NCBI GenBank assembly: GCA_035948775.1
Contig: DASZIV010000114.1
Coordinates: forward strand, 130,263-194,262
Reading direction: 5' to 3'
DNA length: 64,000 bases
Source: Bryobacteraceae bacterium
GTDB taxonomy: Bacteria; Acidobacteriota; Terriglobia; Bryobacterales; Bryobacteraceae
Shown: piece after piece, positions 1 through 64,000 of the stretch
Position numbering within the stretch: the stretch's first letter is position 1
Layout of the letters: the number at the start of each line of letters is the position of its first letter
Translations under genes and position numbers: made by a program
The notes under the pieces: generated by a model
Databases searched by the model: none
Seen by the model: the letters and a program-made list of their open reading frames with translations, nothing else
What the model was told of the DNA's origin: nothing

Positions 1-1
1 C

Positions 2-184
2 CTGGCGGAGCGATTGCGCGCACAGAAGCCGGATCTTCGGGTGGTGTTCATCTCGGGGTTTCATGACGCCGACCTGGTGCAGCGGTTTGTCACCCGCAAA
101 GGCTTCGCGCTCCTGCCAAAGCCATTCACGGTGGATGCGCTGCTGCGGGTGGTTGAGGAAGCGCTCCACTCGATCAAGAACTGA
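2..184 (+). CDS. response regulator receiver domain, C-terminal fragment (5' end lies outside the window)
   Basis: Frame 2 is open from the window edge to TGA at 182-184. It reads '...DLRVVFISGFHDADLVQRF...GFALLPKPFTVDALLRVVEEAL', the typical alpha4-beta5-alpha5 end of a CheY-like receiver (conserved 'KPF'). Confidence 0.7.
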   Translation: MAERLRAQKPDLRVVFISGFHDADLVQRFVTRKGFALLPKPFTVDALLRVVEEALHSIKN

Positions 185-190
185 CAATAC

Positions 191-1033
191 TCAAACGCTG
201 ACTACGGGGCAAGGCGACTGCCGAATCACTGCGTAAGCATTGGTACGGAGACGGCCAAATCCGCCGGCGGCCGAGCCGCGCGCAATCACCACGACATCCG
301 CGTGCAGCCGGCTGGCCGCGGCGGCAATCACTTGCGCAGGTTCGCCCGCTTCCACCAATAAATCGGCAGTCGCGCCCCGTTGTTTCTGCAGTAGCTCTAA
401 TTCCTTCTGAGCGGCCGCACGCACCACGACATTCCAGTTGGCCTCCGCGCCCTTCGCCATGGCGGGGATCGCCAGAGTGGCGTGCAGCAACGTCAGGCGC
501 GCGGCAAACTGGTTTTGCAGTGCCACAGCCCAGCTCAGCGCCTTCGCGCTTTGCGGTCCCAGGTCGACCGCGCAAAGAATGTTGGCAATGGTAGAGGAAG
601 GGCCGGGCGGGGTTTCCTCCATGTGCGCGCCGGTCCAAACCGGGCGATCGGCGTCGTGCAGTACCTTAGCGGTATTGGAGCCGAGGATAAACCGGCGGAA
701 CGGACCGAAGCCGTGGGTGGGCATCAGAATGAGGCCGGCCTGCTGTTCGTGCGCATAGGCCACGATGGTCGCGGCCGGATCGCCTTCCAGCAGAACTCGC
801 CGCACGGAGACGCCGGCCAGTTCGTCGGCGAGAAATTCGGTCAACTGTTGTTCCAGTTGGCCGGCGCGCCGCCGGCAGGCATCCGCGCCCATTTCCGGCG
901 GAGGCGGAGCCAGGACGTGCAACAGGACAAGCTCGGCCCCAAAATGTTCGGCCAGCATTTTGGCATACCGGACCGCGCCCACGCAGCGTTCGGAGAACTC
1001 TACCGGCGCCAGGATTCTGGCGAGAAATCCCAT
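191..1033 (-). CDS. universal stress protein, tandem UspA domains
   Basis: 280 aa with two USP-like halves ('ILAPVEFSE...AELVLLHVL...DLILMPTHG' and 'ILCAVDLGP...LTLLHAT...ADVVVIARGS...GFGRLRTNAYAVIRQSPCPVVSV'). Confidence 0.8.
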   Translation of the reverse strand: MGFLARILAPVEFSERCVGAVRYAKMLAEHFGAELVLLHVLAPPPPEMGADACRRRAGQLEQQLTEFLADELAGVSVRRVLLEGDPAATIVAYAHEQQAGLILMPTHGFGPFRRFILGSNTAKVLHDADRPVWTGAHMEETPPGPSSTIANILCAVDLGPQSAKALSWAVALQNQFAARLTLLHATLAIPAMAKGAEANWNVVVRAAAQKELELLQKQRGATADLLVEAGEPAQVIAAAASRLHADVVVIARGSAAGGFGRLRTNAYAVIRQSPCPVVSV

Positions 1034-1151
1034 AGTTACGCCGTCTTCCTCACGTGCGGCTCCGTATCGACCGGCGGACTTCCCGGCCTGCCTTTGTCAA
1101 TGCCGAGTGCGACCACCCGGCAACCATCGTAGAACACTTGCAATGCGGCGA

Positions 1152-4100
1152 TCATTCGGGCGCCGGAGTCAGGCGGCGGTTGAGATTCGCCGCGCGCTCG
1201 GTGTAGCGGGCGGTTTCGTCAAGGTTGCCGAGGATGCGCCAGGCTTGGGCGAGGACTTCGCAGGCGTCGCGCTGGGCCCAGGGGTACTCACAGGGCTCCG
1301 CGATCTGGAGCGCGGACTCGGCGTCATTGCGCGCGGTGGCGGCGTCGCCGCGGGCGAGGGAGATCTGGGCCCGGAGGACCATCCCATCGGCGTGGATGAG
1401 GCGGTAATTGCGCGGAGCGGCAAGGTCAAGCGCGCGCTCGCAGGTGGCGAGGGCGCGCTCGAGGTGGTCTTCGGCGAGGTGGCACGCGGAGCGGACGAGG
1501 TGGACGCGGGCGAGTTCCTCGACCATGTGACCGCGGGTGAAAGTTGCTTCTGCCTGGTCGAGGCGGCGGTGGGCGGAGGACCAGTTGCCCCCGACGACAT
1601 CGAGCCAGCCTAGCATCCATTCGCAGGACGCGACGGTTTGCTGCCACGAGTTGCCTTCGCAGATCTCTCGGTTGCGAGTGGTCAGCTTGCGGGCATGGCT
1701 AGTCTGGCCGGTGCGGAGGAGGTGTTCGGCCCATTGGATGCCGCGGCTGCTGAAAAGGTTGTCACCTTCCGGGTTGATCCGGTTTTCGATGAGGTTGGCT
1801 TCGGCGAATGCCTTTGCGGCGGTGTCCAAGTCGCCACGCAGGCCCGCGGCGAATGCCAGGCGAGCGTAACCGTTGCGCGTCCGATGATCGTCCTGGGCCG
1901 CTACGGCGGCTTCCAGCGCCTCGGTGGTGTGGCGGACCGCGTCGCCGAGGCGGCCGAGTGAAGTTTCAACGTCGGCTCGGTTCTGCAAATCGATCGAAAG
2001 ATTCCTGCTGTCATGCGCCTGTCGGTCGAGGGCTTCAGATGCAGCGTAATGGGGGACAGCCGTCTCGGGTTCGCCCGCGATACCGGCATATAGTCCGACC
2101 GCGTGCAGATAGAAACTGAGCCGTCGGGCGCCCACCTTCGCTTCCAGCCGCTGCCGTCGCTCCTCGTCGCGGACGAACCAGCGTGCCACCTCCATTCCCC
2201 AGTGCGGCGCGGGAATCCACCGGAAAACCTTTCCATTTTCGAGCCGCGACCGGTACAGGTCGTCCGCGGCCTGCAGGTCTCGACACTCCAGCAGGAGTTC
2301 GATGGCCGTAATGACCGGCATGATCGTTTCCAGCGACCGCGTCTTAGCGGCATCGGGGGCTTCGCCAAGCAGGCTTGCGGCCTCGCGGGCGAAGCCTTCC
2401 GTGCCCATCATCCTGCGGCGGAAGTGGTCGCGAAGGATGGGGTGGCAAGCGTAGCGGCTCTCCCCTTCCGGACCGGGGTCATCGGTAAGCAAATGCTCGC
2501 GATGGAGGAAGTCGAGGGTGCGGCCGAGAGGCGCAGGGGCACGTATCAGCTTCTCCCAAAGAGGGGCGAGCGTCTTCACCCCAACCGGAGCGCGGAAGAG
2601 GGCAAGCAAGCCGAGCACCTGGCGGTGCGCAGCGGGCAGGCGCTGCTCGTAGAACTCGAGCAGGTGCCGCACCTTCTCTTCGAGCGTGTGGTCCCCGTCC
2701 CCGAAGATCCGGGCCCAGAGGCGCGTCGGATCACCGCCGCATTCTGGCGGCATCGAGCGCGCGAAGATGCGCAATGCCAGCGGGTGGCCATCGAGTTGAC
2801 GCGAAACCTGCGCGCGATCATCGACGCGCCCGCCCACACCGAGCGCCTCCAGCAGAGCCGCGCCTTCCTTGTCCGCCAGCGACGCCAGCGGCAATGAGCG
2901 CAGCCCGCGCCCGAGATACGGGGTCAGGTCGGGGAACGGGAAGCGGCTGGTGAGCAGCACCAGGTTGCCGTCGCGGGCCCGGCAGTGTTGATGCAGCGCT
3001 TCCGCGAGGATGGGATCGAGCAGTTTGCCGTAGCCGGTGGTGCTGGGCGATTCCTGGATGACCTCCAGCCCGTCGAGCCCGATGGCGACGCTCTCGCTGG
3101 ATTGCGCGAACTCCTTTAGAGCCTCCACCATCCTGGGCGTATCGCGGTCGCGGTAGAAGCTCCAGAAGAAGACGCCCTGCCTCTGGTGCGCACCGCTCCG
3201 CAGCCACTTGCCGAGCAGCGCGGTCTTGCCCAACCCGCCGAGAGCGGAGATAGCGACGAGCCGTACGCTGGGTTCGGCTGCCCAGGCATCGAGGCGCTCC
3301 AGCATGTCGCGGCGTCCGGTGAACTTCTCGTCCTCGGTGGTCTCGTGGACGAAGCGTTGGCGAACCTTCGCCGCAGGCGCGGGCGGCGGCGCTACCGGGA
3401 CCTTTGCCGGACGAGCCAGCGATTCCATCAGAACAACGAGCGCGGAGTGGTCGTTGGCAGGTACCGGGTAAAAGAGCACGTCAGCGTGAAACGTCTCAAG
3501 GTACTCGCGCCGCATGCCGTCGTTGTAGGGCTCGTTTAACGCCAGGATCGCGACGTGACGTGGCGGACCGGTGTAAGTGAACTTGCTGACCATCTCGTCG
3601 GCGATAGCCGTCAGGGTGACATCGTTGAAGCTGAATCCGGCGAAGATTAGGTGCTCCCGTATCCAGAGGTCCTCGTAGAAGCGACGATAGGTGGGTATCG
3701 CGTAGGCGCGCCGATAGCTTTCGTGGTCCAAGACGATGTTGGCGGCGTCAGCGAAGTGGCCGTGAGCGAAGAGAATGGGGCACGAGTCCGGACCGAAGCG
3801 GTCCCCACTCAGCCACCGTTCGATTTCCGCGGTCTGGTTCCATATGGCGTAGCCGGTTTCGCGGATCTCCGGGCGGCGCGTGCGGCGGGCTTCGACGAGT
3901 CCCTGGTCGTAGTTTGTGGTGATCCAGGCCTTGAAGTTACAGCGGATGAGAGCGTCGTGGGCCGGAGTGACATAGGGCGGCCTATCCTTGAAGGTCTCGT
4001 AGAGGAAGGGGTAGTAGTGGGCGTCGCCGAGCTTCTGGTGGATTTGCGAGGCGACCTGGAGGGGGCGCTTACCGGCGGTCCGAAGCCAGTACTCCTCGTC

Positions 4101-4295
4101 GGCGGGTGTGGCGAGGCCCTTCTCGACCGGGGCGTGAGCGAGGGACTTCAGGAGTTCGGGCCAAAGAGGATAGAGGGGAGTGGAGACGCCCGCGCCGGCG
4201 AAGGCGATGGCCTGCCGCGCATCCAGCATTCCGCGCAGGCGCTGGTAGACAGGCGCGTTGCCGGGGATGGCCAGAATATCGTCCAGTGAGGGCAC
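1152..4295 (-). CDS. SIR2-like (SIR2_2-type) / NB-ARC STAND NTPase / TPR fusion protein; candidate SIR2-STAND (Avs5-like) antiphage sensor
   Basis: 1047-aa ORF. N-terminal motifs: 'AFAGAGVS', 'ITTNYD', 'FAHGH', 'FAGFSFND'. Central motifs: Walker A 'GGLGKTALL', 'AIGLDGLE', 'LLTSR', 'DGHPLAL'. The C-terminal ~450 aa consists of degenerate TPR-like helical repeats. Confidence 0.75.
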   Translation of the reverse strand: MPSLDDILAIPGNAPVYQRLRGMLDARQAIAFAGAGVSTPLYPLWPELLKSLAHAPVEKGLATPADEEYWLRTAGKRPLQVASQIHQKLGDAHYYPFLYETFKDRPPYVTPAHDALIRCNFKAWITTNYDQGLVEARRTRRPEIRETGYAIWNQTAEIERWLSGDRFGPDSCPILFAHGHFADAANIVLDHESYRRAYAIPTYRRFYEDLWIREHLIFAGFSFNDVTLTAIADEMVSKFTYTGPPRHVAILALNEPYNDGMRREYLETFHADVLFYPVPANDHSALVVLMESLARPAKVPVAPPPAPAAKVRQRFVHETTEDEKFTGRRDMLERLDAWAAEPSVRLVAISALGGLGKTALLGKWLRSGAHQRQGVFFWSFYRDRDTPRMVEALKEFAQSSESVAIGLDGLEVIQESPSTTGYGKLLDPILAEALHQHCRARDGNLVLLTSRFPFPDLTPYLGRGLRSLPLASLADKEGAALLEALGVGGRVDDRAQVSRQLDGHPLALRIFARSMPPECGGDPTRLWARIFGDGDHTLEEKVRHLLEFYEQRLPAAHRQVLGLLALFRAPVGVKTLAPLWEKLIRAPAPLGRTLDFLHREHLLTDDPGPEGESRYACHPILRDHFRRRMMGTEGFAREAASLLGEAPDAAKTRSLETIMPVITAIELLLECRDLQAADDLYRSRLENGKVFRWIPAPHWGMEVARWFVRDEERRQRLEAKVGARRLSFYLHAVGLYAGIAGEPETAVPHYAASEALDRQAHDSRNLSIDLQNRADVETSLGRLGDAVRHTTEALEAAVAAQDDHRTRNGYARLAFAAGLRGDLDTAAKAFAEANLIENRINPEGDNLFSSRGIQWAEHLLRTGQTSHARKLTTRNREICEGNSWQQTVASCEWMLGWLDVVGGNWSSAHRRLDQAEATFTRGHMVEELARVHLVRSACHLAEDHLERALATCERALDLAAPRNYRLIHADGMVLRAQISLARGDAATARNDAESALQIAEPCEYPWAQRDACEVLAQAWRILGNLDETARYTERAANLNRRLTPAPE

Positions 4296-4328
4296 GCGGA
4301 GGACTATGGTATCGCACCGGCACGCGTC

Positions 4329-6722
4329 CTATTGCCACGCCGGCAGCGCATACTGCAATGAATGGATCTGCTGCACCGACCCTTCGAAGCTCGGATTGGG
4401 AAACCGGCGGTAGCGCAATATGTCGCCGAGGATCGTCGTCGCGTCATTGCGCAGCATTCCGAAACCTGCCAGGTATTGCAGACGGAGGTCGCGGTCGCGA
4501 TTGATCTGTGCGCGCTCCAGCCAGCGGTGCAAATCGGGTCCCCGGCCGGCATAGGTGCTCAGCAGACTCAGAGCTGAGCCGAGGAATACATCGTTCAGTG
4601 ACTCGCGGACGCGGCCGTAGTCGGGTCTCGCCAAACGCTGCTCCAACTGATCGATGTCGATTCGCGCCGGACCGACCTGCCCTACCAGGACCACGTCGTA
4701 GCCCTCGCCGTTGATGTCGTTATTCCAAATGGTTGCATTGGGAAACACCGACAGGAAAGTGGCGATCTCGCTACGCACGGTTTCCAGATCGCTCTGATAG
4801 AGCGGCACCCACTGTGTGACCAGCCCACCCGGATTTAAGTGGTTCTTGACCATTTCGAAGTACTCCCGCGAGTACAGCGTTGCCGCGCCCTTCACCCAGG
4901 GGTGGATCGGGTCGGAGGTAATGATGTCGAAACGTTCCGGAGTGGTGAGCACATAGTGGCGGGCATCGTCGTAGACAATCTGGGTCCGGCGGTCAGTGAG
5001 CACGTGGTGATTCTCCTTGGCGAAGTGGCGTGCGCTGGCCGGCGGGACCAGGGGCTCCAGCTCGCAGATCAGGATCCGCTCGACTTCCGGATGAACCACA
5101 AATGTGCCCGCGGTGACGCCCGCACCGCAGCCCACCACCAGCACCGAGCGAGGTTGGGGATGGAACAGCGCCGCCAAATGACCCAACATTCGCTGCAGCC
5201 GCATATCCTGCGGCAGGCTTGAGGCTTCGACCTTCCCGCTGATATGGAAAAAGCTGGTGCCGTACGGGTCGCGCGAAATCGCGATGGACGCATTGCGGCC
5301 CTCGCCCACATATACCGGTTTGGCTTCTTTGTATGAGATCAGGATTTCGCGGCCGTAGCCGATCACTTCCCACGGAATGGCTGGCACGCGCCACATCAAC
5401 AACCCGGCCGCGATGACGAGGGCCATCGCCGGCAAAGCGGTCTGCAGACGCGCGATCGCCGCCAGTCCCCCGGCTGCGCAGAGTGCGATGAGCACACGCT
5501 GCGCGTTTTGCGTGCCTAGCCAGGGGATCAGCACCATGCTGAAGGCGAGGGCGCCCACAATCGCGCCCGCGGTGTTGGCGGCATAGACTGCGCCGGTCAG
5601 ACTGCCCGGGTCGGCGCCCGGCCGGGTAGCGGTCGCAAGGGCCAGCGGGAAACTCGCGCCCCACAAGCACGCGGCCGGCAGAACCGCGCACGCGCTGCGC
5701 AGCAAGTCGACCCGAAAGGTGACCCAGGCGTTCGGTGAAGTTACGATCGGCCAGTAGGGAATGTACCGGGCCAGCAGAAATGCCGTCCCGGTAACGGCAG
5801 CCGCGAGCAGGAGCTGGCAAATGCCCAATGCCAGCCGGGGAGGAATGCGCGTGCGCGACAGGTAGGATCCTACCGCGCTGCCGATGCCGAGACCTGTCAG
5901 GAACACGGCGAGGATCACGGAGAACGCGTAGACCGTCGCTCCTAACATCAGCGAGAGTAGCCGGGTCCAGACAACTTCTGCGCCCAGCGCGGTAAGGCCG
6001 GAGAGCGCAATGGCTACGTAGATCACGCGGGGGCCGGCAGCACGCGGGCTGTCATCCGCGAATGCGCCGTGGGCGGACCACCCGCGCGAAATGGCCATCG
6101 CCGCCAGCGCGACGACCAGGTTCAGAGCAACCGCCACGTAGCTGGCGACGTACATGTCGTGCAGCCGGAGCAGATAGAACCCGGCCAGCACACAGCCTGC
6201 TACCGCGCCGGCCGTATTCGCGCCATACAGAAAACCCAGGCGGGAGGCGTCGCGAGGCGTACTTTTCCATTGGCGCGCGAGGGCCGGGAGCGACGCGCCC
6301 ATCAGGAGGGTCGGTGGCAGGAGGCAACAAGCCGAAATCAAGGCCCGCAGCAGGATGCCTGTCAGCCCGTGCCCCGCATGGCCGGCATATAGCCGATCGA
6401 CCCACGGAATTCCGAACAGCACGGCGAGGCCGCAAACCCCGATGCCGGCTTCCATACAGGCATAGACACGCAGGGGATGACGCCGCGCCGACACCACTCG
6501 GGAATAAGCCAGGCTGCCCAGACACATGCCGCCCATGTAGGTTGCCAGTAGCGTGCCGAGGGACACCGCTGACGAGCCGATGACCAGTTGGAGTAATTGG
6601 AACCAGACGATTTCGTAGATGAGCGCAGCGCAGCCGCTGGCGGCAAACAGCGCCAGAAGAACCGGGAAAAGACCCATGAATCCTGGCATCATACCGCAAC
6701 ACCGAACACCAGGCTGGTCCAA
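4329..6722 (-). CDS. fused polytopic membrane domain / spermidine synthase-like protein
   Basis: 797 aa. The N-terminal ~480 aa is hydrophobic and multi-TM. The C-terminus carries spermidine-synthase-type motifs 'VLVVGCGAGVTAG', 'ICELEPLV', 'DIITSDPIHPWVKGAATLYSREYF'. The start could be an internal Met a few codons downstream. Confidence 0.75.
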   Translation of the reverse strand: MDQPGVRCCGMMPGFMGLFPVLLALFAASGCAALIYEIVWFQLLQLVIGSSAVSLGTLLATYMGGMCLGSLAYSRVVSARRHPLRVYACMEAGIGVCGLAVLFGIPWVDRLYAGHAGHGLTGILLRALISACCLLPPTLLMGASLPALARQWKSTPRDASRLGFLYGANTAGAVAGCVLAGFYLLRLHDMYVASYVAVALNLVVALAAMAISRGWSAHGAFADDSPRAAGPRVIYVAIALSGLTALGAEVVWTRLLSLMLGATVYAFSVILAVFLTGLGIGSAVGSYLSRTRIPPRLALGICQLLLAAAVTGTAFLLARYIPYWPIVTSPNAWVTFRVDLLRSACAVLPAACLWGASFPLALATATRPGADPGSLTGAVYAANTAGAIVGALAFSMVLIPWLGTQNAQRVLIALCAAGGLAAIARLQTALPAMALVIAAGLLMWRVPAIPWEVIGYGREILISYKEAKPVYVGEGRNASIAISRDPYGTSFFHISGKVEASSLPQDMRLQRMLGHLAALFHPQPRSVLVVGCGAGVTAGTFVVHPEVERILICELEPLVPPASARHFAKENHHVLTDRRTQIVYDDARHYVLTTPERFDIITSDPIHPWVKGAATLYSREYFEMVKNHLNPGGLVTQWVPLYQSDLETVRSEIATFLSVFPNATIWNNDINGEGYDVVLVGQVGPARIDIDQLEQRLARPDYGRVRESLNDVFLGSALSLLSTYAGRGPDLHRWLERAQINRDRDLRLQYLAGFGMLRNDATTILGDILRYRRFPNPSFEGSVQQIHSLQYALPAWQ

Positions 6723-7382
6723 GCCTGCCTTTTCTCCCAGTCGCGAAACGCCCGGTAGGGCGGGCCCCTATGCCCCTATAAGGTAGAGTCCGATCTCAAA
6801 AATGTTGGCGGGTGCGATAACCACGGCCTATCGCCGTGACCGGCGTTTTCAAGGGATTTATCTTCGGCGCTGGGATAGCTGACGGCAGACGGTAGAATTT
6901 CGACCTCTCTCCGAGTGGCGCGTCACTCGCTCCGAGCTGCGCCGAGGCCGCCGTAGCAGATGTAAGATACGGAAAAATATCTGTTTGGACCTATGCCTTC
7001 CGCGCCAGCGCCCTATAATCAAACGGATTGGCCGGGTTTATGTCGCCCTATACGGCCAATCGGTGCACGCGCCAATGAGAATTTCAATACAATTTCAACC
7101 TCCCGGCGAGTTCCAGCAGCTCACAGAGTGGTCCAAATGCACAGCATTTTCGAGAGATATCAAGGCGCATCGAACTACTGCTTCCTCGCTGAAAGCCCAT
7201 TCTACGCGCTTTGGGCGTGCTATCCGAACCCCCGTTTTGTGCGCAATTCGCGGTGACAAACCGGTGACTCACCACGCCAGCCGCGGGCAAAGATTGACAC
7301 TTACAAGTCGCCCGTGTTCGCATATACCAGCAGTAATTTGTGGGGATGCTCGTTCTGCACTCGCCGTCAGGAGGACTGCGAC

Positions 7383-8141
7383 ATGAGGAGTCTCTCGTTT
7401 CCCCGGATAGTCCTGGCGGTGGCGGTTACCGCATCAGCGCCCGCCTCCGCCCAGAGCCCTGCCGCCGCTACGGCGGAGTCCAAACCGATTCCGCGGACGC
7501 CCGACGGGAAGCCTGACTTCACCGGATTCTTCAATATTCAGTACACACCCAATATGGCCATGGGGAAGGAAGACACGATCCCATATACGGCAGCCGGTAA
7601 GGCGGCCTATGTGAATCACGATGCCAAGGACGATCCGACTTCCAACTGCTGGCTTCCGGGCCTTCCCCGGATTATGCAATCCCCGTATCCGGCGCAGTTC
7701 GTGCAAACCCCGACGCACCTGGTGATTCTATTCGAATACATGCACACGTTCCGTTCCATTCCATTGAACGCGCGCCCTCACCCGTCGAATATGGAACCGG
7801 CGTTCATGGGCGATTCAACCGGCCATTGGGAAGGCGACACGTTGGTGGTCGATACGGTTGGTCTGAAAGACGCGCCGTGGACTTGGCTCGATACAGCCGG
7901 ACATCAGCATAGCGATGTCATTCACGTAGTGGAACGTTTCCGCCGGACCGCTGCAAATATCGAGTACGAATATACGGTCGACGATCCGAAGATGTACGCG
8001 CAGCCCTGGACTTTGCGGAGAGTGTATACACCTTTGAAAATGATCCCCGGAATTCCGGAGCTGATCGAGTATTCCTGCTCTGAGAACAATCGGGACGTGC
8101 AACATCTGGTCACCACCAAGCCGGGGCTGGAGCAGAAATAG
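7383..8141 (+). CDS. secreted hypothetical protein
   Basis: The in-frame ATG at 7383 gives the signal peptide 'MRSLSFPRIVLAVAVTASAPASAQ' and is preceded by 'caggagg'. I recognise no family. The track start at 7314 is probably too far upstream. Confidence 0.6.
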   Translation: MRSLSFPRIVLAVAVTASAPASAQSPAAATAESKPIPRTPDGKPDFTGFFNIQYTPNMAMGKEDTIPYTAAGKAAYVNHDAKDDPTSNCWLPGLPRIMQSPYPAQFVQTPTHLVILFEYMHTFRSIPLNARPHPSNMEPAFMGDSTGHWEGDTLVVDTVGLKDAPWTWLDTAGHQHSDVIHVVERFRRTAANIEYEYTVDDPKMYAQPWTLRRVYTPLKMIPGIPELIEYSCSENNRDVQHLVTTKPGLEQK

Positions 8142-8195
8142 GCAGCCGGTCTGACGCCGAACGGGAGCGTCGTGACTTCGCGAAAGGGGGTGGGA

Positions 8196-11100
8196 ATGAA
8201 AAGCGTTTCCGCGAGTTTCCTGCTGATTGCGGGTATCGGCCTCTCGGCCTGTGTCTCCGTCTGGGGACAGGCTGCATCCACGGCGCAAATCAGCGGCACT
8301 GTTCGCGACTCTGGGGGGCTCTCGGTGCCGGGGGCACTGATTAAAGCGACGCAAACCAGCACGGGCCTGGTGCGAACGGCCACAAGCACCACCGAGGGCG
8401 GGTATGTGATTCCCAATCTACCCATCGGACCGTATCTGGTGGAGATCACCAAGGAAGGCTTCGCCAAGTACATACAATCGGGCATCGTGTTGCAAGTGGA
8501 TGGTAACCCGACCATTGACGCCGCCTTGAAGGTCGGCACGCAGAGCGAACAGGTGGTGGTGCAGGCGGACGCCGCCATGCTGGAAACCCACAGTACCGGA
8601 GTTGGCACGGTAGTGGACCAGCAGCGGGTGGTTGACCTGCCGTTGAACGGCCGCGAGGCGACCCAGCTCATCTATTTGGCGGGCATGGCGACGACCGGCA
8701 ACGGCACCAACCTAAACACCATCCGGAATTACCCCACCCAACTGATCTCGGTGGCCGGCGGGCAGGGGAACGGCGTGACCTATCTTCTGGACGGCGGGAC
8801 GCACAACGATGTGATGAACAATCTCAACCTGCCTTTGCCGTTCCCGGACGCGCTGCAGGAGTTCAAGGTAGAGAGCAGCGCGCTTCCGGCCCAGTACGGA
8901 CTGCATGCCTCGGCAGCCATCAATGCCGTCACCAAGTCGGGAAGCAACGAACTGCATGGCGATGTATTCGAGTTCTTCCGCAACGGGGATCTGAACGCCC
9001 GGGACTATTTCGCCTCCTCCCGCGACACTCTAAAACGCAACCAGTTTGGTGGAACGGTGGGCGGGCCGATTCTGAAGAACAAGCTGTTCTACTTCGTCGG
9101 CTATCAGGGCACCATCATCAAATCGACGCCACCCCAAACCATTGCGTTCGTTCCCACCGCTGCGGAACTAGTGGGAAATTTCGTAGCCGCTGCCGCGCCT
9201 GCCTGCAACACCGGAAGGCAGATCAACCTGCCGGCGTCGCTGGGCTTCGTGGGCAATCAGATTTCCCCAGCGGCGTTGAGCTCCGTGGCGTTGAAAATCA
9301 GCAGCCTGTTGCCCGTCACCACGGACCCCTGCGGCAGAGTCACATACGGCATCCTGGGCAACAGCAACGAACATATCGGGGTAGCCAGAGCGGACTACCA
9401 AGTGACCGCGAAACACTCGTTCTTTGGCCGTTTGGTGATTGCCGATCTGGAAGGGCCGGGCGCTTATGACGGAAAGAATGCGTTGACGTTTAATAACGCT
9501 GCTACTTTGGATCGCGACGCGGCGGTGGTGTTGGGAGATACGTACGTGATCGGCGCCAACTCGGTCAACTCCTTCCGCGCCACAGTGACGCGAACGCGCG
9601 TGGAGAAGACGTCCGATCAGTTCTATTCCTGGGCAGCGCTAGGAGTCTCCACCATTACGCAACTGGTACCATACTTTGCACGGGTGACGGTTTCGGGCGC
9701 CGGCTTTGCGTTCGGCTCCGCTAACGAAACCCCGAGTAAGTTCAATACGGGCCCGACCCTCCAGTTCGGAGACGACTTCAGTCTGGTCCGAGGGTCGCAC
9801 CAGATCGGATTCGGCGCGAATTATATCCACGAACTGATGAATCTGAAATCCGGACTGAACACACCGGGTGGATTTACGTTCAGCGGTCAAATCACCCAAT
9901 TATCGATGGCGGATTTTCTGTTGGGCGATGCGTCGGCGTTCGCACAGGGCGGCTTCTCATTGGGCTACAACCGGCAGAATTACATCGGACTCTACGTGCA
10001 GGATTCCTGGCGGCTCAGTTCCCGGCTGACACTGAACTACGGTCTGCGCTGGGAACCTTATATTGCGCCTTACAGCAAGTACGGATTGTTCTTGAATTTT
10101 AATCCTACGCTATTTGGGCAGAACGTTCACAGTACCGTTTACCCCAACACTCCCGCAGGGGTGATCTTTCCTGGCGATTCGCTATACACCGCAGGCAACG
10201 CTCCTGAGAATTCTACCTGGAGCCGGACGGTGCCGCGGGTCGGAGTCGTTTGGGATCCCACGGGCAGCGGGCGGATGACCATCCGCGCGGCCTATGGGAT
10301 GTTCACCGACCGCCAACATCTGTTCTACTTGGACGCGTTTGCCAACGACGCGCCCTACGGGAATAGCGTCACAACAGGTGCTGTGAGTTTTACTAATCCG
10401 TGGGCGACCATTCCCAACCCGTTCCCTTATGTCCTGACGAAGAACTCCGGGTTTCCGGTTGCGGCAGGCGTGGTGACTCACCAACTGAATGCCCAACCGA
10501 CTTACCTTCATCAATGGAACTTGAGTATCCAACGGCAAGTCGGGGCCAACTGGCTGCTGTCGGCAAATTATGTCGGGAACAGCACGATTCACCTGTGGAC
10601 AGGGAACCAGGAGAACCCGGCGGTTTACATTCCCGGCGCGAGCTGTGTCATTAACGGTATCACGTATAGTCCCTGTTCTTCTTTGACGAACACGAATCAG
10701 CGACGGGTCTTATATCTCCAAAACCCGGATCAAGGACGGTTTTTCGGATCGGTCCAACAGCAGGACACGGGAGGCACCGCAAGCTACGAAGCCTTGTACT
10801 TCTCAGTGTTGCGCAGGCTCAATCGTGGGGTGACCGTGCAGGCGAACTACACCTGGTCGCATTGCATCAGTGACCTGGAAAATACGGAGCTCGGCACAGC
10901 GGGGCCGCTATACATGGTGCCTTCGGAGCGTAGGGTGGACCGCAGTAACTGCGTCTTGTCTGACCAGAGACAGGTGGCGAACATTTCGCTGGTAGCCCAA
11001 ACGCCTCAGTTCTCGGGCCGAACGCTGCGCGCGTTGGCGAGCGACTGGCAGGCCTCGGCCATCATTAGCGCCAAATCGGCGCAATTCTTCACGGTGACTA

Positions 11101-11534
11101 CCGGCGTCGATAACGCCCTCACGGGGCAGGCCAACCAGCGGCCGAATCTGGTGCCGGGAGCAAGCCCATACGCCGCCAGTGCGGGATGTACGCCGGCACC
11201 TTGTGTGCAGTGGGCTGCTTCGGGCGCATTCTCGGCGCCAGCAACAGGCACCTACGGCAACCTGGGCGCATTCAATCTGGCCGGCCCACGAGTGTTCCAA
11301 TTAGACATGGCCTTGGTACGGGCCTTCCGTCTTCGGGAGAAGCAAAGCTTGCAAGTGCGGGCCGAGGCGTTCAACATTTTGAACCGCGTGAATCTGAGCA
11401 CTCCCGTGGCGACGCTGAATAGCTCTAACTTCGGACAGATCACCAGCGATATCAGCGGTCCGCAAGCCGGCGGGCTGGTGGCCTCGTCGGGCGATCCCAG
11501 GATTGTGCAACTCGCTTTGAAGTTTCTGTTTTGA
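8196..11534 (+). CDS. TonB-dependent-receptor-like outer membrane protein with N-terminal carboxypeptidase regulatory-like domain
   Basis: Signal peptide, then 'GTVRDSGGLSVPGALIKATQTSTGLVRTATSTTEGGYVIPNLPIGPYLVEITKEGF' (CarboxypepD_reg). Plug-like 'VVDLPLNGREATQL' follows, then a long beta-barrel ending in the aromatic 'LKFLF'. The ATG at 8196 follows 'aaggggg'. Confidence 0.85.
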   Translation: MKSVSASFLLIAGIGLSACVSVWGQAASTAQISGTVRDSGGLSVPGALIKATQTSTGLVRTATSTTEGGYVIPNLPIGPYLVEITKEGFAKYIQSGIVLQVDGNPTIDAALKVGTQSEQVVVQADAAMLETHSTGVGTVVDQQRVVDLPLNGREATQLIYLAGMATTGNGTNLNTIRNYPTQLISVAGGQGNGVTYLLDGGTHNDVMNNLNLPLPFPDALQEFKVESSALPAQYGLHASAAINAVTKSGSNELHGDVFEFFRNGDLNARDYFASSRDTLKRNQFGGTVGGPILKNKLFYFVGYQGTIIKSTPPQTIAFVPTAAELVGNFVAAAAPACNTGRQINLPASLGFVGNQISPAALSSVALKISSLLPVTTDPCGRVTYGILGNSNEHIGVARADYQVTAKHSFFGRLVIADLEGPGAYDGKNALTFNNAATLDRDAAVVLGDTYVIGANSVNSFRATVTRTRVEKTSDQFYSWAALGVSTITQLVPYFARVTVSGAGFAFGSANETPSKFNTGPTLQFGDDFSLVRGSHQIGFGANYIHELMNLKSGLNTPGGFTFSGQITQLSMADFLLGDASAFAQGGFSLGYNRQNYIGLYVQDSWRLSSRLTLNYGLRWEPYIAPYSKYGLFLNFNPTLFGQNVHSTVYPNTPAGVIFPGDSLYTAGNAPENSTWSRTVPRVGVVWDPTGSGRMTIRAAYGMFTDRQHLFYLDAFANDAPYGNSVTTGAVSFTNPWATIPNPFPYVLTKNSGFPVAAGVVTHQLNAQPTYLHQWNLSIQRQVGANWLLSANYVGNSTIHLWTGNQENPAVYIPGASCVINGITYSPCSSLTNTNQRRVLYLQNPDQGRFFGSVQQQDTGGTASYEALYFSVLRRLNRGVTVQANYTWSHCISDLENTELGTAGPLYMVPSERRVDRSNCVLSDQRQVANISLVAQTPQFSGRTLRALASDWQASAIISAKSAQFFTVTTGVDNALTGQANQRPNLVPGASPYAASAGCTPAPCVQWAASGAFSAPATGTYGNLGAFNLAGPRVFQLDMALVRAFRLREKQSLQVRAEAFNILNRVNLSTPVATLNSSNFGQITSDISGPQAGGLVASSGDPRIVQLALKFLF

Positions 11535-11724
11535 GACTGACTTGTTGCAGACGGACGCTGATCACCCTGACGTCTGCCACTCGGATGTATAACGCCCGAG
11601 CCGTGGAAGCGAAAGAAAGAACGTAACCTCGAAACCGGCATTGCCAGGCCCGTGCCTGGCTCAAGTTAACGCCTATGGGGCGGCCCCCCGCTCCGCCCCA
11701 CCATCTGCGTCGTTGCACCGCAGT

Positions 11725-12204
11725 TCAGAGACCCGCGTAGGGAACTGCCGTCCCGTGGCTGAGAATTCGCCGGGCGTAGTCGATCTGTCCGAGGTGATAG
11801 TTCAAATGACCGAGCAGCGACATCAGGAACTGTTGGGTGGATAACGGAACGCCCAGAACATTCTCGGGATAAGCGGCCTCGAGTTGCTCCGAAGACAGAG
11901 CTGCAATGACGTCCGGAACGAGTTGCCTCACGGCCTGCATCCGTCGAAGAAGGTCTGCCGCGGGAACGGCCGCGGGCGCGAATTCCTCACTGCGCACGCG
12001 CGAGTAGAAGATACCGCCCAACTGGCGGCCGATGTATTCGCGAAGGTTGCCTTCGAGGTGAATGACCAGGTTTCCCGCGGAATTGGTGACTCCGGGGGCG
12101 CATTGCCAAAGCACTCGGTCGTTCTCCCCAAAGGCTTCTAGTTGCTGAATGAGTCGGGTCAGGTCACGGCGGAATAAAGCGGCGAGTTCGCTTGCGAGGG
12201 TCAT
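11725..12204 (-). CDS. DinB-family four-helix-bundle protein
   Basis: 'SAGNLVIHLEGNLREYIG' and 'LLGHLNYHLGQIDY' provide the His-triad-type DinB motifs. I chose the start at the internal Met (12204) to avoid overlap with the divergent SDR gene. Confidence 0.7.
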   Translation of the reverse strand: MTLASELAALFRRDLTRLIQQLEAFGENDRVLWQCAPGVTNSAGNLVIHLEGNLREYIGRQLGGIFYSRVRSEEFAPAAVPAADLLRRMQAVRQLVPDVIAALSSEQLEAAYPENVLGVPLSTQQFLMSLLGHLNYHLGQIDYARRILSHGTAVPYAGL

Positions 12205-12231
12205 GGTTGGTCCTAAGATGAAGAATACGCC

Positions 12232-12984
12232 ATGCACCAGTCGCGGGTTCTGATCGTCACCGGGGGCGGACGGGGAATTGGGCGAGCTACAGCTTTAGTC
12301 GCCGCCAGCCGCGGGTACGCCGTCTGTGTCAATTATGCCCAAAACCAACCGGCCGCCCAGGAGGTGGTGAGCACGATTCAACGCGAAGGCGGCAGGGCCC
12401 TCGCCGTGCAGGCAGACATTAGTTGCGAACCCCAGGTGATGTCCTTATTCGAGGCCGTCGACCGCGAATTCGGCCCTCTAACCGCCTTAGTCAACAACGC
12501 CGCTACGCTGGAACCGCAAATGCGGCTGGACTCGATGGATGCCGCTAGGCTGCAACGAATGTTTGCCACAAACGTCATTGGAAGTATGCTCTGCTCGCGC
12601 GAGGCGGTTCGGCGCATGTCTTCCCGTTACAGCGGCTCTGGCGGAGCCATCGTCAATATCTCCTCCGGCGCGGCGCGTTGGGGCTCGCCGGGCGAGTACA
12701 TCGACTACGCAGCCACCAAGGGAGCCGTGGAAACTCTTACGATTGGTTTGGCGAAAGAGGTCGCCGAAGAAGGGATTCGCGTCAACGGCGTACGGCCTGG
12801 GTTCATCCATACCGATCTGCACGCGAAGGGCGGCGAGCCCGGTCGGGTCGAGCGACTAAAAACGCAGGTGCCGATGCAACGCGGCGGACGCCCGGAGGAA
12901 GTTGCTGCTGCAGTGATCTGGTTGCTATCCGAAGAAGCGTCCTATGTAACAGGTACGATTATTGACGTTTCGGGCGGCCGGTAA
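12232..12984 (+). CDS. SDR family oxidoreductase
   Basis: 'VTGGGRGIGRA' (TGxxxGxG), 'NNAA', catalytic 'YAATKGAV', 'PGFIHTD'. Confidence 0.9.
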   Translation: MHQSRVLIVTGGGRGIGRATALVAASRGYAVCVNYAQNQPAAQEVVSTIQREGGRALAVQADISCEPQVMSLFEAVDREFGPLTALVNNAATLEPQMRLDSMDAARLQRMFATNVIGSMLCSREAVRRMSSRYSGSGGAIVNISSGAARWGSPGEYIDYAATKGAVETLTIGLAKEVAEEGIRVNGVRPGFIHTDLHAKGGEPGRVERLKTQVPMQRGGRPEEVAAAVIWLLSEEASYVTGTIIDVSGGR

Positions 12985-13044
12985 TCGCCTTCACAAACCG
13001 CATTCACCAAAGGGGATCACTTTCACCTTCATCGGCGTGGGAAA

Positions 13045-15624
13045 ATGGGTATGGTGGCAAAGAAAAAGGAAATGAAGGTCCGGGTCCCGAAAAACGCGGG
13101 CCTGGCGCAATTCTTTCTGAAACCGGCCGGGCGCATTTTGGTAATCGGAACGGCGCTGTTAGTAGTTTTGGGCCTGGGTGTTTTCACATACAACTATTCG
13201 AAGTACTCGCGATTGATCGACGCCAAGCTGCGGGCAGGACCGTTCGCGGTTACCGCGAAACTCTTCGCGGCCCCGCAGTCAGTCGCGGTGGGCGAGACCC
13301 TCACGCCGTCCGAAATAGCGGCTGAGCTGCATCGCAGCGGCTACACCGAAACGCGCAGCAATCCCACCGGGTATTACCAGATCCATCCCGATTCCATCGA
13401 GGTTTTCCCCGGACCCGATTCCTATTTCGACCAGGAAGCCGGAGTGGTCAAGTTCTCGGGCGGAAAGATCTCACAGATCATCTCGCTCGAGGACAATACC
13501 TCGCGCAACCAGTATCAACTGGAGCCGGAGCTCATTACCAGCCTTTCCGGCCCCAATCGCGAGAAGCGGCGCCTCGTCAAGTTCCAGGAGATTCCCAGGG
13601 TGGTGGTGGATGCGATCACGTCGGCCGAAGACAAGCGGTTCTTCCAGCACTCCGGTATCGATCCGATCCGCATCGTCAAGGCCGCTTACGTGGATCTGAA
13701 ACAGGGACGCAAGGAGCAAGGCGCTTCCACCCTAAGCCAGCAACTTGCCCGCGGCTTCTGGCTCGACAACGACAAACGCTGGACGCGCAAAATAGCCGAA
13801 GTCATCATCACGCTGGAACTGGAGCAAAAGCTTTCGAAGGAAGAGATCTTTGAGGATTACGCCAACCTGGTGTATCTAGGGTGGCGAGGGTCGTTTGAAA
13901 TCCACGGTTTTGGCGAAGCGGCCGAAGCATATTTCGGGAAGGACTTGAGCCAGATCAGTCTCCCGGAAGCTGCCACGCTGGCTGGCATGATCCAGCGGCC
14001 GTCGTACTTCAACCCGTACAAGTTCCCCGAGCGCACGCGCGACCGGCGCAACATCGTGCTTTCGTTGATGCACCAGAACGATTTGATCAACGACCGCGAT
14101 TACCAACTGGCGCTGGATTCGCCGCTGACGGTGGCCCGCGGCGCCGCGCAATCGGTGGACGCACCCTATTTCGTCGACCTGGTGGACGACGAACTGCAGA
14201 GTAAATTCCAGGATGCCAATTTCCGTTCCGGCGCATTCCGTATTTATACAACGCTCGACATGAACCTGCAGCGCGCAGCGGCGGAAGCTGTGCGCATCGG
14301 CATGCAGAGTGTGGACGAGCAGATTCGCAAACAGCGTCGCTTCCGCGGGCAGCCGATTCCAGAAGCGCAGGTAGCCCTGATCGCTTTAGACCCGCACACG
14401 GCGGAGGTCAAAGCCGTAATCGGTGGGCGCAACTATGGCGCCAGCCAGCTCAATCACAGCATCCGGAAGCGGCAGCCCGGCTCGATCTTCAAACCCTTCG
14501 TCTATGCGGCCGCACTCAATACAGCGGTGCAGGGTGGACCGCATATCCTGACCGCCAGCACCGAGGTGTTGGACGAACCAACTACTTTCTGGTTCGACGG
14601 CAAACCTTACGAACCGAGTAACTTTAAACATGAATTTCACGGGATGGTGACGCTGCGCGAGGCGCTGGCCCATTCCATGAATGTGGCCACCGTGAAGGTT
14701 GCGGAGATGGTGGGGTACGACGCGGTGGTGGACATGGCCAACCGGGCGGGCATGAACTACAAGATTCAACCGACCCCGGCGGTAGCGTTGGGCGCGTACG
14801 AGATCACGCCGCTCGAGGCTGCCGGCGCCTATACCATCTTCAGTAATCAGGGCAATTATGTGAGACCGAGCTTTCTCAATCTGGTGCGGGCGCAGGATGG
14901 CCAGATCATTTATAAGAACCAGGTGGAGCAGAAGCAGGTCCTGGACCCGCGCGTGGCATACCTCATGACCAATCTGATGGAAGAGGTGCTGCGCACCGGC
15001 ACGGCCGCGGCGGTGCGCGGGCGCGGCTTTACGGTACCGGCAGCGGGAAAGACGGGTACGTCCCACGACGGCTGGTTCGCAGGCTACACCTCGGAGCTGA
15101 TGTGCATCGTATGGGTGGGGTTTGACGATAACCGCGAGTTGGATCTGGAAGGCGCCCATTCGGCTGCGCCGATCTGGGGCGAATTCATGAAGCGTGCGCT
15201 GCAGTTCAGGGAATATCGCGACGCCAAAGAGTTCGACGCGCCCGAGGGGATTGTGTCGGTGGAGATTGATCCGGAGTCGGGAATGCCCGCCACGCCTTAT
15301 TGCCCGAAGACCCGCACCGAAGTCTATATCGCCGGCACGCAGCCTGTGGGCACCTGCCCGCTACACGGCGGAGGCAGGCAGAATGTTACAAATGTTGCCG
15401 GATGGGAAAATGCCAACCAACCGGGTAAGAGCCCGGCGAACGACGGTGGGCTGAAGATTACCGGGTCGGGCAGCGATGGCCAGGCCACCCCGGCCGTTGT
15501 GGCGCAGCGCACCAACGGTTCGGCTGCACGGCCGGAACCACCTCCTGCCACCCCGCAGCCCGAACCGTCAGAGCCCAAGCAGAAGAAAGGATTCCTCCGG
15601 CGTTTGCTGGGTGTGTTTAAATAG
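13045..15624 (+). CDS. class A penicillin-binding protein (glycosyltransferase + transpeptidase), PBP1A-type
   Basis: N-terminal TM segment. GT51 motifs 'EDKRFFQHSGID' and 'GASTLSQQL'. Transpeptidase motifs 'SIFKPF' (SxxK), 'SMN', 'KTGTS'. The C-terminus is a Pro-rich tail ending in 'KKGFLRRLLGVFK'. Confidence 0.9.
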   Translation: MGMVAKKKEMKVRVPKNAGLAQFFLKPAGRILVIGTALLVVLGLGVFTYNYSKYSRLIDAKLRAGPFAVTAKLFAAPQSVAVGETLTPSEIAAELHRSGYTETRSNPTGYYQIHPDSIEVFPGPDSYFDQEAGVVKFSGGKISQIISLEDNTSRNQYQLEPELITSLSGPNREKRRLVKFQEIPRVVVDAITSAEDKRFFQHSGIDPIRIVKAAYVDLKQGRKEQGASTLSQQLARGFWLDNDKRWTRKIAEVIITLELEQKLSKEEIFEDYANLVYLGWRGSFEIHGFGEAAEAYFGKDLSQISLPEAATLAGMIQRPSYFNPYKFPERTRDRRNIVLSLMHQNDLINDRDYQLALDSPLTVARGAAQSVDAPYFVDLVDDELQSKFQDANFRSGAFRIYTTLDMNLQRAAAEAVRIGMQSVDEQIRKQRRFRGQPIPEAQVALIALDPHTAEVKAVIGGRNYGASQLNHSIRKRQPGSIFKPFVYAAALNTAVQGGPHILTASTEVLDEPTTFWFDGKPYEPSNFKHEFHGMVTLREALAHSMNVATVKVAEMVGYDAVVDMANRAGMNYKIQPTPAVALGAYEITPLEAAGAYTIFSNQGNYVRPSFLNLVRAQDGQIIYKNQVEQKQVLDPRVAYLMTNLMEEVLRTGTAAAVRGRGFTVPAAGKTGTSHDGWFAGYTSELMCIVWVGFDDNRELDLEGAHSAAPIWGEFMKRALQFREYRDAKEFDAPEGIVSVEIDPESGMPATPYCPKTRTEVYIAGTQPVGTCPLHGGGRQNVTNVAGWENANQPGKSPANDGGLKITGSGSDGQATPAVVAQRTNGSAARPEPPPATPQPEPSEPKQKKGFLRRLLGVFK

Positions 15625-15639
15625 CTTCGGGAGGCCGGT

Positions 15640-16407
15640 ATGGTTTCCAGAACGCTTACTTTGGTTATCGCCGCCGGCGCCGGTTGCGGGTCCGCGCTGG
15701 CGCAAGTTGGTGGCGCGCTGGTAGATCAGACGCGAATTGCCCCTTCGCCCACTCGCAGCCTCACGCCCGAAAATCGCGGCGATATCTTCATGGCCCGCAA
15801 GATGTATCGCGAGGCCATCGAAACCTTTCTCGAAGAACCGAAAAAGACCGCGGTCATCTACAACAAGGTCGGGATCGCTTACCATCAATTGCCCAACCAG
15901 ATGGACCTGGCGAAGAAGTATTACGAGATGGCGCTGAAGCTCAACCGCAACTACGGCGAAGCGCTCAACAACATTGGAACCGTCTACTACGCCAGGAAGA
16001 ACTTTCGCAGGGCGATCACGTACTACAATCGGGCGCTCAAGATCAACGAATCGGCTTCCGTTTACAGCAACCTGGGCACCGCGTTTTTCGCCCGCAAGGA
16101 ATACGAAAAGGCAACGGAAGCCTACCAGAAGGCGTTCAGCATGGATCCGGAAGTGTTCGAGCGCAAGAGCAATTTCGGCACTCTGCTCCAGGACCGCAAT
16201 GTCGAGGAGCGCGCCAAGTTCCACTATTACCTGGCCAAGATGTATGCCAAAGCGGGCCGTAATGAGCTAGCCTTGCAGTACGTGCGAAAAGCTTTGGAAG
16301 AAGGATTCAAGGACAAACAGAAGTTGAACCAAGATCCGGAATTTGAAGCCCTGCGCGATACTCCTGAGTTTCAGGAACTGCTCACCTTGGAACCGCGTGT
16401 CTTGTAG
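15640..16407 (+). CDS. TPR repeat protein (secreted)
   Basis: Signal-like N-terminus followed by repeated 'A...Y..AL.L.P.Y..A..N.G' TPR units. Confidence 0.75.
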   Translation: MVSRTLTLVIAAGAGCGSALAQVGGALVDQTRIAPSPTRSLTPENRGDIFMARKMYREAIETFLEEPKKTAVIYNKVGIAYHQLPNQMDLAKKYYEMALKLNRNYGEALNNIGTVYYARKNFRRAITYYNRALKINESASVYSNLGTAFFARKEYEKATEAYQKAFSMDPEVFERKSNFGTLLQDRNVEERAKFHYYLAKMYAKAGRNELALQYVRKALEEGFKDKQKLNQDPEFEALRDTPEFQELLTLEPRVL

Positions 16408-18322
16408 ATTGGCTACGGTGTTGGCCGCATGCGTGGCGGCGTTGTCCTGTTCGCGTACACTCTCCGACGGTCCTGAACGGATCGCCATCCTGCGTTTCGA
16501 AAACCTCAGTTCCGATCCGTCCCTCGACTGGATGGGCAGGGCCTTCTCGGAAGTGATCACCCGAGAGTTGGCCGGTGCGCCGGGAATCTATTCTGTTCCT
16601 TTCGATCGGCTGCACAACCTGGATCCATCTTTCGGAAGCCGACCTCTGGCAGCGCCGGGGATTTCGGCAGAACGGAGTCTGGCGCTGGCCACGGGCGCGA
16701 GCCGCCTGGGCTACGGACAGTACTGGCTGCGTGGCGGGAAGATAGAAGCGAAACTAACGCTGGAAGATCCCCGATCCGGAAAGATGGTCCAGGAGGTCTC
16801 GGCCTCGGCTTCGGCTGGCGACCCCGTAAGCGCTGCCACCGCGCTCGCCAAGCAGGTATCGACCCAGGCAGCGCCTTACTTGACGCGCAGCTCTGCGGCG
16901 TTGAAGTCCTACGCGCTGGCCCTGGAATCCCCGGAGCTCGAGACCATGGTGGGGCGCCTGGAAGAGGCCGTCGCCGCCGACGCCAACTATGCCGCGCCCT
17001 ACAGCCGGCTGGCGCAGGTGAAGCTGCAACGGCAAGACCGGACCGGGGCGATGGCGATTCTGCAGCAGGCGCTTTCCCATGGCAACCAGATGCCGGAACT
17101 GGAGCGCGCGCGTTTGGAATTCGAGGCCGCCAGCCTGGGCGGTAATCACGCCGATGCGCAACGCTCCCTCACCACTTGGGCCCGTCTGACGCCCAACGAT
17201 CCCGCGGTCTGGCAATCAATGGCTCAGACCAACATGAATGGGCATCGTTACCTGGAAGCCGCGAAGGCTTATCAGAGAGCCGTGGCCGCGGCGCCCGACG
17301 ATGTGAACCTGCTGAACCAGCTTGGGTACGCGGCTGCCTACGCGGGCGACCTGAACACGGCGGCACAAGCATTGCAGCGCTACCAGACCCTGCGGCCCGG
17401 CGACGCCAACCCGCTCGACTCGCTGGGCGACGTCAATTTACTGCTCGGCCGCCTGCACGAAGCCGAAGCCTCTTACCTGGCAGCCGCCAAGAAGGATCCG
17501 ACGTTTCTCAACGGAGGAGATCTCTTCAAAGCAGCGATGGCCCGTTTGATGGGCGGCGATGTGCAAGGCGCCGATGGCCTCGCCAAGCAATTCGCCGACT
17601 ACCGGGCCGCGGCCAAAGACCCGCTGGTCGATTTCCATAAAGCCCATTGGGCCTGGATCAGCGGCCGTCGAAAAGACGCACTGGATGCCATGGCTGCATT
17701 TGCGCACAACGCCGAAGTCGGGCCGCTGCGCGAAGCAGCTTCCGAAGCCTACAGCCAGTTGGCGCTATGGGACGTGGCCGTCGGTGATCGCCGCGCTGCC
17801 GCGCAAATGGCTGAGCAGGCTGGTCGGCTCGCGGGACCGGGTTCGGCGGCACTGGTAAAAGCCGCGCGTTTCCTGGCGCAGCCTTCCGCCACGCCCGCGG
17901 AATGGGAAGAGCGCGCGGAGGGTTTCTACCCCGGCCCTGCCGAGGAGCAGACCAGACGGCTCACCCTGAGCTACGCGTTGCTAGCCGATAAGGAATACGA
18001 GCAGGCCGTGCCGCTGCTAGAAGCGCTGTATCAGAATACGCCACCCACTGCAGACGACCTCTTGCCACTGTTGCTCGGCTGGGCGTACCTGGAGACTGGC
18101 AAGCAGCGAGATGCCGGGGCCTTGCTGCGCTTCAATCCGATCCCAGCCGCGTCCGGAGTGACTCCCCTGGCGGAGTTCTACTTTCCGCGATTGTTCTATC
18201 TTCGCGGCCGGCTCGCCAGACTGGACGGCAAGCGCGACGAGATCCACGAGTTGAACCGCTTGTTCCTCACGCTCTCCGGCAGCCCTCCGTTGATTTGGGG
18301 CGAAGAAGCGATGGCGCGGTAG
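16343..18322 (+). CDS. TPR repeat lipoprotein-like protein (start uncertain)
   Basis: 'LATVLAACVAALSCSR' resembles a lipobox, and the C-terminal two thirds contains multiple TPR units. The track start overlaps the upstream gene by 65 nt, so the true start is probably an alternative codon near 16409. Confidence 0.65.
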   Translation: MKPCAILLSFRNCSPWNRVSCRLATVLAACVAALSCSRTLSDGPERIAILRFENLSSDPSLDWMGRAFSEVITRELAGAPGIYSVPFDRLHNLDPSFGSRPLAAPGISAERSLALATGASRLGYGQYWLRGGKIEAKLTLEDPRSGKMVQEVSASASAGDPVSAATALAKQVSTQAAPYLTRSSAALKSYALALESPELETMVGRLEEAVAADANYAAPYSRLAQVKLQRQDRTGAMAILQQALSHGNQMPELERARLEFEAASLGGNHADAQRSLTTWARLTPNDPAVWQSMAQTNMNGHRYLEAAKAYQRAVAAAPDDVNLLNQLGYAAAYAGDLNTAAQALQRYQTLRPGDANPLDSLGDVNLLLGRLHEAEASYLAAAKKDPTFLNGGDLFKAAMARLMGGDVQGADGLAKQFADYRAAAKDPLVDFHKAHWAWISGRRKDALDAMAAFAHNAEVGPLREAASEAYSQLALWDVAVGDRRAAAQMAEQAGRLAGPGSAALVKAARFLAQPSATPAEWEERAEGFYPGPAEEQTRRLTLSYALLADKEYEQAVPLLEALYQNTPPTADDLLPLLLGWAYLETGKQRDAGALLRFNPIPAASGVTPLAEFYFPRLFYLRGRLARLDGKRDEIHELNRLFLTLSGSPPLIWGEEAMAR

Positions 18323-18474
18323 GAGCCAGCCGCAAAGCTGGAAACGTGCTACCCCGCAAGGAAAAATGAAAATCCCATGAATGGATATTTCTAGGAACAT
18401 TTTGCGAAAGAAATCGTCTAAGCAGAACATATAGGCACAAGCGCGCGAGCGAGAACCGCAAAAGGAGCGTTTCC

Positions 18475-18867
18475 ATGAGTCACCGGATCACTGCCTGGGT
18501 CGCCATCGGCATCCTGCTCACGGCGAGCAAAGCCTTGCCACATCACAACATGACCGCTCTGTTCGACCTGAACGATCGTGTTAACATCACCGGCACCTTC
18601 ACTAAGGTGGACTGGAGGAACCCGCACATCCAGTTCTTCGTGGAGGCGAAGAACGACAAGGGCCAAACCGAGACCTGGGTGGTCGAGGGACCGCCTCCCA
18701 GCTTCTTCCGAAGCCGGGACATCGCCAAGACCGACTTCGAGGGCGCCATCGGCAAGATGGTCACCGTCGAAGCCAGCCGCGCCCGCGATCACACTACCTC
18801 TGGGCTCCTGCGAGTCCTGACCCTGCCGGACGGGAAAACGGTATCTGCCTGTCCCCAAAATTGTTGA
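18475..18867 (+). CDS. small secreted protein, DUF6152-like
   Basis: Signal peptide followed by 'HHN', and 'GTFTKVDWRNPHIQFFVEAKNDKG' as I recall for DUF6152. RBS 'aaaggag' lies upstream. Confidence 0.55.
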   Translation: MSHRITAWVAIGILLTASKALPHHNMTALFDLNDRVNITGTFTKVDWRNPHIQFFVEAKNDKGQTETWVVEGPPPSFFRSRDIAKTDFEGAIGKMVTVEASRARDHTTSGLLRVLTLPDGKTVSACPQNC

Positions 18868-18952
18868 GCCTTTCAGCAGACAACATGGGCAAAGCGCCGG
18901 TGTTAGCTCAATGGGTCAACGACGTGTCCGCTCCAACCAGGAGGGAACCTTG

Positions 18953-20818
18953 ATGAGTACGCTGAAGATTGCCATTCGAACCACGACGGCCGCATCGTGT
19001 GCCGCCTTACTTTTGGCGTGTACCGCCTTGCTTTTGGCCCAGGACCAGAGTCCTCAAGGTGAAAAGTCGAAGCAGGCCAAGGCCCAGAATATCGCGCGAA
19101 CCTTTGAGCTCAACGCCCGTACGATTACCCTGTTCAATCGCCAGGGTAAGGAACTGAGGCGAGTTGGAGCGCGCGGGATGTACGGAGCGGTGGTGTTATC
19201 CCCCGACGCCAAGCGACTCGCGGTGCTCAAGGCCGACTTAGAGAAAGAGAATCAGGACGTCTGGGTGGTAGACTTGGCCACCGGCGCCAGCACGCAGATC
19301 ACTTCAGGCCAATCGCGGGAGTTCTCCGTGAGTCCGGTCTGGTCGCCGGACGGAAGCCAGCTTGCCTACGTGGCCTTGCGCGGCGGCAGCTTCGAAATCT
19401 GCCGGAAGGCTTCGAACGGACAAGGCGCCGAAGAAGTTCTTTACAAACTGCCCGGCATCGCGCAGCCCACCGATTGGTCCTCCGACGGGCGATTCCTGAG
19501 CATCTCCTCCAGCGATCTCAGCGGCGGCGTCCTGTCCGCGCTACCGCTGACAGGTTCGGGCGAGCGAAAGCTCATCGAAATCTTTCGCAGCCCAAAGCAG
19601 ATGCAGGGCGGCCGGCTGTCTCCCGATGGCCGTCTGTTGGTTTACTTTTCCAATGAGACCGGAAAGAACGAAATGTATGTGCGGCGGTTCGATCCGATCG
19701 CGGGTGCGGGGGACCCCGCGGGTCCGTGGCAGATCTCCGATCAGGGGGGCCTGGGCGGCGGTTTCTGGCGCGGGGACGGTAAAGAAGTCTATTATCTGGC
19801 GGCGGACCGAAGCATCGCCGCTGTCACTGTCACCACCGCACCGGCCATCGCATTCGGAAAGCCCAAGATTCTGTTCCGTATTCCCGATTCGATCGGGCCT
19901 ACCGCGGGCGATATCAGCCGCGACGGCGAACTGATGGTGATGACCGTGCCGCCGCCGCAACTCCGGCAGCTCACTATATTCGATCGCGAGGGCAAGGTGG
20001 TGAAAACGGTGGGAGAGCCCGGGCTCTTCGTCCAGCCCCATCTTTCGACCGACGGGAGCAAGATTGCGGTCATGAAGGTTGATCCGGAGACCTCCAACCA
20101 GGACATCTGGACGTACGATGTCGCGACAGGTGCAGGTCACGCGGTCACTCACGACAGGTGGCCGCACAACGCACCCGTCTGGGCATCGGATGGCAAGAGT
20201 GTGCTGTATGTGACCACGCGCGACAGCTACTCCAGCATCTACCGTAGAGCGTGGGATGGAACCGGCGAGGAGGAACAGCTATTCCGCTACACTCCGGGAG
20301 CAGGGATGGTTATGACGGACGCCTCGGCGGACGGAAAATTTGTCACCTTCTACACCGGAGTTATGGTGCTGGTGCCACTCCGTCCGGAGGAGAAGGCGCT
20401 GGACCGTAAAGCCATTGACTGGTTGCGGGAAGACTACGACGTGGTGGGAGGACGTTTTTCCCCAGACGAACGATTGGTGGCGTATGCGTCCAACGAAACC
20501 GACGTCAATTCCCTGGAAGTCTATGTGCGGCCGTTCGATGCCGGTAAGCCGGACACACCGCCGCCCGGTAAGGCGGTACAGGTTTCGAAGAACGGAGCCT
20601 CGGGTATGATCAACTGGCGACAAGACGGCAAGGAACTCTACTATATGACTCGCGACTGGGAAGTGATGTCGGTCGACGTTACTACGAGTCCGACGTTACA
20701 GACGGGGAGTCCGAAGGTTCTGTTCAAGCTGCCGGGGCCGCTGGTGGGGAATCCGCCGCAATGGAAGAATGTCAGTGGTGACGGCCAGCGCTTTGTATTC
20801 GCCATGCCCGCTCGCTGA
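18953..20818 (+). CDS. TolB-like PD40/WD40 beta-propeller protein (periplasmic)
   Basis: Repeated PD40 signatures: 'WSPDGSQLAYV', 'LSPDGRLLVYFSNETGKNEMYV', 'FSPDERLVAYASNETDVNSLEVYV', 'WRQDGKELYY'. The ATG at 18953 follows 'aggaggg'. Confidence 0.8.
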   Translation: MSTLKIAIRTTTAASCAALLLACTALLLAQDQSPQGEKSKQAKAQNIARTFELNARTITLFNRQGKELRRVGARGMYGAVVLSPDAKRLAVLKADLEKENQDVWVVDLATGASTQITSGQSREFSVSPVWSPDGSQLAYVALRGGSFEICRKASNGQGAEEVLYKLPGIAQPTDWSSDGRFLSISSSDLSGGVLSALPLTGSGERKLIEIFRSPKQMQGGRLSPDGRLLVYFSNETGKNEMYVRRFDPIAGAGDPAGPWQISDQGGLGGGFWRGDGKEVYYLAADRSIAAVTVTTAPAIAFGKPKILFRIPDSIGPTAGDISRDGELMVMTVPPPQLRQLTIFDREGKVVKTVGEPGLFVQPHLSTDGSKIAVMKVDPETSNQDIWTYDVATGAGHAVTHDRWPHNAPVWASDGKSVLYVTTRDSYSSIYRRAWDGTGEEEQLFRYTPGAGMVMTDASADGKFVTFYTGVMVLVPLRPEEKALDRKAIDWLREDYDVVGGRFSPDERLVAYASNETDVNSLEVYVRPFDAGKPDTPPPGKAVQVSKNGASGMINWRQDGKELYYMTRDWEVMSVDVTTSPTLQTGSPKVLFKLPGPLVGNPPQWKNVSGDGQRFVFAMPAR

Positions 20819-21002
20819 ACGGTTTTCAACGAGTCAAGAGGTGGTGGCGTCACCGTCTTTCTGACTTTTTCTGCCCTCCTGGATCAAGCAGTTAACCGTT
20901 TCCGGCCGCTACTCGCCGGCATCACCGGCTACTGTGGAAGTGCCCACGGCCGAATCGCTGGGCCTCGATTCCAATACGGCAACTCATTGAATGGAGAAAG
21001 AT

Positions 21003-21113
21003 ATGTCAGAAGATGGCGAGCTGATCCGTCCTCTAAGCAAACCAACAACGCCCGCGGCTAGACCGAAGAAAGCTGGCAAGAAGTCCAAGAAGAAGACGAC
21101 GAAAAGGCGATGA
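21003..21113 (+). CDS. possible 36-aa lysine-rich small protein
   Basis: 'ggag' lies 7 nt upstream of the ATG. Product is MSEDGELIRPLSKPTTPAARPKKAGKKSKKKTTKRR. It is below the ORF-track size cut-off and has no homology support. Confidence 0.3.
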   Translation: MSEDGELIRPLSKPTTPAARPKKAGKKSKKKTTKRR

Positions 21114-21167
21114 CACCGGGGCCATTTGACGCGCAGTGCGAGATCGGCAGTGGTCGCCAGTTACAGC

Positions 21168-22868
21168 TCAGCCCGCGATCGACTTCCAGTTCTTCACCAG
21201 GCGCTCCGCCGACCGCCAGGCGAGCGCCTGCACGGTGAGTGTCGGATTCCTGGCACCGCTTGTACCCATTACCGACGCCCCCAGAATGCCGAGATTGGGA
21301 GCTTCATAAGAGAAGCCCCAACCATCTACGACGTTGGTTTCGGAATTGGCACCCATGCGCGTGCCGCCATAAGCATGCGTCGAAATGGCTGGTCCGTTGG
21401 CCGGCGGCGCGAACACATCGATCGCGCCGGCCGCGCGGAACCATTCCTCCATCTTGCGATTCGCGAACCCCACGGCGCGCTGCTCATTCTGCCGGGGCGC
21501 AGTGGTGATCCGGCAGACCGGATCGCCGAGCGGGTCGCGCACTTCCGAATCGAGATCGAGAAACGTGGTCTCGTAGGGGAAGGTGGATGTCTGTAGGTAG
21601 GCCGAGGTCCAGCGGCAGGCGTTCTCCCGGATGAATGATTTCCAGCGGGAACCCCACGCCGGCGCCTGTCCGAAGGTGTCGATGGAAGCGGCGTCGATGG
21701 GGTGTGTTTCGGTGTGTACGTGCAGAGTGGTTCCGCCGATGAACCCCAGGCCCGCATGGTCGTAGTGATCGTCGGCCCAATCATCCACTGTGGCACCCTG
21801 GGCCGGCAGCCCATACCAATTGTTGATGTCGAAGGGAAACCGCCCCGTGACAAAACCCGCCCAGTGGCCGAAATAGTGCCGGCCCACTTGCCCGTGATTG
21901 TTCGACAAGCCCTTCGGATAGGCCTTGGATTTGGAAAGCAGCAGGAGACGCGAGTTCTCGTAGGTGTAGGAGGCCAGCAGAACGGCCCGCGCCGGTTGGA
22001 AATACTCCTTCCCGCTCTTTATGTAACTCACGCCGGTTATACGGCCATCGGCGCCGGCCACAATGCGGGTTACCTGCGCATAGTCGAAGATCGTGAGGTT
22101 CTTGGTCTTGACGGCTTCGGGAATGGTCGTGATCGCAGTGGACCCCTTGGCGCCGATGTGGCAGCCGCCGCGGTTGCAATAGCCGTGGTAGACACACCCC
22201 GGCCGCCCGCGATACGGTTGCGAGTTGATGGCCGCGGGAGCCTGGAATGGGTGCCAGCCCAACTTGCGTGCGGCGTCCGCCATGCGTTCGCTGAACTCCG
22301 TGCCGCGCAGCGGTGGCATGGGATACTCGCGTTTTCGCGGCGCTTCGAAAATGTTGCCGGCCGGATCGATCTTGCCCTGGAGATTGCCGGCTTTCCCGGA
22401 CACACCGATTTCGTACTCGATGAGGTCGTAGTAAGGCTCGAGCTCGTCGTAAGTGACCGGCCAATCTTCGAGCGTCGACCCCGCCGGAATCGATGCCTGC
22501 CCATAGCGCTTAATCGCCTCGCTCCGCGTCCTGAAGTCCCAGGGCTTCAAACGCCAGCTTTGGGCCCAATAGTGAATCGACGTGCCGCCGACCGCGTTCA
22601 TCATGGGATGGTTCGCAATTCGCTGCGTGGGCGACGACGGGCTTTGGCGGATGGTGGGAATCTCGCGCTTGGCTTTGGGGACGGAGGTCACCATGCCGCG
22701 CACGTTGTTGCCGATCTCGTCGGGCCGGAAGCTATGCGGGTCCATCCAGCCCCCCGCCTCGATTCCCGCGATGGTCAGACCGGCGCGGGCTAACGGCAAC
22801 ACGGCGACACCGCCCGCGGCGCCCAAGCCGATCACTGCGACGTCGACCGGTTTAAGGCTAATGGCCAC
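21168..22868 (-). CDS. GMC family FAD-dependent oxidoreductase (gluconate 2-dehydrogenase flavoprotein-subunit-like)
   Basis: N-terminal 'VDVAVIGLGAAGG' Rossmann motif and C-terminal 'HAYGGTRMG'. It overlaps the start of the small-subunit gene. Confidence 0.85.
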   Translation of the reverse strand: MAISLKPVDVAVIGLGAAGGVAVLPLARAGLTIAGIEAGGWMDPHSFRPDEIGNNVRGMVTSVPKAKREIPTIRQSPSSPTQRIANHPMMNAVGGTSIHYWAQSWRLKPWDFRTRSEAIKRYGQASIPAGSTLEDWPVTYDELEPYYDLIEYEIGVSGKAGNLQGKIDPAGNIFEAPRKREYPMPPLRGTEFSERMADAARKLGWHPFQAPAAINSQPYRGRPGCVYHGYCNRGGCHIGAKGSTAITTIPEAVKTKNLTIFDYAQVTRIVAGADGRITGVSYIKSGKEYFQPARAVLLASYTYENSRLLLLSKSKAYPKGLSNNHGQVGRHYFGHWAGFVTGRFPFDINNWYGLPAQGATVDDWADDHYDHAGLGFIGGTTLHVHTETHPIDAASIDTFGQAPAWGSRWKSFIRENACRWTSAYLQTSTFPYETTFLDLDSEVRDPLGDPVCRITTAPRQNEQRAVGFANRKMEEWFRAAGAIDVFAPPANGPAISTHAYGGTRMGANSETNVVDGWGFSYEAPNLGILGASVMGTSGARNPTLTVQALAWRSAERLVKNWKSIAG

Positions 22869-23460
22869 GATTCGAACCGTAGGCGGACTGATGCAGCGGC
22901 TTCGGCAGGCTGGTCATCTTCTGATCCTCGGGGCCGACTGCGAGCCGCGGACCCGGATAACGGATGAGGTCCCAACCGGCGAAGTTCTTGTTGCCGCCGT
23001 AAGAAGGATCGCCGAAAGTACCTTCCAGCGTTAAGCGTCGTACCCGGTTGAAGAAGGCTCGTGCGCTGGGGAATCCGGGGGCGTCTCCGGCTTCCAGCGC
23101 GGTGAGCAGAGCATCCTTGTTGTCCGGCACCAGTTCCGCGAATGCCGAGCCGTGAGCCCGGCGGGCGAACGCATCGACAGCAGCCAGCCCTTCGGTGAAC
23201 GATCCCTTTTCGGCGGCGAGGGCATCGGCCAGCGCACGATCGATGTAATTCGCCGCGCCGCATTCCAAGGCGCCCGGGCCGAGTTCATCTTTCGGAATCA
23301 GGCGGTCGACAAAGGCGTCCAGGATCTGGCGTTGGGAAACAGAGAGGGCCGTTTGGGGCGCTTGGGCCGCGGCGGTGAGGGTCGCGACGGGAATCAGCGT
23401 CGCGCTGGCGATTACGGTGCGACGCGAAAGATTGTGATTGTCGTTGTCTTCATGCTGCAT
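22858..23460 (-). CDS. gluconate 2-dehydrogenase subunit 3 family protein (Tat signal)
   Basis: 'LSRRTVIASATLIPVATLTAAAQA' is a twin-arginine signal. Size and position upstream of the GMC subunit fit, and the two genes overlap by 11 nt. Confidence 0.75.
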   Translation of the reverse strand: MQHEDNDNHNLSRRTVIASATLIPVATLTAAAQAPQTALSVSQRQILDAFVDRLIPKDELGPGALECGAANYIDRALADALAAEKGSFTEGLAAVDAFARRAHGSAFAELVPDNKDALLTALEAGDAPGFPSARAFFNRVRRLTLEGTFGDPSYGGNKNFAGWDLIRYPGPRLAVGPEDQKMTSLPKPLHQSAYGSNRGH

Positions 23461-23473
23461 AGGCGATCCTGTG

Positions 23474-24235
23474 CTACTTCTTCGCCGGCAGGAAGCGGCG
23501 GATTCCCACGTCGTACGCCGCGGCCCCGATCAAGCCACCCAGCAAGGGACCCACAATCGGTACCCAGAAGACGCCGGTCCCGTCGGTGAGACCGTTGTTC
23601 TTGAAGCCCGCCACCGCGGTGAACAGCCGAGGCCCGAAGTCGCGCGCGGGATTGATGGCGAAACCGTGGAGGCCGCCAAACCCCATGCCGATCACCACCA
23701 CAATCGCCCCAATGATCACCGGCGTCAGGTTGGCGCCGACCGGCTGGTTGCGCTCATCAATAACCGCAAAGATCATGAACAGCAAAAGCGCCGTCCCGAT
23801 GGTTTGATCCAGCAACCCCGCCGAAAGAATATGCGGGAATGCCGGGAACGTGGTGAAGACTCCGGCTGTATGTTCCAGGCTCGGATCAAACACCTGGAAC
23901 TGGGGACGGTAGTTCCAATAGACGATGGCGGCGGCTACAAATGCTCCCGCCACCTGAGCCACCCAGTACGGGATTACTTTCTTCCAGGAAAATCCGCGAA
24001 AGGCCGCCACGGCAAGCGTCACGGCCGGATTGATATGCGCGCCGGAAATCCGGCCGGCTACATAAACGCCCATGGTAACGGCGAGTCCCCAACCCAACGT
24101 AATGTTGGTGTACCCGCCGTTCACGATTTCGCCGGGAGTGCCGTGGCCAAATAAAACTACCATGGCCACGATGCCATTCCCGAAAAGAATCAGAATCAGA
24201 GTCCCAAAGAATTCGGCAGCCAGTTCCGGGAGCAT
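23474..24235 (-). CDS. glpF: MIP family channel, aquaglyceroporin-like
   Basis: Two NPA boxes ('HINPAVTLA' and 'INPARDFGPR'). The Asp after the second NPAR is typical of GlpF-type channels. Confidence 0.8.
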   Translation of the reverse strand: MLPELAAEFFGTLILILFGNGIVAMVVLFGHGTPGEIVNGGYTNITLGWGLAVTMGVYVAGRISGAHINPAVTLAVAAFRGFSWKKVIPYWVAQVAGAFVAAAIVYWNYRPQFQVFDPSLEHTAGVFTTFPAFPHILSAGLLDQTIGTALLLFMIFAVIDERNQPVGANLTPVIIGAIVVVIGMGFGGLHGFAINPARDFGPRLFTAVAGFKNNGLTDGTGVFWVPIVGPLLGGLIGAAAYDVGIRRFLPAKK

Positions 24236-24241
24236 CGAGCG

Positions 24242-25444
24242 TTACGCCACCTTCCGCAATTTGGTGACGCGGCCGATTTCCACCCACTCCGTCACGAAGA
24301 TGTTGCCGGTGTGGTCGAACCATGCGCCATGCGGCGTGATGAATTTGCCGGGCTCGAAATCGGCGCGGTTTTCACTCACGCGGAGCTGGTTCTGTTTGCC
24401 CTGATAGTCGCCATCGCCCATGTGCACGATGACCCTGTTGTCTTTGTCGAGCAGCGTTACCCGGGACTGCAGGTCCGGAACAACGAGCATGTCCTTCAAC
24501 TGATGGAAGTGGCAGGGTGCCTTCGTGCCTTCGACGATGTCGATCGGCTTGTCGTCCAGGGTATAGCGGACGATGCGGCGGTTGCCGCGGTCGGCCACCA
24601 TGAGAACCGGCTTGGCGGCGTCGCGCGTATCGAGCCAGACCCCGTGGGGGTTGTTCATGGTCTCGATGGGAGCGTTAACGGGACCGCTCGGAGGAGGACC
24701 ACCCGCGCCCGGGCCACCGCCCGGAGCTGCGCCTGGACCACCGGGGCCACGACCGGGACCACCTCGACCCGGACCGCCGGGACCGCCCCGGCCTTGGCCT
24801 TCGGCCTGCGGCGGTCGCCCGCCGAATGTTCGCACCAACTCCGGATACGATCCCTTCTGCGTGTAGTGGAACATGTAATAAGAGCCGTAACCATCGCCCA
24901 CCCAGAAATCTCCATTGGATGCGATGGCCATGTTGGTGGGGCGGTAGTTCAAACCGGCCGCGCCGCCGGGGCCGTTGGAGCCGGGTCCCTTTTGATAGAT
25001 CGGCGAAGCCTGCGGATAACCCATGGTCCACACTTCTTCGCCTTTCAGCGTGCGCTTGGTGACGATTCCGTGCTTCTCGTCGCAGAAGTAAAGATACTCG
25101 TTCTTGCCCTCTTTGCTGATGTGCATGCCGTGTGCGCCGCCTTTGAACATGGCGCCGAACGACCGCACGAATTTGCCTTTGTTATCGAAAACCACCACCG
25201 CATCGGGACTCTGGCTCGTGGAGTGAACCGTGTGGTGAATGTAAATATGCCCTTGAGAATCTTCGACCACGCTATGCGTATTGCCGTACTTGATGTTGGA
25301 CGGCAGTTCGCCCCAGTCGTGGATGCATTCGTACTTGTGTTCGCCTTCTCCCAGGATGGGATTCTTGGCGCCGGCCTTGTCATCGGCCCAGACAAACGGC
25401 GCCACGGCGCCGGCCGCTAGAAAAGTACGTCGAGTCGTTGCCAT
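24242..25444 (-). CDS. Tat-exported six-bladed beta-propeller (NHL/PAL-like) protein with a Gly/Pro-rich insertion
   Basis: 'TRRTFLAAGAVAPFVWA' signal. NHL-like blades: 'NGDFWVGDGYGS', 'VADRGNRRIVRY', 'GNIFVTEW'. A ~48-aa G/P/R insertion is present. Confidence 0.65.
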   Translation of the reverse strand: MATTRRTFLAAGAVAPFVWADDKAGAKNPILGEGEHKYECIHDWGELPSNIKYGNTHSVVEDSQGHIYIHHTVHSTSQSPDAVVVFDNKGKFVRSFGAMFKGGAHGMHISKEGKNEYLYFCDEKHGIVTKRTLKGEEVWTMGYPQASPIYQKGPGSNGPGGAAGLNYRPTNMAIASNGDFWVGDGYGSYYMFHYTQKGSYPELVRTFGGRPPQAEGQGRGGPGGPGRGGPGRGPGGPGAAPGGGPGAGGPPPSGPVNAPIETMNNPHGVWLDTRDAAKPVLMVADRGNRRIVRYTLDDKPIDIVEGTKAPCHFHQLKDMLVVPDLQSRVTLLDKDNRVIVHMGDGDYQGKQNQLRVSENRADFEPGKFITPHGAWFDHTGNIFVTEWVEIGRVTKLRKVA

Positions 25445-25503
25445 TTTTCTGAGTGCTCCTTTGTGGGGCAGCGCGATGCACTGCCCCGCCCCGAATACGG
25501 ATA

Positions 25504-26703
25504 CTATTTTGCCTTCGCCACCACTCCATGCGGATCGATGACGAATTTCTTAGCCGCGCCTTTGTCGAAATCCTTGTAACCTTGGGGCGCCTGGTCGAGC
25601 GGAATGACTGTGGCGTTAACCGCCTTGGCGATCTGCACCTTATCGTGCAGGATGGCCATCATCAACGAGCGGTTATAGCGCAACACGGGGCATTGGCCGG
25701 TGGTGAAGTTGTGCGACTTGGCCCAGCCGAGGCCGATACGGATGCTCAGATTGCCGGTCTTCGCGGCGCTGTCCACGCCACCAGGATCGTCTGTGACATA
25801 CAGGCCCGGGATGCCGATAGAGCCGCCCGCGCGCGTGATCGTCATTACGGAGTTCAGCACCGTGGCCGGGCGCTCGACGCCTGCATCGCCACCATGACCG
25901 CGTGCTTCGAAACCGACACAATCTACAGCGGAATCTACTTCCGGCACGCCCAGGATCTGCGCGATCTGATCGCCCAATGAAGCATCCTTGCGGAGATCGA
26001 TGGTTTCGCAGCCAAAGCTCTTGGCCTGCTTCAGGCGGTCTTCAATCATGTCGCCCACGATTACCACGGCCGCGCCCAACAGAAGGGCCGAAGCCGCGGA
26101 AGCCAGGCCAACCGGACCGGCGCCGGCGATGTAGACGGTCGAGCCGGTGGTCACGCCAGCGGTCAACGCGCCATGATAGCCGGTGGGAAAGATGTCCGAA
26201 AGCATGGTGAGATCCTTGATCTTCGCCATGGCCTTTTCTTTATTTGGGAACTTGATGAGATTGAAGTCGGCATACGGAACCATGACGAATTCCGCCTGAC
26301 CGCCGACCCAGCCGCCCATATCGACGTAGCCGTAAGCAGCGCCCGGCCGAGCCGGATTTACGGTGAGACAGATCCCCGTCTTGCCTTCGCGGCAATTGCG
26401 ACAGCGGCCGCAGGCGATGTTGAACGGCACGGTGCAGATGTCACCGATATTCAGAAACTCAACGTCACTACCCTTCTCGATAATCTCGCCGGTGATTTCA
26501 TGACCCAACACCAGACCGGCCGGCGCCGTAGTGCGTCCGCGGACCATGTGCTGATCCGATCCGCAAATGTTCGTCGAAACGATCTTCAAGATTACGGCGT
26601 GATCTAACTTTTTCCCCGCCGGACTTTGCAGCTTGGGATAGTCGATCGATTGGACCTCGACCTTACCGGGTCCCATATAAACTACTCCGCGATTGTTAGC
26701 CAT
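25504..26703 (-). CDS. fdhA: glutathione-independent formaldehyde dehydrogenase (Zn-dependent MDR family)
   Basis: 'NRGVVYMGPGKVEVQSIDYPKL...HAVILKIVSTNICGSDQHMVRGRTTA' closely matches my memory of Pseudomonas-type FdhA. 'CGRCRNCREGKTGIC' is the structural zinc site and 'IAGAGPVGL' the NAD motif. Confidence 0.85.
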   Translation of the reverse strand: MANNRGVVYMGPGKVEVQSIDYPKLQSPAGKKLDHAVILKIVSTNICGSDQHMVRGRTTAPAGLVLGHEITGEIIEKGSDVEFLNIGDICTVPFNIACGRCRNCREGKTGICLTVNPARPGAAYGYVDMGGWVGGQAEFVMVPYADFNLIKFPNKEKAMAKIKDLTMLSDIFPTGYHGALTAGVTTGSTVYIAGAGPVGLASAASALLLGAAVVIVGDMIEDRLKQAKSFGCETIDLRKDASLGDQIAQILGVPEVDSAVDCVGFEARGHGGDAGVERPATVLNSVMTITRAGGSIGIPGLYVTDDPGGVDSAAKTGNLSIRIGLGWAKSHNFTTGQCPVLRYNRSLMMAILHDKVQIAKAVNATVIPLDQAPQGYKDFDKGAAKKFVIDPHGVVAKAK

Positions 26704-26729
26704 GGATGCTCTCCTCTTTTGTCTTCAAA

Positions 26730-27125
26730 CTAAAGCGCTGCGGCGCCCGCCTCAGCCACAGCATGATCCTGGTCGCCCGATCCGCCGCTTACGCCGATCG
26801 CGCCCACCACCTTACCGTTTTGCTTCAAGGGAATCCCGCCAGCGAAGATCATGATCTTACCGTCGTTGGATGCATGGATTCCAAAAAACTGATTACCCGA
26901 TTGGGAATGGGTCGCCAAATCCTTTGTGGCGATATCGAAAGCCCGCGAGGTGTAGGCCTTCTTGATCGAAATGTCGATGCTCCCAATCCACGCGCCATCC
27001 ATACGGACGTGCGACACAAGGTTGCCGCCTTCATCCGCCACAGCGATGTTCATCGGCTGCCCGATCTCCTTGGCCTTTTTTTCAGCTGCCGCGATGATCC
27101 TACGTGCGTCCTCTAAACGAACCAT
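26730..27125 (-). CDS. GlcG/HbpS-like (DUF336) heme-binding protein
   Basis: 'ARRIIAAAEKKAKEIGQPMNIAVADEGGNLVSHVRMDGAWIGSIDISIKKAYTSRAF...GGIPL...GAIGVSGGS'. Start set at the internal Met (27125). Confidence 0.8.
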   Translation of the reverse strand: MVRLEDARRIIAAAEKKAKEIGQPMNIAVADEGGNLVSHVRMDGAWIGSIDISIKKAYTSRAFDIATKDLATHSQSGNQFFGIHASNDGKIMIFAGGIPLKQNGKVVGAIGVSGGSGDQDHAVAEAGAAAL

Positions 27126-27216
27126 ATTGACTCGCTTTCCTTCCCGATCAGATTGTTGGATTTTCGGCCTCACGCATTATACACCCCACCGGCGTAGGTA
27201 TGGTGACGAGTGGGTG

Positions 27217-27933
27217 CTATTGCGCGCGTACGGCAGCTGGTGGCGTCTCAGCGGCCTTCGCTGCGGCAGCGGAATCGGGAGGCAGTAACCACAAGGTTGC
27301 TCCCTCCGGCATGCCGCGGATGAACGTACCCGCGGGAAGATCGAGCGGTGTCCGGAGAAGAAACGGATGCGCGTATTTTGCCCGGTAGTCCTTGAGCCAT
27401 AGCATAGGCTCAACTGTGCCATCCGGAAACTCGACCGTAATCCTGGCAGAAACCTTCTCAGGCACGTTTTCCGGGTACAGGCCGTCCAGCGTGAAACCGT
27501 GGTTCACTTTGAAATCGCCGGTTATCTTCAAGGCGCCATGAGGAGGCTGGAAAGTGGGGACGGCGTCCCAGGAAATCTTCGTGGGCAAATCGGCTGGCTC
27601 GCCTTCGGGGACGCCGCCGTCGGCCCAGCTTTCGATCAGTTCGATCTGCTCCGGCGTAAGCGCCTGATCGTTGCGGAAGTCTCCGAAGCCTTTGATGGCG
27701 CCCCAAGGCGGCATAGTCCGCCCCAGTACTTCTTCCTTGATCGCTTCGGCCCAAGGGCGGGCATCCGTGTACGTCGTCAGGGAAAACGCCACCCCATCCG
27801 GGTGATGACACGAAAGACAACGCGCCTGCATGATCCGGATGATTTCGCGGTCGTATGTGATGGCAGTGGTGATAATGTCGTGGGCCTGCGACACGCCTAT
27901 AGACACACCGAAGATGAGGAGAAGGCGCTTCAT
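27217..27933 (-). CDS. secreted c-type heme-binding-motif protein
   Basis: Signal peptide, a single 'CLSCH' (CxxCH), and 'MPPWG' downstream as in PSCyt-like domains. Confidence 0.6.
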   Translation of the reverse strand: MKRLLLIFGVSIGVSQAHDIITTAITYDREIIRIMQARCLSCHHPDGVAFSLTTYTDARPWAEAIKEEVLGRTMPPWGAIKGFGDFRNDQALTPEQIELIESWADGGVPEGEPADLPTKISWDAVPTFQPPHGALKITGDFKVNHGFTLDGLYPENVPEKVSARITVEFPDGTVEPMLWLKDYRAKYAHPFLLRTPLDLPAGTFIRGMPEGATLWLLPPDSAAAAKAAETPPAAVRAQ

Positions 27934-28080
27934 GGGCCAGCCCCGTCCATCATATCGCGGATTTGTACTAGGACGCCGCTAGAACAAACAGTCCCTACCT
28001 CTACACAACGGCCGGGTTTCAATGAAAGTGAAGCGGCCCGCCCGTTCGCGGAGCGGTTCGCTAACTACCTAGGAGGTATC

Positions 28081-28542
28081 ATGAAGGCTTTTTCCATTGG
28101 CCGGTGCGCACTCATCGGCATTTTTTCGGTCGGCGCGCCGCTATTTGCACAGGCGACGACGCCGGTTTTTTCGCAGGCGGTCACCACCGGTATCGTAACT
28201 TTCTCGCTCAATCAGTCGGCCCAACTCAACGTACTAAACCTGAGTCCGGTGCCAGTCAAAGCTGGCACTGCCCCGGTCTGCCCGGTGCAGTTAGAGTTCC
28301 GCGACGCACAGAACAACCTTTTGAAACAACTGTTGGTCAGCAATGTTCCGCCGGGAGACGCGGCTTCCTTGCTGCTCGACCGTACCGAAGCGCCCAACAC
28401 CAGCGTGTCCCGTTTTGCCATCCGCGGCGTGGTCCGTACGGGGCTGGTGACACCCTCGGCGAGCCCTATCGCCCTTAACCCTGTACGATCATGCCGACAC
28501 TGGAGATCTTTAACGACGGTACCGGCGACACGCAGCTGGTGA
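28081..28542 (+). CDS. secreted hypothetical protein (3' end may be frameshifted, see findings)
   Basis: RBS 'aggagg' lies 5 nt upstream of the ATG. Signal peptide 'MKAFSIGRCALIGIFSVGAPLFAQA'. Confidence 0.55.
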   Translation: MKAFSIGRCALIGIFSVGAPLFAQATTPVFSQAVTTGIVTFSLNQSAQLNVLNLSPVPVKAGTAPVCPVQLEFRDAQNNLLKQLLVSNVPPGDAASLLLDRTEAPNTSVSRFAIRGVVRTGLVTPSASPIALNPVRSCRHWRSLTTVPATRSW

Positions 28543-28613
28543 CCAGCGACACGCGAATGATCTCGACGCCCGTCGCAGTGCCGCTCGGGAAGTAGGTTAG
28601 CGCAAGCCTTTTC

Positions 28614-29744
28614 CTACTCCAGCACGTAAATATTGCGGGCGGCGCACATCTGCTTCAGGATTTCGGGCCATACCGTGACGCTCACCTCGCCCAGGTGCGC
28701 CTTGCGCAACAGAAGCATCAAGGTACGCGATTGCCCGATGCCGCCGCCAATGCTGAGCGGGAGCTCGCCATTCACGATCGCCCGATGATACGGGTACTTC
28801 AAGAAATCCGTCTGCCCGGTGATCTCGAGCTGTTTCGGTAACGTCTGGGCATTCACGCGGATGCCCATCGACGTCAGCTCGTGGCGCCGTTTGGTCACGT
28901 GATTCCAAACCAGGATGTCGCCGTTCAGGCCGTGTGTCCGCGAACCCGTCTCAGTCACCCAATCGTCGTAATCGGCCGCGCGCATCTCGTGCGGGTAGCC
29001 GTCCTTCAGAGTCCAGCCAATGCCGATGATAAAGACCGCGGGCTGCTTCTGCAGGATGGCCGTCTCCCGCTGTTTCCGTGGCAAGTCCGGGTACATCTCC
29101 AGAATGTCTTCGGCGTGTAAGAAGGTCAGATCCTCAGGCAGACTTGGGTACCGGGAGTCCGCCAGCTTCGGAAAAAGTCCTAAAACATGTTTCTCCGCGC
29201 CTACTATGACGTGCCAGATTACGCGGACAGTGGCCTTCAAATAGTCGAGTGTGCGCTGACTCGGCGTGATCACTTTTTCCCAATCCCACTGGTCCACATA
29301 GGCGCTGTGATCGTGGTCCAGGAAGTAATCCTTGCGTACGGCGCGCATGTCCGTGCACAGGCCTTCGCCGACTTCCATCCCGAAACGTTGCAGCGCCACC
29401 CGTTTCCACTTAGTCGCAGCCTGGACCACCTGGGCGTCGATGGGATGCTGGTTGTGGTCGTTCGCAATGTGGAACTGGACAGGAGTGCGCGAGCCATCGC
29501 GATCCAGGTAATCGTTGACGCCACTCTCCACGTCGACGATCAGGGGAACCGTGACCATCATCAGGTTGAGTTTCTTTGTGAGGTTCTCTTCGATGTAGCT
29601 CTTTGCGGCAAAGATGGCCTGCTGCGTCTCCTTCGGGCTCAGCAGGGAATGATAGTCACGAGGAAGGACTTTTTCGAGCTCCGCGTAATCACCGATGCCG
29701 GGTCCGGCGAGATCCGCGCGTTTGGCGTCAACGCCAGTAGGCAT
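28614..29744 (-). CDS. asnA: aspartate--ammonia ligase (asparagine synthetase A)
   Basis: Alignable by eye to E. coli AsnA: 'YVDQWDWEKVI', 'GIGW...DGYPHEMRAADYDDW', 'GLNGDILVWN', 'LTSMGIRVN', 'GGGIGQSRTLMLLL'. Confidence 0.9.
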   Translation of the reverse strand: MPTGVDAKRADLAGPGIGDYAELEKVLPRDYHSLLSPKETQQAIFAAKSYIEENLTKKLNLMMVTVPLIVDVESGVNDYLDRDGSRTPVQFHIANDHNQHPIDAQVVQAATKWKRVALQRFGMEVGEGLCTDMRAVRKDYFLDHDHSAYVDQWDWEKVITPSQRTLDYLKATVRVIWHVIVGAEKHVLGLFPKLADSRYPSLPEDLTFLHAEDILEMYPDLPRKQRETAILQKQPAVFIIGIGWTLKDGYPHEMRAADYDDWVTETGSRTHGLNGDILVWNHVTKRRHELTSMGIRVNAQTLPKQLEITGQTDFLKYPYHRAIVNGELPLSIGGGIGQSRTLMLLLRKAHLGEVSVTVWPEILKQMCAARNIYVLE

Positions 29745-29796
29745 ACAGGGCCTCCAAAGAGATAATCGTATCCGGTCCTATTGTAACGCTGTGGCG

Positions 29797-30246
29797 CTAC
29801 TCCGGGCACAGCCGCCGCAGCAGCCGGACCTGGCCCGCGTGGTACAGATCATGCGCCGCGATTCCGCGGATCAAGTGCAACGTTTTTCGGTCGCGCCAAC
29901 GCGAGGCCGGCAGTTCCACCAGCATACGCCGCAGGGCGCGGTGCTCGCCCACCAGGATATCGACATCCGCCTTCCAGGCTGCCTCACTCGCTTCGACCGG
30001 GCGCGAGAAAAAATTGCTGCCCGGCAAAACGAAGCGCCCGCGTTTTTCACGCGTAATCCGGCGGCGCACCACATATTTCCAGTACGCAGCGTGGAGGGTC
30101 AGTTCCCAAATGTTGTGGCGCCCTGGAGCAGGCCGCCAGGCAGCCTCACGCGCGTCGACACCGCGGATCGAACTCCGCAGGTTGGGGCCGTGCCAGGATT
30201 TTTTGTCGAATGCCTCGTCGATCAGATCGAGGATTTCCGTTTTCAT
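29797..30246 (-). CDS. DinB-family protein
   Basis: 'WHGPNLRSSI...IWELTLHAAYWKY...AAHDLYHAGQV'. Overlaps the upstream gene by 4 nt. Confidence 0.7.
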   Translation of the reverse strand: MKTEILDLIDEAFDKKSWHGPNLRSSIRGVDAREAAWRPAPGRHNIWELTLHAAYWKYVVRRRITREKRGRFVLPGSNFFSRPVEASEAAWKADVDILVGEHRALRRMLVELPASRWRDRKTLHLIRGIAAHDLYHAGQVRLLRRLCPE

Positions 30247-31127
30247 CGAGCCGCGGCGTCGCCTGCTTTGGCCGGATGCTTGAGCTCACCGTCGATGATG
30301 GGCTTCAACGCGGCTACTGTGAGCGCTCCGTTGAAGCGGCGGCCATCGACAAACAGCGTGGGCGTGGAATCGACACCGATTTTTTCGCCTTCGGAGATCT
30401 CTTTGGTCACCGCCTTCTTGACGTCGGCGGAATCCAGATCCGCCTGGAAGCGGTTCATGTCGAGACCGTTGGCTTTGGCCAGCGCTATGATCTTCTGCCG
30501 GGAGAGATTGCCCTGCAGAGAGAACATGGCATCATGCATCTGCCAGAACTTGCCTTGTTTGTGGGCAGCCAACGCAGCCGCAGCCGCCAGCGCCGCTTGG
30601 GAGTGACTATCCAGCGGGAATTGCTTGAAAATCAGCTTCACCTGTGAAGGGTAGGCCTTCAGCAGCGTATCCAACTGCGGCGTAGCCGCCACGCAGAACG
30701 GACATTGGAAATCCGAAAATTCCACCAGGGTAATGCGCGCGTTCCCAGGACCACGGACCGGCGCATCGGCCACCGGAATGGTCACCGGGTCTTCCAGAGT
30801 TTGCGAGTGATCCTTGCCCCACTGGGAATCCTTGACCGCCGCCATGGTCTGGGCATCGGTCTTTCCGTGTTTCACCGAGTCCACGATGAGCGCCGCCAGG
30901 TTCTTGCTGTAGGAACAGTTCGGGTCTTTCATGCGGCACTCGGCCATCTTCATGCCGCACCCGCAGGTGCAATTGTCTTCCCGCAGCAGCTTGAGAACCC
31001 TGGTCTTCTGCGCCGGTGTAAGCCCGGTAAAATCCACGCTCGGCAGAACCGTGGCGGTGGTCCAGTCCTGAGCGAAAAGCAGGACAGCGGACAAGATAGA
31101 TAGCCCCGCAATCCTCTGTGCGCGCAT
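30243..31127 (-). CDS. DsbA-family thiol:disulfide oxidoreductase with N-terminal Cys-rich module
   Basis: 'FSDFQCPFC' thioredoxin motif. It is preceded by 'CTCGCGMKMAECRMKDPNC'. Signal peptide 'MRAQRIAGLSILSAVLLFAQ' begins at the internal Met (31127). Confidence 0.8.
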   Translation of the reverse strand: MRAQRIAGLSILSAVLLFAQDWTTATVLPSVDFTGLTPAQKTRVLKLLREDNCTCGCGMKMAECRMKDPNCSYSKNLAALIVDSVKHGKTDAQTMAAVKDSQWGKDHSQTLEDPVTIPVADAPVRGPGNARITLVEFSDFQCPFCVAATPQLDTLLKAYPSQVKLIFKQFPLDSHSQAALAAAAALAAHKQGKFWQMHDAMFSLQGNLSRQKIIALAKANGLDMNRFQADLDSADVKKAVTKEISEGEKIGVDSTPTLFVDGRRFNGALTVAALKPIIDGELKHPAKAGDAAAR

Positions 31128-31196
31128 CCCTCGATATCTCCTGTGTCTATTGTAATCCACCGCATCAGGCGCCATTTGCGAGAATGGTGGCGCGTA

Positions 31197-32885
31197 ATGT
31201 TTCTGTTCGATTTCTTCCGCTCGTTCCTGCCGCTCCATAATCCCATCGGCTTTGGCGCCAGCGATTTCCTGTTACTTGTCTTTGGGTTGCTGCTGTTAGC
31301 CGCGGCGGTGTTCTGGCGGCGCTGGATGCAGCCTTGGGCCGCCCGCTTCGCGTCGAAGACGGCGTGGTGCATGCTCTTGCTAGCGGTTTTGCCGGTGGTA
31401 TTACGCCTGGCGTTGCTGCCCCACCACCCGACGCCGTCTCCCGACGTATATGACGAGTTCAGCCATCTGCTAATGGCGGATACGCTGCGGCATTTCCGCC
31501 TGGCCAACCTGACGCATCCGCTGCATCAATTCTTCGAAACACAGTTTGTGCTCCAGGAGCCTTCCTATAGTTCCATCTATCCGCCTGGACAAGGCCTGAT
31601 CCTGGCGCTGGGATGGATGGTGTTCGGGCATCCGTGGGCTGGAGTTCTGCTCGCCACCGCGGCACTGTGCGCGCTGTGCTATTGGATGCTGCGCGGTTGG
31701 GTGACGCCCGGTTGGGCACTGGCGGGCGGGGTCCTGGCGGTCATCGAATTCGGCCCGCTGAACCAGTGGATGAACGGCTACTGGGGTGGCGCGGCTGCGG
31801 CCGCAGCGGGCTGCCTGGTTTTCGGAGCGCTGCCCCGGCTGCTCCGCGATGCCCGCCCGCGGGATGCAGTCCTGTTGGGCGCGGGGTTCGGACTACACCT
31901 GTTGATCCGGCCGTACGAATCGATATTCCTGGCGCTCAGCGTGGTGCTCTTCCTGACCCCGGCGCTGCGCCAAAAGGGCCAATGGCGTATCCTCGCGAGG
32001 GTGGCGCCGGCGGCCGGGTTGGCGCTGCTTCCGGCCATCGGTCTCCTGCTGGTGCAGAACCGGCAAGTCACCGGACAGTGGCTGACCATGCCTTACACGG
32101 CCAGTCAGTATCAATACGGTGTGCCGGCGGGGTTTACGTTCCAACAACCGGCGGTTCCCCACCGCGACCTGAACCGCGAGCAGGCGCTCAACTACCGCAT
32201 GCAACTCTCGTTTCGCGGGGCGCGCGAAACGGTCACATCCTTTCTGGAACGCCTGGAATACCGAGTCCGCTTCTACCGCTTCTTCTTTCTCGCGCCGCTT
32301 TACCTGGCGTTGCCGGGATTTCTCTGGGCCATGCGAGAACAACGGTTCGTATGGGTCGGGCTCACGCTCGCGCTCTTCGCGCTGGGCTCGAACTTCTACC
32401 CGAACTTTGAGCCGCACTACATTGCGGCCGTCACCTGCCTGTTTGTGCTGGCCGCGGTAGTGGGATTGCAGCAATGGGAGCGACTCAGTAAGGACGCCGC
32501 GCAACTGATTGCGTCCCTCTGCTTCGCGTCATTCATCTTCTGGTACAGCATGCACCTGTTCGATACCCAGGAGTTCTCCCTGGGGGTCCGCCAGTATGAG
32601 ACTTGGGACGGGCTCAACCACCGCAATCCAGCGGCGCGGATCGCGGTGAACCAGCAACTGAACAACATGCCCGGCAAACTGCTGGTATTCGTGCGCTACT
32701 ACCCGCAGCATATCTTTCAGGAAGAGTGGGTGTACAACAGCGCGGACATCGATGGTTCGCGGGTGGTATGGGCGCGCGATCTGGGCGCGGATGAAAATGC
32801 GAAACTGCGCGCCTACTACCCGGATCGGTCGGCCTGGCTGCTGGAGCCGGATTTCCGCCCGCCGCGGCTCCGGCCGTATCAGTAA
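31197..32885 (+). CDS. polytopic integral membrane protein, function unknown (possibly GT-C/PMT-like)
   Basis: About 12 hydrophobic segments and a soluble C-terminus. The first ATG is at 31197. I cannot assign a family with confidence. Confidence 0.6.
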   Translation: MFLFDFFRSFLPLHNPIGFGASDFLLLVFGLLLLAAAVFWRRWMQPWAARFASKTAWCMLLLAVLPVVLRLALLPHHPTPSPDVYDEFSHLLMADTLRHFRLANLTHPLHQFFETQFVLQEPSYSSIYPPGQGLILALGWMVFGHPWAGVLLATAALCALCYWMLRGWVTPGWALAGGVLAVIEFGPLNQWMNGYWGGAAAAAAGCLVFGALPRLLRDARPRDAVLLGAGFGLHLLIRPYESIFLALSVVLFLTPALRQKGQWRILARVAPAAGLALLPAIGLLLVQNRQVTGQWLTMPYTASQYQYGVPAGFTFQQPAVPHRDLNREQALNYRMQLSFRGARETVTSFLERLEYRVRFYRFFFLAPLYLALPGFLWAMREQRFVWVGLTLALFALGSNFYPNFEPHYIAAVTCLFVLAAVVGLQQWERLSKDAAQLIASLCFASFIFWYSMHLFDTQEFSLGVRQYETWDGLNHRNPAARIAVNQQLNNMPGKLLVFVRYYPQHIFQEEWVYNSADIDGSRVVWARDLGADENAKLRAYYPDRSAWLLEPDFRPPRLRPYQ

Positions 32886-33281
32886 CGCCGGAGTAGTAAA
32901 ACGATGCCACTCGTGCCCGGTGGCCGCCGGTCGCGCCCGGGAGCTCCGCGGCTCGCATTTGGGTTCGTTTTGTGGGTAAGATGTACTTTGGTTTCATTGG
33001 GTTGGAGCCGCAAATGGGTTTGTTTCGCAGTTTCGCAATTCTTGATGTGACTTGTTAACCGACCGCCCACATAAGGCAGTGGCAATGAGGCTCCGCCCCT
33101 CCACATATAGCATGGGAAGAGACAGGCAAATTGTTTTTTCGAGGGCTTGTGACGTAGCGACGTTACGGCCAAGCGCCGAGGCTTACATAATCTAGGATTA
33201 TCGGCGAAATGGCGGCCCAGACGGCTGGCAAGCAGGGAGCCAGCAACCAAACCATCTGTTTGGTCGTTCGTCGAAGCAGGA

Positions 33282-34214
33282 ATGAGGTCCGCCACAAAAG
33301 CCATTTGCAGTTTGGCGCTCGCCGGTGCGGCGGCTGTGTCCTCCGCTCAACCGCAGAAAAGTCAGCGGGCGTTTGACGTCGCCTCCGTCAAGCCGAATAA
33401 ATCCGACGACCCACCTCACTCAAATTTCCCTCTCAACTCGGGAGACTCTTATACGGCTAATGGGGGCTTGTTTTCCGCCACCAACTTCCCTCTCGTCTCT
33501 TACATCTTCTTCGCATACAAGTTGCAGGGCAATCAGGGCCTGCCCCTGGTGCGGCAACTGCCGGGCTGGGTCACGACCGATCGGTTCGACATCCAGGCGC
33601 GCGCCGACGGCAATCCGACCAAAGATCAGATGCGGTTGATGATGCGGTCCCTGCTCGCGGACCGCTTCAAATTCCTGTTACACACCGAGGCGCGCGAAAG
33701 CCCCGTCCTCGCTTTCGTACTAGCGAAAGCCGACAAGACTGGCCCTCAGCTCCAACCCCATCCCGCCAACGCGCCGTGTCAGACCGCGGTCGCGCCACCG
33801 TCCGCAGCCGGTCCGATCCCTGATTCTTTCCAACAATTGGTGGCGGGTGACTTTCCGGCTTTGTGCAACAGCATACTGGGCTTGCCGGCCAGTGTGCCCG
33901 GCCGCTCCCGATTAGCAGGGCGTAACGTATCCATCGGCTTCATGGCGGACTTGCTGAGTCAGAGAGTCGACCTCGGCCGCCCGATTGTTGATGCTACCCG
34001 GCTTACAGGGACTTTCGACTTTCTTCTCGAGTTTACCCCCGACTCCCGGTCTCTCGCACCATCAGCTCCGCCAGGGTTGAGCGGCGCATCAGATCCTGAC
34101 GGGCCCACGTTCGAGCAGGCCCTCCGCGATCAGCTCGGATTGAAACTGGAACGGCGCACCAGCACAATAGAAGTGATGGTGCTCGATCATGTCGAGCACC
34201 CGTCGGAGAACTGA
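33282..34214 (+). CDS. TIGR03435-family (soil-associated) secreted protein
   Basis: Signal peptide, 'FDVASVKPNKS', 'DRFKFLLHTE', 'TGTFDFLLEF', and the C-terminal 'IEVMVLDHVEHPSEN' characteristic of the family. Confidence 0.75.
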   Translation: MRSATKAICSLALAGAAAVSSAQPQKSQRAFDVASVKPNKSDDPPHSNFPLNSGDSYTANGGLFSATNFPLVSYIFFAYKLQGNQGLPLVRQLPGWVTTDRFDIQARADGNPTKDQMRLMMRSLLADRFKFLLHTEARESPVLAFVLAKADKTGPQLQPHPANAPCQTAVAPPSAAGPIPDSFQQLVAGDFPALCNSILGLPASVPGRSRLAGRNVSIGFMADLLSQRVDLGRPIVDATRLTGTFDFLLEFTPDSRSLAPSAPPGLSGASDPDGPTFEQALRDQLGLKLERRTSTIEVMVLDHVEHPSEN

Positions 34215-34383
34215 GATGGAGCCCTTAAGAGCTATTTTCGGCGGGGCCAAGGGAACGATTGTGTTGTTCCCCCCGGAGCCGCCGTCGCGAGGCTGAGACG
34301 GCCGGAACGGGCAGTCAAGGGCTCGCCGGAAGGCGTGGCGCTCGAGGTAGGTTATTGCCAGATTCAAGGAGGTCTGAACACAA

Positions 34384-35045
34384 ATGCGCCCCTCAATCGG
34401 TCGTACAGTTGGGCTGACACTGCTCGCGGTAGTGCTTGCCTCGGCTCAAACGATCCGGCCTGCTTTTAGCGCTTTTGAGGTCGCCACCATTAAGCCGGTC
34501 GGGCCTGACGACCTCCGCGCCGGGCGTTACATCCGGATGCAAGGCGGGCACAGGGTCGGAGTGAAAAGCTATACCGTGAACGGTTTGATTGCGGCCGCGT
34601 ATGACCTGAATCCCTGCGCGATCTCAGGCGATTCTGGATGGTCGGGATCGGACCTCTACGACATCGTCGCTAAGACGCCAAGCGACCAGCGCCCCACATA
34701 CGACGAGCAGATGGTGATGCTGAAGAAGCTTCTCACGGATCGGTTCAATCTTGCGATTCATCGAGAGGAGAGGGAATTCTCGATTTACGAACTCACAGTC
34801 GCGAAGGGAGGCCCAAAGACTAAGACAAGCACCGCACCGTTCCTTGCCGGACGTTACGATTTCGATCTCGAATGGACGCCGGACAACAGCCAGTTCGGTG
34901 GGCAGCTCCCGTCGGGTGCTCCGGATTCCGACAAGCCTGGGTTTTCACTACTGTTCAGGAACAACTCGGTCTCAGAATAGAGGCGGCTAGAGGGCCGTTG
35001 GCTGTGCTCGTGATGGACAAGCTTGACAGACCCTCGGAAAATTGA
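34384..35045 (+). pseudogene. TIGR03435-family paralogue, frameshifted and internally shortened
   Basis: The ORF stops at 34980. The family's conserved C-terminus ('VFTTVQEQLGLRIEAARGPLAVLVMDKLDRPSEN*') continues in the +1 frame to 35045. The segment before 'GRYDFDLEW' is much shorter than in the 33282 paralogue. Confidence 0.6.
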
Positions 35046-35263
35046 CCCACGGGTTTCTTAGACGATAAAGAGTATGTTGCCGTCTAAGAATTTCAGCGAT
35101 TGCGCGGTGCGCGCTACTGGTTTTTCCGGCTGCGCCTTTTTGCTTCGTGCCATTGCTCCGCTAGAAAGTGCCTTAATTCCCATGGCGCGTTGCCTGTCCC
35201 ATTTTGTTCCTGACCAAAAAAATGCTACAGCCGGATGCCCGCCAACGGGCGGCACCCAGCAAC

Positions 35264-37720
35264 CTATTCATATCGCAGTGCCTGTATGGGATCGACCCGG
35301 CTCGCGCGCATCGCCGGCAGCCATACGGCGACCAACGCAACGCTAACCAATACTATTAGAACCACAGTGAAGACCAGCGGGTCCCACGCCATCACACCAA
35401 ACAAAGAGCTGGCGAGCAAGCGTGTCAGTCCTAAAGCCGCGGCGAGCCCGCAAACCACACCCGCCAGAGCAGGCCGCAGGCCCTGAACCACCACCATTTT
35501 TCGGATGTCCCGAGATGCCGCGCCCAGGGCCAGCCGGATTCCGATTTCCGGAACGCGCTGCGCCACCGAGTAGGCCATCAATCCGTAAATTCCGATGGCC
35601 GCCAGCAGCAGCGCCGAGCAGCCGAAGATCGTCAGCACCAGCGTATTGAAGTTCTCGGCGGCCATGGACCGCGATAAGGTTTCCTCCATCGTACGAACCT
35701 GGCCCACCGGCAGGCCTCCACTGGCTTCGCGCAGCTCTTTCTGAATCGCTACACGCAACGATAGGGGCGCCACTCGGGTCCGGATCACCCAAGCCCAGGG
35801 TTGCAACTTCAGCATCCCGTTTCCGGTGACCGAAGGCAGGTACACGTTGGGGCGCGGATCGCGATTGAGAGCCTCTTCGCGAACATCGCCGACCACGCCA
35901 ATGATCTGGCGCGGAGTCTGATCGCCGATGAAGATTCGATCCCGCAACGGGTCGCCGGCCGGCCAGTACCGCTTTGCCGCCGTCTGATTGATAATGACCA
36001 CCGGCGGCCCACTCTCGTCCCGTTCCGAAAAGGCGCGTCCCTGCAGGACGGGAATTTGGAAGGCCTCGAAGTAGCCCGCGGAAACCAGCGTCCATCCCGT
36101 GAGGCCTCCGGCGTTCGATCCGGTGGGGCGTCCCGCAATTTGGAAAGCTCCGCGCAACCGGTCCTCCAGAGGCACGCAGCACGTAGTGGCCGCCACTTCG
36201 ACACCCGGCAGCGCACGAAGGCGGCGAACTCCCTCGTGAATCACTTCTGTAGCGCCTGCCGGCTTTTCGAACTGCGCACCGGTTAGCGACATCCGCACCG
36301 TCAAAACATTGTGTGCATCGAAGCCGGGATTCACCCGGCGAATCGCCAGGAAGCTGCGGATGAGCAGGGCCGCGCCGATTAATAGCACCACCGCCAGCGC
36401 CATCTCGGTGGTCACCAGTATCGCCCGCGTCTGATTGTGCCGGAAGCCCGTGCCGCTGCGATTACTGCTCTCTTTCAGAGCCCTGCTCAAATCAGCCCGC
36501 GACGATTCGAGAGCGGGAACGAGTCCGAACAGAATGCCGGTCAGAATCGAAAGGGCGAGCGTGAATACCAAAACACGCCAGTCGAGGCTCACATTGACGC
36601 CGCCTGTCCCGATGCGCGGGATGTTGCCGGGAATGAGGCTCAGGATGGCGCGGATGCCCGCATAGCTCGCCACCAGACCCAAAACGCCACCGGCCAGCGA
36701 TAGCATCACGCTTTCCGTAAGAAGTTGGCGGATGATCCGCCCGCGTCCGGCTCCTACTGCCGCGCGAATGGCAATCTCCCGTTTCCGGCCCGTGGCGCGC
36801 GCCAGCAGCAGGTTGGCGACATTTGCTAAAGCAATCAGCAGCACCAAGCCGACCGCGCCCAAAAGGATCAACAGCGAATTCCGCACGCCACCGACGATGG
36901 CGGCCTGCAAAGGCTGTATCCCAAATTCCCTGCCAGGGAAATCGATGCCCGGCCACTTGCGCGCGAACTCCGGATAACTCACCTGTACTTGCGCTTGGGC
37001 GGCCGCTATGGTTACTCCGGGTTTTAAGCGCCCGGCGACATTGAAATAATGACCCTGACTTGCGCTATGGGGGTCAATCTGGAAAGCAATATAGACGTCC
37101 GGCGGCGAGTTGATTTCGATGTCGCCGGACAACGTGGATCGTTCTGCGACCTGACCGTTTTGCAGCTGAGTGCCGAGCACGCCGATGATTTCATATCGCT
37201 CGCCGCTCAGGTTCATGCGCCTGCCGATCACGTGGGGATCGCCCCCAAAGTGCCGCTGCCAGAACGCGTAGGCGAGCACCGCGGTCTTAGGCGCGTTGGG
37301 CAGATCGTCCGCAGCGATGAACGTGCGGCCCTTGAGCGCATAGGCGCCGCACAGCCGGAAGAAGTTCGCGCTGACGTGCATCAGCGGGATCTGCTCGGGC
37401 AAGGATTCGCCGGTCAAATTAGCGATGTTGAAGTCGTACGCGGAAACATCCTGGAAGGCGACGGTCTGCTGCCGCCACCAATTGAATTCGGTGGGTGCCG
37501 CGCTACCGCTGCGGCCCGCCGGAAAGACGTTTTGAAACATCACGACCCGCTCGGGATCGGGATAGGCGAAGGGTTTTAAAAGGATGGTATTGACCACCGA
37601 GAAAATCGCAGTGTTGGTGGCGATGCCCAGCGGCAGGGCTGCGATTGCCGTAAGAGTGAAGCCCGGGGACCGGCGAAACATGCGCGCGGAATGTTTCAGG
37701 TCCTTTAAGAACGCATCCAT
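35264..37720 (-). CDS. duplicated MacB/FtsX-type ABC transporter permease (ADOP/TIGR03434-like), no adjacent ATPase
   Basis: 'MDAFLKDLKHSARMFRRSPGFTLTAIAALPLGIATNTAIFSVVN' N-terminus and two MacB_PCD + FtsX halves. The start at 37720 is 7 nt after the upstream stop. Confidence 0.85.
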   Translation of the reverse strand: MDAFLKDLKHSARMFRRSPGFTLTAIAALPLGIATNTAIFSVVNTILLKPFAYPDPERVVMFQNVFPAGRSGSAAPTEFNWWRQQTVAFQDVSAYDFNIANLTGESLPEQIPLMHVSANFFRLCGAYALKGRTFIAADDLPNAPKTAVLAYAFWQRHFGGDPHVIGRRMNLSGERYEIIGVLGTQLQNGQVAERSTLSGDIEINSPPDVYIAFQIDPHSASQGHYFNVAGRLKPGVTIAAAQAQVQVSYPEFARKWPGIDFPGREFGIQPLQAAIVGGVRNSLLILLGAVGLVLLIALANVANLLLARATGRKREIAIRAAVGAGRGRIIRQLLTESVMLSLAGGVLGLVASYAGIRAILSLIPGNIPRIGTGGVNVSLDWRVLVFTLALSILTGILFGLVPALESSRADLSRALKESSNRSGTGFRHNQTRAILVTTEMALAVVLLIGAALLIRSFLAIRRVNPGFDAHNVLTVRMSLTGAQFEKPAGATEVIHEGVRRLRALPGVEVAATTCCVPLEDRLRGAFQIAGRPTGSNAGGLTGWTLVSAGYFEAFQIPVLQGRAFSERDESGPPVVIINQTAAKRYWPAGDPLRDRIFIGDQTPRQIIGVVGDVREEALNRDPRPNVYLPSVTGNGMLKLQPWAWVIRTRVAPLSLRVAIQKELREASGGLPVGQVRTMEETLSRSMAAENFNTLVLTIFGCSALLLAAIGIYGLMAYSVAQRVPEIGIRLALGAASRDIRKMVVVQGLRPALAGVVCGLAAALGLTRLLASSLFGVMAWDPLVFTVVLIVLVSVALVAVWLPAMRASRVDPIQALRYE

Positions 37721-37727
37721 GGCGAAG

Positions 37728-39128
37728 TTAGACGTTCGAAACCACAGGAAGTTTGGCGGCATCCCAGGCGGCGAGGCCGCCGGCCATCTCGATCAGATTG
37801 GTGATCCCGTATTGGTGCAGGATGCTGGCGCCAACGGACGAGCGGTAGCCGCCCGCGCAATGAATAGCAATCCGGCGGTTGCGAGGGACTTCGGCGATGC
37901 GCTCCTTCAAATGGTTGAGCGGAATGTTCACGCTGCCGTCAATATGCTTGGTCGCCCACTCGCGCGGATTGCGTATATCCAGCAACAGAGGCGGATCCGC
38001 TCCCGCCAACTCCTCTGCCACCATTGGAGCGGTTACGCGTTCGGTCGGCCACACCAGGTCCGGCCGGTCGGCAAGTGCTGCCATGCCTGCCTGGAGAAAT
38101 CCTTTGACATGATCGAAACCAATCCGGCCCAGCCGTAAGGCAGCCTCCTGCTCACGTCCGGGTTCGGCGACGATCACGATAGGCTTGGCGCGGTCGAGCA
38201 CCGTGCCCGCCCAGGTAGCATATTGCCCGCCGAGTCCAATGTTGATGCTGCCGGCCAGATGGCCCTTGGCGTATTCGGCGGCGTCCCGCACATCGAGGAC
38301 TTGAGCGCCCGCGTCTCCCATGCGCAGGACCTCGTCGAGATCGATGGGATGGAGCGTTTGTTCCAGACTCTTGTCTAGCGTGGCGTGCTCCCGGGTGTTG
38401 AGGATGGCGTCATAGGTGAAGTACGGTGGAGCGTCGGGTTGGTCGGCCGTGACCAGACGAATGAATTCCTCTTTCGTCATGGGCTGAAGGGCGTAATTCA
38501 TGCGTCGCTGATCGCCCAGGGAAGACACCGTATCGGAAGAAAGTTGCTTCCCACAGAGCGAGCCGGCGCCGTGCGCGGGATAGACGAGCGTCTCGTCGGC
38601 CAGTGGCAAAAGACGGTAATGTAGCGAATCGTAGAGGTGGGCGCCCAGGTCGTTGGCTGTCCACCCGAGCGAAGCCCGCAGGTCGGGGCGGCCGACGTCA
38701 CCGATGAAGAGGGTATCGCCGGTGAGGACGGCGTAGGGCTTGGCGGGGTCTTTCCGGAGATCAAATACCAGGATTGAGATGGACTCAATGGTGTGGCCGG
38801 GGGTTTCGAGGACTTGTAGACGCAGTCCTGGGAAATCGAGCGTATCGCCGTTCTTCATCGCCGCGAAGATGTATTCCGCCTTGGCTTGCGAACCAAGGTG
38901 GATAGTCGCGCCGCAACGGTCGCGCAGTTCCAGATGGCCGGCGACGAAATCGGCGTGAAAGTGGGTAAGGAAGACGTGGCGGATTTCGAGGCCGAACGTC
39001 TTGGCGTCGGCCAGGTACTGCTGGATATCTCGCTGGGGATCGACGATGATGGCGGTCGAACTGGCCTCGTCCCCGAGCAGATAGGAGGCGTGGGCCAGGC
39101 AGCCGAGGTAGTACTGTTTCAGAATCAT
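37728..39128 (-). CDS. MBL-fold hydrolase / tandem rhodanese fusion (persulfide dioxygenase-sulfurtransferase-like)
   Basis: 'THFHADFVAGH' (HxHxDH), 'TPGHT', and two rhodanese-like domains, the last with the active-site loop 'HCAGGYRSS'. Confidence 0.8.
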   Translation of the reverse strand: MILKQYYLGCLAHASYLLGDEASSTAIIVDPQRDIQQYLADAKTFGLEIRHVFLTHFHADFVAGHLELRDRCGATIHLGSQAKAEYIFAAMKNGDTLDFPGLRLQVLETPGHTIESISILVFDLRKDPAKPYAVLTGDTLFIGDVGRPDLRASLGWTANDLGAHLYDSLHYRLLPLADETLVYPAHGAGSLCGKQLSSDTVSSLGDQRRMNYALQPMTKEEFIRLVTADQPDAPPYFTYDAILNTREHATLDKSLEQTLHPIDLDEVLRMGDAGAQVLDVRDAAEYAKGHLAGSINIGLGGQYATWAGTVLDRAKPIVIVAEPGREQEAALRLGRIGFDHVKGFLQAGMAALADRPDLVWPTERVTAPMVAEELAGADPPLLLDIRNPREWATKHIDGSVNIPLNHLKERIAEVPRNRRIAIHCAGGYRSSVGASILHQYGITNLIEMAGGLAAWDAAKLPVVSNV

Positions 39129-39173
39129 CGAAACCTCTGCAGTTTATCGCAGAGTGCACAAAATGGCGCATCT

Positions 39174-39274
39174 GTGGGGCCGGCTTCAGCCTGCAGGGGG
39201 CTTTAGCCCCCCGGGGTTGTGCGTAGCTAGAGGCAGCGGGACTGAAGTCCCGCGCAGGTTGAAACCTGCCCCAC
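39174..39274 (+). repeat. REP-like four-hairpin repeat, copy A
   Basis: gtggggc-[gccggcTTCAgcctgc]-a-[ggggcTTTAgcccc]-spacer-[gcgggacTGAAgtcccgc]-[gcaggtTGAAacctgc]-cccac. Homologous to copies at 60236, 61833 and 63301. Confidence 0.85.
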
Positions 39275-39278
39275 AAGC

Positions 39279-40019
39279 TTACGCCGAAGCTTGGGCGGTG
39301 AGTTTCGAGAACGCGCGGTCGACCCATTCCGAGGGCAGTTCCTGCACCGCCCGCCGCATCCGGTCCTGCCACCAGTTCGAGATCTGGCTCAAATCGTTGC
39401 GTTCATAGCGGTGCTCGATCATCTCGAACGAGCCGGCCTGGTACAGCAAAACGTCGATCGGGAAATCGACATCGGCTGCACACAAGCGCGTGGCATCAAA
39501 CGCAAGAATGCCCACCTTGAAGGCGTACGACATGCTGTCCGCACGCGTAACCGAACGCTCCAGAATAGGCTTGCCGAATCCCGAAGCGCCGATGATCTGG
39601 TAGGGCGTGTCCGGCCCCACCTCCACCCAATTGCCTTCTGGATAGACCAGGAACAAGCGGTGCGTAGAGTCATCGGACATCTGTCCGCCGATCAGCGAAT
39701 AGATATTGAACTTCAGGTAGGAGTTCTCCAGCGCGGCCCGCTCGTGCTCGGCCATGATGCGCACCTGGCGCGCGAACAAATCCGCAACCTTCGAAAGCCG
39801 GTCGCGGCACTCGGTGGCGCGAACAAAGGCCTCCTCGAAATTCAGCAGAACCTTGTCCCGCAGCGAGCGCAGGCCGGAGTTCATCACGAAAAACGAGAAT
39901 CCAGGGCCTTGGTAGGTGGCCGTTTTGCGCCCCACCAGGCTCTCGTTGCCGGATAGCAGGCGCGTATCCGCGATTCCGACCAGACCCTGGTCAACCGTAA
40001 TTCCCAAACAGAAAGTCAT
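39279..40019 (-). CDS. Anbu-type proteasome-like Ntn peptidase (COG3484-like)
   Basis: N-terminus 'MTFCLGI' (Thr2 as the candidate nucleophile) and a proteasome beta-subunit-like length. It lies directly downstream of the alpha-E and circularly permuted ATP-grasp genes. Confidence 0.7.
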   Translation of the reverse strand: MTFCLGITVDQGLVGIADTRLLSGNESLVGRKTATYQGPGFSFFVMNSGLRSLRDKVLLNFEEAFVRATECRDRLSKVADLFARQVRIMAEHERAALENSYLKFNIYSLIGGQMSDDSTHRLFLVYPEGNWVEVGPDTPYQIIGASGFGKPILERSVTRADSMSYAFKVGILAFDATRLCAADVDFPIDVLLYQAGSFEMIEHRYERNDLSQISNWWQDRMRRAVQELPSEWVDRAFSKLTAQASA

Positions 40020-40035
40020 CGGCCTCCCCGCATCC

Positions 40036-41067
40036 TCATACTGTGCCCTGAGACTGAGACTGTGTTTGTCCCTGCCCCTGTGTCTGTGTTTCGGTGGCTA
40101 CCGTCCACTGCGCGAAGAAATCGCCGAGAACGCATTCATCAATTTTATTCATTTTGACCTGCAAGCCGTCGAGAAACTCGTGCAGACCCGCCGCCACCGT
40201 GGCATCGACCCGGCCGTAATCCAGATCGGATTTGAGCCTGCCCAAACGCTGTTCGGAGGCGCAGGAAAATGTGCCTGAGGGCGTTCCGGTGATGGCGTGC
40301 AGGGAGCGGTCGGCGCGGCTGATGGAATAGCGCACCGCGCGCGGAAACTCGTTGTCGAAGACCAGAAATTCCACCAGCCGGGTGGGCGAAATGCGGCCGT
40401 GCTTTTTGCGGTACATTTCGAATCCGCTGACGGAGCGCAGCACCGCCGACCATTGGATCTCATCGTAGGGCGTGCCGACATCGCTCAGCGACGGCAGCAG
40501 AATGAAATATTTCACGTCGAGCAGGCGCGTGGTTTTATCGGCGCGCTCGAGCGTGCGGCCCAGCCCGATGAAATGCCACGCTTCGTTGTGCGTCATGGTG
40601 GAATCCGTCACGCCTTGAAACTGGTCGCAGGCCATGCGCACTTCGTGGAAATAGTTGGGCAGCCCGTCGGCCGTGCGCGTGTCGGCTTCGCGCACCAGCA
40701 GGTAAAGCGCATTCACCTGTTCCCACATCTCCGAGGAGATAATCTCGCGCACCGAACGCGCATTCTCGCGCGCCGCCCGGATACAGGAAAAGATGGAATT
40801 AAGGTTCTTCGGATCGGAGGCCAGAAACTGGATGACCGTCTCCTGGGTGGCCGCGCCAAAACGTTCTTTGAAAATGCGCGCGTCGCCGCTGGTGTCCACG
40901 ATCGGCTGCCACTGCTTCTCCTCGGACGGGAGGTCGAGCATCAGGTGCAGATTGACTCCCACAAAGCGGGCTACGTTCTCGGCACGCTCGATATAGCGCG
41001 CCATCCAGTAAAGGGCTTCCGCCACGCGGCTGAGAAGCGGCTTGGTCGCGGTCATGCCAGGACCCAT
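40036..41067 (-). CDS. alpha-E domain protein (COG2307-like)
   Basis: '[25 protein letters not shown]' is the canonical alpha-E N-terminus. Overlaps the ATP-grasp gene by 16 nt. C-terminal TQ/GQ/SQ tail. Confidence 0.8.
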
Positions 41068-42518
41068 GTATCTTTGCTCCCGCCGCCCTGGGAAGAGTTC
41101 ACCACCAGTGAGCCCTTGCGCAGGGCTACGCGCGTGAGGCCGCCGGGCAGCACGTAAATTTCCTTACCGTAGAGCACGTATGGCCGCAGATCGACATGGC
41201 GGCCTTCGAAGTGGTCTTCCACAATGGTGGGGACGCGCGAGAGGCCGAGGGTCGGCTGCGCGATGTAGTTGCGCGGGTTGGCACTGATTTTAGCGGCGAA
41301 CTCTTCGCGCTGCGCTTCGGTCGAGTGCGGACCGACGAGCATGCCGTAGCCGCCAGCCTCATTCGCGGACTTCACCACCAGACTGTGCAGATTGGCCAGA
41401 ACGTGCTGCCGGTCTTGCTCACGCCAACACAGATACGTAGGAACGTTGGGAAGAATGGGCTCTTCCCCTTCGTAGTAGCGGATCATTTCGGGCACATAGG
41501 CGTAGATCACCTTGTCGTCGGCCACGCCATTACCGGGCGCGTTGGCCAAAGCTACGCGGCCGGCCTTGTATGCCGCCATCAGCCCCGGGACGCCCAGCAG
41601 GGAGTCTGCGCGGAAGGCTTCGGGGTCGAGAAAATCGTCGTCGATGCGGCGGTAGATGACGTCCACACGCTCCAGACCTTTGGTGGTGCGCATAAAGACG
41701 CCATCGCCATTTACGTTAAGGTCGCGGCCTTCCACCAGCTGCACGCCCATCTGCTGCGCCAGAAAGCTGTGCTCGAAGTAGGCCGAATTGTAGATACCGG
41801 GAGTCAGCAATACCACGCGCGGCGCATCCACGTTCCGCGGCGCGATGGATTCCAGCATCTCCAGCAGGCGGCTCGGATACTCGTTGACCGGGCGCACCGC
41901 CAGGCCTTCGAATACCTTCGGGAAGATACGCTTCAACACCTCGCGGTTTTCGAGAACGTAGGAGACGCCCGAGGGAACGCGCAGGTTGTCTTCCAGCACG
42001 TAATACTGTCCGTCGCGATCGCGCACCAGGTCCGTACCGGTGATGTGGCACCACACGCGGCGCGGCGGGTCCAGACCCTGGCACTGCGGCCGGAAGGAGG
42101 CGGCCGAGAGGATCACCTCGCGCGGGATCACGCAGTCTTTCAGGATCTTCTGCTCATGGTAAATATCGTCTATAAACTCATTCAGCGCGTGGATGCGCTG
42201 GCACAGCCCCCGCTCGAGGCGTTCCCACTCGGCGGCCGGAAGAATGCGCGGCACAAGGTCGAAAGGAAAGATCTTCTCCGTGCCGGCCTCATCCCCGTAC
42301 ACATTGAAGGTGATCCCCATCTGCAGCAGAAGCCGGTCGACGGAGTGCTGGTAGCGCAGCAACTGACCTTCGGAAAGGCTTTCGATTGTGTCGATCAGCA
42401 ACTGGGCGCACGCCCGCGGACGGCCCCCGGACTCGAAGAGCTCATCGTAAAATTCGCCCGTTTGGTAGGAGGTAAAACGCACGCAGACCTCTCCTGAGGC
42501 TGATCTAAAAATTGTCAA
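41052..42518 (-). CDS. circularly permuted type-2 ATP-grasp protein (COG2308-like)
   Basis: 488 aa, with '[32 protein letters not shown]' and '[17 protein letters not shown]', typical of this family. Confidence 0.8.
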
Positions 42519-42563
42519 ACAGGCGCAGGATGGCTTGCAAACAAAAAGAATTTATCGGTGCGA

Positions 42564-43568
42564 TCACGGCTTCACGCCAACCAGTTGGGCCGCGCCGGGG
42601 ACCGAGCGCAGCCAGACCGGACGCCGCACGGCCAGCTTCGCCTGGCGCAGCCACGCCTGGATTTCCTCCACGGTCCAGGTGCCGGAAGTGCTGGTCAGCG
42701 CGAAGAACAGGTTCAGGACTTGGGCGGCCTGATCGCCGCTGTTGGGCGACCGCGGGCGGATCAGATCCTGGATCACCAGCAGGCCCCCCGGAACCAGTGC
42801 CCGCACCGCTCGCGCCACCAGGTCCCGATTCTGGCGGCCGCTAAAGTGATGTACCAGGTTGGAGATCAGAATGAGGTCGTAGGCATGCTCGCCCAAGTCA
42901 TCGACCAGCGCATCTCCGGCGCGGTGCTGGATCCGATCGCCCATCGCTTCACCGGCCAGGATCGGCGCGGCATGTTCGATGGCTTCGGGAAGGTCGAGAA
43001 TGGTGGCGCTCAATTGCGCGTGCTTGCGGCACAGCGCGACGGCATAAAAGCCATGGGACCCGCCAATATCGAGCATGCGCCGCGCTGTGGAAGGCAGCGG
43101 CAACCGTTTGACGACTTCCGCGGCACTGAGCGCGGCCAAGGAGCGCATAGCTCGCTGATAGCGCGACCAAGCCTCATCGGACTGGCCGCGGTGAATATCG
43201 AGCGCCGCGCCGCTGCGCAGGAACCGCTCCAGCCCGGACAGCATTTCCCACACATCGCGCACGTGCGGCATATAGTCGAACAGGGACCAGGTTTCCTGCT
43301 GCGCGAGCCATTTGCGCGACTTGGAGGTCAGCTCGAAACGTTCGCGGCGATGTCTTGAGTAGTCGCAGGACACCAGCGCTCCCATCAGCGCCTCGGTTGC
43401 CCGCAGATGCAACTGGCAGCGCTTCGCAATTTCCAGACAGGTGCACGGGCGATCGCACAAACACGAGAACACGCCCAACTCGGTGGCCGCCATAATCGCC
43501 CGGGCTGAGATCAACGCCATCTGAGTTTCGATCAATGGCACAGGCACCAGATTCAATAGAAGTGCCAT
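42564..43568 (-). CDS. class I SAM-dependent O-methyltransferase (Methyltransf_2-like)
   Basis: 'MLDIGGSHGFYAVAL', 'ILDLP', 'YDLILISNLVHHF', 'PGGLLVIQD'. The internal Met start at 43568 avoids a 90-nt overlap with the upstream gene. Confidence 0.75.
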   Translation of the reverse strand: MALLLNLVPVPLIETQMALISARAIMAATELGVFSCLCDRPCTCLEIAKRCQLHLRATEALMGALVSCDYSRHRRERFELTSKSRKWLAQQETWSLFDYMPHVRDVWEMLSGLERFLRSGAALDIHRGQSDEAWSRYQRAMRSLAALSAAEVVKRLPLPSTARRMLDIGGSHGFYAVALCRKHAQLSATILDLPEAIEHAAPILAGEAMGDRIQHRAGDALVDDLGEHAYDLILISNLVHHFSGRQNRDLVARAVRALVPGGLLVIQDLIRPRSPNSGDQAAQVLNLFFALTSTSGTWTVEEIQAWLRQAKLAVRRPVWLRSVPGAAQLVGVKP

Positions 43569-43636
43569 GCGGTCGGTGAGGGTGTCTGGTTTGATAGCGA
43601 GTTTCAAGTCTTTGGGACGCGAAAAGACGGCTGCTG

Positions 43637-44458
43637 TTAGTGCGTCATCGCATAGGTCACATAGTTTACACCCATGCGAATCGCGAAACCCGAGAATTTT
43701 TCTGGATAGCGCGGCGAATCCGCCCACTCCCAGGCATCGCCCGTATCCTGATTAATGTTGGCCACCACCATGACTCTGCCCTTATCGTCGTAAACGGCCA
43801 GCCAGTGCCCCACGGTTCCACCATTCTTGGAACCCTCGCGCAGGTGCTCCGCGCCGGGGATGACGAAACGGTCGTTGAGATCGAACACGGTGTGAAAGAT
43901 GGGGTCGTCGTTGGCAATCTCCACGATTTGCCGGTCCGGAAACGCGAAATGGATGCGTCGTTCGAACTCGGCGCGCTCTTCGACGCCGTGGATATCGTCA
44001 GCAAAGAAAAAGCCGCCGCGCAGCAGATGCTCGCGCAGCAGACGGGCTTCGTCCTGGGTCAACCCCCATTCCCCCGCCTGAACCGCATAGAGCCAGGGAA
44101 AATCGTAGGCATCGCCATCTTCCAGCAGGACGGGCTGTTCTGCGGAACGGACATGGATACGGCTCAAGCGGCGCAGCGCCTGGGCGAAGTGACGGTCGGC
44201 GCGGGGATAGTCCTGGGTCCAGAGCGAAAGGCCTTGCCGGAAATCGCCATCGAAGCGGCCGCGGTAGCCATCTAGCGGACCGCCGGGGAACATCAGGCGG
44301 CCAAAAACCCACTCCGTCTTTTCGTTGTAATCGGCCGGCAGCGGGAAATCATTGTACTCAACCGCGGGAAATTCCCGGAAAGGATGCTGGAAGGCGTAAA
44401 CGCCGCCGAGAAACGCCAAACCGCAACCGAGTAACGATAGTGCCCGCCGGAGGCGCAT
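43637..44458 (-). CDS. DUF4159-like protein (signal/anchor N-terminus)
   Basis: 'WTQDYPRADRHFAQALRRLSRIHV', 'PWLYAVQAGEWGLTQDEARLLREHLLRGGFFFADD', 'HWLAVYDDKGRVMVVANINQDTGDAWEW'. Confidence 0.6.
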   Translation of the reverse strand: MRLRRALSLLGCGLAFLGGVYAFQHPFREFPAVEYNDFPLPADYNEKTEWVFGRLMFPGGPLDGYRGRFDGDFRQGLSLWTQDYPRADRHFAQALRRLSRIHVRSAEQPVLLEDGDAYDFPWLYAVQAGEWGLTQDEARLLREHLLRGGFFFADDIHGVEERAEFERRIHFAFPDRQIVEIANDDPIFHTVFDLNDRFVIPGAEHLREGSKNGGTVGHWLAVYDDKGRVMVVANINQDTGDAWEWADSPRYPEKFSGFAIRMGVNYVTYAMTH

Positions 44459-44520
44459 ACATCCCTTTCTCCTGAGAATAGCACCGCCACTCTTATGGAA
44501 CACGCGCGATAATCGGGCGC

Positions 44521-44916
44521 ATGGCCACACTTGGACTGATTGAATACCGCGACGCAGGGCCCGAGGTGCGGGCGGTCTACGACGACATCATGGCCACTCG
44601 CCAGACCGACTATATCAACAACTTCTGGAAAGCGCTGGCGCACGATCCGATAACCCTGCGACGCACCTGGCAAAGCGTGAAAGAAATCATGGCCCCTGGC
44701 GCGCTCGACGCGGTTACCAAGGAGATGATCTATCTGGCGGTGAGCGCCACCAATCAGTGCGGCTATTGCATCGCCTCGCATACGGCCGCCGCGCGGAAGG
44801 CGGGCATGACCGACCGGATGCTCGCCGAGTTGATGGCAGTGGTCGGCATGGCGAACGAAACCAATCGTCTGGCGAGCGGCTACCAGGTGGAGATCGATGA
44901 GCGGTTCCGAAGCTAG
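44521..44916 (+). CDS. carboxymuconolactone decarboxylase (AhpD-like) family protein
   Basis: 'AVSATNQCGYCIASH', the CxxC-His motif of the AhpD/CMD fold. Confidence 0.8.
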   Translation: MATLGLIEYRDAGPEVRAVYDDIMATRQTDYINNFWKALAHDPITLRRTWQSVKEIMAPGALDAVTKEMIYLAVSATNQCGYCIASHTAAARKAGMTDRMLAELMAVVGMANETNRLASGYQVEIDERFRS

Positions 44917-44953
44917 CCGGCACTCGTGTCCGCTAGACGCGCCCTCACCCGAA

Positions 44954-45415
44954 TCATAACGTCAGCCGCAGGTACACCGCGCCAGGCGTAGGCGAGCCGG
45001 AGTACGCTTCGATCCGCTCGAATCCCATTCGATCATACATTTCCAATGCCGTAGTCATTACGGGCATCGTATCTCCCACCAATTCGCGATACCCCGCCTG
45101 GCGGGCCTCGGCAATCACCCAATCCATGAGTGAGCGGCCGATCCCGTGGCTGCGGAACCCCGGGCGTACGTAGAGACGCTTGGCCTCCGCGCAGAACTCA
45201 TCGAAGCGCCGCAGCGCGATGCAACCGGCAAACGCGTCATCCACCATCGCCAGTCCCAACCTGCCGTCCGGCGGTGCATAAGCGCCGGGAAGATGCACGA
45301 CTTCTTCACCGAAGTTTTGGAAGCAAGGAGTAAAGCCGAAGGAGTTCCAATACTCTTCGAACAGGCGCCGGACTTCCTCGATTTGGTCTCGCGTCTCCAC
45401 CGCGAGAATGCGCAT
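44954..45415 (-). CDS. GNAT family N-acetyltransferase
   Basis: 'RLYVRPGFRSHGIGRSLM' acetyl-CoA-binding motif A. Confidence 0.8.
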   Translation of the reverse strand: MRILAVETRDQIEEVRRLFEEYWNSFGFTPCFQNFGEEVVHLPGAYAPPDGRLGLAMVDDAFAGCIALRRFDEFCAEAKRLYVRPGFRSHGIGRSLMDWVIAEARQAGYRELVGDTMPVMTTALEMYDRMGFERIEAYSGSPTPGAVYLRLTL

Positions 45416-45417
45416 GC

Positions 45418-46485
45418 CTAATTTTGACCGATGTCGGCAGTGGCCAGCACTTCCGGGACCGCGAGGCCGATCGGCCGCCCCGCGGGCTTCCCGCTAAACC
45501 ACTGGACCAAATCCTGGTCGGAAACAGTTCGGCGGCGCATGATGAGCCGCCGCTGCTTGAGCGAGCGCCGCAAGCACCGAGCCAGCTGCCAGAACGCGCG
45601 GAGCGACTTCGGTTCCGTCACAAAGCAGCCCCCGATCACGATCATGTCCCGCAGCGTCATCGGCAGCCAGTGACGCCGCCACAACCCCGGCGTCAGATTC
45701 TTGATGCGGAGCAGGAAGCGATTCTTCACCGAGTGCATGTTGATCGCCGCGGGAATCGATCTGCGGTTCTGGGGAGATACTGTCCGCACATGGTAGGCCA
45801 CCGCGGCTGGGGTATAGATGCATCGCCAGCCGAGCAATTGGGCGCGCCAGGCGACATCGGCATCTTCGCGATAGCTAAAGAAGTCGGGATCGAAGAAATC
45901 CCCGTTCAGGGAAATGTCCTCGATCATGGCGCGCCGATAAAGGGCCGCCGCGCCGGTAGCTCCGAATACATACTCCGTCTCTTGGTAGCGGCCTTCGTCG
46001 CGTTCGTGCCAGCCGCGATCGAAATGGCGCATGGCCGGCGTGACATAGATGCCGGTGGAATCGATCAGCGGTTCCGCGAGAGGCGCAAACCCGGGGCCGA
46101 TGGAAAGCAGTTTGCCGCAAATCGCTCCCGCGCGCGGATCCAGTTCGGCGGCTTCCAACATCCGGGCCAAAAACCCAGGCGTTATCAGCGCATCCGGGTT
46201 CAAGGCTAGTACCCAAGAGGCCGGCGACGAGCGGATTGCGCGGTTCTGCGCCGCTGCGAAACCCTCGTTTCGGTTGTTCCGGATGACGCGGATGCGATCG
46301 CGAAACTTTGCCAGTGCCTTCAATGTCGCGTCAGTGGAGGCGTTGTCCACCACCACTACATCGAGGTGCATGCCCTCTTGGCTCAGCACAGCTTCCAGAC
46401 AGCGACCGATGTACCTTTGACTGTTGTAGGTCACGACGGAAACGCATACCCGGGGTTCGGCCATGTTTTCCCTAAGACTCGGCAA
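45418..46485 (-). CDS. glycosyltransferase family 2
   Basis: 'VSVVTYNSQRYIGRCLEAVLSQ', 'VVVDNASTD', 'NEGFAAAQN', 'NPDA'. Confidence 0.85.
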   Translation of the reverse strand: MPSLRENMAEPRVCVSVVTYNSQRYIGRCLEAVLSQEGMHLDVVVVDNASTDATLKALAKFRDRIRVIRNNRNEGFAAAQNRAIRSSPASWVLALNPDALITPGFLARMLEAAELDPRAGAICGKLLSIGPGFAPLAEPLIDSTGIYVTPAMRHFDRGWHERDEGRYQETEYVFGATGAAALYRRAMIEDISLNGDFFDPDFFSYREDADVAWRAQLLGWRCIYTPAAVAYHVRTVSPQNRRSIPAAINMHSVKNRFLLRIKNLTPGLWRRHWLPMTLRDMIVIGGCFVTEPKSLRAFWQLARCLRRSLKQRRLIMRRRTVSDQDLVQWFSGKPAGRPIGLAVPEVLATADIGQN

Positions 46486-46576
46486 ATGGCGGTTCCACTA
46501 CACTAGAGGAACAAATTCACGAAATATTTTCGCTAGGTGTAGTGAAATTCACGGAAAGCCGGTCTTCGGGACAGAG

Positions 46577-47131
46577 ATGCTGCCGCTCTCAATAGGGGAA
46601 GAACTGGTGGGATCCTGGCGGAAAACGCGGGCAACCGCCAAGCTGCAGGAGCGCGTGACCCGTCTCTTCGAAGAGGCCCGCGACGACGTGTATCGTTATC
46701 TGCTTACGCTCGGGCTGCATCCACCCCAAGCGCAGGAAGCCACGCAGGAAGTTTTTCTGCGGTTGTACAGCGCGCTGCGCAAAGGGGAGGAGATTCGTAC
46801 ACCGAGAGGCTGGATCTTTCGCGTAGCCCACAACCTGGGCGTCGACATCCGCGCGCGGCAGGATGCGGAATTGCCTTACGACCCGGAGTTGGACTTTCGG
46901 CACGCCGGACAACTGGCCAATCCCGAACAGCAATTGGCAGAACGCGAGAGCACCCTACGGTTCCACCGGGCCGTGGAGGGGCTCTCGGAACAGCAACGCC
47001 GTTGCCTGTTCCTGCGCCTCGAGGGATTGCGGTACGCCGAGATCGCGGCTGCCCTGGGCATCAGCCCCTCGGCCGTAGGCGAGTTTTTGCGGCGCGCCAT
47101 CGAGCGGCTGCGGAGGGCGCGCCATGAATAG
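46577..47131 (+). CDS. ECF-type RNA polymerase sigma-70 factor
   Basis: Region 2 'DDVYRYLLTLGLHPPQAQEATQEVFLRL' and region 4 'LSEQQRRCLFLRLEGLRYAEIAAALGISPSAV'. The first ATG after the divergent GT2 gene is at 46577. Confidence 0.8.
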   Translation: MLPLSIGEELVGSWRKTRATAKLQERVTRLFEEARDDVYRYLLTLGLHPPQAQEATQEVFLRLYSALRKGEEIRTPRGWIFRVAHNLGVDIRARQDAELPYDPELDFRHAGQLANPEQQLAERESTLRFHRAVEGLSEQQRRCLFLRLEGLRYAEIAAALGISPSAVGEFLRRAIERLRRARHE

Positions 47132-48395
47132 CCTGGAACTACGCCATCCAGAGAGCGACCTCCTGTTGCAGTTTATGGATGGGGAACTTCCCCAGCACCA
47201 GGCCCGTCAGGTGCGTCGGCATGTGGAAGCTTGCTGGCAGTGCCGCGCCGAGCTCGATGAGTTGCAGAAACTGGTGGCCGGGTGCGTTCGGTATCGCGAG
47301 GATCGAGCGGAGGCCGTGCCACCGCCGCCCCAGACTTGGACCGATCTGTCACGCGAATTTAATCGACTGGACGACTCCCCTGCGGCCGCCTCCCTTTTTC
47401 GGCGGACCGCGTTCCGCTGGGTGCTGCTAGGCGCTGGCGCAGCATCTCTGGTGGCAGCCACGCTAGCGCTGCGGGTGATCGACTTCCGCATCGGCACCCA
47501 GCCCGCAAAACCTCAGGAAATGCGCCCCGCAGCAAGGACAAGTCAGCCAGCTTCTCCCGCGAGCACGATCGCCCGACCGGACGGTGTACTGCCGTCCGTT
47601 CCGGGCCGTGCATCAGCGCCGGTAAAGGCGGCAGCCCCACCCGCCGGCGTGGCCGAAGAGTTGAGGGCCGTAGCCGCGCTGCACCGCTTAGGGGCCGATT
47701 TGGGCGAGCCGGTTGAGGTGGCGCGAAACGGGAAATACATTGTGGTGGGCGGAGCGGGCGTCGCGCCTGAACTGCAGCGCCAGATTCGGGACGCCCTTCT
47801 GTCGGAGCCGAACGTCTTGCTGCGATTCTCCGAATCTGCCGCCGGACCGGCCGCGCAGCCTCCGCAAGCGCGGGATGCCGCGCCTCTCAAAAGCGCAGCG
47901 CCGGCCGTTCCCAATCCGCTCGAAGCGCAAGTGGGCGGCCGGGCGCAGTTGGAAAAGCTGAGCACGCTGCTTTTGGACCATGATGAAGCAGCGATGACAC
48001 GCGTCTACGCGCTGCGGCGCCTCGCGGAGCAGTTTCCCCCTGAGGCCGAGCGACAGTTGAGCCCCGAGGACCAACGATTACTAAAGGACATGGGCCGGCA
48101 GCACTGGGACGCGCTCGCCCGGGAAGCGATGGCCATCGATAGCTTGACGTCTCCACTTCTGGCACCGCTGGTGGCGCCCCCGGGAGCTATCAGACTAGCG
48201 ACATCGTGGCAAGCAGCAGCCCAGAACCTGTTTGGCTCGGCGCGCCAGGTGGAAGCGCTCCTGCCGGCGTGGCTGGGAGTCACGGTGACCGATCGCGACC
48301 GACCGGCCCCCGACGACCTTCCTCGACAACTCTCGACGGCGCTGGCGCAACTTCAATTAGACGTGCAACAATGTGAGCGACTCCTGAAGCCATAG
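47124..48395 (+). CDS. anti-sigma factor (zf-HC2, single TM, large periplasmic domain)
   Basis: 'HVEACWQCRAEL' zinc-finger anti-sigma motif and TM segment 'FRWVLLGAGAASLVAATLAL'. Overlaps the sigma gene by 8 nt. Confidence 0.75.
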   Translation: MNSLELRHPESDLLLQFMDGELPQHQARQVRRHVEACWQCRAELDELQKLVAGCVRYREDRAEAVPPPPQTWTDLSREFNRLDDSPAAASLFRRTAFRWVLLGAGAASLVAATLALRVIDFRIGTQPAKPQEMRPAARTSQPASPASTIARPDGVLPSVPGRASAPVKAAAPPAGVAEELRAVAALHRLGADLGEPVEVARNGKYIVVGGAGVAPELQRQIRDALLSEPNVLLRFSESAAGPAAQPPQARDAAPLKSAAPAVPNPLEAQVGGRAQLEKLSTLLLDHDEAAMTRVYALRRLAEQFPPEAERQLSPEDQRLLKDMGRQHWDALAREAMAIDSLTSPLLAPLVAPPGAIRLATSWQAAAQNLFGSARQVEALLPAWLGVTVTDRDRPAPDDLPRQLSTALAQLQLDVQQCERLLKP

Positions 48396-48404
48396 AGATC
48401 CTGC

Positions 48405-51371
48405 ATGAACCCTGGGCGGTTCGTTTCGCTCATCGCGATTAGCCTGATGTGTGAAGCGATCCTATCTGCGCAAGCTACAGGTTACCTCTATGGTCGCGTT
48501 CTGGATCCTTCCGGCGCTGGGGTGCCAGGCGCGGGAGTTACTGTCATCAACGAGGACAGCGGCTTTCGGCACACGACTCAGTCACGGCCAGATGGCGGTT
48601 ATGCCGTCGGTGATTTGACCCCGGGCGACTACAAGATCACGGTCCGCAAAGACGGTTTTCGCTCAATGATCCGCTTCCACGTGCGCCTCGACCAGGCTGC
48701 GCCGGCTCGCGCCGATTTTGCGTTGTTGCTGGGAAGCATTCAGGAGACCATCACGGTAGAAGGCACGGCTTCCCCGCTGAGCCGCGACGACTCCGCTGTC
48801 ATCTCGATACTTGGCAGAGAAGATATCGACCGGCTTCCCGTGAACGGTCGGGGCGTGCTCGGCTTGGTGGAACTGGCGCCCAGCGCCAGCATTGTTCCGG
48901 CTACCCGCGGAGATGCCGGCCAATTCGTGGCGGACGGCCAGCGCGCCAATACCAATTACTTCACTGTTGACGGCGTTTCCGCCAACAACGGCATCACCGC
49001 CGGCGGTCTACCGGCACAAGCTACCGGCGGCAGCCTGCCCGTGATGAGCGCGTTCGGAAGTCTCGATGCGCTCATCGCGCTGGACTCCATCGAGGAATTC
49101 CGGATTCAGAGCTCCAGCAACCCTTCCTCGTTCGGGAGGCTGCCCGGCGCCAACATCTCGGTGGTAAGCCGATCCGGGTCAGACGAGTTTCATGGCGCGG
49201 GCTCCTTCGGTTTTCGCCACGAGTTGTTGGGCGCTAACGATTGGATGGCTAACCGCGACGGCGAGCCGCGGGCCGCCTTGCGCGAACAGAATGCCAGCGG
49301 CACTTTCGGCGGACCCTTGTGGCGCAACCGGAGTTTCTTCTTCCTTTCTTATGAGCACATGGCGATCGAGCAGCCGTTTGCCTGGGTAGCGGCTGTTCCG
49401 TCGCTAGAGGCTCAGAGCGCAGCGCCGGCGTGGGCCCAACCGGCACTGAACTTGTTTCCCGACCCGAATGGACCCTCCCTTTCAAACGGCTTGGGCGAGT
49501 GGACGGGCCGAAGTTCCCGTCCGGGTAGTCTCGACGCCGCGAGCCTGCGGTTGGATCATGCTTTGACGGAACGGATCTCGCTATTCGGACGCTTCAGCGA
49601 AGCTCCCTCCAGCAACCAATTCGGAATCACGCAGATCAACCGTCTCGATTTCCGGTCGTGGAGCGGCACGGTGGGACTGAACCTGCGCGCCGGAACCGAG
49701 ACCGTGGTGGATTTCCGGTTGAACCAATCGGTTTCTTCGGCACAATCTGTCTGGAGCGGCAATGCAGGCTGCGAGTTGCTGCCTGTAGCCGCCCAATTTC
49801 CGTTCTCAGCGCCAACGTGCAATCTGCTAATTCGATTTTTGATCGGGGGAGTGGGCCAGGTAGTCTCCGGACCGGAGGGAGAGCGGCGCCAGAGCCAGTT
49901 CCAATTCGTTCAGTCCGCGGGGTGGAAGCTTGGCGCGCATTCTTTGCGACTGGGAACGGACTATCGCCGCATCGTGCCCGAGCGGCGCGACTCCAGCGGC
50001 ACCCTCAGCCTGATAGCGGATAATCTGCTCGCACTCGATAATCAAAACTATTGGGTCGGCCATTCGGCGGCACAGAGCGGCTCCGAACCCGTTCGCGAGA
50101 TTTCCATTTGGGCGCAAGACACCTGGCAAGTGGGCCGGAGTCTCGCGCTCAGCACTGGTCTGCGGTGGGAGTTCAGCCCAGCACCCAGATCACCGAATCT
50201 TTATTTTCTGGAACCCGCCGGATTCGAACAGGAAACGCGCCCTCTTTGGCCTGCCCCGTACGGCCATTTTGCGCCACGGCTCGGCATAGCGTTCAGCCCC
50301 GGCCGCGCTGGACGCACGGTTATTCGCGCCGGCGCAGGCATTTACTATGATTCCAGCCTCAGTATCGCCACCGATGCGATAAACAGCGGTCCGTTGAACA
50401 CCTTCACGAGCCCGCGGAATGGCCCCTTTTCCACGTTCTTGTGGTATGGATTCATGCCGGATCTTCATCTGCCGTGGGTAGCGCAGTGGAACGTTTCGGT
50501 GGAGCATTCGCTCACCCCGCGCGACACCATCTCCGCAGGATATTTGGGATCAACCGGCCGCGATCTGATCCGCCGCGAGCTTGGGGGGCCCGGAAGCGCT
50601 CCGACTTCGTGGTTCGCGTTGACCACCAATCACGGCGCCTCCGACTACCATGCCTTCGTAGCGCAATACCGGCGGCGTGTTGCGCACGGGCTCGAGGGCT
50701 TGGTCTCGTATTCCTGGTCGCATTCGCTGGATAACGATTCGAGCGATTCGTTCCTGGTTTGGGCGGGTAAGAGCGCCAGCCCGGCGCGCGATTGGGGATC
50801 GTCGGATTTCGATGTGCGGCAATCGCTCGCGGCGTCGCTCGGCTACGCATTGCCGGGGGTGGCTAAGGGCTGGTCGTTGGACGGAATTTTCCGAGCGCGC
50901 AGCGGCTTTCCGATCACCGTGCTCGACGCGGATCAGTACACGGGGCTCACCCTCACCAACGCTTTTCGTCCGGACCTGGTCCCGGGCGTACCCGTCTGGG
51001 TCGCAGACCCTAATGCGCCCGGAGGCAGAAGCCTCAACCCGCTGGCGTTTAGCTCGGCGGGATTCCGGCCGGGCGACCTGGGCCGGAATGCCATTACCGG
51101 CTTCGGGATGTGGCAGTTTGACCTGGCCCTGCGCCGCGAATTCCGGGTGGCCGACCGCAGCACCATCGATCTACGCGTCGAAGCGTTCAACGCGCTGAAT
51201 CACCCTAACTTTGCAGACCCCGTAAAGTACCTGAACAGCCCGTTATTCGGACAATCCACCTCCATGTTAAATATGATGCTGGGGACCGGCAGCCCCGGTA
51301 GCGGACTGGCTCCTCTGCTACAGAACGGGGGGGCACGGTCGCTGGAAGTGGTTCTGCGATTCCGGTTTTAG
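48405..51371 (+). CDS. TonB-dependent-receptor-like outer membrane protein with carboxypeptidase regulatory-like domain
   Basis: Signal peptide, 'GRVLDPSGAGVPGAGVTVINEDSGFRHTTQSRPDGGYAVGDLTPGDYKITVRKDGF', plug-like 'IDRLPVNGRGVLGL', and the C-terminal aromatic 'LRFRF'. Confidence 0.85.
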   Translation: MNPGRFVSLIAISLMCEAILSAQATGYLYGRVLDPSGAGVPGAGVTVINEDSGFRHTTQSRPDGGYAVGDLTPGDYKITVRKDGFRSMIRFHVRLDQAAPARADFALLLGSIQETITVEGTASPLSRDDSAVISILGREDIDRLPVNGRGVLGLVELAPSASIVPATRGDAGQFVADGQRANTNYFTVDGVSANNGITAGGLPAQATGGSLPVMSAFGSLDALIALDSIEEFRIQSSSNPSSFGRLPGANISVVSRSGSDEFHGAGSFGFRHELLGANDWMANRDGEPRAALREQNASGTFGGPLWRNRSFFFLSYEHMAIEQPFAWVAAVPSLEAQSAAPAWAQPALNLFPDPNGPSLSNGLGEWTGRSSRPGSLDAASLRLDHALTERISLFGRFSEAPSSNQFGITQINRLDFRSWSGTVGLNLRAGTETVVDFRLNQSVSSAQSVWSGNAGCELLPVAAQFPFSAPTCNLLIRFLIGGVGQVVSGPEGERRQSQFQFVQSAGWKLGAHSLRLGTDYRRIVPERRDSSGTLSLIADNLLALDNQNYWVGHSAAQSGSEPVREISIWAQDTWQVGRSLALSTGLRWEFSPAPRSPNLYFLEPAGFEQETRPLWPAPYGHFAPRLGIAFSPGRAGRTVIRAGAGIYYDSSLSIATDAINSGPLNTFTSPRNGPFSTFLWYGFMPDLHLPWVAQWNVSVEHSLTPRDTISAGYLGSTGRDLIRRELGGPGSAPTSWFALTTNHGASDYHAFVAQYRRRVAHGLEGLVSYSWSHSLDNDSSDSFLVWAGKSASPARDWGSSDFDVRQSLAASLGYALPGVAKGWSLDGIFRARSGFPITVLDADQYTGLTLTNAFRPDLVPGVPVWVADPNAPGGRSLNPLAFSSAGFRPGDLGRNAITGFGMWQFDLALRREFRVADRSTIDLRVEAFNALNHPNFADPVKYLNSPLFGQSTSMLNMMLGTGSPGSGLAPLLQNGGARSLEVVLRFRF

Positions 51372-54300
51372 GTTCGCCCGCCGAGATAATAATGCACCGC
51401 CGGCGTGACCACCAGCGACAGGATCATCGACGCCAGGATTCCGCCGATCACCGCGATCGCCAGCGGCTGCAGCATCTCTGAACCGGCGCCCAGCGCGAGA
51501 GCTAGCGGAATCATGCCGGCTACTGTCGCTAGCGCGGTCATCATGATGGGGCGCAAGCGTCGCTCGCCAGCGCGAATCATACTTTCTTCCGGCGTCAGGC
51601 CCTCCGCCCGGAATTTCTGATCGGCGTCCAACAAGAGAATTCCGTTCTTCGATACAATCCCGATCACCATTATGAGGCCCATGAAGGAAGAGAGGTTGAA
51701 CGTCTTGCCCGTAATAAGCAGCGCCAGGAACACTCCGCAGGTCGACAATAACGCCGAGCAGATCACGGCAATTGGCGCGGCAAAGCCACCAAATTCAAAC
51801 AGCAGCACGGTGAAGACCAGCACGATGGCCAGCAGCAGCACAAACGCGAAATCGCGGAAGGAATTCTGCTGCTCTTCATATTGCCCTCCGTATTGCACGC
51901 GAATCGTGGGCGGCAAGTGCAAGGCGGCCACCGCGGCCTGTACGCGGCGGATTCCCTCGCCGAGATTGACGCCTTCCAGCCGGCCGGTCACCGTGACATC
52001 GCGCAGCAGATTCTCGCGGCGGATTTCGGTTTGCCCGGGAAGGTCGGTCACTGTGGCGAGCGAGCCCAAGGTGCCCGTCCGTCCGGTGGCGCTGACCAGG
52101 GGCGTGTTGCGAACGGCGTCCATCGAAGCGCGCGTGGACTCGGGAAAGCGCACGCGAATCGTATAAGCGCGGTCATTCAGCACCACCGGCGCGGAAGCCG
52201 GCTCCCCTTGCAGAATGGCGCTGGCATCCAGTTCCACCTCCTGCGGGGTGAACCCCGCGCGCGCGGTCACGGCGGGGTCCACTTGAAACACCGTGGCCGG
52301 ACCGCTGATGGTGTTCTCGATTCCGTTCAGGACATCCACCACGCCCGGAATCTTCTTAATGGCGTCGCCCACTTGCGGCGCCCAATCGCGTAGTGTTTGC
52401 GGATCCTGGGCGAACAGCTTGATGGCGATGGGCTCTGGTGCGCTCGTCAAATCGCCAATCATGTCCCCCAGAAGCTGCACAAACTCAACGTCCAGCACCG
52501 GCTCCGCCTTCTTGACCTGCGCGCGGGCTTCGGCGATGACTTCATCGCCGGCGCGGTCGCGCTTTTGCTTCAACTTCACGGAGATGTCGCCCCTGTTGGC
52601 CTCTGTCACCGCCGCCAGCCCCAGTTCCAGTCCAGTGCGCCGCGCTGTGCTGGACACTTCTGGAATGGTCCGGAGAATCTGCTCCACGTGTTTGATGATG
52701 CGATTGGTTTCGTCCAGCGAAGATCCCGCCGGCGTGAAGTAGTCCACGATGAAGCCGCCCTCATCAATTTCCGGCAGCAGGTCGGAACCAATCGCGTTGT
52801 AGCAAAAGTACGATCCGGCAATCAGCGCAACCGCAAACAGGCCGAGGAGCAGTGGATGCGCCAGGGTCATCCGCAGGGTGCGTTCGTAAATACGCATTAC
52901 TCGGGAGGGAGCCGCGTCGTGCTCAGCATGCCTGGCGCGCCCGCGGCTGCGGATCAGGTAGTGGCTCAAGGTCGGTGTCCAGGTCAGCGCCAGTGCGAGT
53001 GAAGTGAGCAAGGCCATCCCCACCGTGAGCGCCAAGGCCCGGAAGAAAGTGCCATTGACACCAGTAATCGAGATCAGCGGCAGAAACACCACGATGGGCG
53101 TAATCGTGGATCCGATCAGTGGGACGCGAATCTCTCGCAACGCGCTGCGTATTGCTTGCGCGCGCGTCTGCCCGGAATCGCGGTGCAGGACGATATTCTC
53201 CACCACCACGATGGCATCGTCGATGACCAACCCCACCGCCGCGGCCAGGCCGCCCAGCGTCATCAGATTGAAGGTCTGTCCTAGCGCGCGCAAGCCGACG
53301 AAAGTCACGGCCACCGTAGCAGGAATCACCAGTCCTGCCACCAGTGAAGTCCCCCAATCGCGCAAAAACAGCACCATGATCAGCGACGCCAGGATCAGTC
53401 CGATGAGGATCGCGTCGCGCACACTCTTGATGGACGCCACGACAATTTCCGACTGGTCGTAAAATGCATTGAGCTGAATGCCTTTTGGCAGTGTGCTGCG
53501 GAGGTTCTCGATTTCCTGATGGACCGCATTGGCAACTTCCACCGTATTGCCATCCGGTTGGCGGAAAATATTGAGCAGGACGGCAGGTTTCGTGTTGGCA
53601 GTCACCACCGTATAAACCGGCGTTACCGAGGGACCCACGCTGCCGATGTCGCCGATGCGCACCGGGGCTCCGGCAGGCGTGGTCTTCACCACAATATTGG
53701 CGATCTGATCGGGAGTGCGGGCCTGGCCGCTTACGAGGCTCAGAACGAGTTGGTGATTATCAGAGATGAGTCCCGGGGAATCGATCAAGTTGCTGCGGCC
53801 AATGGCGTCCAGAATATTGGGAATGGTGGTGGCGGTCTGGATCAGCTTGGCGGCGTCGGGCGTCACTTGAAATTCCGGCTGCTGCCCGCCCTGTACCACT
53901 ACCGTGGAAACTCCCGGCATGCGGTTCAGCCGGGGCTTCAGTTCATAGTTGGCTAACTCCCAAACGCGTGTCTGCGGCACCGTATCGGAAGTCAGGCTGT
54001 AACCGATTACCGGAAACGCGGCGAAGGTAAGGCGCTGCGCGTTGATCTTTACGGTGGAGGGGAGCGAAGGGAGGGTCCGCGCGATCGCCGCATTCACCAA
54101 ATCGAGTGTGCGGTACATGTCCCCTTTCCAGGAAAAAAACAGGTCGATTTCCGCCGTGCCCCGGCTGGTGATGGACCAGATGCGTTCCAGGCCCTGCACG
54201 GTGTTCAGCGCCTCTTCGAGCGGCCTGGTTACGGTGACCATCATCTGGTCAATGGGAACCACGCCATTGTCCACCGCGACCACGATGCGCGGGAAGTTGG

Positions 54301-54457
54301 TTTCGGGGAACACGGCCACGGGGATCGTGAGCGCCAGATAGATCCCCACGGCCACCAGAGTCAGGATGACGAAGATGATCGGCTTGCCGTGGCGATCGGT
54401 CCAGTGTACGGCCTCCGCTTCAGCCGCGACTGGTGGAGGAGTCAGCAGCTCGCTCAT
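51368..54457 (-). CDS. RND efflux transporter permease (AcrB/CzcA superfamily)
   Basis: 1029 aa with 12-TM RND architecture and 'VGLVIDDAIVVVENI'. 4-nt overlaps with the neighbouring genes. Confidence 0.9.
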   Translation of the reverse strand: MSELLTPPPVAAEAEAVHWTDRHGKPIIFVILTLVAVGIYLALTIPVAVFPETNFPRIVVAVDNGVVPIDQMMVTVTRPLEEALNTVQGLERIWSITSRGTAEIDLFFSWKGDMYRTLDLVNAAIARTLPSLPSTVKINAQRLTFAAFPVIGYSLTSDTVPQTRVWELANYELKPRLNRMPGVSTVVVQGGQQPEFQVTPDAAKLIQTATTIPNILDAIGRSNLIDSPGLISDNHQLVLSLVSGQARTPDQIANIVVKTTPAGAPVRIGDIGSVGPSVTPVYTVVTANTKPAVLLNIFRQPDGNTVEVANAVHQEIENLRSTLPKGIQLNAFYDQSEIVVASIKSVRDAILIGLILASLIMVLFLRDWGTSLVAGLVIPATVAVTFVGLRALGQTFNLMTLGGLAAAVGLVIDDAIVVVENIVLHRDSGQTRAQAIRSALREIRVPLIGSTITPIVVFLPLISITGVNGTFFRALALTVGMALLTSLALALTWTPTLSHYLIRSRGRARHAEHDAAPSRVMRIYERTLRMTLAHPLLLGLFAVALIAGSYFCYNAIGSDLLPEIDEGGFIVDYFTPAGSSLDETNRIIKHVEQILRTIPEVSSTARRTGLELGLAAVTEANRGDISVKLKQKRDRAGDEVIAEARAQVKKAEPVLDVEFVQLLGDMIGDLTSAPEPIAIKLFAQDPQTLRDWAPQVGDAIKKIPGVVDVLNGIENTISGPATVFQVDPAVTARAGFTPQEVELDASAILQGEPASAPVVLNDRAYTIRVRFPESTRASMDAVRNTPLVSATGRTGTLGSLATVTDLPGQTEIRRENLLRDVTVTGRLEGVNLGEGIRRVQAAVAALHLPPTIRVQYGGQYEEQQNSFRDFAFVLLLAIVLVFTVLLFEFGGFAAPIAVICSALLSTCGVFLALLITGKTFNLSSFMGLIMVIGIVSKNGILLLDADQKFRAEGLTPEESMIRAGERRLRPIMMTALATVAGMIPLALALGAGSEMLQPLAIAVIGGILASMILSLVVTPAVHYYLGGRT

Positions 54458-55773
54458 TTGTCGTCCTTGTCGCCCTTATCGCTTTTGCCGCCTTTTTCGT
54501 CCTTGTCGTCTTTGTCGGGCTTCTCGGCTTCGCCCGGCTTGACGATCTTCACCTTCGCCTTGTCGTCGAGCCCGACGCCTCCCACCACCACTACTTGCTC
54601 TCCCGGCGTGACGCCGCTGATGATCTGGACTTTGTCGGCCTCGCGCACACCCACCTCAACCTTGCGCTGGTGCACAATGTTGTCGGCAGTCACCACCAGC
54701 ACTATGGTTCCGCCCTCTTCTCCCGACAGCAGCGCAGCCGTAGGGACGACTACCGCATTGGGGATGGTCGCGGCCACAATCGCGACGTGTACGCCGGTGC
54801 CCGGCTTCAGGCGCTCGCCCGGATTATCGGCCTGCACCCAGACTTGGACGGTGGTGCTGCTGGGATCGGTGGCGGGGCTAACCACTGTAACCTTGCCTTG
54901 CACTGCGAGGGAGGTATCGGTCTGGGTCAGCGTGGCCGAGGCGCCCACTTTCAGGGCGCCCGCCTGATTCTGCGGGACGTTGGCGCGCGCAATCACGCGC
55001 GAGATATCCATCACGGTCATGAGCGGCGTGCCCGGATTCGCCATTTCGCCGGCGTACAGGGGGCGGTCGGCGATGACACCGCCGATGGGGGCTCGCACTT
55101 CGGAGTAGCCCAACTGTGCCTGGGAGGATTGATAGTGCCCACGGGCCGCTTCCACCTGGGCCTGTGCGCCTTTGACCTGTTCCTCTTTGCCGACGCTCTG
55201 GAGAACGCGCAGGTGTTCCTGGGCCGAGGCGAACTGGGCGCTTGCCTGGGCGTAGGCCACCTGGGCATCGTCCACCAGCTTGCGGGCCAGCGCACCCTGT
55301 TCTAATAGCTTCTGGCGGTTCGCCAGCAACTTCTGCGCGGCGTCCAAGGTCTGCTGGGCCGATTGCACATCGGTCTGCGCCTTGATCACCTGTTCCGGAA
55401 TCGTGGCCGATGACGTCGCACGGAAGTTGGATTCGGCCTGGTCGAGCTGCCCTTTGCTCTCGGCCACGGCTGCCGACAGGTCACGGCTCTCAAGCGTTGC
55501 CAGCAGTTGCCCGGCCTTAACATGGTCGCCGCGATTCACATAGAATTTCTGCACCGGCGCGCTGATCTTGGGCATCGTGCCGGACTGGTCCAGCGGGTAC
55601 AGCACGCCGTCAGCCTCCACCACGCGCCGAATCGATTCCTGGCGCACCGGCTCGACTTGCACGGGGGCAGCTTCGGGAGCGGCGTTGTCGGCTTCGTCGG
55701 CTTTCTTGGAGCAGCCGGACAGGGCCAAGAGGTACAGGGCGATGAGCCACGTCAATGAACTGGTTCTCCGCAT
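54454..55773 (-). CDS. RND efflux periplasmic adaptor (MFP/HlyD family) with K/D-rich C-terminal tail
   Basis: Lipobox 'LSGCS', coiled-coil hairpin, beta-barrel 'VEVGVREADKVQIISGVTPGEQVVV', and tail 'KPDKDDKDEKGGKSDKGDKDDK'. Confidence 0.9.
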   Translation of the reverse strand: MRRTSSLTWLIALYLLALSGCSKKADEADNAAPEAAPVQVEPVRQESIRRVVEADGVLYPLDQSGTMPKISAPVQKFYVNRGDHVKAGQLLATLESRDLSAAVAESKGQLDQAESNFRATSSATIPEQVIKAQTDVQSAQQTLDAAQKLLANRQKLLEQGALARKLVDDAQVAYAQASAQFASAQEHLRVLQSVGKEEQVKGAQAQVEAARGHYQSSQAQLGYSEVRAPIGGVIADRPLYAGEMANPGTPLMTVMDISRVIARANVPQNQAGALKVGASATLTQTDTSLAVQGKVTVVSPATDPSSTTVQVWVQADNPGERLKPGTGVHVAIVAATIPNAVVVPTAALLSGEEGGTIVLVVTADNIVHQRKVEVGVREADKVQIISGVTPGEQVVVVGGVGLDDKAKVKIVKPGEAEKPDKDDKDEKGGKSDKGDKDDK

Positions 55774-55780
55774 ATATTGC

Positions 55781-57088
55781 CTAAAACGTTCCCGTCAACG
55801 TCTGCAGATTGGCGATGGCCGCGCGATAGCGCACCAGCCCGTCGTCGGCCGCGTTGCGCGCCTGCACCAACGTGGTCTGCGCATCTTTCACTTCGAGGAC
55901 GGTCACTTCCCCCGCCTGGTAGCGCAGCAACGTCAGCCGTAAGCTCTCGTTGGAAAGATCGAGGGAGCGCCGCAAGGAGGCAATCTGCATGCTGGCGAGA
56001 TCAGCCTCCCGATACAAAGAATTCAGATTGGCGAGCAGCTCGCGCTGAGTAAGACTCAGGTCGGTTTGCGCCTGCTTCAGACGCAGCTCCGATTGCCGGA
56101 TCTTGCTGCGCGTGGCGCCCCAGTTCCATACGGGAATGTTGAGCGTGGCCTGCACCGCCGAGCCGAGTTGGTTTTGACCGTCGCGGTTGTGCAGGGCGTA
56201 TTGATTCGCCTCGATGCCGAAGAAATAGTCCAGCGACAATGTGGGGTACAAAGCGCTGCGCGCGCTCTTGATTTCAAATTCCTGTTGTTGCACGGTGGCC
56301 ATGGCGGCGCGGATGTCAGGATTATTCGTGCTGGCCATCGATTGGACGCGCTGGAAATCGGGGAGCGCCGTGGCCGTTTCCAGGTCATCGGCAACCGTGA
56401 AGTCTTGCCGAAACTCCGGAAACACCAGGACCGCCAGGCCGAGCCGCGCCTTCTGCTCCGCCAGCAGCGCATCCTGCGTATCGCGCCGCCGCTGCTCCAC
56501 CAGAATTTGGGCCGTCACCACGTCGGAGTGAGCCACTTCACCACCCTGCTCCTGCTTCTGGGTAATATCGAGGAACTGCTCAGCCTCGCGCTGGTTTTGT
56601 TGCGCGTTGGCATACTTGCGCGCGGCCGTGACTAGCGCGTAGTAGTCCTGAACCACAGTGGCATACAGGCCGCGAGCCGCGATATCGGCCTTGGCGCGCG
56701 CCACTGCCTCGGCCGCTTCGGCGCGGTGATAATCAGCACGTTTGCCGGGCGCGAACAGATCGCCATGGACATTGGCCGTGTTGTAGTACACGTGCGGACC
56801 GTCATTGGGCACGAACACGCCGCTGAGCGTTCCGTTCGGCTGCGTGTAAATGAACTGGTTGAACCAGTTGGCAGTGGGCAGTAGCGCAGCCTTTGCCTGC
56901 ACTGTGTCTTCGTGGGCGATCTGGGCCGCGTTGGTTGCGGCGAGCAGCGTCTGGGCATTGGCGCGGGCCCGCTCCAGGGCATCCTGCAGCGTCAGTTGCA
57001 GACTCGCATTCGGGGCGGGCGGCGCCTGCGCGTGCGCGACGCCACACAACCAGAGGCCCATGCCGGCAATCAGAGAAAGAAACCGCAT
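55781..57088 (-). CDS. TolC-family outer membrane efflux protein
   Basis: Signal peptide and two OEP repeats ('LQDALERARANAQTLLAA...', 'RSALYPTLSLDY...'). Confidence 0.85.
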   Translation of the reverse strand: MRFLSLIAGMGLWLCGVAHAQAPPAPNASLQLTLQDALERARANAQTLLAATNAAQIAHEDTVQAKAALLPTANWFNQFIYTQPNGTLSGVFVPNDGPHVYYNTANVHGDLFAPGKRADYHRAEAAEAVARAKADIAARGLYATVVQDYYALVTAARKYANAQQNQREAEQFLDITQKQEQGGEVAHSDVVTAQILVEQRRRDTQDALLAEQKARLGLAVLVFPEFRQDFTVADDLETATALPDFQRVQSMASTNNPDIRAAMATVQQQEFEIKSARSALYPTLSLDYFFGIEANQYALHNRDGQNQLGSAVQATLNIPVWNWGATRSKIRQSELRLKQAQTDLSLTQRELLANLNSLYREADLASMQIASLRRSLDLSNESLRLTLLRYQAGEVTVLEVKDAQTTLVQARNAADDGLVRYRAAIANLQTLTGTF

Positions 57089-57164
57089 CAGAAGAAGTTT
57101 AGTATAAACGCGGCGAAATGAACGCAGGATGAACGGGAGCCGCGAGATACAGGCTCGAAATGCG

Positions 57165-57965
57165 TCACCGCACGACCAATCCCTGCCCCGTCGGCAACGA
57201 CAGCACCTCCGCCCTTAACTCGCGTACTGTCTCGTCAATCTTCTCCTTCTGATACCGGTGCTCGTGATTCGCGTAATCGTCAAATAGCACCAGCGCGCCT
57301 GGAGAGAGCCGCGGCCAGAAATGCATAAGCGCGGCGCACTCCGGATACGCGCTATTCATATCAATGTGCAGAAAAGCCACGCGCGGGATCTCCAACGTGG
57401 CCAGGATCTCGGGAACTGGGCCGCGGACGATCACCGCGTTCGGCCACTCCGCGAAGTTCGCACGCACGCGTTTCACGTCCGTCACGTAGGAGCCCCGCTC
57501 GAGCAGTTCTTTCGTCAGGCCGGCCTTTCCCTGCTTCAGTTCCTCCGCTGAAAATTGTTCCACCACTGGCCCCGAAAAAGTATCGATCAGATAGAATTTG
57601 CGCGGCACGCCCGCCCAATCGAGGCAGTGCATGATGGCGGAGCTGACGAACCCAGCGTTGACCCCGCACTCGACGAAATCGCCAGGACTCCGCAAGGCAG
57701 TAGCAGCGGCCCATAGAGCCACATGAACGCGCCACTCCATGCCGGGGTCGACGCCCCAACTCGCTTGGATGCCCCGCGTGTACGCCTTCCGAAACTGGGG
57801 ATCACGCCGGAAGTCGGCGTTGTGCACGGTGAACAGGCCATCCTGGGCGTAATGCCGCTTCACATCAAAACGGAGACAACCGATGCGCGCTAATGCGGGG
57901 TCCAGCACGCGCCGGATTCTGGTTCGCACGCGTTTGGGGAGAAACGTCGCCAGCCTGCCCATCAT
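57165..57965 (-). CDS. TylF/MycF-like class I SAM-dependent methyltransferase
   Basis: 'GDFVECGVNAGFVSS', 'FYLIDTFSG', 'VAFLHIDMNSAYPECAALMHFWPRLSPGALVLFDDY'. Confidence 0.75.
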   Translation of the reverse strand: MMGRLATFLPKRVRTRIRRVLDPALARIGCLRFDVKRHYAQDGLFTVHNADFRRDPQFRKAYTRGIQASWGVDPGMEWRVHVALWAAATALRSPGDFVECGVNAGFVSSAIMHCLDWAGVPRKFYLIDTFSGPVVEQFSAEELKQGKAGLTKELLERGSYVTDVKRVRANFAEWPNAVIVRGPVPEILATLEIPRVAFLHIDMNSAYPECAALMHFWPRLSPGALVLFDDYANHEHRYQKEKIDETVRELRAEVLSLPTGQGLVVR

Positions 57966-57989
57966 CTGCGCAGCCGGTCCGCCGTGCTG

Positions 57990-58064
57990 TCACAAGAGGG
58001 CATAGTAGTCCTGTACCGCGGTGGCGAACAGGCCGAGACCTGTAATCACAAAAAGGACCCGCAT
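57990..58064 (-). pseudogene. 24-codon remnant resembling a TolC-family gene (signal-peptide start fused to an internal segment)
   Basis: MRVLFVITGLGLFATAVQDYYALL*. Compare 'MRFLSLIAGMGLW' and 'LYATVVQDYYAL' in the TolC gene at 55781-57088. DNA similarity to 56636-56680 is visible by eye. Confidence 0.35.
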
Positions 58065-58318
58065 CGAGAAAGCCAGTATATAGAATTGGCGGAAGAAACG
58101 GTGGGGTAGGCGTTAGATTGCCGAAAACAGAGCGGGCTCAAGCATGCCCCACCGCTAGAGGTACTAGGAAAATTCTCGGTGTTGGCCTGCAAGAAAAGCA
58201 TCGCAAAGAAAGCACCTCCGTGTATACTCTCTGCTATTCTCAGTCATTCGGAGTCCCGGAAATAGAGGGCTGGGCGAATAATTCAAGCAAGCGATGAATC
58301 CCAAAAGGAGTAAGTGAC

Positions 58319-59419
58319 TTGAGTATGGTGGCGATGGTGCTGACTGTGTTGAGCGTGCTCTTGGCGAGCGTCAGCATCTGGTTCGGATTGTGTCTCGCGA
58401 TGCAGAACGGGCGACTCCTGATTCGGATCGAGTCTCTCGAAGCCATCCTGTTTGCGAAGCCGGGCAGCATTGGCCTGGCGCCTGGGTCCACGCTGGGTGA
58501 CTTCTCTCTTCCTCTCGTCAGCAGCGGCGGCACCATGACACTGTCGCAATGGCGAGGCAAGAAAGTCGTGCTGATCTTCACTCGCCTCGGGTGCCACCAC
58601 TCCGAGCAGATGTTGCCACAGTTGAGCGTTGCCTTGGCAAACGCAAAGCCTGGCGGCCCGGTTCCGTTGGTCATCTCAATGGGCGATCTGGCCGGGAGCC
58701 AGCGATTATTCGAACGCCATCCGATCACCTGCCCCGTGCTTTCCGATGAGGAATCCGAAACGGTCCGGCACTACCGTGTGGCCGTCACACCGATGGCCTT
58801 GGTAGTGGACGAACGAGGCGCGGTCGAAGGCAACGTGGTGATCGGAACGGCGGCAATTCTTGACCTGTTTCGTGAGGGAACGGCCCGTGGCGAGCAGTCA
58901 GCCGAAGACTACTCGAAGGTCTCCTCTTCCTTGTCGCGCAGCAAGCTCGTGCGGGACGGGCTGAAGGCAGGCACCACGGCTCCGGAGTTCCGTTTGCCCA
59001 CTCTCACAGACGGACAGGATATTGCGCTCGCCGACTTGCAAGGCCGGCCGCTGCTCCTGGTGTTTTCGGATCCCAATTGCGGGCCCTGCCAGCAACTGGC
59101 TCCCAAGCTCGAAGAGGTACACCAAAGTTCGCCCGATCTACAGCTCGTCATGATCAGCCGCGGCGACCGCGACGTGAATCGGGAGAAAGCTACCAAAGGC
59201 GGCGTGACTTTTCCTGTGGCGTTACAGGCCCATTGGGAAGTTTCGAAGGCTTATGGCATGTTCGCCACACCAAGCGGGTATTTGGTGGATGAACATGGCG
59301 TTCTGGCCAGCGATGTGGCAGTGGGCGGAGATGCCATTCTCCGTCTGGTGGCGCAACGCCAGGCTGGCGGAAGTCAACCAGGGGCGGAGCCGCAGGTTCC
59401 GGCCGCACTGAACACATAG
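58319..59419 (+). CDS. membrane-anchored protein with two TlpA/ResA-like thioredoxin-fold domains (MauD-like N-terminus; CxxS + CxxC)
   Basis: RBS 'aaggag' lies 8 nt before TTG 58319. TM segment 'MVLTVLSVLLASVSIWFGLCLAM' is followed by 'QNGRLLIRIESLE'. Domain 1 has 'VVLIFTRLGCHHSEQMLPQL'. Domain 2 has 'LLLVFSDPNCGPCQQLAPKL' and 'FATPSGYLVDEHG'. Confidence 0.8.
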   Translation: MSMVAMVLTVLSVLLASVSIWFGLCLAMQNGRLLIRIESLEAILFAKPGSIGLAPGSTLGDFSLPLVSSGGTMTLSQWRGKKVVLIFTRLGCHHSEQMLPQLSVALANAKPGGPVPLVISMGDLAGSQRLFERHPITCPVLSDEESETVRHYRVAVTPMALVVDERGAVEGNVVIGTAAILDLFREGTARGEQSAEDYSKVSSSLSRSKLVRDGLKAGTTAPEFRLPTLTDGQDIALADLQGRPLLLVFSDPNCGPCQQLAPKLEEVHQSSPDLQLVMISRGDRDVNREKATKGGVTFPVALQAHWEVSKAYGMFATPSGYLVDEHGVLASDVAVGGDAILRLVAQRQAGGSQPGAEPQVPAALNT

Positions 59420-59447
59420 ACCAACCAAAAAGGGACTGGGCAAAAAA

Positions 59448-59756
59448 ATGAACAAGACGCTTGATGATTTCGCAAAGGGTTTGGCGAGTGGCATGTCGCG
59501 CCGTAGCGCTTTCTTGAAACTTTTGGGGGGAGCGGGAGCTCTCGGATTTCTAAGTCTTCGGCAAGCGAAGGCCGGGGCGAAGCTTCCTAAGCTTAAGTTT
59601 CCGAAGGATCCTGCCCAGTGCGAGAGTTTCTGTCTGAACTATGCGGACGAGGTCTATCTTGAGTGCGCCTTCGGCTCCAAAAAGGAGAATGCCTGCTTCG
59701 AACTGCAGAATCTCACCTATTTAGAATGCACGTACGAGTGTACGAATCGGCCGTAA
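59448..59756 (+). CDS. Tat-signal cysteine-rich mini-protein, paralogue 1 (102 aa, 6 Cys)
   Basis: 'MSRRSAFLKLLGGAGALGFLSLRQAKA' twin-arginine signal. The mature part follows C-x3-C-x10-C-x9-C-x10-C-x3-C. Confidence 0.8.
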   Translation: MNKTLDDFAKGLASGMSRRSAFLKLLGGAGALGFLSLRQAKAGAKLPKLKFPKDPAQCESFCLNYADEVYLECAFGSKKENACFELQNLTYLECTYECTNRP

Positions 59757-59924
59757 CGAGCGGCATTAGTTAAACAACACTGCGTCTGGCTACCGATGTG
59801 GCCGTGGAGGAGACGCGATTCTCCACCGGGTGGCGCAATCCCGACCTGGTGGAGCTTACCTGGGGCGGAGTCGTGAGTTTCTACCGCGCCGAACACAAAA
59901 CCAACTAAAGAAAGGGAGTAGAAA

Positions 59925-60218
59925 ATGAACAAGACGATTGATGATTTCTCAAAGAGTTTAGCGGGCGGCATGTCGCGCCGCGGCGCTTTCTTGAAGCTTC
60001 TGGGGGGCGCGGGAGTCCTGGGATTTCTAGGTGTGCAGAAAGCCAAGGCGAGCGAGTTCCCCAAGAATAAAGCCCTGTGCTCGAGTTACTGCCTTAACCT
60101 CGCGGATGAGGAATATCTCTTCTGCATGCTTTGCAACCCAAAGGATCAGAACGAATGTTTCGAACAACAGAATATCGACTATTTAAAATGCGCGTACGAG
60201 TGCGCGAATAGCAAGTAA
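59925..60218 (+). CDS. Tat-signal cysteine-rich mini-protein, paralogue 2 (97 aa, 7 Cys)
   Basis: RBS 'gggag'. 'MSRRGAFLKLLGGAGVLGFLGVQKAKA'. Same 6-Cys core plus one extra Cys. Confidence 0.8.
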   Translation: MNKTIDDFSKSLAGGMSRRGAFLKLLGGAGVLGFLGVQKAKASEFPKNKALCSSYCLNLADEEYLFCMLCNPKDQNECFEQQNIDYLKCAYECANSK

Positions 60219-60235
60219 AAGCCGACACTAGAAAA

Positions 60236-60333
60236 GCGGGGCAGGCTTCAGCCTGCAGGGGGCTTTAGCCCCGGTGTTGTAGCCGCTTGCCGGAGCGGGG
60301 CTGAAGCCCCGCGCAGGCTGAAGCCTGCCCCAC
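60236..60333 (+). repeat. REP-like four-hairpin repeat, copy B (between mini-protein genes 2 and 3)
   Basis: gcggggc-[gcaggcTTCAgcctgc]-a-[ggggcTTTAgcccc]-spacer-[gcggggcTGAAgccccgc]-[gcaggcTGAAgcctgc]-cccac. Confidence 0.85.
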
Positions 60334-60365
60334 AGCAACCTGGGCAAACCAAAAGGACGAGACAA

Positions 60366-60701
60366 ATGGACAAAACGCTGGACGATTTCTCAAAGAGTTT
60401 GGCCGGAAGTATGTCCCGGCGTAGCGCGTTTTTGAAACTCCTGGCTGGAGCAGGAGCGTTCGGATTTCTAGGACTGCGGAAAACGAAGGCCGGGACGTCC
60501 AAGCCTCCCAAGTTCGTATTTCCGAAAAATCCCGCGCTGTGCGAGAGTTACTGCTTGACCTACGCGGATGAAGTGTATTTAGAGTGCGCCTTCAACAAAC
60601 CGAAGGAGGCCAGCCTGTGCTTCGAAAAACAGAACCTTGCTTATCTAGACTGTATGTACGAGTGTGAGTGCTATACCAGCAAGACGTGCGACCTCGGGTG
60701 A
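60366..60701 (+). CDS. Tat-signal cysteine-rich mini-protein, paralogue 3 (111 aa, 8 Cys)
   Basis: RBS 'aagga'. 'MSRRSAFLKLLAGAGAFGFLGLRKTKA'. Same 6-Cys core plus the 'CECYTSKTC' tail. Confidence 0.8.
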   Translation: MDKTLDDFSKSLAGSMSRRSAFLKLLAGAGAFGFLGLRKTKAGTSKPPKFVFPKNPALCESYCLTYADEVYLECAFNKPKEASLCFEKQNLAYLDCMYECECYTSKTCDLG

Positions 60702-60903
60702 GCAGGCCGCTGTGCAGTCGCAGGACCAGGGCCAGCCTCACCTGGCCGGCCCACTTCCCTCCTATTCCATCTAAGACCTATTTCTCCCCGCCACGTCCAC
60801 TAATAGAATGGTCCCGCCGCAGCGCTGGCGGAACCTGTTCCGAGTACCACCAATCCGGCCGTTTTGTCCTGATGCAAAGTTAGTTGATTGCGGCTCAAAC
60901 ATC

Positions 60904-61017
60904 GCCGGACTAATCCTTTCGGTGAAACAGGGTGGAGACAGTACCAGTTTATGACCTTGCAAACGGGTGAAAGACGGACTAACCCTTTTGGACGAGGCAC
61001 TATGGAGACTATACCGG
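60904..61017 (+). promoter_or_regulatory. imperfect ~45-bp direct repeat pair upstream of the 8-Cys protein gene (possible regulator binding region)
   Basis: 60904-60947 'gccggactaatcctttcgg...ggagacagtaccag' versus 60973-61017 'gacggactaacccttttgg...ggagactataccgg'. The units start 69 nt apart. Function is inferred only. Confidence 0.3.
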
Positions 61018-61058
61018 CTACTGCCGTCATGTTACTTTGCAAATCGGAGGATTTGAGA

Positions 61059-61664
61059 ATGCGTAAGTTTTTCCAACTAATGATGGGCGTAGCACTGCTC
61101 TCGACGGCAGCCCTCGCTCAAGGAATTGGCCCCGATGATGCGCTGCAGGTGCGGTATGCCGCTAACCTGGGAGCGGGTCAATCGGTGATCGACATGACGA
61201 ACGTGGGAACGCAGGGCGGGAATGACGCTACTGACTACATCTGCGCGAACGTGTATGTGTTCGCCCAGGATCAACAGCTCATTTCGTGCTGCACCTGCCC
61301 GTTGAGCCCCAACGATCTGAAGACGCTGTCCGTTCAGAACGATCTCATCAACAACACGCTGACTCCTGGCGTGCCGACTGGCGTGACCATCGCGCTGGTT
61401 GCTACTGACGATTCTGGCCCCGCGACCTGCAATGCCGCCGTTCCGGGCTCTTTGGTTTCCGGTCTGCGCGCTTGGGGTACCACTCTCCATGCTGCACCGG
61501 GTGGTGGGTTCTTCGGAACCGAGACTGCTTTCTCTCATGCTCCCCTGAGCATCTCGGAATACGGCAAGATGACTGGCTTCTGCGCCTTCATCCAAGCCGA
61601 TGGTAGCAAGTTCGGTATCTGCAATTCCTGCTCGCCGGGTGCGGCTGGCGCCCAGAAGCAGTAA
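61059..61664 (+). CDS. secreted 201-aa cysteine-rich protein (8 Cys), unknown family
   Basis: RBS 'ggagg' lies 8 nt before the ATG at 61059. Sec signal 'MRKFFQLMMGVALLSTAALAQG'. Cys clusters 'SCCTCP' and 'CNSCSP'. The upstream extension of the track ORF has no signal peptide and spans the direct repeats. Confidence 0.75.
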   Translation: MRKFFQLMMGVALLSTAALAQGIGPDDALQVRYAANLGAGQSVIDMTNVGTQGGNDATDYICANVYVFAQDQQLISCCTCPLSPNDLKTLSVQNDLINNTLTPGVPTGVTIALVATDDSGPATCNAAVPGSLVSGLRAWGTTLHAAPGGGFFGTETAFSHAPLSISEYGKMTGFCAFIQADGSKFGICNSCSPGAAGAQKQ

Positions 61665-61693
61665 CACTGTAGTTTGGTAACATGTCAAACCTT

Positions 61694-61736
61694 ATCGGGT
61701 AGCCGGCCGAAACGCCGGTTACCCGATTAGTTTTTT
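61694..61736 (+). terminator. rho-independent terminator closing the 58319-61664 gene string
   Basis: A 14-bp stem atcgggtagccggc/gccggttacccgat (one G-U pair) with a 6-nt loop, followed by 'tagtttttt'. Confidence 0.8.
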
Positions 61737-61832
61737 GCCCCCTCCGATTTCCACTAATCTCTCAAACAGAGTCTTTTCTCCAGCCGGAGCTACGACTGAT
61801 CAACTAAAAGTACCGCTCCCGTTGGTAGGCAT

Positions 61833-61929
61833 GTGGGGCAGGGTTCAGCCTGGAGGGGCTTTAGCCCCGGTTTTGTAGTCGCTTGCCGGAGCGGGGCTGA
61901 AGCCCCGCGCAGGGTGAACGCTGCCCCAC
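61833..61929 (+). repeat. REP-like four-hairpin repeat, copy C
   Basis: gtggggc-[agggTTCAgcct]-...-[ggggcTTTAgcccc]-spacer-[gcggggcTGAAgccccgc]-...-ctgccccac. It ends 7 nt from the stop of the minus-strand gene at 61937. Confidence 0.85.
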
Positions 61930-61936
61930 AACAACT

Positions 61937-63193
61937 CTACCTTCCCAGCGAGGAACAATCGTAGGAGAGTTCCTTGTCCGGCGCAAACAGTACACCGGTC
62001 TGTTTAATAGCCAGCTTCGCTTCCGAAGGATCATGTGCATAGGCACAAATATATCGCGCAAGATTCTTGTAGATCCGTGGTTCGGGGTAAAAGGGAACGT
62101 TGAGTTCGCTTATGGACCACTCCATTAACTTTATGGCGTTGGTACCAGGTTTGTCCGTCACGTATACGTGCTGCAAGATATATTTTGGCAAACGGTCGGC
62201 CAGGGAATTCGTTACGTAGATGCTGGGGGTGTTTCTTGTCCCGGAATAGAGGGCCGAGGATAAGTATCCGTCCCACAGATTGAAGAAACTCAAGACTGGC
62301 GCGAGCGCAAAGAGCAACAAGATCACTTTCTGATAGCGCCCTCCGTCAGACCATACGATTTCGCGGGCAGATAGTCTCGGCCGCTGCCAGAAGAGGGTCG
62401 TCACGAAACAAAGCATGGCAACGTTCCATGGCCACACGACGCTGTTCCAGTCCTTGCCTAGCGGGCCAATGGCCCACAGAATGAAAGCATGCATTCCGAA
62501 AGCGGCGAAAATCGCCCAAGTCCGGAACCGGCGTGTCAGCAGGCCGATTCCGATGCCTGCCTCAATGAAGGGGGCCACCATCGCCAGCCAGTTGAAGCCC
62601 GGCACGATGGAAGCGGGGAGCAGGTGCGTGATCGGCTTCGTAAGCTCGTGGAAGACATAAGTCCGGAAACCCGGTTGTAGCTTCTGCAGGCCGCTCCAGA
62701 AATAAGTGCAGGCCACGGCAAGGCGACACGCGTTCAGCGCCGGGTTATGGATGTCATCATGGCCGCCCCGCGAGTAGTCATATAGGCCCAAAGCAATGAG
62801 CATTACCAAATACTGATAGAACCACGGCTGCCAGCGCGACTGATCCAACAGTGCAAGGGCGATTGCGAATAGGGAAAACAATCCGATTAACTTGGCGGGT
62901 CGGGTAACCACCGCTATGGCCGCCAACATGGCCAAGACCACTGCGAAGATCAGATGATCGAGGGGAACCGGAATCGATAGGGAGAACGGCCACACCGGAG
63001 TGGCCGGATAAGAGCGGTCACTCAGCCAAAGCGCAGGCGAGAGCACCATGCCGGCGAATAAGCCGCCTACGATGATGATCTTCAAGCGGCGTTCTGTCGC
63101 CGAAGGCCGGGTAAACTCTTGCTTAGGGAGCTCCGCCGCAGCCCTGGTGGGCTTCTTGCTAAGTGGTAAGTTCTTGGTTAATGGTGAGCCCAT
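61937..63193 (-). CDS. 9-TM integral membrane protein with DoxX/MauE/HTTM-like helix motif and a ~110-aa C-terminal soluble domain
   Basis: Hydrophobicity pattern. 'ACTYFWSGLQKLQPGF' resembles the conserved G-x-x-K helix of DoxX/MauE/HTTM-type membrane proteins. The family assignment is tentative. Confidence 0.7.
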   Translation of the reverse strand: MGSPLTKNLPLSKKPTRAAAELPKQEFTRPSATERRLKIIIVGGLFAGMVLSPALWLSDRSYPATPVWPFSLSIPVPLDHLIFAVVLAMLAAIAVVTRPAKLIGLFSLFAIALALLDQSRWQPWFYQYLVMLIALGLYDYSRGGHDDIHNPALNACRLAVACTYFWSGLQKLQPGFRTYVFHELTKPITHLLPASIVPGFNWLAMVAPFIEAGIGIGLLTRRFRTWAIFAAFGMHAFILWAIGPLGKDWNSVVWPWNVAMLCFVTTLFWQRPRLSAREIVWSDGGRYQKVILLLFALAPVLSFFNLWDGYLSSALYSGTRNTPSIYVTNSLADRLPKYILQHVYVTDKPGTNAIKLMEWSISELNVPFYPEPRIYKNLARYICAYAHDPSEAKLAIKQTGVLFAPDKELSYDCSSLGR

Positions 63194-63300
63194 GCAGGAC
63201 CGGATGGATCTACTTCCCTCTTATACAGCACGAGCCTTGTTTATTGGATGGGTAAACGGCTTGGGAAGTAACAGAACCGGTGGTACTTGACTCGTGCTGT

Positions 63301-63388
63301 GTGGGGCGGGCTTCAGCCCGCGGCGGACTTTAGTCCGCCATCCGAACCAGCGGGACTGAAGTCCCGCGCAGGCTAAAGCCCGCCCCAC
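63301..63388 (+). repeat. REP-like four-hairpin repeat, copy D
   Basis: gtggggc-[gcgggcTTCAgcccgc]-g-[gcggacTTTAgtccgc]-spacer-[gcgggacTGAAgtcccgc]-[gcaggcTAAAgcccgc]-cccac. It ends 7 nt from the stop of the kinase gene. Confidence 0.85.
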
Positions 63389-63395
63389 AAGAACC

Positions 63396-64000
63396 TTACT
63401 TAGTCCGCTGTAGATGCACCGTAAACGTGCTGCCCTGACCTGGCTGGCTGGCCAACTCAACCGCACCGTGGTGCGATTCGGCGATCCACTTGACGATCGA
63501 TAGGCCGAGGCCGAAGCCGCCTTCCTGGCGCGAGCGGGCCTTGTCGGCGCGGTAGAACCGTTCGAAGACGTGCAGTGAAGCCTCAGGCGCAATGCCGATT
63601 CCCGTATCGGCCACCTGTATCCGGATTTCCGAGCCCTGTGTTTCCACTCCGGCGGATACGCGGCCGCCGGGCGGTGTGTAGCGAATGGCATTGTCCAGAA
63701 GGTTCAGGATCATGCGCCGTAGTAGCTCCTCGTCGCCGCGCACGGTCACGTCGTGGCTCGAGTGACACTCCAGTTCGATATTGCGCGCGGCGGCCAGGGG
63801 ACGCACGGATCGACAGCACTCGGCCAACAGATCGTTCAGATACAGCTCTTCCACACGCAGTTGGACGTGGCCTGCATCGGCGCTCGCCAGGTTCAACAGG
63901 TCGGCCACCAGGCGCGCCAGTCGCCGCGATTCGTCTTGAATGTTCGCCAGCGATTCCTTATATTCCGCGGCGCTGCGCTCGCGAGAGAGCGCCACGTCCG
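63396..64000 (-). CDS. sensor histidine kinase, C-terminal part (5' end outside the window)
   Basis: 'LLNLA' at the end of HisKA. HATPase_c N-box 'LLDNAIRYTPPGG', G1 'VADTGIGI', 'FERFYRAD', G2 'GGFGLGLSIV'. The frame stays open to the window edge. Confidence 0.85.
   Translation of the reverse strand, partial: DVALSRERSAAEYKESLANIQDESRRLARLVADLLNLASADAGHVQLRVEELYLNDLLAECCRSVRPLAAARNIELECHSSHDVTVRGDEELLRRMILNLLDNAIRYTPPGGRVSAGVETQGSEIRIQVADTGIGIAPEASLHVFERFYRADKARSRQEGGFGLGLSIVKWIAESHHGAVELASQPGQGSTFTVHLQRTK

Follow-up and report, generated by a model that had tools for sequence, protein, structure and literature searches.

A double-thioredoxin protein and cysteine-rich mini-proteins with MauA-like leaders as a probable two-part oxidative-folding cassette in a Bryobacteraceae bacterium

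The question raised by this locus is whether a membrane-anchored thioredoxin-fold protein, three small cysteine-rich proteins and their neighbours constitute a dedicated folding system, and which of the genes belong to it. A first-pass annotation of the window (the whole 64-kb stretch of DNA analysed here) had proposed a six-gene module. The sequence features that it described are confirmed: five plus-strand open reading frames (ORFs), a terminator-like hairpin and a convergent ORF of 418 codons. The core is nevertheless made of two parts and not of six genes, namely the double thioredoxin (dblTrx) and the three paralogous mini-proteins A, B and C (Table 1). The hairpin that ends the gene row spans 61694-61727 (14-bp stem with nine G-C pairs, loop of 6, tail TAGTTTTTTG), and a hairpin repeat of ~100 nt separates the genes of mini-proteins B and C.

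Table 1 Features of the locus, in window coordinates
Feature	Position	Strand	Remarks
TylF-like methyltransferase, divergent	57165-57965	-	266 aa; Pfam TylF 5.8e-11
dblTrx, membrane-anchored tandem thioredoxin-fold protein	58319-59419	+	366 aa, TTG start
Mini-protein A	59448-59756	+	102 aa
Mini-protein B	59925-60218	+	97 aa; paralogue, same leader as A
Mini-protein C	60366-60701	+	111 aa; paralogue, same leader as A
8-Cys protein, Sec-signal	61059-61664	+	201 aa from ATG MRKFF
Intrinsic-terminator-like hairpin and T-run, end of the plus-strand gene row	61694-61737	+	
Polytopic membrane protein of 418 aa, convergent	61937-63193	-	marginal MauE/DoxX similarity

The dblTrx protein presents a single N-terminal hydrophobic segment (aa 4-22) as its transmembrane (TM) anchor and two Pfam AhpC-TSA/Redoxin stretches, in agreement with its earlier description as a TM-anchored protein with two TlpA/ResA-like thioredoxin folds. 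The active site of domain 1 is C-H-H-S (aa 92-95, nt 58592-58603), the resolving cysteine being lost (CxxS) in this branch, and that of domain 2 is C-G-P-C (aa 254-257, nt 59078-59089). The nearest PDB sequences are ResA/TlpA-like extracytoplasmic oxidoreductases. Among NCBIfam models, ResA (1.4e-23) and MauD (2e-15) both score under cut-off, and P. denitrificans MauD aligns with domain 2 at 30% identity (BLASTP, E 5e-11). A juxtamembrane motif (MQNGRLLIRIESLE, aa 28-41) follows the anchor; in the family, whose motifs were taken from 46 homologues, it reads Q-N-G-R-L-L-x-R, while the anchor of MauD is followed by R-Q-V-G-L-L-H-E-R, such that Q-x-G-x-L-x-x-R is common to both. The dN/dS of dblTrx orthologues is 0.23.

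The mini-proteins B and C are 64-70% identical to A, and the invariant, symmetric cysteine pattern noted in the first reading holds in all three, with six cysteines at a spacing of 3-10-9/10-10-3. Mini-protein B has one additional cysteine, and mini-protein C has two more in a C-terminal tail (CECYTSKTCDLG). All are under purifying selection (dN/dS 0.15-0.38); in L011, the orthologues of B (84% identity) and C (91% identity) have dN/dS values of 0.38 and 0.26, respectively. In NCBI, the sequence of B is entered as a hypothetical protein from a Bryobacteraceae MAG. In mini-protein A, the leader (aa 1-42, nt 59448-59573, MNKTLDDFAKGLASGMSRRSAFLKLLGGAGALGFLSLRQAKA) precedes a mature domain of 60 residues (nt 59574-59753), for which AF2 predicts a helix-loop-helix (helices 13-33 and 38-57, pLDDT 89.6). 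Its cysteines 16, 20, 31, 41, 52 and 56 (mature numbering) lie on one helical face, and the pairs 16+56, 20+52 and 31+41 each sum to 72. In the predicted hairpin the six residues would thus stand in perfect antiparallel register, exact for three nested disulfides. Mini-protein A has no match in Pfam, NCBIfam or PDB. Large secreted proteins with a Sec signal and with PKD or dockerin-like parts do contain the same 6-Cys hairpin, as 4-16 tandem modules joined by Pro-rich linkers, an architecture typical of disulfide-stabilised extracellular modules. The nearest functional analogues of the mature hairpins would be disulfide-stapled hairpin peptides such as glycocins.

The leader is the more conserved half of the molecule, with a mean identity within the window's peptide family of 72%, compared with 36% for the mature part. 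Its n-region, L-D-D-F-S-K-x-L-A-x3-S-R-R, ends in a twin-arginine motif that has no occurrence in the 64-kb window outside the mini-proteins. The curated Tat models TIGR01409 and PF10518 do not report the window mini-proteins, their best score being 16.3 bits against a cut-off of 16.7, on the leader of a relative. Of 21 known Tat leaders, 19 receive a positive score from an HMM of the leader, with MauA at the top (21.2 bits), and the median on 103 MauA leaders is 20.7 bits. Aligned by hhalign with a MauA-leader profile, the leader gives 96.1% probability (E 3e-9) over 39 columns, n-region included; the alignment with a generic Tat profile reaches 88% across 24 columns and begins only at SRR, and the reversed control gives 1.2%. 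The n-region by itself contributes modestly (9.0 bits for MauA versus 6.9 for the runner-up among known Tat leaders). These profile comparisons indicate a leader that is Tat-type and resembles that of MauA.

To survey the cassette elsewhere, 80 loci were fetched with dblTrx alone as query from Acidobacteriota, Planctomycetota, Chloroflexota, Actinomycetota and others. A leader-bearing Cys-rich ORF, detected with the leader HMM, adjoins dblTrx in 53 of 69 loci (L012-L080), a count that is partly circular, since a regular expression of our own made the initial choice of the ORFs behind the HMM. Position and strand are free of this circularity: with flanks of up to 6 kb, none of the 70 leader ORFs of L012-L081 is more than 2.5 kb away from the thioredoxin gene, the median gap is 98 nt, and the strand is shared in 69 cases. 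In the window's own family, dblTrx is beside the peptide in every context with sequence flanking the peptide gene (the window, JGI contig 3300050821, L001-3, L004-6, L007/8, L010 and L101). The cassette occurs in at least six bacterial phyla, and several Planctomycetota have two or three thioredoxin-client pairs per genome. The proposed co-occurrence of thioredoxin and peptides is thus maintained across phyla and is more widespread than was first seen, which supports a conserved functional unit, as judged from gene order. The mature domains of the clients are unrelated, contain from 4 to 126 cysteines, and are Stig1/MXAN_6577-like, CC-rich or hairpins; some reach a cysteine density of 15-20%, and a Planctomycetota client (L017) has a stretch of Asp and another of ~17 His. 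As far as sequence goes, clients are defined by leader and Cys-richness rather than by fold. The earlier remark that the locus fits no RiPP or bacteriocin layout holds in this window, but a co-operonic GT2 glycosyltransferase in sister loci brings glycocins into view. Homologues of mauE and mauD beside Cys-rich precursors had already been raised by decRiPPter in Streptomyces (PMC7794033). The two-part cassette itself is apparently undescribed.

The mau analogy proposed at the outset emerges stronger than it was put, through the MauA-like leader, the MauD-like anchor, motif and domain 2, the mauD-mauA gene order and MauE fusions. The MauD/MauA pair belongs to the maturation of methylamine dehydrogenase; P. 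denitrificans has the gene order mauE-mauD-mauA, and the cassette likewise has thioredoxin then client. In L069-L080 a MauE domain is fused to this thioredoxin family, in the order MauE, fifth TM, QNGRLLVRL motif and thioredoxin domains, with an active site CHCFG or CNCFG (CXC-F-G) between TM3 and TM4. Leader-bearing Cys-rich neighbours stand beside five of these fusions. In E. coli, MauE complements dsbB, for which it requires its periplasmic CXC (preprint 10.64898/2026.03.05.709764). The extra TM of the fusions, taken with the periplasmic MauE CXC, therefore sets the thioredoxin domains on the periplasmic side of the membrane, and a periplasmic location of the dblTrx domains would rest on this argument from the fusions. 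The window itself contains no MauE with a CXC motif.

The neighbours outside the core behave differently. In the 8-Cys protein all eight cysteines are invariant among 70 homologues; it has no match in Pfam or NCBIfam, is predicted by AF2 as a beta-sandwich with a C-terminal helix (pLDDT 86.9), and finds TM1070 as its best PDB match (E 7e-4). Its inclusion in the core is not supported. The family recurs near peptide loci in three cases; two copies lie upstream of dblTrx in L001 and one is 7.3 kb off in L100. It numbers at least 441 clusters versus 21 for the peptide family, is not in the remaining cassette loci, and in three of three other contexts is found with no cassette. It is a recurrent, non-obligate neighbour outside the core, and possibly an additional client. 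For the 418-aa protein, the claimed DoxX/MauE likeness is marginal: over aa 152-243, Pfam MauE scores 29.1 bits (cut-off 27) and DoxX 22.4 bits (under the cut-off of 23.6). A crude hydropathy scan gives seven clear hydrophobic segments versus the nine TM helices of the first reading, and no PDB relative is found by sequence. Its cysteines (156, 162, 262, 383 and 413) form no CXC motif, the active site by which a functional MauE is defined (preprint 10.64898/2026.03.05.709764), and no homologue occurs in ~90 related loci; its place in the module is not supported. The TylF-like methyltransferase keeps the same arrangement in the closest relative, JGI contig 3300050821, and was not found in any other related locus.

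Four other explanations have to be weighed. That all six genes (thioredoxin, three peptides, 8-Cys protein and MauE/DoxX/HTTM-like membrane protein) form one module is suggested by their closeness in the window, by the marginal MauE match and by the 8-Cys homologues of L001 and L100. We regard it as quite improbable given the solitary, CXC-less 418-aa protein, an 8-Cys family that exceeds the peptide family ~20-fold and usually lies elsewhere, and a gap of 357 nt ahead of the 8-Cys gene. Strongly disfavoured, and the least credible of all, is the absence of any dedicated link, with dblTrx serving the periplasm as a general oxidoreductase and the small ORFs being unrelated or not genes: nothing specific speaks for it, and the tight same-strand adjacency across phyla, the several copies per genome, the purifying selection on the peptides and their invariant cysteines speak against it.

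More serious, though still unlikely, is that dblTrx acts as a TlpA-like reductant that keeps client cysteines reduced, and that the clients bind Cu(I), Zn or another thiophilic metal, Tat being used since metal is loaded or the fold formed in the cytoplasm. TlpA/ResA-like enzymes with CGPC motifs are classically reductants, which counts against oxidation; the Tat-exported copper storage protein Csp1, and TlpA acting on ScoI/CoxB, are parallels. The CGPC motif and ResA/TlpA-like relatives, the Tat-type leader, the Asp- and His-rich L017 client and the densest clients all suit this explanation, and a metal-lined dimer core would likewise be compatible with cysteines on one helical face. Against it stand the tandem hairpins of Sec-signal secreted proteins, the STIG1-like domains of many clients (in plants, these are extracellular and disulfide-rich), the fusion of the thioredoxin family to MauE, an oxidase, and not to CcdA/DsbD, and a cysteine register exact for three disulfides; nor do metal transport or resistance genes recur beside the cassette in related loci. 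A little less probable again is quality control at the cytoplasmic face, where the thioredoxin domains would bind the leader n-region and oxidise or hold cargo before Tat export, dblTrx being a Tat proofreading chaperone with redox activity that acts, in sister loci, after cytoplasmic glycosylation. Under the positive-inside rule, an N-terminus of dblTrx devoid of charge and the R-x-x-x-R that comes after its TM are consistent with an N-out/C-in topology and would favour a cytoplasmic thioredoxin. So strong a conservation of the n-region implies that something binds it specifically, and the co-operonic GT2, dependent on nucleotide sugars, must work in the cytoplasm. Tat cargo, moreover, is normally folded, which sits awkwardly with periplasmic disulfide folding, most of all for relatives with 84-126 cysteines. 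On the other side, the extra TM of the fusions puts the thioredoxin with the periplasmic CXC loop, relatives with solved structures are extracytoplasmic, and no cytoplasmic oxidant partner is evident.

We consider it probable, on balance, that this locus encodes an oxidative-folding cassette of the MauD/MauA type, dedicated to exported disulfide-rich proteins. The mini-proteins would be made with a 42-residue Tat-type leader, whose MauA-like n-region may couple client to foldase, and would be exported, presumably by Tat, before the leader is cut after A-K-A. The mature domain of ~55-70 residues would then be locked as a hairpin by nested disulfides, which we infer to be C1-C6, C2-C5 and C3-C4. 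These would be put in or shuffled by the dblTrx encoded upstream, anchored in the inner membrane and facing the periplasm, with its CGPC domain as the redox-active site, while domain 1 probably holds or isomerises clients via mixed disulfides. Electrons would flow in the direction of oxidation rather than reduction, and a quinone-linked, DsbB-like MauE, with its gene at another place in the genome, may recycle dblTrx in trans. By this analogy, the cassette resembles the MauD/MauA pair in a generalised form.

The five plus-strand open reading frames, the terminator and the convergent 418-aa reading frame of the locus were found where the first-pass annotation had placed them, with the features it had ascribed to them (table). 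The first gene encodes dblTrx, a membrane-anchored tandem thioredoxin, and is followed by the genes of three small proteins, peptides A, B and C. Identity to the first small protein is 64-70% for the other two, and all three have in common a 42-residue N-terminal region with the S-R-R-x-A-F-L-K motif and six cysteines spaced 3-10-9/10-10-3. The dN/dS ratios of 0.26-0.38 against the orthologues in L011, a related locus in another genome, and of 0.15-0.32 among the three window paralogues argue that the small reading frames are real genes. In family HMM searches dblTrx and the 418-aa protein match known families, while peptides A-C and the 201-aa protein with eight cysteines (8-Cys protein) have no match in Pfam, NCBIfam or PADLOC. 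The PADLOC models of anti-phage defence were matched by none of the seven locus proteins.

Features of the window and of related loci in other genomes or contigs.
Feature	Locus	Coordinates	Strand	Remark
HlyD/MFP-like adaptor and TolC-like factor	window	54454-57088	-	439 aa and 435 aa
dblTrx ORF, 366 aa	window	58319-59419	+	
Three small ORFs (peptides A, B, C)	window	59448-59756, 59925-60218, 60366-60701	+	
Palindromic element, ~100 nt	window	60237-60337, 61834-61934	+	two copies
201-aa ORF (8-Cys protein)	window	61059-61664	+	counted from ATG at 61059
Terminator-like site with T-run	window	61694-61727		region's best; after the row of + strand ORFs
418-aa ORF	window	61937-63193	-	convergent
Weak hairpin match (Rfam)	window	63302-63387		
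Histidine kinase, C-terminal part	window	63396-63995	-	cut by window end
dblTrx and peptides	JGI contig			TylF-like gene, dblTrx, three peptides
dblTrx and peptides	L001-3			dblTrx, three peptides
dblTrx and peptide	L004-6, L010			dblTrx divergent from single peptide
dblTrx and peptides	L007/8			dblTrx N-terminus at contig end
dblTrx and peptides	L101			dblTrx, three peptides
GT2 glycosyltransferase	L004	6569-8581		
GT2 glycosyltransferase	L010	318-1064		
GT2 glycosyltransferase	L012	~7431-9529		
GT2 glycosyltransferase	L013	7489-8265		
GT2 glycosyltransferase	L014	1549-5559		
GT2 glycosyltransferase	L015	~7368-8145		
GT2 glycosyltransferase	L018	6034-6810		
Wzy_C protein	L041	7848-10616		
Wzy_C protein	L045	8308-10887		
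Wzy_C protein	L061	4406-5722		
Wzy_C protein	L066	84-1265		
MauE-thioredoxin fusion	L069	644-2728		also L070-L076, L078-L080
Client	L017	7152-7604		Asp run, then ~17 His
Client	L040	2065-3390		441 aa, 84 Cys
Client	L050	2973-5249		758 aa, 126 Cys, 14 STIG1-like stretches
ECF sigma factor (PF07638) and Ser/Thr kinase	L036, L038	1944-2732, 1513-5835		examples from Planctomycetota

Several other features lie within or beside the locus. The palindromic element has long-hairpin potential and is present in two copies of 90% identity, one separating the genes of peptides B and C and the other just past the terminator; it resembles a repeat of the REP/MITE type. Rfam over 57000-64000 returned solely sub-threshold miRNA-hairpin matches on this element, together with one further weak hairpin match. 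The upstream genes of a periplasmic adaptor and an outer-membrane factor on the minus strand, assigned by sequence appearance, probably belong to an efflux or secretion system. A HATPase-like histidine kinase fragment adjoins the 418-aa gene.

Comparison across genomes retained one part of the grouping originally drawn, the pairing of dblTrx with leader-bearing Cys-rich genes, and dropped another, as the 418-aa membrane protein occurs in no other locus. The peptides belong to a rare family (21 clusters in 5.8 billion proteins, no Pfam domain, one NCBI copy from a Bryobacteraceae MAG), and dblTrx adjoins the peptide gene or genes in every context with available sequence beside the peptide gene. 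A GTDB scan with one genome per species, queried with an alignment of four dblTrx orthologues, returned 80 loci. The matches of full length belong to Acidobacteriota (Blastocatellia among them), Planctomycetota, Chloroflexota, Actinomycetota, a Deltaproteobacteria MAG and Candidatus Kapaibacterium, and Planctomycetota genomes often have several matches each. At most of the 80 loci the thioredoxin gene is directly adjoined by an ORF whose N-terminal leader is of the same kind; we call the products of such genes clients, and dblTrx together with its clients the cassette. With flanks of 6 kb covered on each side, none of the 70 leader ORFs of L012-L081 is more than 2.5 kb away from the thioredoxin gene (median gap 98 nt); 69 are on its strand and 54 downstream of it. 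A leader HMM matched 53 of the 69 loci L012-L080, a count that is partly circular because the HMM was seeded with ORFs chosen by a purpose-written regular expression; the position and strand statistics are independent of this choice. Scanned with the peptide profile, GTDB yielded 273 pattern matches, of which none was confirmed, and unbiased clustering of neighbour ORFs returned no further universal partner of the cassette. Planctomycetota genomes have two or three cassettes each, with 1-3 clients of 170-280 aa and 20-43 Cys per cassette, and often the genes upstream encode an ECF sigma factor and a WD40/TPR-repeat Ser/Thr kinase of 1000-1440 aa.

The mature parts of the clients are mutually unrelated yet always Cys-rich, with 4-126 cysteines. 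They comprise STIG1/MXAN_6577-like repeats (Planctomycetota, Chloroflexota), CC-rich proteins, a protein with Asp/His runs and the helical hairpins of the window family; the three clients listed individually in the table all have the same RR leader. Within the window peptide family, mean pairwise identity is 72% for the leader and 36% for the mature part. A conserved leader on a variable cargo is the pattern expected if a partner reads the leader.

An AlphaFold2 model of peptide A, built on a 24-sequence alignment, predicts a helix-loop-helix (helices 13-33 and 38-57, pLDDT 89.6). Cysteines 16, 20 and 31 of the mature part fall on helix 1 and cysteines 41, 52 and 56 on helix 2, those of each predicted helix being confined to a 60-degree arc. 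The pairs 16+56, 20+52 and 31+41 each sum to 72, which is exactly the register that three nested disulfides bridging an antiparallel hairpin require; this pairing is read from the register of the cysteines in the sequence, not from model coordinates. Foldseek found no match to the hairpin model in the PDB at E <= 0.001, as a two-helix hairpin is too simple, and searching PDB sequences with the peptide profile yielded chance matches only. Copper storage proteins (Csp1), Tat-exported four-helix bundles with a Cys-lined core, were also compared; the predicted fold differs from theirs, being a two-helix hairpin without a PDB sequence or fold match. The three peptides are not MauA: they have no Pfam or NCBIfam match, and the window client would be a helical hairpin of 55-70 residues in place of the MauA beta-subunit (PF02975). 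Being slightly acidic, the mature domain of peptide A does not stand out as a cationic antimicrobial. When 1.84 billion representatives were searched with a profile, the six-Cys module turned up again in large secreted proteins, which have 4-16 tandem modules, Pro-rich (PPPP-type) linkers, Sec-type signals and PKD or dockerin-like parts (P0145, P0148-P0154, P0156, P0159 and others; up to 1201 aa, with the dockerin-like part C-terminal). No Pfam or NCBIfam family covers this repeat, matches being limited to weak 'Thionin' ones. The tandem secreted forms suggest that the six-Cys hairpin is a disulfide-stabilised extracellular module.

The pattern of the hairpin recalls that of plant alpha-hairpinins and of the mitochondrial twin-CX3C/CX9C (CHCH) proteins, in which disulfides join CX3C-type motifs on the facing helices of an antiparallel hairpin. 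In CHCH proteins oxidation follows translocation and is carried out by a dedicated relay, Mia40/Erv1. The likeness is one of pattern only, with no significant Foldseek match in the PDB, and the window hairpin differs by a third predicted disulfide near the loop (C-x3-C-x10-C / C-x10-C-x3-C).

The window leader runs from S-R-R-S-A-F-L-K through a G/A-rich h-region to LRQAKA, and so combines the features of a Tat signal: an S/T-R-R-x-F-L-K-like motif, a weakly hydrophobic h-region, a basic c-region and an A-x-A cleavage site. The curated Tat models do not match the window peptides (cut-offs of 16.7 bits for TIGR01409 and 22.7 bits for PF10518); a relative scores 16.3 and 17.1 bits. Across phyla the cassette leader has the consensus MSKRLDELSKSLASGVSRREALRRLGAALAGAVLGPLG, to be compared with the leader MLGNFRFDDMVEKLSRRVAGQTSRRSVIGKLG of Paracoccus denitrificans MauA, and the LDDFSK of its n-region has the equivalent FDDMVEKLSRRVA in that protein. 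Both are long RR leaders with an n-region of the form (F/L)-D-x-(L/F)...(S/T)-(K/R)-x-(V/L)-A-x2-3-(S/T)-R-R and a basic residue followed by L-G, whereas a 4-residue insertion sets the MauA leader apart. The leader HMM gave positive scores (2.3-19.5 bits) to 19 of 21 known Tat leaders other than MauA; P. denitrificans MauA, at 21.2 bits, came top among the 22, and 103 MauA leaders had a median of 20.7 bits. In hhalign the leader aligned with a MauA-leader profile at 96.1% (E 3e-9) over 39 columns that include the n-region, and with a generic Tat profile at 88% over 24 columns starting at SRR; a reversed control gave 1.2%. It is these scores and alignments that lead us to class the cassette leaders as Tat-type and, beyond that, as MauA-like, the signal of the n-region alone being modest (9.0 bits for MauA versus 6.9 for the next-best known Tat leader).

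The thioredoxin partner points to the same system. dblTrx has a single N-terminal hydrophobic anchor (TM, aa 4-22) and two AhpC-TSA/Redoxin stretches, and its NCBIfam matches to ResA and MauD are both sub-threshold. We rejected its identification as MauD itself, as it scores 56.7 bits (E 2e-15) against an equivalog cut-off of 188.6 bits for TIGR02661; by sequence comparison it is a paralogous relative of MauD. The N-terminal half of dblTrx is built like MauD, with an uncharged N-terminus, a TM and then a juxtamembrane Q-x-G-x-L-x-x-R motif (MQNGRLLIRIE in the window, MRQVGLLHER in MauD), and its second domain, a thioredoxin fold with CGPC, is 30% identical to MauD (E 5e-11). The juxtamembrane segment is conserved as (R/M)QNGR(I/L)L(L/I)R(L/I)E across 46 dblTrx homologues. 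In both systems a membrane-anchored thioredoxin-fold gene lies directly upstream of a Cys-rich exported client, the order in the P. denitrificans mau cluster being mauE-mauD-mauA. dblTrx differs from MauD in having two thioredoxin folds instead of one. The first of these has CG(F/Y)C in most family members and CxxS in the branch of the window, which suggests a holding or isomerase role there.

A connection to MauE is provided by gene fusions. According to a recent preprint, MauE proteins of two phyla can stand in for DsbB in E. coli, and MauE requires a periplasmic CXC followed by F-G between TM3 and TM4; most MauE lies outside mau clusters, as it does in Solibacter usitatus, and in 8.2% of MauE entries a thioredoxin-family domain is fused to it (10.64898/2026.03.05.709764). 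The weaker dblTrx matches of L069-L080 (Thermomicrobiales, Actinomycetota, Janthinobacterium) are such MauE-thioredoxin fusions. They consist of a MauE core, a fifth TM, the QNGRLL-type motif GQNGRLLVRLDKVE and two or three thioredoxin folds (CGPC, CGFC). In the core, which scores 101.9 bits in L069, D-C-H-C-F-G lies between TM3 and TM4, the corresponding sequence in Janthinobacterium being C-N-C-F-G. Five fusions have a leader-bearing Cys-rich neighbour, for example one of 352 aa with 58 Cys in L079. The existence of the fusions argues that the dblTrx family works with MauE. The window cassette lacks MauE in cis as well as the TTQ machinery (MauG, MauB) of mau clusters; the 64-kb window contains no multi-TM ORF with a CXC-F/Y/W-G motif. 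The oxidase partner, if any, is encoded elsewhere in the genome.

We consider it probable, with some reserve, that the cassette, of the same type as MauD/MauA, consists of a dedicated thiol-disulfide oxidoreductase and its cognate clients. The peptides would be exported via the RR leader and the leader cleaved after A-K-A; the membrane-anchored dblTrx would then form or shuffle the three disulfides in the periplasm, and MauE, acting in trans, would recycle dblTrx. That dblTrx is instead a TlpA-like reductase serving metal-binding clients appears unlikely. Quite improbable, too, is a redox chaperone on the cytoplasmic face that acts ahead of Tat export: the positive-inside rule taken by itself suggests for dblTrx an orientation opposite to that of a periplasmic thioredoxin, but the extra TM of the fusions would put the thioredoxin domains on the periplasmic side, that of the CXC loop. 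A dedicated oxidoreductase of this kind would resemble DsbA/DsbB, DsbC and PDI in being a thioredoxin-fold catalyst presumably recycled by a quinone-linked membrane oxidase, and the two thioredoxin modules within dblTrx are reminiscent of PDI and of dimeric isomerases. Unlike these, dblTrx is membrane-anchored and of the AhpC/TSA-Redoxin (TlpA/ResA) subtype. Since it is encoded beside clients marked by a common leader, in several copies per genome, we regard it as a dedicated, not a general, catalyst; that thioredoxin and peptides have no dedicated relationship at all is scarcely credible.

The full six-gene system as first proposed, with the 8-Cys protein and the 418-aa membrane protein as members, is very unlikely. 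The 418-aa protein is a marginal match to Pfam MauE (29.1 bits, cut-off 27) and falls under the DoxX cut-off (22.4 versus 23.6 bits). In a functional DsbB-like MauE, the loop that joins TM3 to TM4 contains the CXC active site and, next to it, F-G (10.64898/2026.03.05.709764); the 418-aa protein has its cysteines at 156, 162, 262, 383 and 413 and no CXC anywhere, and was rejected as a functional MauE. Neither tblastn nor phmmer found a homologue in L001-L011 or L012-L091, a PDB sequence search gave no relative, and the gene is not co-located with thioredoxin and peptide genes outside the window. The want of conservation at related loci and of a CXC settles its status. Homologues of the window's TylF-like methyltransferase were likewise absent from the other loci, except for the contig of the closest relative (JGI). 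The case of the 8-Cys protein is more mixed. It has a Sec-like signal and eight Cys that are invariant across 70 homologues, and it recurs near cassettes, with two copies upstream of dblTrx in L001 and one 7.3 kb from the peptides in L100. But its family, with at least 441 clusters, is far larger than that of the peptides, and the cassette is absent from all three other contexts that were examined, so we treat it as a recurrent, lineage-specific neighbour and not as core; perhaps it is another client. Its model, a predicted beta-sandwich with a C-terminal helix (pLDDT 86.9), resembles only the TM1070 and ASRT-like folds, both of unknown function. Some members of the family (P0131, P0044, P0061, P0129) have ~320-350 aa, and P0131 adds PF25564/PF01345 (DUF11-type) domains; these longer members and extra domains suggest a surface or adhesin-like role.

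Glycocin clusters (sublancin 168, sunA-sunT-bdbA-sunS-bdbB; glycocin F, gcc) combine a hairpin with nested disulfides, a GT2 glycosyltransferase and thioredoxin genes. Sublancin and glycocin F use a double-glycine leader and an ABC exporter. The cassette shares with them the predicted helix-loop-helix with nested disulfides (AlphaFold2 and Cys register), a thioredoxin-family gene in the cluster and, in sister loci, a co-operonic GT2. In seven Acidobacteriota/Blastocatellia loci, among them the closest GTDB relatives of the window's dblTrx, the cassette is immediately followed downstream by a strongly conserved GT2 gene (phmmer E as low as 1e-150), and the peptides at these loci possess an additional C-terminal tail in which an (I/V)-N-(G/S/T)-like motif occurs. 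In contrast to glycocins, the cassette has an RR/Tat-type leader, no peptidase-ABC exporter among its neighbours and no immunity gene, its window hairpins would have three disulfides instead of two, and neither the 64-kb window nor L001 contains a GT2 orthologue. No sequence similarity between glycocins and the window peptides was detected. The peptides of the GT2 loci may be glycosylated, glycocin-like cousins of the window peptides, and glycosylation in the cytoplasm before export would give a reason for the use of Tat. In four Acidobacteriota loci the cassette is adjoined by Wzy_C (O-antigen-ligase-like) membrane proteins, two of which also have a CBM_4_9 domain and one of these two TPR repeats; they may be another glycan link of the cassette.

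The nearest prior idea is the decRiPPter observation in Streptomyces of mauE/mauD homologues outside mau clusters beside predicted precursors with at least 8 Cys; these homologues were proposed to modify the precursor, and the candidate families remain uncharacterised predictions (PMC7794033). Compared by description, the decRiPPter candidates belong to another phylum, and the passages on them mention no common leader, tandem thioredoxin or hairpin fold (PMC7794033). We found no published description of the present cassette in the literature. What is notable about it is its use in at least six phyla, the common leader, and the tension between Tat export and the disulfide-dependent folding of the clients.

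[quoted passage not shown] MauE is now described as a DsbB-like oxidase (2026 preprint, 10.64898/2026.03.05.709764). To this picture the cassette supplies a missing piece: a large family of MauD-like thioredoxins, each beside its own Cys-rich clients with a MauA-like leader. Two questions can now be tested: does the leader steer clients to the foldase, and how does a Tat-type leader go together with disulfide-dependent folding? Small disulfide-stapled hairpin scaffolds and a compact two-gene tool for making disulfide-rich proteins are of possible practical value. More tentatively, the leader n-region common to the cassette and MauA could be a recognition tag that couples RR-leader export to a MauE-recycled MauD-type foldase, in a leader-guided, client-specific disulfide relay of at least six phyla that would mature widely differing Cys-rich secreted proteins; we hold this to be possible rather than probable. 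If true, it would explain MauD's part in methylamine dehydrogenase biogenesis, and the three-disulfide hairpins of Bryobacteraceae would be a novel class of mini-proteins secreted by bacteria, whose cousins in sister loci are glycosylated.

Follow-up and report, generated by a model that had tools for sequence, protein, structure and literature searches.

A tandem thioredoxin-fold protein with a MauD-like anchor, probably a dedicated disulfide-folding catalyst for the presumably exported cysteine-rich proteins encoded beside it in a Bryobacteraceae genome

How secreted proteins with several disulfides are folded in bacteria is incompletely known, above all in phyla that lack the textbook DsbA/DsbB/DsbC set. 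One arrangement is the sublancin (sunA) operon of Bacillus subtilis SPbeta, which encodes the thiol-disulfide oxidoreductases BdbA and BdbB together with a glycosyltransferase, and whose product is a small, disulfide-stapled secreted peptide with a helical-hairpin fold. Another is the mau cluster, in which MauD is required for a protein with six disulfides. Thioredoxin folds of the TlpA/ResA family are reductants, and in PDI, variants with a CxxS site keep isomerase activity while losing oxidase activity. MauE, which oxidises periplasmic DsbA or DsbA substrates in E. coli, replaces DsbB in that organism (bioRxiv 10.64898/2026.03.05.709764), and homologues of mauE and mauD have been remarked in Streptomyces beside precursors with at least eight cysteines (PMC7794033).

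The window analysed here is a stretch of 64,000 nucleotides from a Bryobacteraceae bacterium, and all features described lie on its plus strand unless otherwise stated. The gene at 58319–59419 encodes a 366-aa protein with a MauD-like anchor and two ResA/TlpA-type domains. It begins with a TTG codon, 8 nt downstream of a Shine-Dalgarno-like GGAG (58307–58310), and the same start is used by a public protein 99% identical to the product. A single transmembrane helix (residues 4–27; 58328–58399), the sole hydrophobic segment by hydropathy, is followed by the juxtamembrane motif QNGRLLIRIESLE (residues 29–41; 58403–58441), in which Q29, N30, G31, R32, R36 and E41 hardly vary across the family alignment. 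Thioredoxin-fold domain 1 (residues ~50–188; 58466–58882) is the faster-evolving, with 8 invariant columns; domain 2 (residues ~210–345; 58946–59353) is strongly conserved, with 24. Between them lies a flexible linker (residues 191–209; 58889–58945; pLDDT below 50), the length of which varies across the family.

A helix, a motif and two TlpA-like domains had been proposed in a sequence-only reading of this DNA, and the layout is borne out by Pfam and AlphaFold2. The AhpC-TSA family (PF00578) matches two stretches of the protein (110.5 bits against a cut-off of 26; E 6.4e-32), as does Redoxin, and the AlphaFold2 model (mean pLDDT 87.6) contains two confident thioredoxin folds after a continuous helix from residue 3 to residue 44 that encloses the transmembrane segment; with a pTM of 0.50, the model does not fix the mutual arrangement of the two domains. 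The active sites named in that reading were likewise confirmed from the sequence: domain 1 carries GCHHS (residues 91–95; 58589–58603), with C92-H-H-S95 at 58592–58603, and domain 2 carries C254-G-P-C257 (59078–59089) inside the invariant block VFSDPxCxPC. The two domains share 28% identity over 128 residues, with CHHS aligned to CGPC. Both possess a Thr-Pro pair at the cis-proline-loop position, T157-P158 (58787–58792; invariant columns) in domain 1 and T317-P318 (59267–59272; invariant or nearly invariant) in domain 2.

Each domain has the fold of ResA, StoA, TlpA and CcmG. The nearest structures found by Foldseek are all extracytoplasmic oxidoreductases (ResA, DsbE, Etrx2, StoA, SdbA and DsbF), with ResA (1su9/1st9) matched at E about 1e-11 (1.3e-11) and a TM-score to the target of 0.85, and among NCBIfam models ResA, MauD and StoA match best. 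The N-terminal membrane anchor, CxPC motif and cis-Pro loop are also shared. Domain 2 contains the complete ResA/TlpA active site, whereas domain 1 has the Thr-Pro pair but no second cysteine. The known proteins differ in being single-domain with a positively charged N-tail, as opposed to the tandem fold and uncharged tail found here, and they work in the maturation of cytochrome c, spores or copper proteins, for which no pathway genes were seen near members of the family.

The tandem thioredoxin-fold proteins related to it number more than 590 and form a family that has no name; no description of this family or of its leader pairing (see below) was found in the literature searched. Distribution is patchy, with strong matches in only two of 151 Acidobacteriota genomes. 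No variation is seen at C92, C254, P256, C257 or either cis-Pro position. CxPC is present in domain 2 of all 152 scored members; domain 1 always keeps its first cysteine, and its residue 95 is nearly always Cys (81%) or Ser (18%). A CxxS site in domain 1 occurs in 28 of 159 members, mostly Terriglobia, and a paralogue on contig C197 of the same genome has CLHS; a sequencing slip at Ser95 is thereby ruled out. Three longer homologues (P0112, P0088 and P0100) were considered as clues to topology and set aside, their N-terminal extensions looking like miscalled starts.

The combination of CxxS with CxxC had earlier been described as a PDI-like arrangement. With CxxC in domain 1 of 81% of members, the CxxS site is a lineage variant and not the design of the family, and this description does not hold as it stood. 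PDI and DsbC do resemble the protein in having two catalytic thioredoxin-type sites per functional unit, and by analogy the behaviour of CxxS variants of PDI would fit the invariance of the first cysteine alone in domain 1. However, the protein has neither b/b′ substrate-binding domains nor a dimerisation domain, the AlphaFold2 model containing nothing beyond the helix and two domains of catalytic type, and at 22.3 bits the match to pdi_dom, the model for PDI domains, stays well under the cut-off of 107.2. The resemblance is one of logic, not of family membership.

MauD offers a closer comparison, and here the sequence-only reading, which had noted the same layout, is upheld. True MauDs also have a short, uncharged or acidic N-tail, a transmembrane helix and Q-x-G-x-L-x-x-R; the juxtamembrane position reads RQ[IV]G[IV]LHER in eight true MauDs, and MauD VRQIGILHERVAP corresponds to MQNGRLLIRIE here. 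Both genes stand directly upstream of one for a small protein, exported and disulfide-rich in the case of MauA and predicted to be so here, with a long leader matching the same profile. There are differences: MauD has one thioredoxin domain, about 200 aa long, whose site is CPxC, as against two domains with CHHS and CGPC, and the MauD equivalog model (TIGR02661) scores 56.7 bits (E 2e-15) against a cut-off of 188.6, where true MauDs reach 200–354 bits. The best stretch for this model aligns residues 210–330 with profile positions 41–160, and neither domain of the window protein is distinctly closer to MauD than the other, each giving 43–44 bits. An HMM of the anchor alone was tried as proof of homology and rejected, its matches (E 9e-5 to 9e-3 in a tiny database) being weak and composition-driven; the anchor likeness to MauD thus rests on the shared motif.

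The stop codon of the thioredoxin gene is followed after 28 nt, the spacing given in the sequence-only reading, by the ATG of the first of three paralogous presumed substrates: proteins of 102 aa with 6 Cys (59448–59756), 97 aa with 7 Cys (59925–60218) and 111 aa with 8 Cys (60366–60701). No Pfam or NCBIfam name was found for any of these mini-proteins. By the leader HMM all three have the same MauA-type twin-arginine leader, which in the first takes up the first ~42 aa.

The pairing extends far beyond this locus. A leader-bearing gene adjoins the tandem thioredoxin gene in 71 of 78 informative loci from a sample of 80 (Acidobacteriota, Planctomycetota, Chloroflexota, Verrucomicrobiota, Gemmatimonadota, Myxococcota, Methylomirabilota and Caballeronia). 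It lies directly downstream, starting −60 to +400 nt from the stop, in 63; arrays of such genes stand just upstream on the same strand in 6 more, and in a further 2 the leader-bearing gene is divergent. Five loci had none, and two had no room for one on the contig. The leader is of a conserved, extended twin-arginine type, FDELxKxLAxxxSRRxAL, and 30 diverse examples give the consensus MxxxFDELxKxLAxGxSRRxAL with an invariant RR. A search of the window's 6.1-Mb genome with the leader HMM yields just four ORFs, all beside the two copies of the tandem gene; among 150 other Acidobacteriota genomes the full leader occurs in only one, where it adjoins that genome's strong homologue. Features expected of Tat signals, namely an S/T-R-R-x-F/A-L motif, a hydrophobic stretch and an AxA-like cleavage site, can be recognised in the neighbour proteins, for which Tat export is thus predicted; the TIGR01409 model passes its cut-off of 16.7 bits in a single relative, at 17.8 bits. 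TatC is encoded in the window's genome.

Beyond the leader, the neighbours are variable and cysteine-rich. Counted past the leader, the median for the 113 leader-bearing proteins is 12 Cys; 101 of them have at least four and 97 (86%) an even number, and the richest reach 96 Cys in repeated modules of the Stig1 and MXAN_6577 types. The remaining 12, among them S1-protease-like proteins and one proline-rich protein, have 0–2 Cys. The earlier proposal that the enzyme serves the adjacent cysteine-rich products is strongly backed by this conserved neighbourhood and by the MauA-type leader. That reading had also pointed to cytochrome c maturation as a pathway to which homologues might prove to be linked; among the 80 loci, no recurrent neighbour cluster, as judged from the first ~90 residues and a few Pfam scans, resembled cytochrome-c maturation genes, and so no such link emerged. 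Glycosyltransferases are present in related loci, including that of the second copy in the window's genome, and no signal peptide was seen in them. Viewed beside the sublancin operon, these loci may be analogous in placing dedicated oxidoreductases, and in some cases glycosyltransferases, next to a disulfide-rich secreted product; they differ in that sublancin has a double-glycine leader and ABC export in place of Tat, and its operon has no tandem thioredoxin protein.

The same leader connects the family with genuine mau clusters. The HMM, built only from neighbours of the tandem thioredoxin family, matches the MauA precursor in all eight clusters (E 2e-9 to 4e-6), the matching gene standing directly after MauD. 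Outside the leader, the neighbours here are unrelated to MauA and very diverse. In the window locus, MauE was not found beside the gene by HMM, and no MauB- or MauG-like gene was noticed on looking through the ORFs.

Since the tandem gene adjoins genes for cysteine-rich, leader-bearing and presumably exported proteins across at least eight phyla, its product is most likely the private disulfide-folding enzyme of its neighbours. More precisely, we put the probability at roughly 60% that it is a dedicated oxidative-folding catalyst of the MauD lineage, with a tandem-duplicated fold, for the proteins encoded beside it. We infer the following sequence, which covers where the domains lie, which way electrons pass, how the two domains share the work and what the substrates are. 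Precursors would be exported by the Tat pathway, and their cysteine-rich mature parts would meet both thioredoxin domains tethered by the N-terminal helix at the outer face of the cytoplasmic membrane, where the tandem enzyme would make and reshuffle the disulfides. Domain 2, with its invariant CxPC (here CGPC), would be the redox-cycling site, exchanging electrons with a general redox enzyme of the membrane whose gene lies elsewhere. In domain 1, the invariant first cysteine would attack cysteines or disulfides of the substrate; because CHHS cannot form a disulfide of its own, this domain would act only through mixed disulfides, as an isomerase or holder, these being resolved by thiols of the substrate or by domain 2. 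A CGPC site and membership of the TlpA family are typical of reductants, and count against net oxidation.

A natural fusion indicates where the oxidising power might come from. An acidobacterial protein of 490 aa (locus L097) consists of MauE, with the CxC motif DCHC, a fifth transmembrane helix and two thioredoxin domains collinear with domains 1 and 2 of the tandem family, which suggests that the family is able to draw oxidising power from MauE-type enzymes. The window protein differs from this fusion in being neither joined to MauE nor encoded beside one. Indeed, an HMM for true MauE had no match within 6 kb in any of 82 loci, which counts against the oxidative-folding reading, and obligatory co-occurrence within genomes was rejected, as a clear MauE is present in just 6 of the 11 carrier genomes checked. 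The window's own genome encodes a MauE with DCGCF, a VKOR and one DsbD-type protein (DsbD_TM).

The fusion also bears on topology. By the simple positive-inside rule the thioredoxin domains would be cytoplasmic, an outcome that the sequence-only reading had named as one that would tell against it, and the charge bias is strong and family-wide: the N-tail lacks K/R in 86 of 96 members, and at least two K/R occur within 15 residues after the helix in 94 of 96. In the fusion, however, two transmembrane helices separate the CxC loop from the thioredoxin domains, so that loop and domains lie on one side of the membrane, and the charge rule would put the CxC loop in the cytoplasm too (11 against 1 positive charges). 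The rule thus looks unreliable for this group, and the MauE fusions and the published function of MauE argue, against the charges, for periplasmic domains.

Taken at face value, the charges would describe a different protein, with its N terminus outside and its domains in the cytoplasm, which binds the n-region of the Tat leader and holds, reduces or pre-folds the precursor until hand-over to Tat, in the manner of a proofreading chaperone. Several observations suit such a role. The system-specific FDELxKxLA lies before the RR, in the segment of a Tat signal that remains at the cytoplasmic face of the membrane, and strictly co-occurs with the tandem thioredoxin protein; Tat carries folded proteins, and the Tat chaperone HyaE has a thioredoxin fold; glycosyltransferases without a visible signal peptide would fit modification before export. 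We nevertheless consider a cytoplasmic protein unlikely: the fusion places the domains on the side of the CxC loop of MauE, an enzyme with periplasmic partners in E. coli, the closest solved structures are all extracytoplasmic, and no cytoplasmic oxidant is evident.

Were the domains periplasmic but the electron flow reversed, the protein would be a reductant, kept reduced by a DsbD/CcdA-type protein, and would keep the neighbours' cysteines reduced or re-reduce them, for instance for metal binding or another modification. The TlpA/ResA family background, the CGPC of domain 2, which is the motif of thioredoxin itself, the single DsbD_TM protein in the genome and the presence of a clear MauE in only about half of the carrier genomes checked would all accommodate this. 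It is decidedly unlikely given the even cysteine counts of most neighbours and their modules typical of disulfide-rich exoproteins, the existence of a fusion to the oxidase MauE, and the requirement of a six-disulfide protein for MauD, the closest functional relative. Least plausible by far is a general housekeeping enzyme in a coincidental neighbourhood, such as a peroxiredoxin or a ResA/CcmG-like reductant that helps to assemble cytochrome c or copper centres. In its favour, many members carry the JGI name 'peroxiredoxin', AhpC-TSA includes peroxiredoxins and ResA is the best NCBIfam match. Against it, the ResA model (NF002854) scores 83.7 bits, far under its 170-bit cut-off, PrxQ/BCP models reach 21–22 bits against cut-offs of 140–260, inspection of the alignment shows no peroxiredoxin PxxxTxxC but [FV]xxPxCxxC/S at both sites, with Pro two residues before Cys, no recurrent neighbour cluster resembled Sco, ccm, res or ccdA genes on the same inspection of the first ~90 residues and a few Pfam scans, the distribution across Acidobacteriota is unlike that of a housekeeping gene, and leader genes are paired with the family in more than 90% of loci.

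It can tentatively be proposed that the FDELxKxLA n-region before SRR is a recognition tag coupling Tat export to a MauD-type oxidoreductase, read by the anchor helix or domain 1, so that MauD and MauA would be one specialised case of a widespread leader-plus-foldase module. Such a tag would amount to a pairing like that of a sorting signal with sortase, and the module would have as its clients unrelated disulfide-rich exoproteins by the hundred, from eight or more phyla. The family also recasts MauD as a member of a general module in place of a methylamine-specific helper, in keeping with recent work in which MauE proved to be an oxidase of the DsbB kind with a general role. [quoted passage not shown] More broadly, the family would constitute a large, unnamed and easily recognised class of dedicated folding enzymes, with the MauA-type leader as a sequence tag from which clients could be predicted directly from genomes. 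Its CxxC and CxxS variants offer a natural series for testing the role of each site, and enzyme–client pairs could aid the production of disulfide-rich mini-proteins.

Other genes near the window's locus were considered as parts of the system and rejected. No relatives of the TylF-like methyltransferase (57165–57965) or of an 8-Cys protein (61062–61664) were found at other family loci. A MauE/DoxX-like membrane protein of 418 aa (61937–63193, minus strand) was weighed as a conserved redox partner; its Pfam MauE match is weak (E 1.4e-6), it has no CxC motif, the true-MauE HMM does not pick it up, and no relatives of its gene lie near any of the 80 other family loci. Terminator-like matches between 58319 and 61664 are weak only, with 5–7 pairs; the best-formed such site on the plus strand after the gene string is a strong hairpin of 14 pairs followed by a T-run at 61694–61727.

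The tandem enzyme, a membrane anchor followed by two thioredoxin-fold domains, is most likely a periplasmic, membrane-tethered catalyst of oxidative folding, with the leader-marked, Cys-rich proteins encoded beside it as its clients. Its open reading frame (58319-59419, plus strand; 366 aa) is real and has a TTG start eight bases after GGAG; a public protein of 99% identity shares that start. The architecture put forward in the sequence-only reading, one transmembrane (TM) helix and then two thioredoxin folds, is borne out by Pfam, AlphaFold2, and Foldseek, and the next gene does begin after the 28 nt claimed. Hydropathy gives a single hydrophobic helix (residues 4-27), and the juxtamembrane motif QNGRLLIRIESLE (residues 29-41), GCHHS of domain 1 (residues 91-95), and CGPC of domain 2 (residues 254-257) can be read from the sequence. 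Two Pfam models, AhpC-TSA (E 6.4e-32) and Redoxin, have two matching stretches each, and the best NCBIfam models (ResA, MauD, and StoA) all fall far under their cut-offs. The AlphaFold2 model (mean pLDDT 87.6; 38-sequence alignment) consists of an unbroken helix at 3-44 and two thioredoxin folds, with a disordered linker at 191-209; at a pTM of 0.50, the relative placement of the two domains is uncertain. By Foldseek and PDB profile search, each domain is closest to extracytoplasmic thiol-disulfide oxidoreductases, the PDB relatives being ResA, DsbE, Etrx2, StoA, SdbA, DsbF, and TlpA. The domains share 28% identity with CHHS aligned to CGPC, and are therefore an internal duplication.

A family search of 5.8 billion proteins, with 8,000 candidates scored, yielded 595 matches; of the best 120 listed, almost every one has both domains at full length, in about 360 aa, and their public names are mostly none or 'peroxiredoxin'. 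C92, T157-P158, the VFSDPxCxPC block, and P318 are invariant in the family alignment, and in the juxtamembrane motif Q29, N30, G31, R32, R36, and E41 are nearly so; domain 2 holds 24 invariant columns versus only 8 in domain 1. The domain 2 site is CxPC in all 152 members that could be scored, whereas domain 1 varies: of 159 members, 129 show CxxC and 28 show CxxS. The commonest domain 1 form is CGFC, with CxHC or CxHS frequent in Terriglobia. A second copy in the same genome (contig C197, 63625-64776, minus strand; locus 61610-66981) carries CLHS in domain 1 and CKPC in domain 2. The proposed pairing of CxxS with CxxC therefore stands for this protein, its serine being real, but represents a lineage variant and not a family-wide feature. 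Constant across the family are the complete CxPC in domain 2 and, in domain 1, the first Cys.

Neighbouring genes were compared at 80 loci (window included), taken from one-genome-per-species contigs and covering Acidobacteriota, Planctomycetota, Chloroflexota, Verrucomicrobiota, Gemmatimonadota, Myxococcota, Methylomirabilota, and Caballeronia. An iterated profile of the ~44 N-terminal residues of the downstream proteins describes a leader of consensus MxxxFDELxKxLAxGxSRRxAL, after which come a hydrophobic stretch and an AxA-like site. It is a twin-arginine signal whose n-region is conserved and unusual. The suggested link between the enzyme and adjacent Cys-rich products holds well: at 63/80 loci, a leader gene lies directly downstream on the same strand, starting -60 to +400 nt past the enzyme's stop. 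Elsewhere, leader genes form arrays of 3-9 just upstream (6/80, mainly Verrucomicrobiota), are divergent from (2/80) or convergent with (1/80) the enzyme, or lie elsewhere in the locus (1/80); five loci have none, and two are on contigs without room for one. Across the 113 proteins with the leader, the median Cys count beyond it is 12 (maximum 96), with at least four Cys in 101 and an even number in 97. Their mature parts are of many unrelated types; most have no match, and some resemble the Cys-rich modules of MXAN_6577 or Stig1.

Exactly four ORFs in the 6.1-Mb genome that contains the window match the leader profile, three of them downstream of the window's enzyme and the fourth adjoining the sole other copy; this last is a 113-aa, 8-Cys gene at 65042-65383 on C197, divergent from the enzyme. 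Among 150 further Acidobacteriota genomes, a strong enzyme homologue occurs in one, and the full-length leader is found only there, adjacent to the enzyme; two other weak matches cover just the generic RR-plus-hydrophobic part. No other gene family is common to all loci, and linkage to cytochrome c maturation is not apparent, as none of the recurrent neighbour clusters resembled such genes (judged by their ~90 N-terminal residues, plus Pfam scans of a few). From 58319 onwards, there are only weak terminator-like matches of 5-7 pairs until a strong hairpin at 61694-61727, after the gene string. The second mini-protein (59925-60218, plus strand) has 7 Cys, including CMLC, compared with 6 and 8 in its paralogues; the odd Cys might be free or in an intermolecular bond.

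The same leader connects the enzyme with methylamine dehydrogenase maturation. The small subunit of that enzyme contains six disulfides, and its precursor, MauA, is encoded directly after MauD in the clusters retrieved around eight genuine MauD genes (233-354 bits on TIGR02661). Although built without any MauA sequence, the leader profile matches MauA in 8/8 mau clusters (E 2e-9 to 4e-6), aligning DKLFERLSRRTAQQVSRRNFL with the n-region and RR core, so the tandem enzyme with its leader-bearing Cys-rich protein parallels MauD with MauA. The MauD anchor also has a short tail without K/R and a TM helix, followed by VRQ[IV]G[IV]LHER where the tandem enzyme has MQNGRLLIRIE. Identity as MauD itself is rejected, given 56.7 bits against a curated 188.6 and the presence of two domains; unlike the mau clusters, this locus has no adjacent mauE by HMM, and no mauB was noticed. 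The enzyme is a variant of the MauD kind outside curated MauD, and the leader n-region could, tentatively, be a tag read by MauD-type enzymes. A literature search found neither the tandem family nor its pairing with the leader described; the nearest published items are a preprint on MauE (bioRxiv 10.64898/2026.03.05.709764) and a remark that, in Streptomyces, mauE/mauD homologues adjoin precursors of at least 8 Cys (PMC7794033).

On which side of the membrane the domains lie is answered differently by charge and by gene fusion. The N-terminal tail lacks K/R in 86/96 members, and at least two K/R follow the helix in 94/96, so a simple positive-inside rule places both domains in the cytoplasm, where the enzyme would be a pre-export holder or leader-binder. 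In three Acidobacteriota genomes, however, the family profile matches anchor and both domains within open frames of ~490-513 aa. The one copy read (L097:1069-2541, plus strand, genome G378; 490 aa) runs from MauE (Pfam E 1.3e-24) through TM4 and a fifth TM helix to a domain pair collinear with domains 1 and 2, with DCHC between TM3 and TM4 and thioredoxin sites CRPC and CGYC; the matches in G414 and G426 are of like extent, in open frames of ~491-492 aa, that in G414 containing one TAG stop. From the CxC loop to the domains the chain passes through two helices, so both lie on one side. MauE proteins replace DsbB in Escherichia coli via the CxC site (bioRxiv 10.64898/2026.03.05.709764), which must then face the periplasm. 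The charge rule would misplace that loop too, with 11 positive charges versus 1 by our own count on the L097 sequence. The rule likewise puts the redox parts of genuine MauD (L089-L096) in the cytoplasm, in conflict with the published complementation of DsbB. Either the rule fails for the Mau helper group or the topology of these helpers is itself in doubt. Together, these points favour a periplasmic location, putatively by about three to one, and leave the cytoplasm-facing role rather unlikely.

As a periplasmic folding catalyst, the enzyme would use the strongly conserved domain 2, with its invariant CxPC, to cycle with the general redox machinery, and domain 1 would attack substrate cysteines through its invariant first Cys; faster divergence of domain 1 is as expected if it adapts to clients. 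The CHHS form would act via mixed disulfides only, matching the known loss of oxidase activity, with isomerase activity retained, in CxxS variants of PDI. We infer the net direction of electron flow and the division of labour between the domains. A periplasmic reductant, which ResA-like folds would allow, is quite improbable beside clients whose cysteines are many and mostly even in number, and a housekeeping enzyme, for all the generic domain matches, is highly improbable given the leader linkage. The enzyme probably draws on whichever general redox enzyme the cell has: a clear MauE is found in only 6/11 genomes carrying it. Elsewhere, the window's genome encodes a VKOR, a DsbD-type protein, a MauE with DCGCF (contig C29), and MauE fused to thioredoxin, with sites CSC and CLHC (C197), as well as the export protein TatC. 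A nearby gene (61937-63193, minus strand) encodes a 418-aa multi-pass membrane protein that weakly matches Pfam MauE and DoxX and ends in a soluble part of about 110 aa. It was rejected as partner, being without a CxC motif and missed by a true-MauE profile, and no relatives were found at the enzyme's other loci.

The C197 pair is flanked by glycosyltransferase-like genes (a GT4-like gene of 691 aa, an Anp1-like fragment, and GT4), whereas none lie beside the window's copy. GT2, GT4-like, and Anp1 (PF03452) genes also follow the leader gene in Acidobacteriota and Chloroflexota loci (L001, L003, L004, L010, L015, L017-L019, L026, L063, and L072, at about 7.1-11.5 kb in each). No signal peptide was noticed in these glycosyltransferases. 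The arrangement recalls glycocin-type peptides and suggests that the small Cys-rich proteins of these loci are glycosylated. At L063, the neighbour is proline-rich with zero Cys, and domain 1 of the enzyme has CVFS. In Planctomycetota, the same-strand genes upstream encode a large Ser/Thr kinase bearing WD40/TPR repeats and a sigma factor of the ECF type (PF07638) (L022, L025, L027, L030, L039, L045, L046, L053, L054, and L064; about 0.1-5.9 kb), and one to three Stig1/MXAN_6577-like proteins of 25-46 Cys lie downstream. Among the products of the upstream arrays of 3-9 same-leader genes in Verrucomicrobiota and Myxococcota (L060, L061, L065, L067, L075, and L078) are S1-protease-like proteins, about 305-320 aa long, in which Cys number only 1-2.

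Follow-up and report, generated by a model that had tools for sequence, protein, structure and literature searches.

A candidate oxidative-folding cassette for putatively exported and disulfide-stapled alpha-hairpin mini-proteins in a Bryobacteraceae bacterium

Disulfide-stapled alpha-hairpins are already known from mitochondria, from plants and from the glycocins of Firmicutes. The mitochondrial small Tim (twin-CX3C) and CHCH (twin-CX9C) proteins are antiparallel alpha-hairpins with nested disulfides, and they are oxidised after translocation by a dedicated oxidoreductase, Mia40, which recognises a targeting signal in its substrates. Plant alpha-hairpinins carry mirror-symmetric cysteines on a helix-loop-helix, include three-disulfide versions and often occur as several modules or copies (PMC11591084). 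In bacteria, glycocins combine a helix-loop-helix with nested disulfides, to which some add a third that closes a loop at the C-terminus, and their clusters encode thioredoxin-like isomerases (PMC12457901). A different kind of cargo is found in P. denitrificans, where the gene order is mauE-mauD-mauA and MauA consists of a long twin-arginine leader and a 12-Cys cargo; a part for MauE and MauD in making the disulfides of the small subunit is implied by two sources (PMC7794033 citing van der Palen 1997; bioRxiv 10.64898/2026.03.05.709764), and MauE has been described as a DsbB-like oxidase (bioRxiv 10.64898/2026.03.05.709764).

Here we analyzed a 64,000-nt stretch of Bryobacteraceae DNA (the window), in which three tandem mini-protein genes and an adjacent thioredoxin-fold gene appear to make up a bacterial oxidative-folding cassette that has not been described before (Table 1). 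The three products can be aligned from end to end, as a preliminary description of this DNA had proposed, and share 64–70% identity; a purine-rich, Shine-Dalgarno-like stretch lies 5′ of each ORF. Pairwise dN/dS is 0.07–0.36, with saturated dS, in the leader and mature parts alike, and the three genes are real and under purifying selection. The three-gene array is also present in a related contig and in loci L001–L003, and this recurrence, together with the low dN/dS and the invariance of cysteines in relatives, argues that neither the ORFs nor the Cys pattern arose by chance. An identical copy of paralogue 1 (P0001) is found in public metagenomes, paralogue 2 equals P0010, entered at NCBI as hypothetical protein VG096_15045 of a Bryobacteraceae MAG, and paralogue 3 has an orthologue (P0003) in the related contig. 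No Pfam or NCBIfam family covers the six-Cys module of the mini-proteins, a profile search of PDB sequences returned noise only (PsaH against the leader at E 0.4), a tblastn search of plasmids with paralogue 1 gave zero matches, and scanning contigs with the mini-protein profile yielded no match.

Table 1. Positions of the mini-protein genes, their partner gene and neighboring features in the window
Feature	Position	Strand	Details
TylF / Methyltransf_24-type methyltransferase	57165..57965	-	Divergent from thioredoxin gene; Pfam TylF 6e-11
Membrane-anchored tandem thioredoxin-fold protein	58319..59419	+	366 aa; directly upstream of paralogue 1
Conserved element of roughly 60 nt	59368..59447	+	Just 5′ of paralogue 1; overlaps last thioredoxin codons
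Paralogue 1	59448..59756	+	102 aa; leader aa 1–42 (59448–59573); mature part 60 aa with 6 Cys
Paralogue 1 hairpin	aa 55–99		Predicted cleavage AKA↓G before mature peptide
Intergenic spacer	59757..59924	+	Decayed copy of thioredoxin-gene 3′ end and 5′ UTR element
Paralogue 2	59925..60218	+	97 aa; same leader; mature part with 7 Cys
Paralogue 3	60366..60701	+	111 aa; same leader; mature part with 8 Cys
Secreted protein	61059..61664	+	About 200 aa; Sec-type signal; 8 invariant Cys; RBS GGAGGA before ATG 61059

The cysteines of the mature parts are spaced C-3-C-10-C-9-C-10-C-3-C in paralogue 1, C-3-C-10-C-2-C-7-C-10-C-3-C in paralogue 2 and C-3-C-10-C-10-C-10-C-3-C-1-C-5-C in paralogue 3, and the core C-x3-C-x10-C-x9/10-C-x10-C-x3-C is thus found in all three. 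The additional cysteine of paralogue 2, which makes its count odd, lies 3 residues past C3 beside the turn, while both additional cysteines of paralogue 3 lie in the C-terminal tail, where the C-x5-C could close a small loop. The two halves are mirror images, in that C1+C6 = C2+C5 = C3+C4 holds exactly in 3/3 paralogues and within ±1 in 27/27 full-length relatives, and in each of these relatives the ladder mirrors about the predicted turn. On a helix, positions i/i+4/i+15 and j/j+11/j+15 fall within 60-degree arcs, placing the cysteines of each half on one helical face. AlphaFold2 predicts for the mature peptide two helices (13–33 and 38–57, mature numbering) joined by a 4-residue turn, with a pLDDT of 88.3 and a pTM of 0.73, and the full-length model agrees with this hairpin. 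The preliminary description had anticipated the core spacing, its mirror symmetry, the one and two extra cysteines of paralogues 2 and 3, the single cysteine face of each half and the helix-turn-helix, and on these points the sequence analysis and, for the fold, the AlphaFold2 predictions bear it out. Foldseek searches of the PDB with both AlphaFold2 models returned nothing below E = 1, but since a two-helix hairpin is too simple a shape, this null is uninformative on likeness to CHCH proteins or glycocins.

Small Tim and CHCH proteins have the kind of antiparallel alpha-hairpin with nested disulfides that is predicted here, but they have two rungs, other spacings, no cleavable leader and other machinery, and Pfam CHCH, COX17 and zf-Tim10_DDP did not match the mini-proteins at E up to 1. 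With plant alpha-hairpinins the likeness is a mirror-symmetric Cys motif with an outer CX3C pair. The six-Cys plant forms, however, read C-X3-C-X3-C...C-X3-C-X3-C rather than C-X3-C-X10-C...C-X10-C-X3-C, their precursors are eukaryotic and ER-secreted, and a Pfam search detected no sequence relationship. The preliminary description named no bacterial Tat-exported counterpart, a statement that calls for correction, since bacterial precedents are provided by the glycocins (PMC12457901) and by MauA/MauD, a Tat-leader Cys-rich protein with a thioredoxin-like neighbor. Glycocins (sublancin, glycocin F, thermoglycocin) resemble the mini-proteins in their cluster-encoded thioredoxin-like protein, a tandem thioredoxin-fold gene being adjacent at all informative loci. 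The predicted helix-turn-helix with its mirror-symmetric cysteines and the possible C-terminal loop of paralogue 3 may correspond to the nested-disulfide core and the loop of glycocins. The latter differ in that they come from Firmicutes, have two interhelical rungs where three are predicted here, and rely on a SunS-type glycosyltransferase and on a C39 peptidase-ABC exporter that cleaves their double-Gly or GK leader, whereas the mini-protein leader ends in AxA. Neither a SunS-type GT2 nor a peptidase-ABC exporter is among the window neighbors, although GT2 genes do follow sister families elsewhere.

Across the 27 full-length relatives, C2–C5 are invariant and C1 and C6 nearly invariant. The cysteine count is even in 20 of the 27 and odd in the other seven, including paralogue 2. 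In P0009, P0021 and P0022 cysteines at C3+4 and C4-4 were gained jointly, which would fit a fourth rung beside a longer loop, while P0026 lost C1 and C6 together and every member with a cysteine at C5-1 has a second extra one, located in the tail in seven of them. Cysteine gains and losses tend to be paired, as extra or lost rungs would be. There are members that do not follow this rule: the P0012–P0016 subgroup is without C1, keeps C6 and has an added cysteine near the turn, a set that cannot be paired in a monomeric three-rung ladder, and P0023 has added cysteines at C3-1 and C5-1, distant from each other in the hairpin. The identical C-3-C-10-C-9-C-10-C-3-C unit also occurs in 2–10 tandem copies, with Pro-rich linkers, in secreted proteins of Sec or lipoprotein type whose total cysteines are at or near multiples of six. 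This unit aligns with the mini-protein module in hhalign (probability 97.4%, E 1e-11), and the six-Cys unit is probably an autonomous module. A large homology search with a profile of the mature domain and the repeat unit gave 2 proteins from 15 candidates and named none of the tandem-repeat proteins.

Export is suggested by the leader, a 42-residue segment with a long conserved n-region, SRRxAFLK, a Gly-rich h-region and a basic c-region that ends in AKA↓G. The motif SRR[S/G]AFLK occupies residues 17–24 in 3/3 paralogues, is present in 27/27 relatives and fits the S/T-R-R-x-hydrophobic-hydrophobic Tat motif; reading the alignment, it is followed by a weakly hydrophobic h-region (LLGGAGALGFLSL), then R/K-x-AKA↓G with its basic c-region and AxA site. 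Only part of the original Tat assignment stands: the motif and the AxA site are present, but the curated Tat HMM TIGR01409 scores paralogue 2 at 10.6 bits against a cutoff of 16.7 and does not match paralogues 1 and 3, and Pfam TAT_signal matches none of the three. The leader is far more conserved than its cargo, at 71% identity against 29% at non-Cys hairpin positions, and since it is shared with other Cys-rich cargo beside the same enzyme, it is probably a common pathway handle. We also considered a kinship to the MauA leader, for which there is a by-eye likeness (FDD...AGxTSRR) and one weak HMM match, of a distant leader relative to the N-terminus of TIGR02659 (MauA) at E 0.041, but an n-region shuffle gave p of about 0.07, and this is a lead only.

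The strongest functional evidence is the adjacent tandem-thioredoxin gene, which the preliminary description missed. Its product comprises an N-terminal TM helix whose flank carries no positive charge, a juxtamembrane segment (QNGRLLIRIESLE), a first Trx domain with C-H-H-S and a second with C-G-P-C; translation starts at TTG 58319, with the RBS AAGGAG 8 nt before it, or alternatively at ATG 58325. Pfam finds AhpC-TSA/Redoxin twice (6e-32), and the NCBIfam matches to ResA (1e-23) and MauD (2e-15) are both under their own cutoffs, the MauD equivalog TIGR02661 reaching 56.7 bits against a cutoff of 188.6. A genome-contig scan with a thioredoxin profile gave matches, and the gene adjoins leader-bearing Cys-rich genes in 12 of 12 informative loci (window, P0002 contig, L001-3, L014, L015, L007, L008, L009, L010, P0044 contig, L017, L018), which include other Acidobacteriota as well as a plasmid of Caballeronia whose Cys-rich cargo is quite different. 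From this strict linkage we infer, and propose, that the tandem-thioredoxin protein is dedicated to the mini-proteins as their thiol-disulfide oxidoreductase or isomerase. CGPC is a classic reducing motif and may therefore point to a reductase or isomerase rather than an oxidase.

The arrangement is reminiscent of MauD and MauA, where the gene of a thioredoxin-fold membrane protein likewise directly precedes one whose small, Cys-rich product bears a long RR leader. MauD shares the N-terminal TM helix and an 'RQxGxLxxR' juxtamembrane segment, and the P. denitrificans protein is 30% identical to Trx domain 2. The differences are that the window enzyme has two Trx domains (CxxS and CGPC) where MauD has one, that its cargo is a 55–69-aa predicted helical hairpin unrelated to the TTQ subunit (the MauA equivalog TIGR02659 matched none of the window proteins), and that the cassette is without a conserved MauE partner. 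We examined a downstream 418-aa MauE/DoxX-like protein (Pfam MauE 1.4e-6) for this role and rejected it, since it lacks the CXC that forms the MauE active-site motif (bioRxiv 10.64898/2026.03.05.709764) and is absent from the other loci; its similarity to P. denitrificans MauE is negligible.

Together, we favor the reading that the mini-proteins are exported alpha-hairpins stapled by disulfides and that a dedicated thiol-disulfide oxidoreductase matures them, a reading to which we assign a probability of roughly 0.6. The twin-arginine-type leader would carry the mini-proteins over the cytoplasmic membrane and then be cleaved, and the mature 55–69 residues would fold into an antiparallel helix-turn-helix with C1, C2 and C3 of helix 1 facing C4, C5 and C6 of helix 2 across the interface. 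Oxidation is predicted to yield three nested rungs, C1–C6, C2–C5 and C3–C4, with the membrane-anchored tandem thioredoxin-fold protein, a relative of MauD, ResA and TlpA, putatively introducing or reshuffling these disulfides outside the cytoplasm. The stapled hairpin would then be a rigid scaffold with a fast-evolving surface, present in several diverging copies, which suggests a role in extracytoplasmic binding or antagonism as an antimicrobial, inhibitor or ligand. This is the least certain step: the biological role is a guess, there being no evident outer-membrane exporter, immunity gene or target. A three-rung predicted hairpin that carries a twin-arginine-type leader and is accompanied by a tandem-thioredoxin protein of its own corresponds to no curated family or characterized member. 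Being small, naturally diversified and probably very stable, the hairpins are candidates for use as scaffolds or as bioactive peptides from Acidobacteriota that are hard to culture.

The cysteine face could instead be a ligand surface, with reduced thiols that coordinate Cu(I), Zn, Cd or an Fe-S-like cluster, perhaps in a dimer that forms a Cys-lined four-helix bundle like that of Csp1. The leader would then export folded or loaded protein, as the twin-arginine-type motif is typical of cofactor-bearing cargo, and the CGPC protein would act as a reductase of the thiols, in the way that TlpA maintains reduced Sco1 and CuA; CGPC is of the reducing type, and NCBIfam places the protein closest to two reductases, ResA and TlpA. 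The odd counts and the non-ladder cysteines are also easier to accommodate with clusters or dimers. Csp1, the copper storage protein, is a Tat-exported helical protein with cysteines lining one helix face, but it is a four-helix bundle with 13 reduced cysteines that binds Cu(I), unlike the two predicted helices and paired cysteine evolution seen here, and no Pfam match to DUF326 (Csp) or metallothioneins was found in the mini-proteins. Outside the cysteines, conservation falls on Ala and aromatic packing residues, with no conserved His, Met or Asp co-ligands, and the six-Cys module recurs in the Sec- and lipoprotein-type repeats, which would fold after export in an oxidising compartment. We also rejected an upstream RND efflux operon as a metal clue: it has some CusA/CzcA and CusB similarity, but it matches the multidrug type best, and in L001 no such operon accompanies the cassette. 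The gains and losses of cysteines are mostly paired, and on balance we regard metal or cluster binding as unlikely.

Alternatively, the mini-proteins could be RiPP-like precursors, whose leader serves chiefly as a recognition sequence for a methyltransferase or glycosyltransferases and whose product is modified and disulfide-stapled in a glycocin-like manner, with disulfide formation one step among several. A conserved leader, a hypervariable core and multiple tandem precursor genes are a RiPP signature, and in Streptomyces decRiPPter picked out candidate RiPP clusters in which mauE/mauD homologues lie beside precursors with at least 8 Cys (PMC7794033). At four independent loci, sister families that share this leader and thioredoxin partner immediately precede a GT2 gene, with HEAT/Anp1 and GT4 genes after it, and a TylF-type methyltransferase gene adjoins the cassette both in the window and upstream on the P0002 contig, with a Methyltransf_24 gene near the P0044 cassette. 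Beside the Cys6-hairpin genes themselves, in the window and L001, there is however no glycosyltransferase, peptidase-containing ABC exporter, radical SAM or other RiPP enzyme, the methyltransferase is absent from L001, and the leader has all parts of an export signal and ends in a standard AxA signal-peptidase site. On this balance a RiPP-like origin appears quite improbable, and the methyltransferase is a possible accessory with weak linkage. The notion that the ORFs are unexpressed and the Cys pattern a by-product of a repeated DNA element is effectively refuted, for although the ORFs are separated by REP-like palindromes and a duplicated spacer, these repeats are outside them, dN/dS is well under 1 (in agreement with the earlier view of the ORFs as coding), ribosome-binding sites are present, and the Cys core is kept at 40–50% protein identity across many metagenomes.

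If the favored reading, oxidative folding by a dedicated enzyme, is extended beyond this locus, the tandem-thioredoxin gene and the extended RR leader could represent a general, cross-phylum pathway, an idea we hold tentatively and consider somewhat doubtful at this stage. The leader would be both an export signal and a tag by which Cys-rich cargo of diverse kinds reaches a PDI-like foldase with two domains and a membrane anchor, with MauD-MauA as one specialized single-domain instance. Its cargo would include the Cys6 hairpins, CPxGxC-type peptides of the glycosyltransferase clusters and a 230-aa Cys-rich Caballeronia protein. One enzyme and a conserved leader on such different cargo offer a testable model of substrate-targeted oxidative folding in diderm bacteria, which may also account for the action of MauD on MauA.

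Apart from the coding sequences, the DNA around the mini-protein genes carries traces of how the array may have formed. The conserved element of roughly 60 nt, which holds a small hairpin (CGGAGC...GUUCCG), has further copies before paralogue 2 and before all three mini-protein genes of L001. Its overlap with the last thioredoxin codons explains why the C-terminal tail of that protein, GAEPQVPAALNT, is invariant between orthologues that are 70% identical. Positions 59290–59460 align with 59757–59937, and the spacer between paralogues 1 and 2 is a footprint of the tandem duplication that yielded paralogue 2. Downstream, the secreted protein with eight invariant cysteines has no Pfam or NCBIfam match, and is possibly a further substrate or partner; its homologues lie beside the L001 cassette, in two copies with 61% identity, and about 7 kb off in L004.

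The cassette in the window consists of a tandem-thioredoxin gene, encoding a membrane-anchored protein with two thioredoxin-fold domains, and three mini genes (paralogues 1–3), each encoding an RR leader and a predicted six-Cys hairpin core. The preliminary description had reported three ORFs alignable over their full length, and all three are found on the + strand, each with a purine-rich ribosome-binding stretch on its 5′ side and with products that are 64–70% identical end to end. The mirror-symmetric Cys core that it described is likewise borne out: the spacings match, C1+C6 = C2+C5 = C3+C4 in every paralogue, which is exact mirror symmetry, and paralogues 2 and 3 carry the one and two extra Cys attributed to them. 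Among the paralogues, dN/dS (Nei–Gojobori) is 0.07–0.36 in the leader and the mature part alike, with dS near or past saturation, so the mini genes are old, selected and coding; a reading of the ORFs as non-coding artefacts is excluded by this selection and by conservation. Paralogue 2 is identical to the NCBI hypothetical protein VG096_15045 of a Bryobacteraceae MAG, which places the window in Acidobacteriota.

Coordinates of the cassette, its neighbours and related features at other loci
Feature	Location	Strand	Remarks
RND efflux operon	window 51368-57088	-	upstream of cassette; TolC-like OEP, HlyD/CusB-like adaptor, AcrB-type permease
Tandem-thioredoxin gene	window 58319-59419	+	366 aa; ends 28 nt upstream of paralogue 1
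Paralogue 1	window 59448-59756	+	102 aa ORF; C-3-C-10-C-9-C-10-C-3-C (6 Cys)
Paralogue 2	window 59925-60218	+	97 aa ORF; C-3-C-10-C-2-C-7-C-10-C-3-C (7 Cys)
Paralogue 3	window 60366-60701	+	111 aa ORF; C-3-C-10-C-10-C-10-C-3-C-1-C-5-C (8 Cys)
Conserved element, about 60 nt	window 59368-59447, 59845-59924; L001 7921-8000, 8388-8467, 8848-8927		5′ of mini genes; small hairpin
Spacer	window 59757-59924		between paralogues 1 and 2
REP/MITE-like palindrome	window 60238-60331		between paralogues 2 and 3
Other REP/MITE-like copies	window about 39173-39275, 61832-61930, 63300-63389; 58135-58153		last is a weaker match
Sec-signal 8-Cys protein	window 61059-61664	+	about 200 aa; 8 invariant Cys; no family
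Its homologues	L001 4360-5010, 5696-6346
Its homologue	L004 8165-8776	-
MauE/DoxX-like membrane protein	window 61937-63193	-	418 aa; Pfam MauE barely over threshold (29 bits); DoxX also matched
Caballeronia thioredoxin gene	L010 5293-6450
Caballeronia cargo gene	L010 6513-7349		278 aa
Sister peptides	L007 6112-6528; L008 6136-6429; L009 6038-6343; L017 4001-4315; P0044 contig

The hairpin family is rare, with all known members coming from metagenomes and MAGs: querying 5.8 billion proteins with a single sequence returned only 9 relatives, a profile search 48, and an exhaustive HMM search covering 1.84 billion cluster representatives 71 matches. The Cys pattern is kept in homologues, as C2, C3, C4 and C5 are invariant among the about 27 relatives with full-length coverage, with C6 absent in one and C1 in six. 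Further conserved positions (Ala at C2+4, Tyr/Phe at C2+8, Phe at C4+1 and Tyr at C4+8) serve interface packing and are not metal ligands. Mean pairwise identity is 71% in the leader (residues 1–42) versus 38% in the hairpin, or 29% once the six Cys are removed, and the mature part has no match among Pfam or NCBIfam models. Such a pairing of a conserved leader with a mature part that is hypervariable within a Cys frame is also known from RiPP precursors and conotoxin superfamilies.

In accordance with the proposed helical hairpin, AlphaFold2 predicts a helix-turn-helix. The full-length model (27-sequence alignment) has helices at residues 55–75 and 80–99, where pLDDT is 85–90 as against about 52 for the leader, while the mature-only model (21-sequence alignment; mean pLDDT 88.3, pTM 0.73) has helices at mature residues 13–33 and 38–57, joined by a 4-residue turn at 34–37. 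The Cys fall at mature positions 16, 20, 31 and 41, 52, 56, so that every proposed pair sums to 72 and the midpoint of the ladder is residue 36, inside the predicted turn. Spacings of i, i+4, i+15 and j, j+11, j+15 lie within 60-degree arcs of an alpha-helix turning 100 degrees per residue. As expected for a bare hairpin, Foldseek returned no significant match in the PDB.

Variation within the family bears on the connectivity. P0009, P0021 and P0022, which have a longer loop, jointly gained Cys at C3+4 and C4-4, which would form a fourth rung, and in P0026 C1 and C6 are both absent. Members with an additional Cys at C5-1 all have a second extra Cys, which in P0017, P0018, P0020, P0025, P0027, P0049 and P0050 lies in the C-terminal tail; paralogue 3 and P0006 have two extra tail Cys. 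These paired gains and losses, together with an even Cys count in 20 of 27 members, fit nested disulfides, judging from sequence. Other members do not fit a simple monomer ladder: P0012–P0016 have C6 but no C1, with an added Cys beside the turn, P0023 adds Cys at C3-1 and C5-1, and 7 members, paralogue 2 among them, have an odd count. These cases could involve disulfides between molecules, a thiol that is free or modified, or bound metal.

The exhaustive HMM search also recovered long secreted proteins (P0057, P0062, P0074, P0081, P0097 and P0098) with 2–10 tandem copies of exactly C-3-C-10-C-9-C-10-C-3-C (the last gap is x4 in P0057), separated by Pro-rich linkers and with total Cys at or near multiples of six. 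They match no Pfam or NCBIfam family, and profile–profile comparison aligns the window family with their repeat units at 97.4% probability (E 1e-11), scores of a kind that shared Cys columns inflate. Since their N-termini read as Sec-type or lipoprotein-type signals, the six-Cys hairpin is an autonomous extracytoplasmic module with no intrinsic requirement for Tat or for a cytoplasmic cofactor. These Sec-type relatives give no support to metal binding, in which Csp1-like or metallothionein-like hairpins would be served by the thioredoxin as reductase; such binding would account for the odd Cys counts, yet it is unlikely, with neither conserved co-ligands nor family matches found.

The tandem-thioredoxin neighbour had not been remarked in the preliminary description. 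Its product combines a TM helix at the N-terminus with a juxtamembrane segment that is conserved and a pair of thioredoxin-fold domains (Pfam AhpC-TSA/Redoxin 6e-32; NCBIfam ResA 1e-23 and MauD 2e-15, every NCBIfam match being under cutoff). The domain 1 active site is C-H-H-S in the window and CxxC in more distant orthologues, and that of domain 2 is C-G-P-C. Linkage to mini or other leader-bearing genes holds at 12/12 informative loci, leaving out L004 and L016, whose contigs are cut too near the gene. Where the mini-proteins or their leader led to the locus, the thioredoxin gene lies directly upstream in the window, on the P0002/P0003 contig with the same three-gene array, in L001–L003 with three mini genes, on the P0044 contig and in L017; it lies upstream across one 92-aa gene in L018, begins about 630 nt downstream in L015, and leaves its C-terminus encoded at the contig 5′ end in L014. 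With the thioredoxin protein as query, genomes and plasmids yielded orthologues in four further records, each followed immediately by a same-leader gene: an Acidobacteriaceae MAG (L007), two Blastocatellia MAGs (L008, L009) and plasmid pNK81 (NZ_AP024325.1) of the cultured betaproteobacterium Caballeronia sp. NK8. L010, the one inspected of three matching places on pNK81, encodes a tandem-thioredoxin protein that is 43% identical over its full length (58% for domain 2) and a same-type leader (ENQFDEWTKAVARRPSRRKTL) on a large Cys-rich domain of about 230 aa.

Across about 90 proteins the leader consensus is M-x-K-x-[LF]-[DE]-x-[LF]-[SA]-[KR]-x-L-A-x-G-[MV]-S-R-R-x-A-[FLI], followed by a hydrophobic, Gly-rich segment and a basic AxA terminus. 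This motif fits the Tat signal claimed earlier, but the curated Tat HMM TIGR01409 gives 10.6 bits for paralogue 2 against a cutoff of 16.7 and no match for paralogues 1 and 3, so "Tat" is a motif-level reading. The P. denitrificans MauA leader (MLGNFRFDDMVEKLSRRVAGQTSRRSVIG) looks similar by eye, one distant family member weakly matches the MauA model at its N-terminal end (E 0.041), and the score of an n-region HMM on MauA is beaten or equalled by 7% of shuffles; kinship with MauA would be a lead only. The cargo is very varied and nearly always Cys-rich, the commonest pattern besides the hairpin being C-3-C-10-C-6-C-4-C-~20-C. Sister peptides share the leader and have another framework (C-3-C-...-C-6-C-4-C, 'CPxGxC'), in loci ordered as tandem-thioredoxin gene, sister peptide, GT2, HEAT/Anp1 and GT4 genes, found in the Acidobacteriaceae and Blastocatellia MAGs and two unclassified metagenome contigs. 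This layout is conserved and glycocin-like, the GT2 and further glycosyltransferase genes recalling glycocin clusters (PMC12457901). A RiPP-like pathway with additional modifications agrees with these loci and with the leader/core pattern, yet it is quite improbable, the modifying enzymes being missing at the window locus, where the cassette flanks hold no GT2 or other glycosyltransferase gene and a TylF-type methyltransferase is the only such neighbour.

We instead favour disulfide-stapled hairpins. The RR leader would export the mini-proteins and be cleaved at AKA|G, the Cys would be oxidised to C1-C6, C2-C5 and C3-C4, and the tandem-thioredoxin enzyme would catalyse or proofread these disulfides outside the cytoplasm. 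That location is suggested by analogy with ResA, TlpA and MauD and with MauE, which works at the periplasmic face (bioRxiv 10.64898/2026.03.05.709764). The enzyme is just as likely to be an isomerase or a reductase as an oxidase, since the CGPC motif is of the reducing type. A role in binding or antagonism is suggested for the finished hairpins by their small size and rigid scaffold, by the variability of their surface and by the several diverging copies that exist.

Alpha-hairpins with nested disulfides are established in twin-CX3C and twin-CX9C mitochondrial proteins. They also occur as plant alpha-hairpinins, 6C class included (PMC11591084), and as bacterial glycocins (PMC12457901). The gene logic is that of mauD-mauA, a thioredoxin-fold gene beside a Cys-rich RR-leader protein, and decRiPPter flagged uncharacterised Streptomyces mauE/mauD homologues beside precursors with 8 or more Cys (PMC7794033). 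The CX3C-X10-C mirror module, the tandem-domain thioredoxin-fold enzyme and the common leader tying that enzyme to diverse cargo across phyla appear to be undescribed.

Among the neighbours, the Sec-signal 8-Cys protein accompanies the cassette in three lineages, in varying position, and may be a further substrate or partner. The MauE/DoxX-like protein lacks the CXC active site described for MauE and its gene is not conserved next to the cassette elsewhere; as a mini-protein partner it is probably unrelated. The RND operon, of multidrug type by best match (CusA/CzcA secondary), is not conserved beside the cassette in L001. The about 60-nt element, absent 5′ of the mini genes in L004 and L007–L009, has a hairpin with weak covariation support (n=5 sequences); it overlaps the final codons of the tandem-thioredoxin gene, which accounts for why the C-terminal tail GAEPQVPAALNT does not vary. 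The paralogue 1–2 spacer is a degenerate copy of the thioredoxin gene 3′ end, so the duplication unit was the thioredoxin gene tail plus a mini gene. The REP/MITE-like palindrome has 36-nt arms, 92% complementary, around a 22-nt spacer, and has five or more further occurrences or partial copies across the window, counted in all as at least five (9 matches to the arms versus 0.04 expected).
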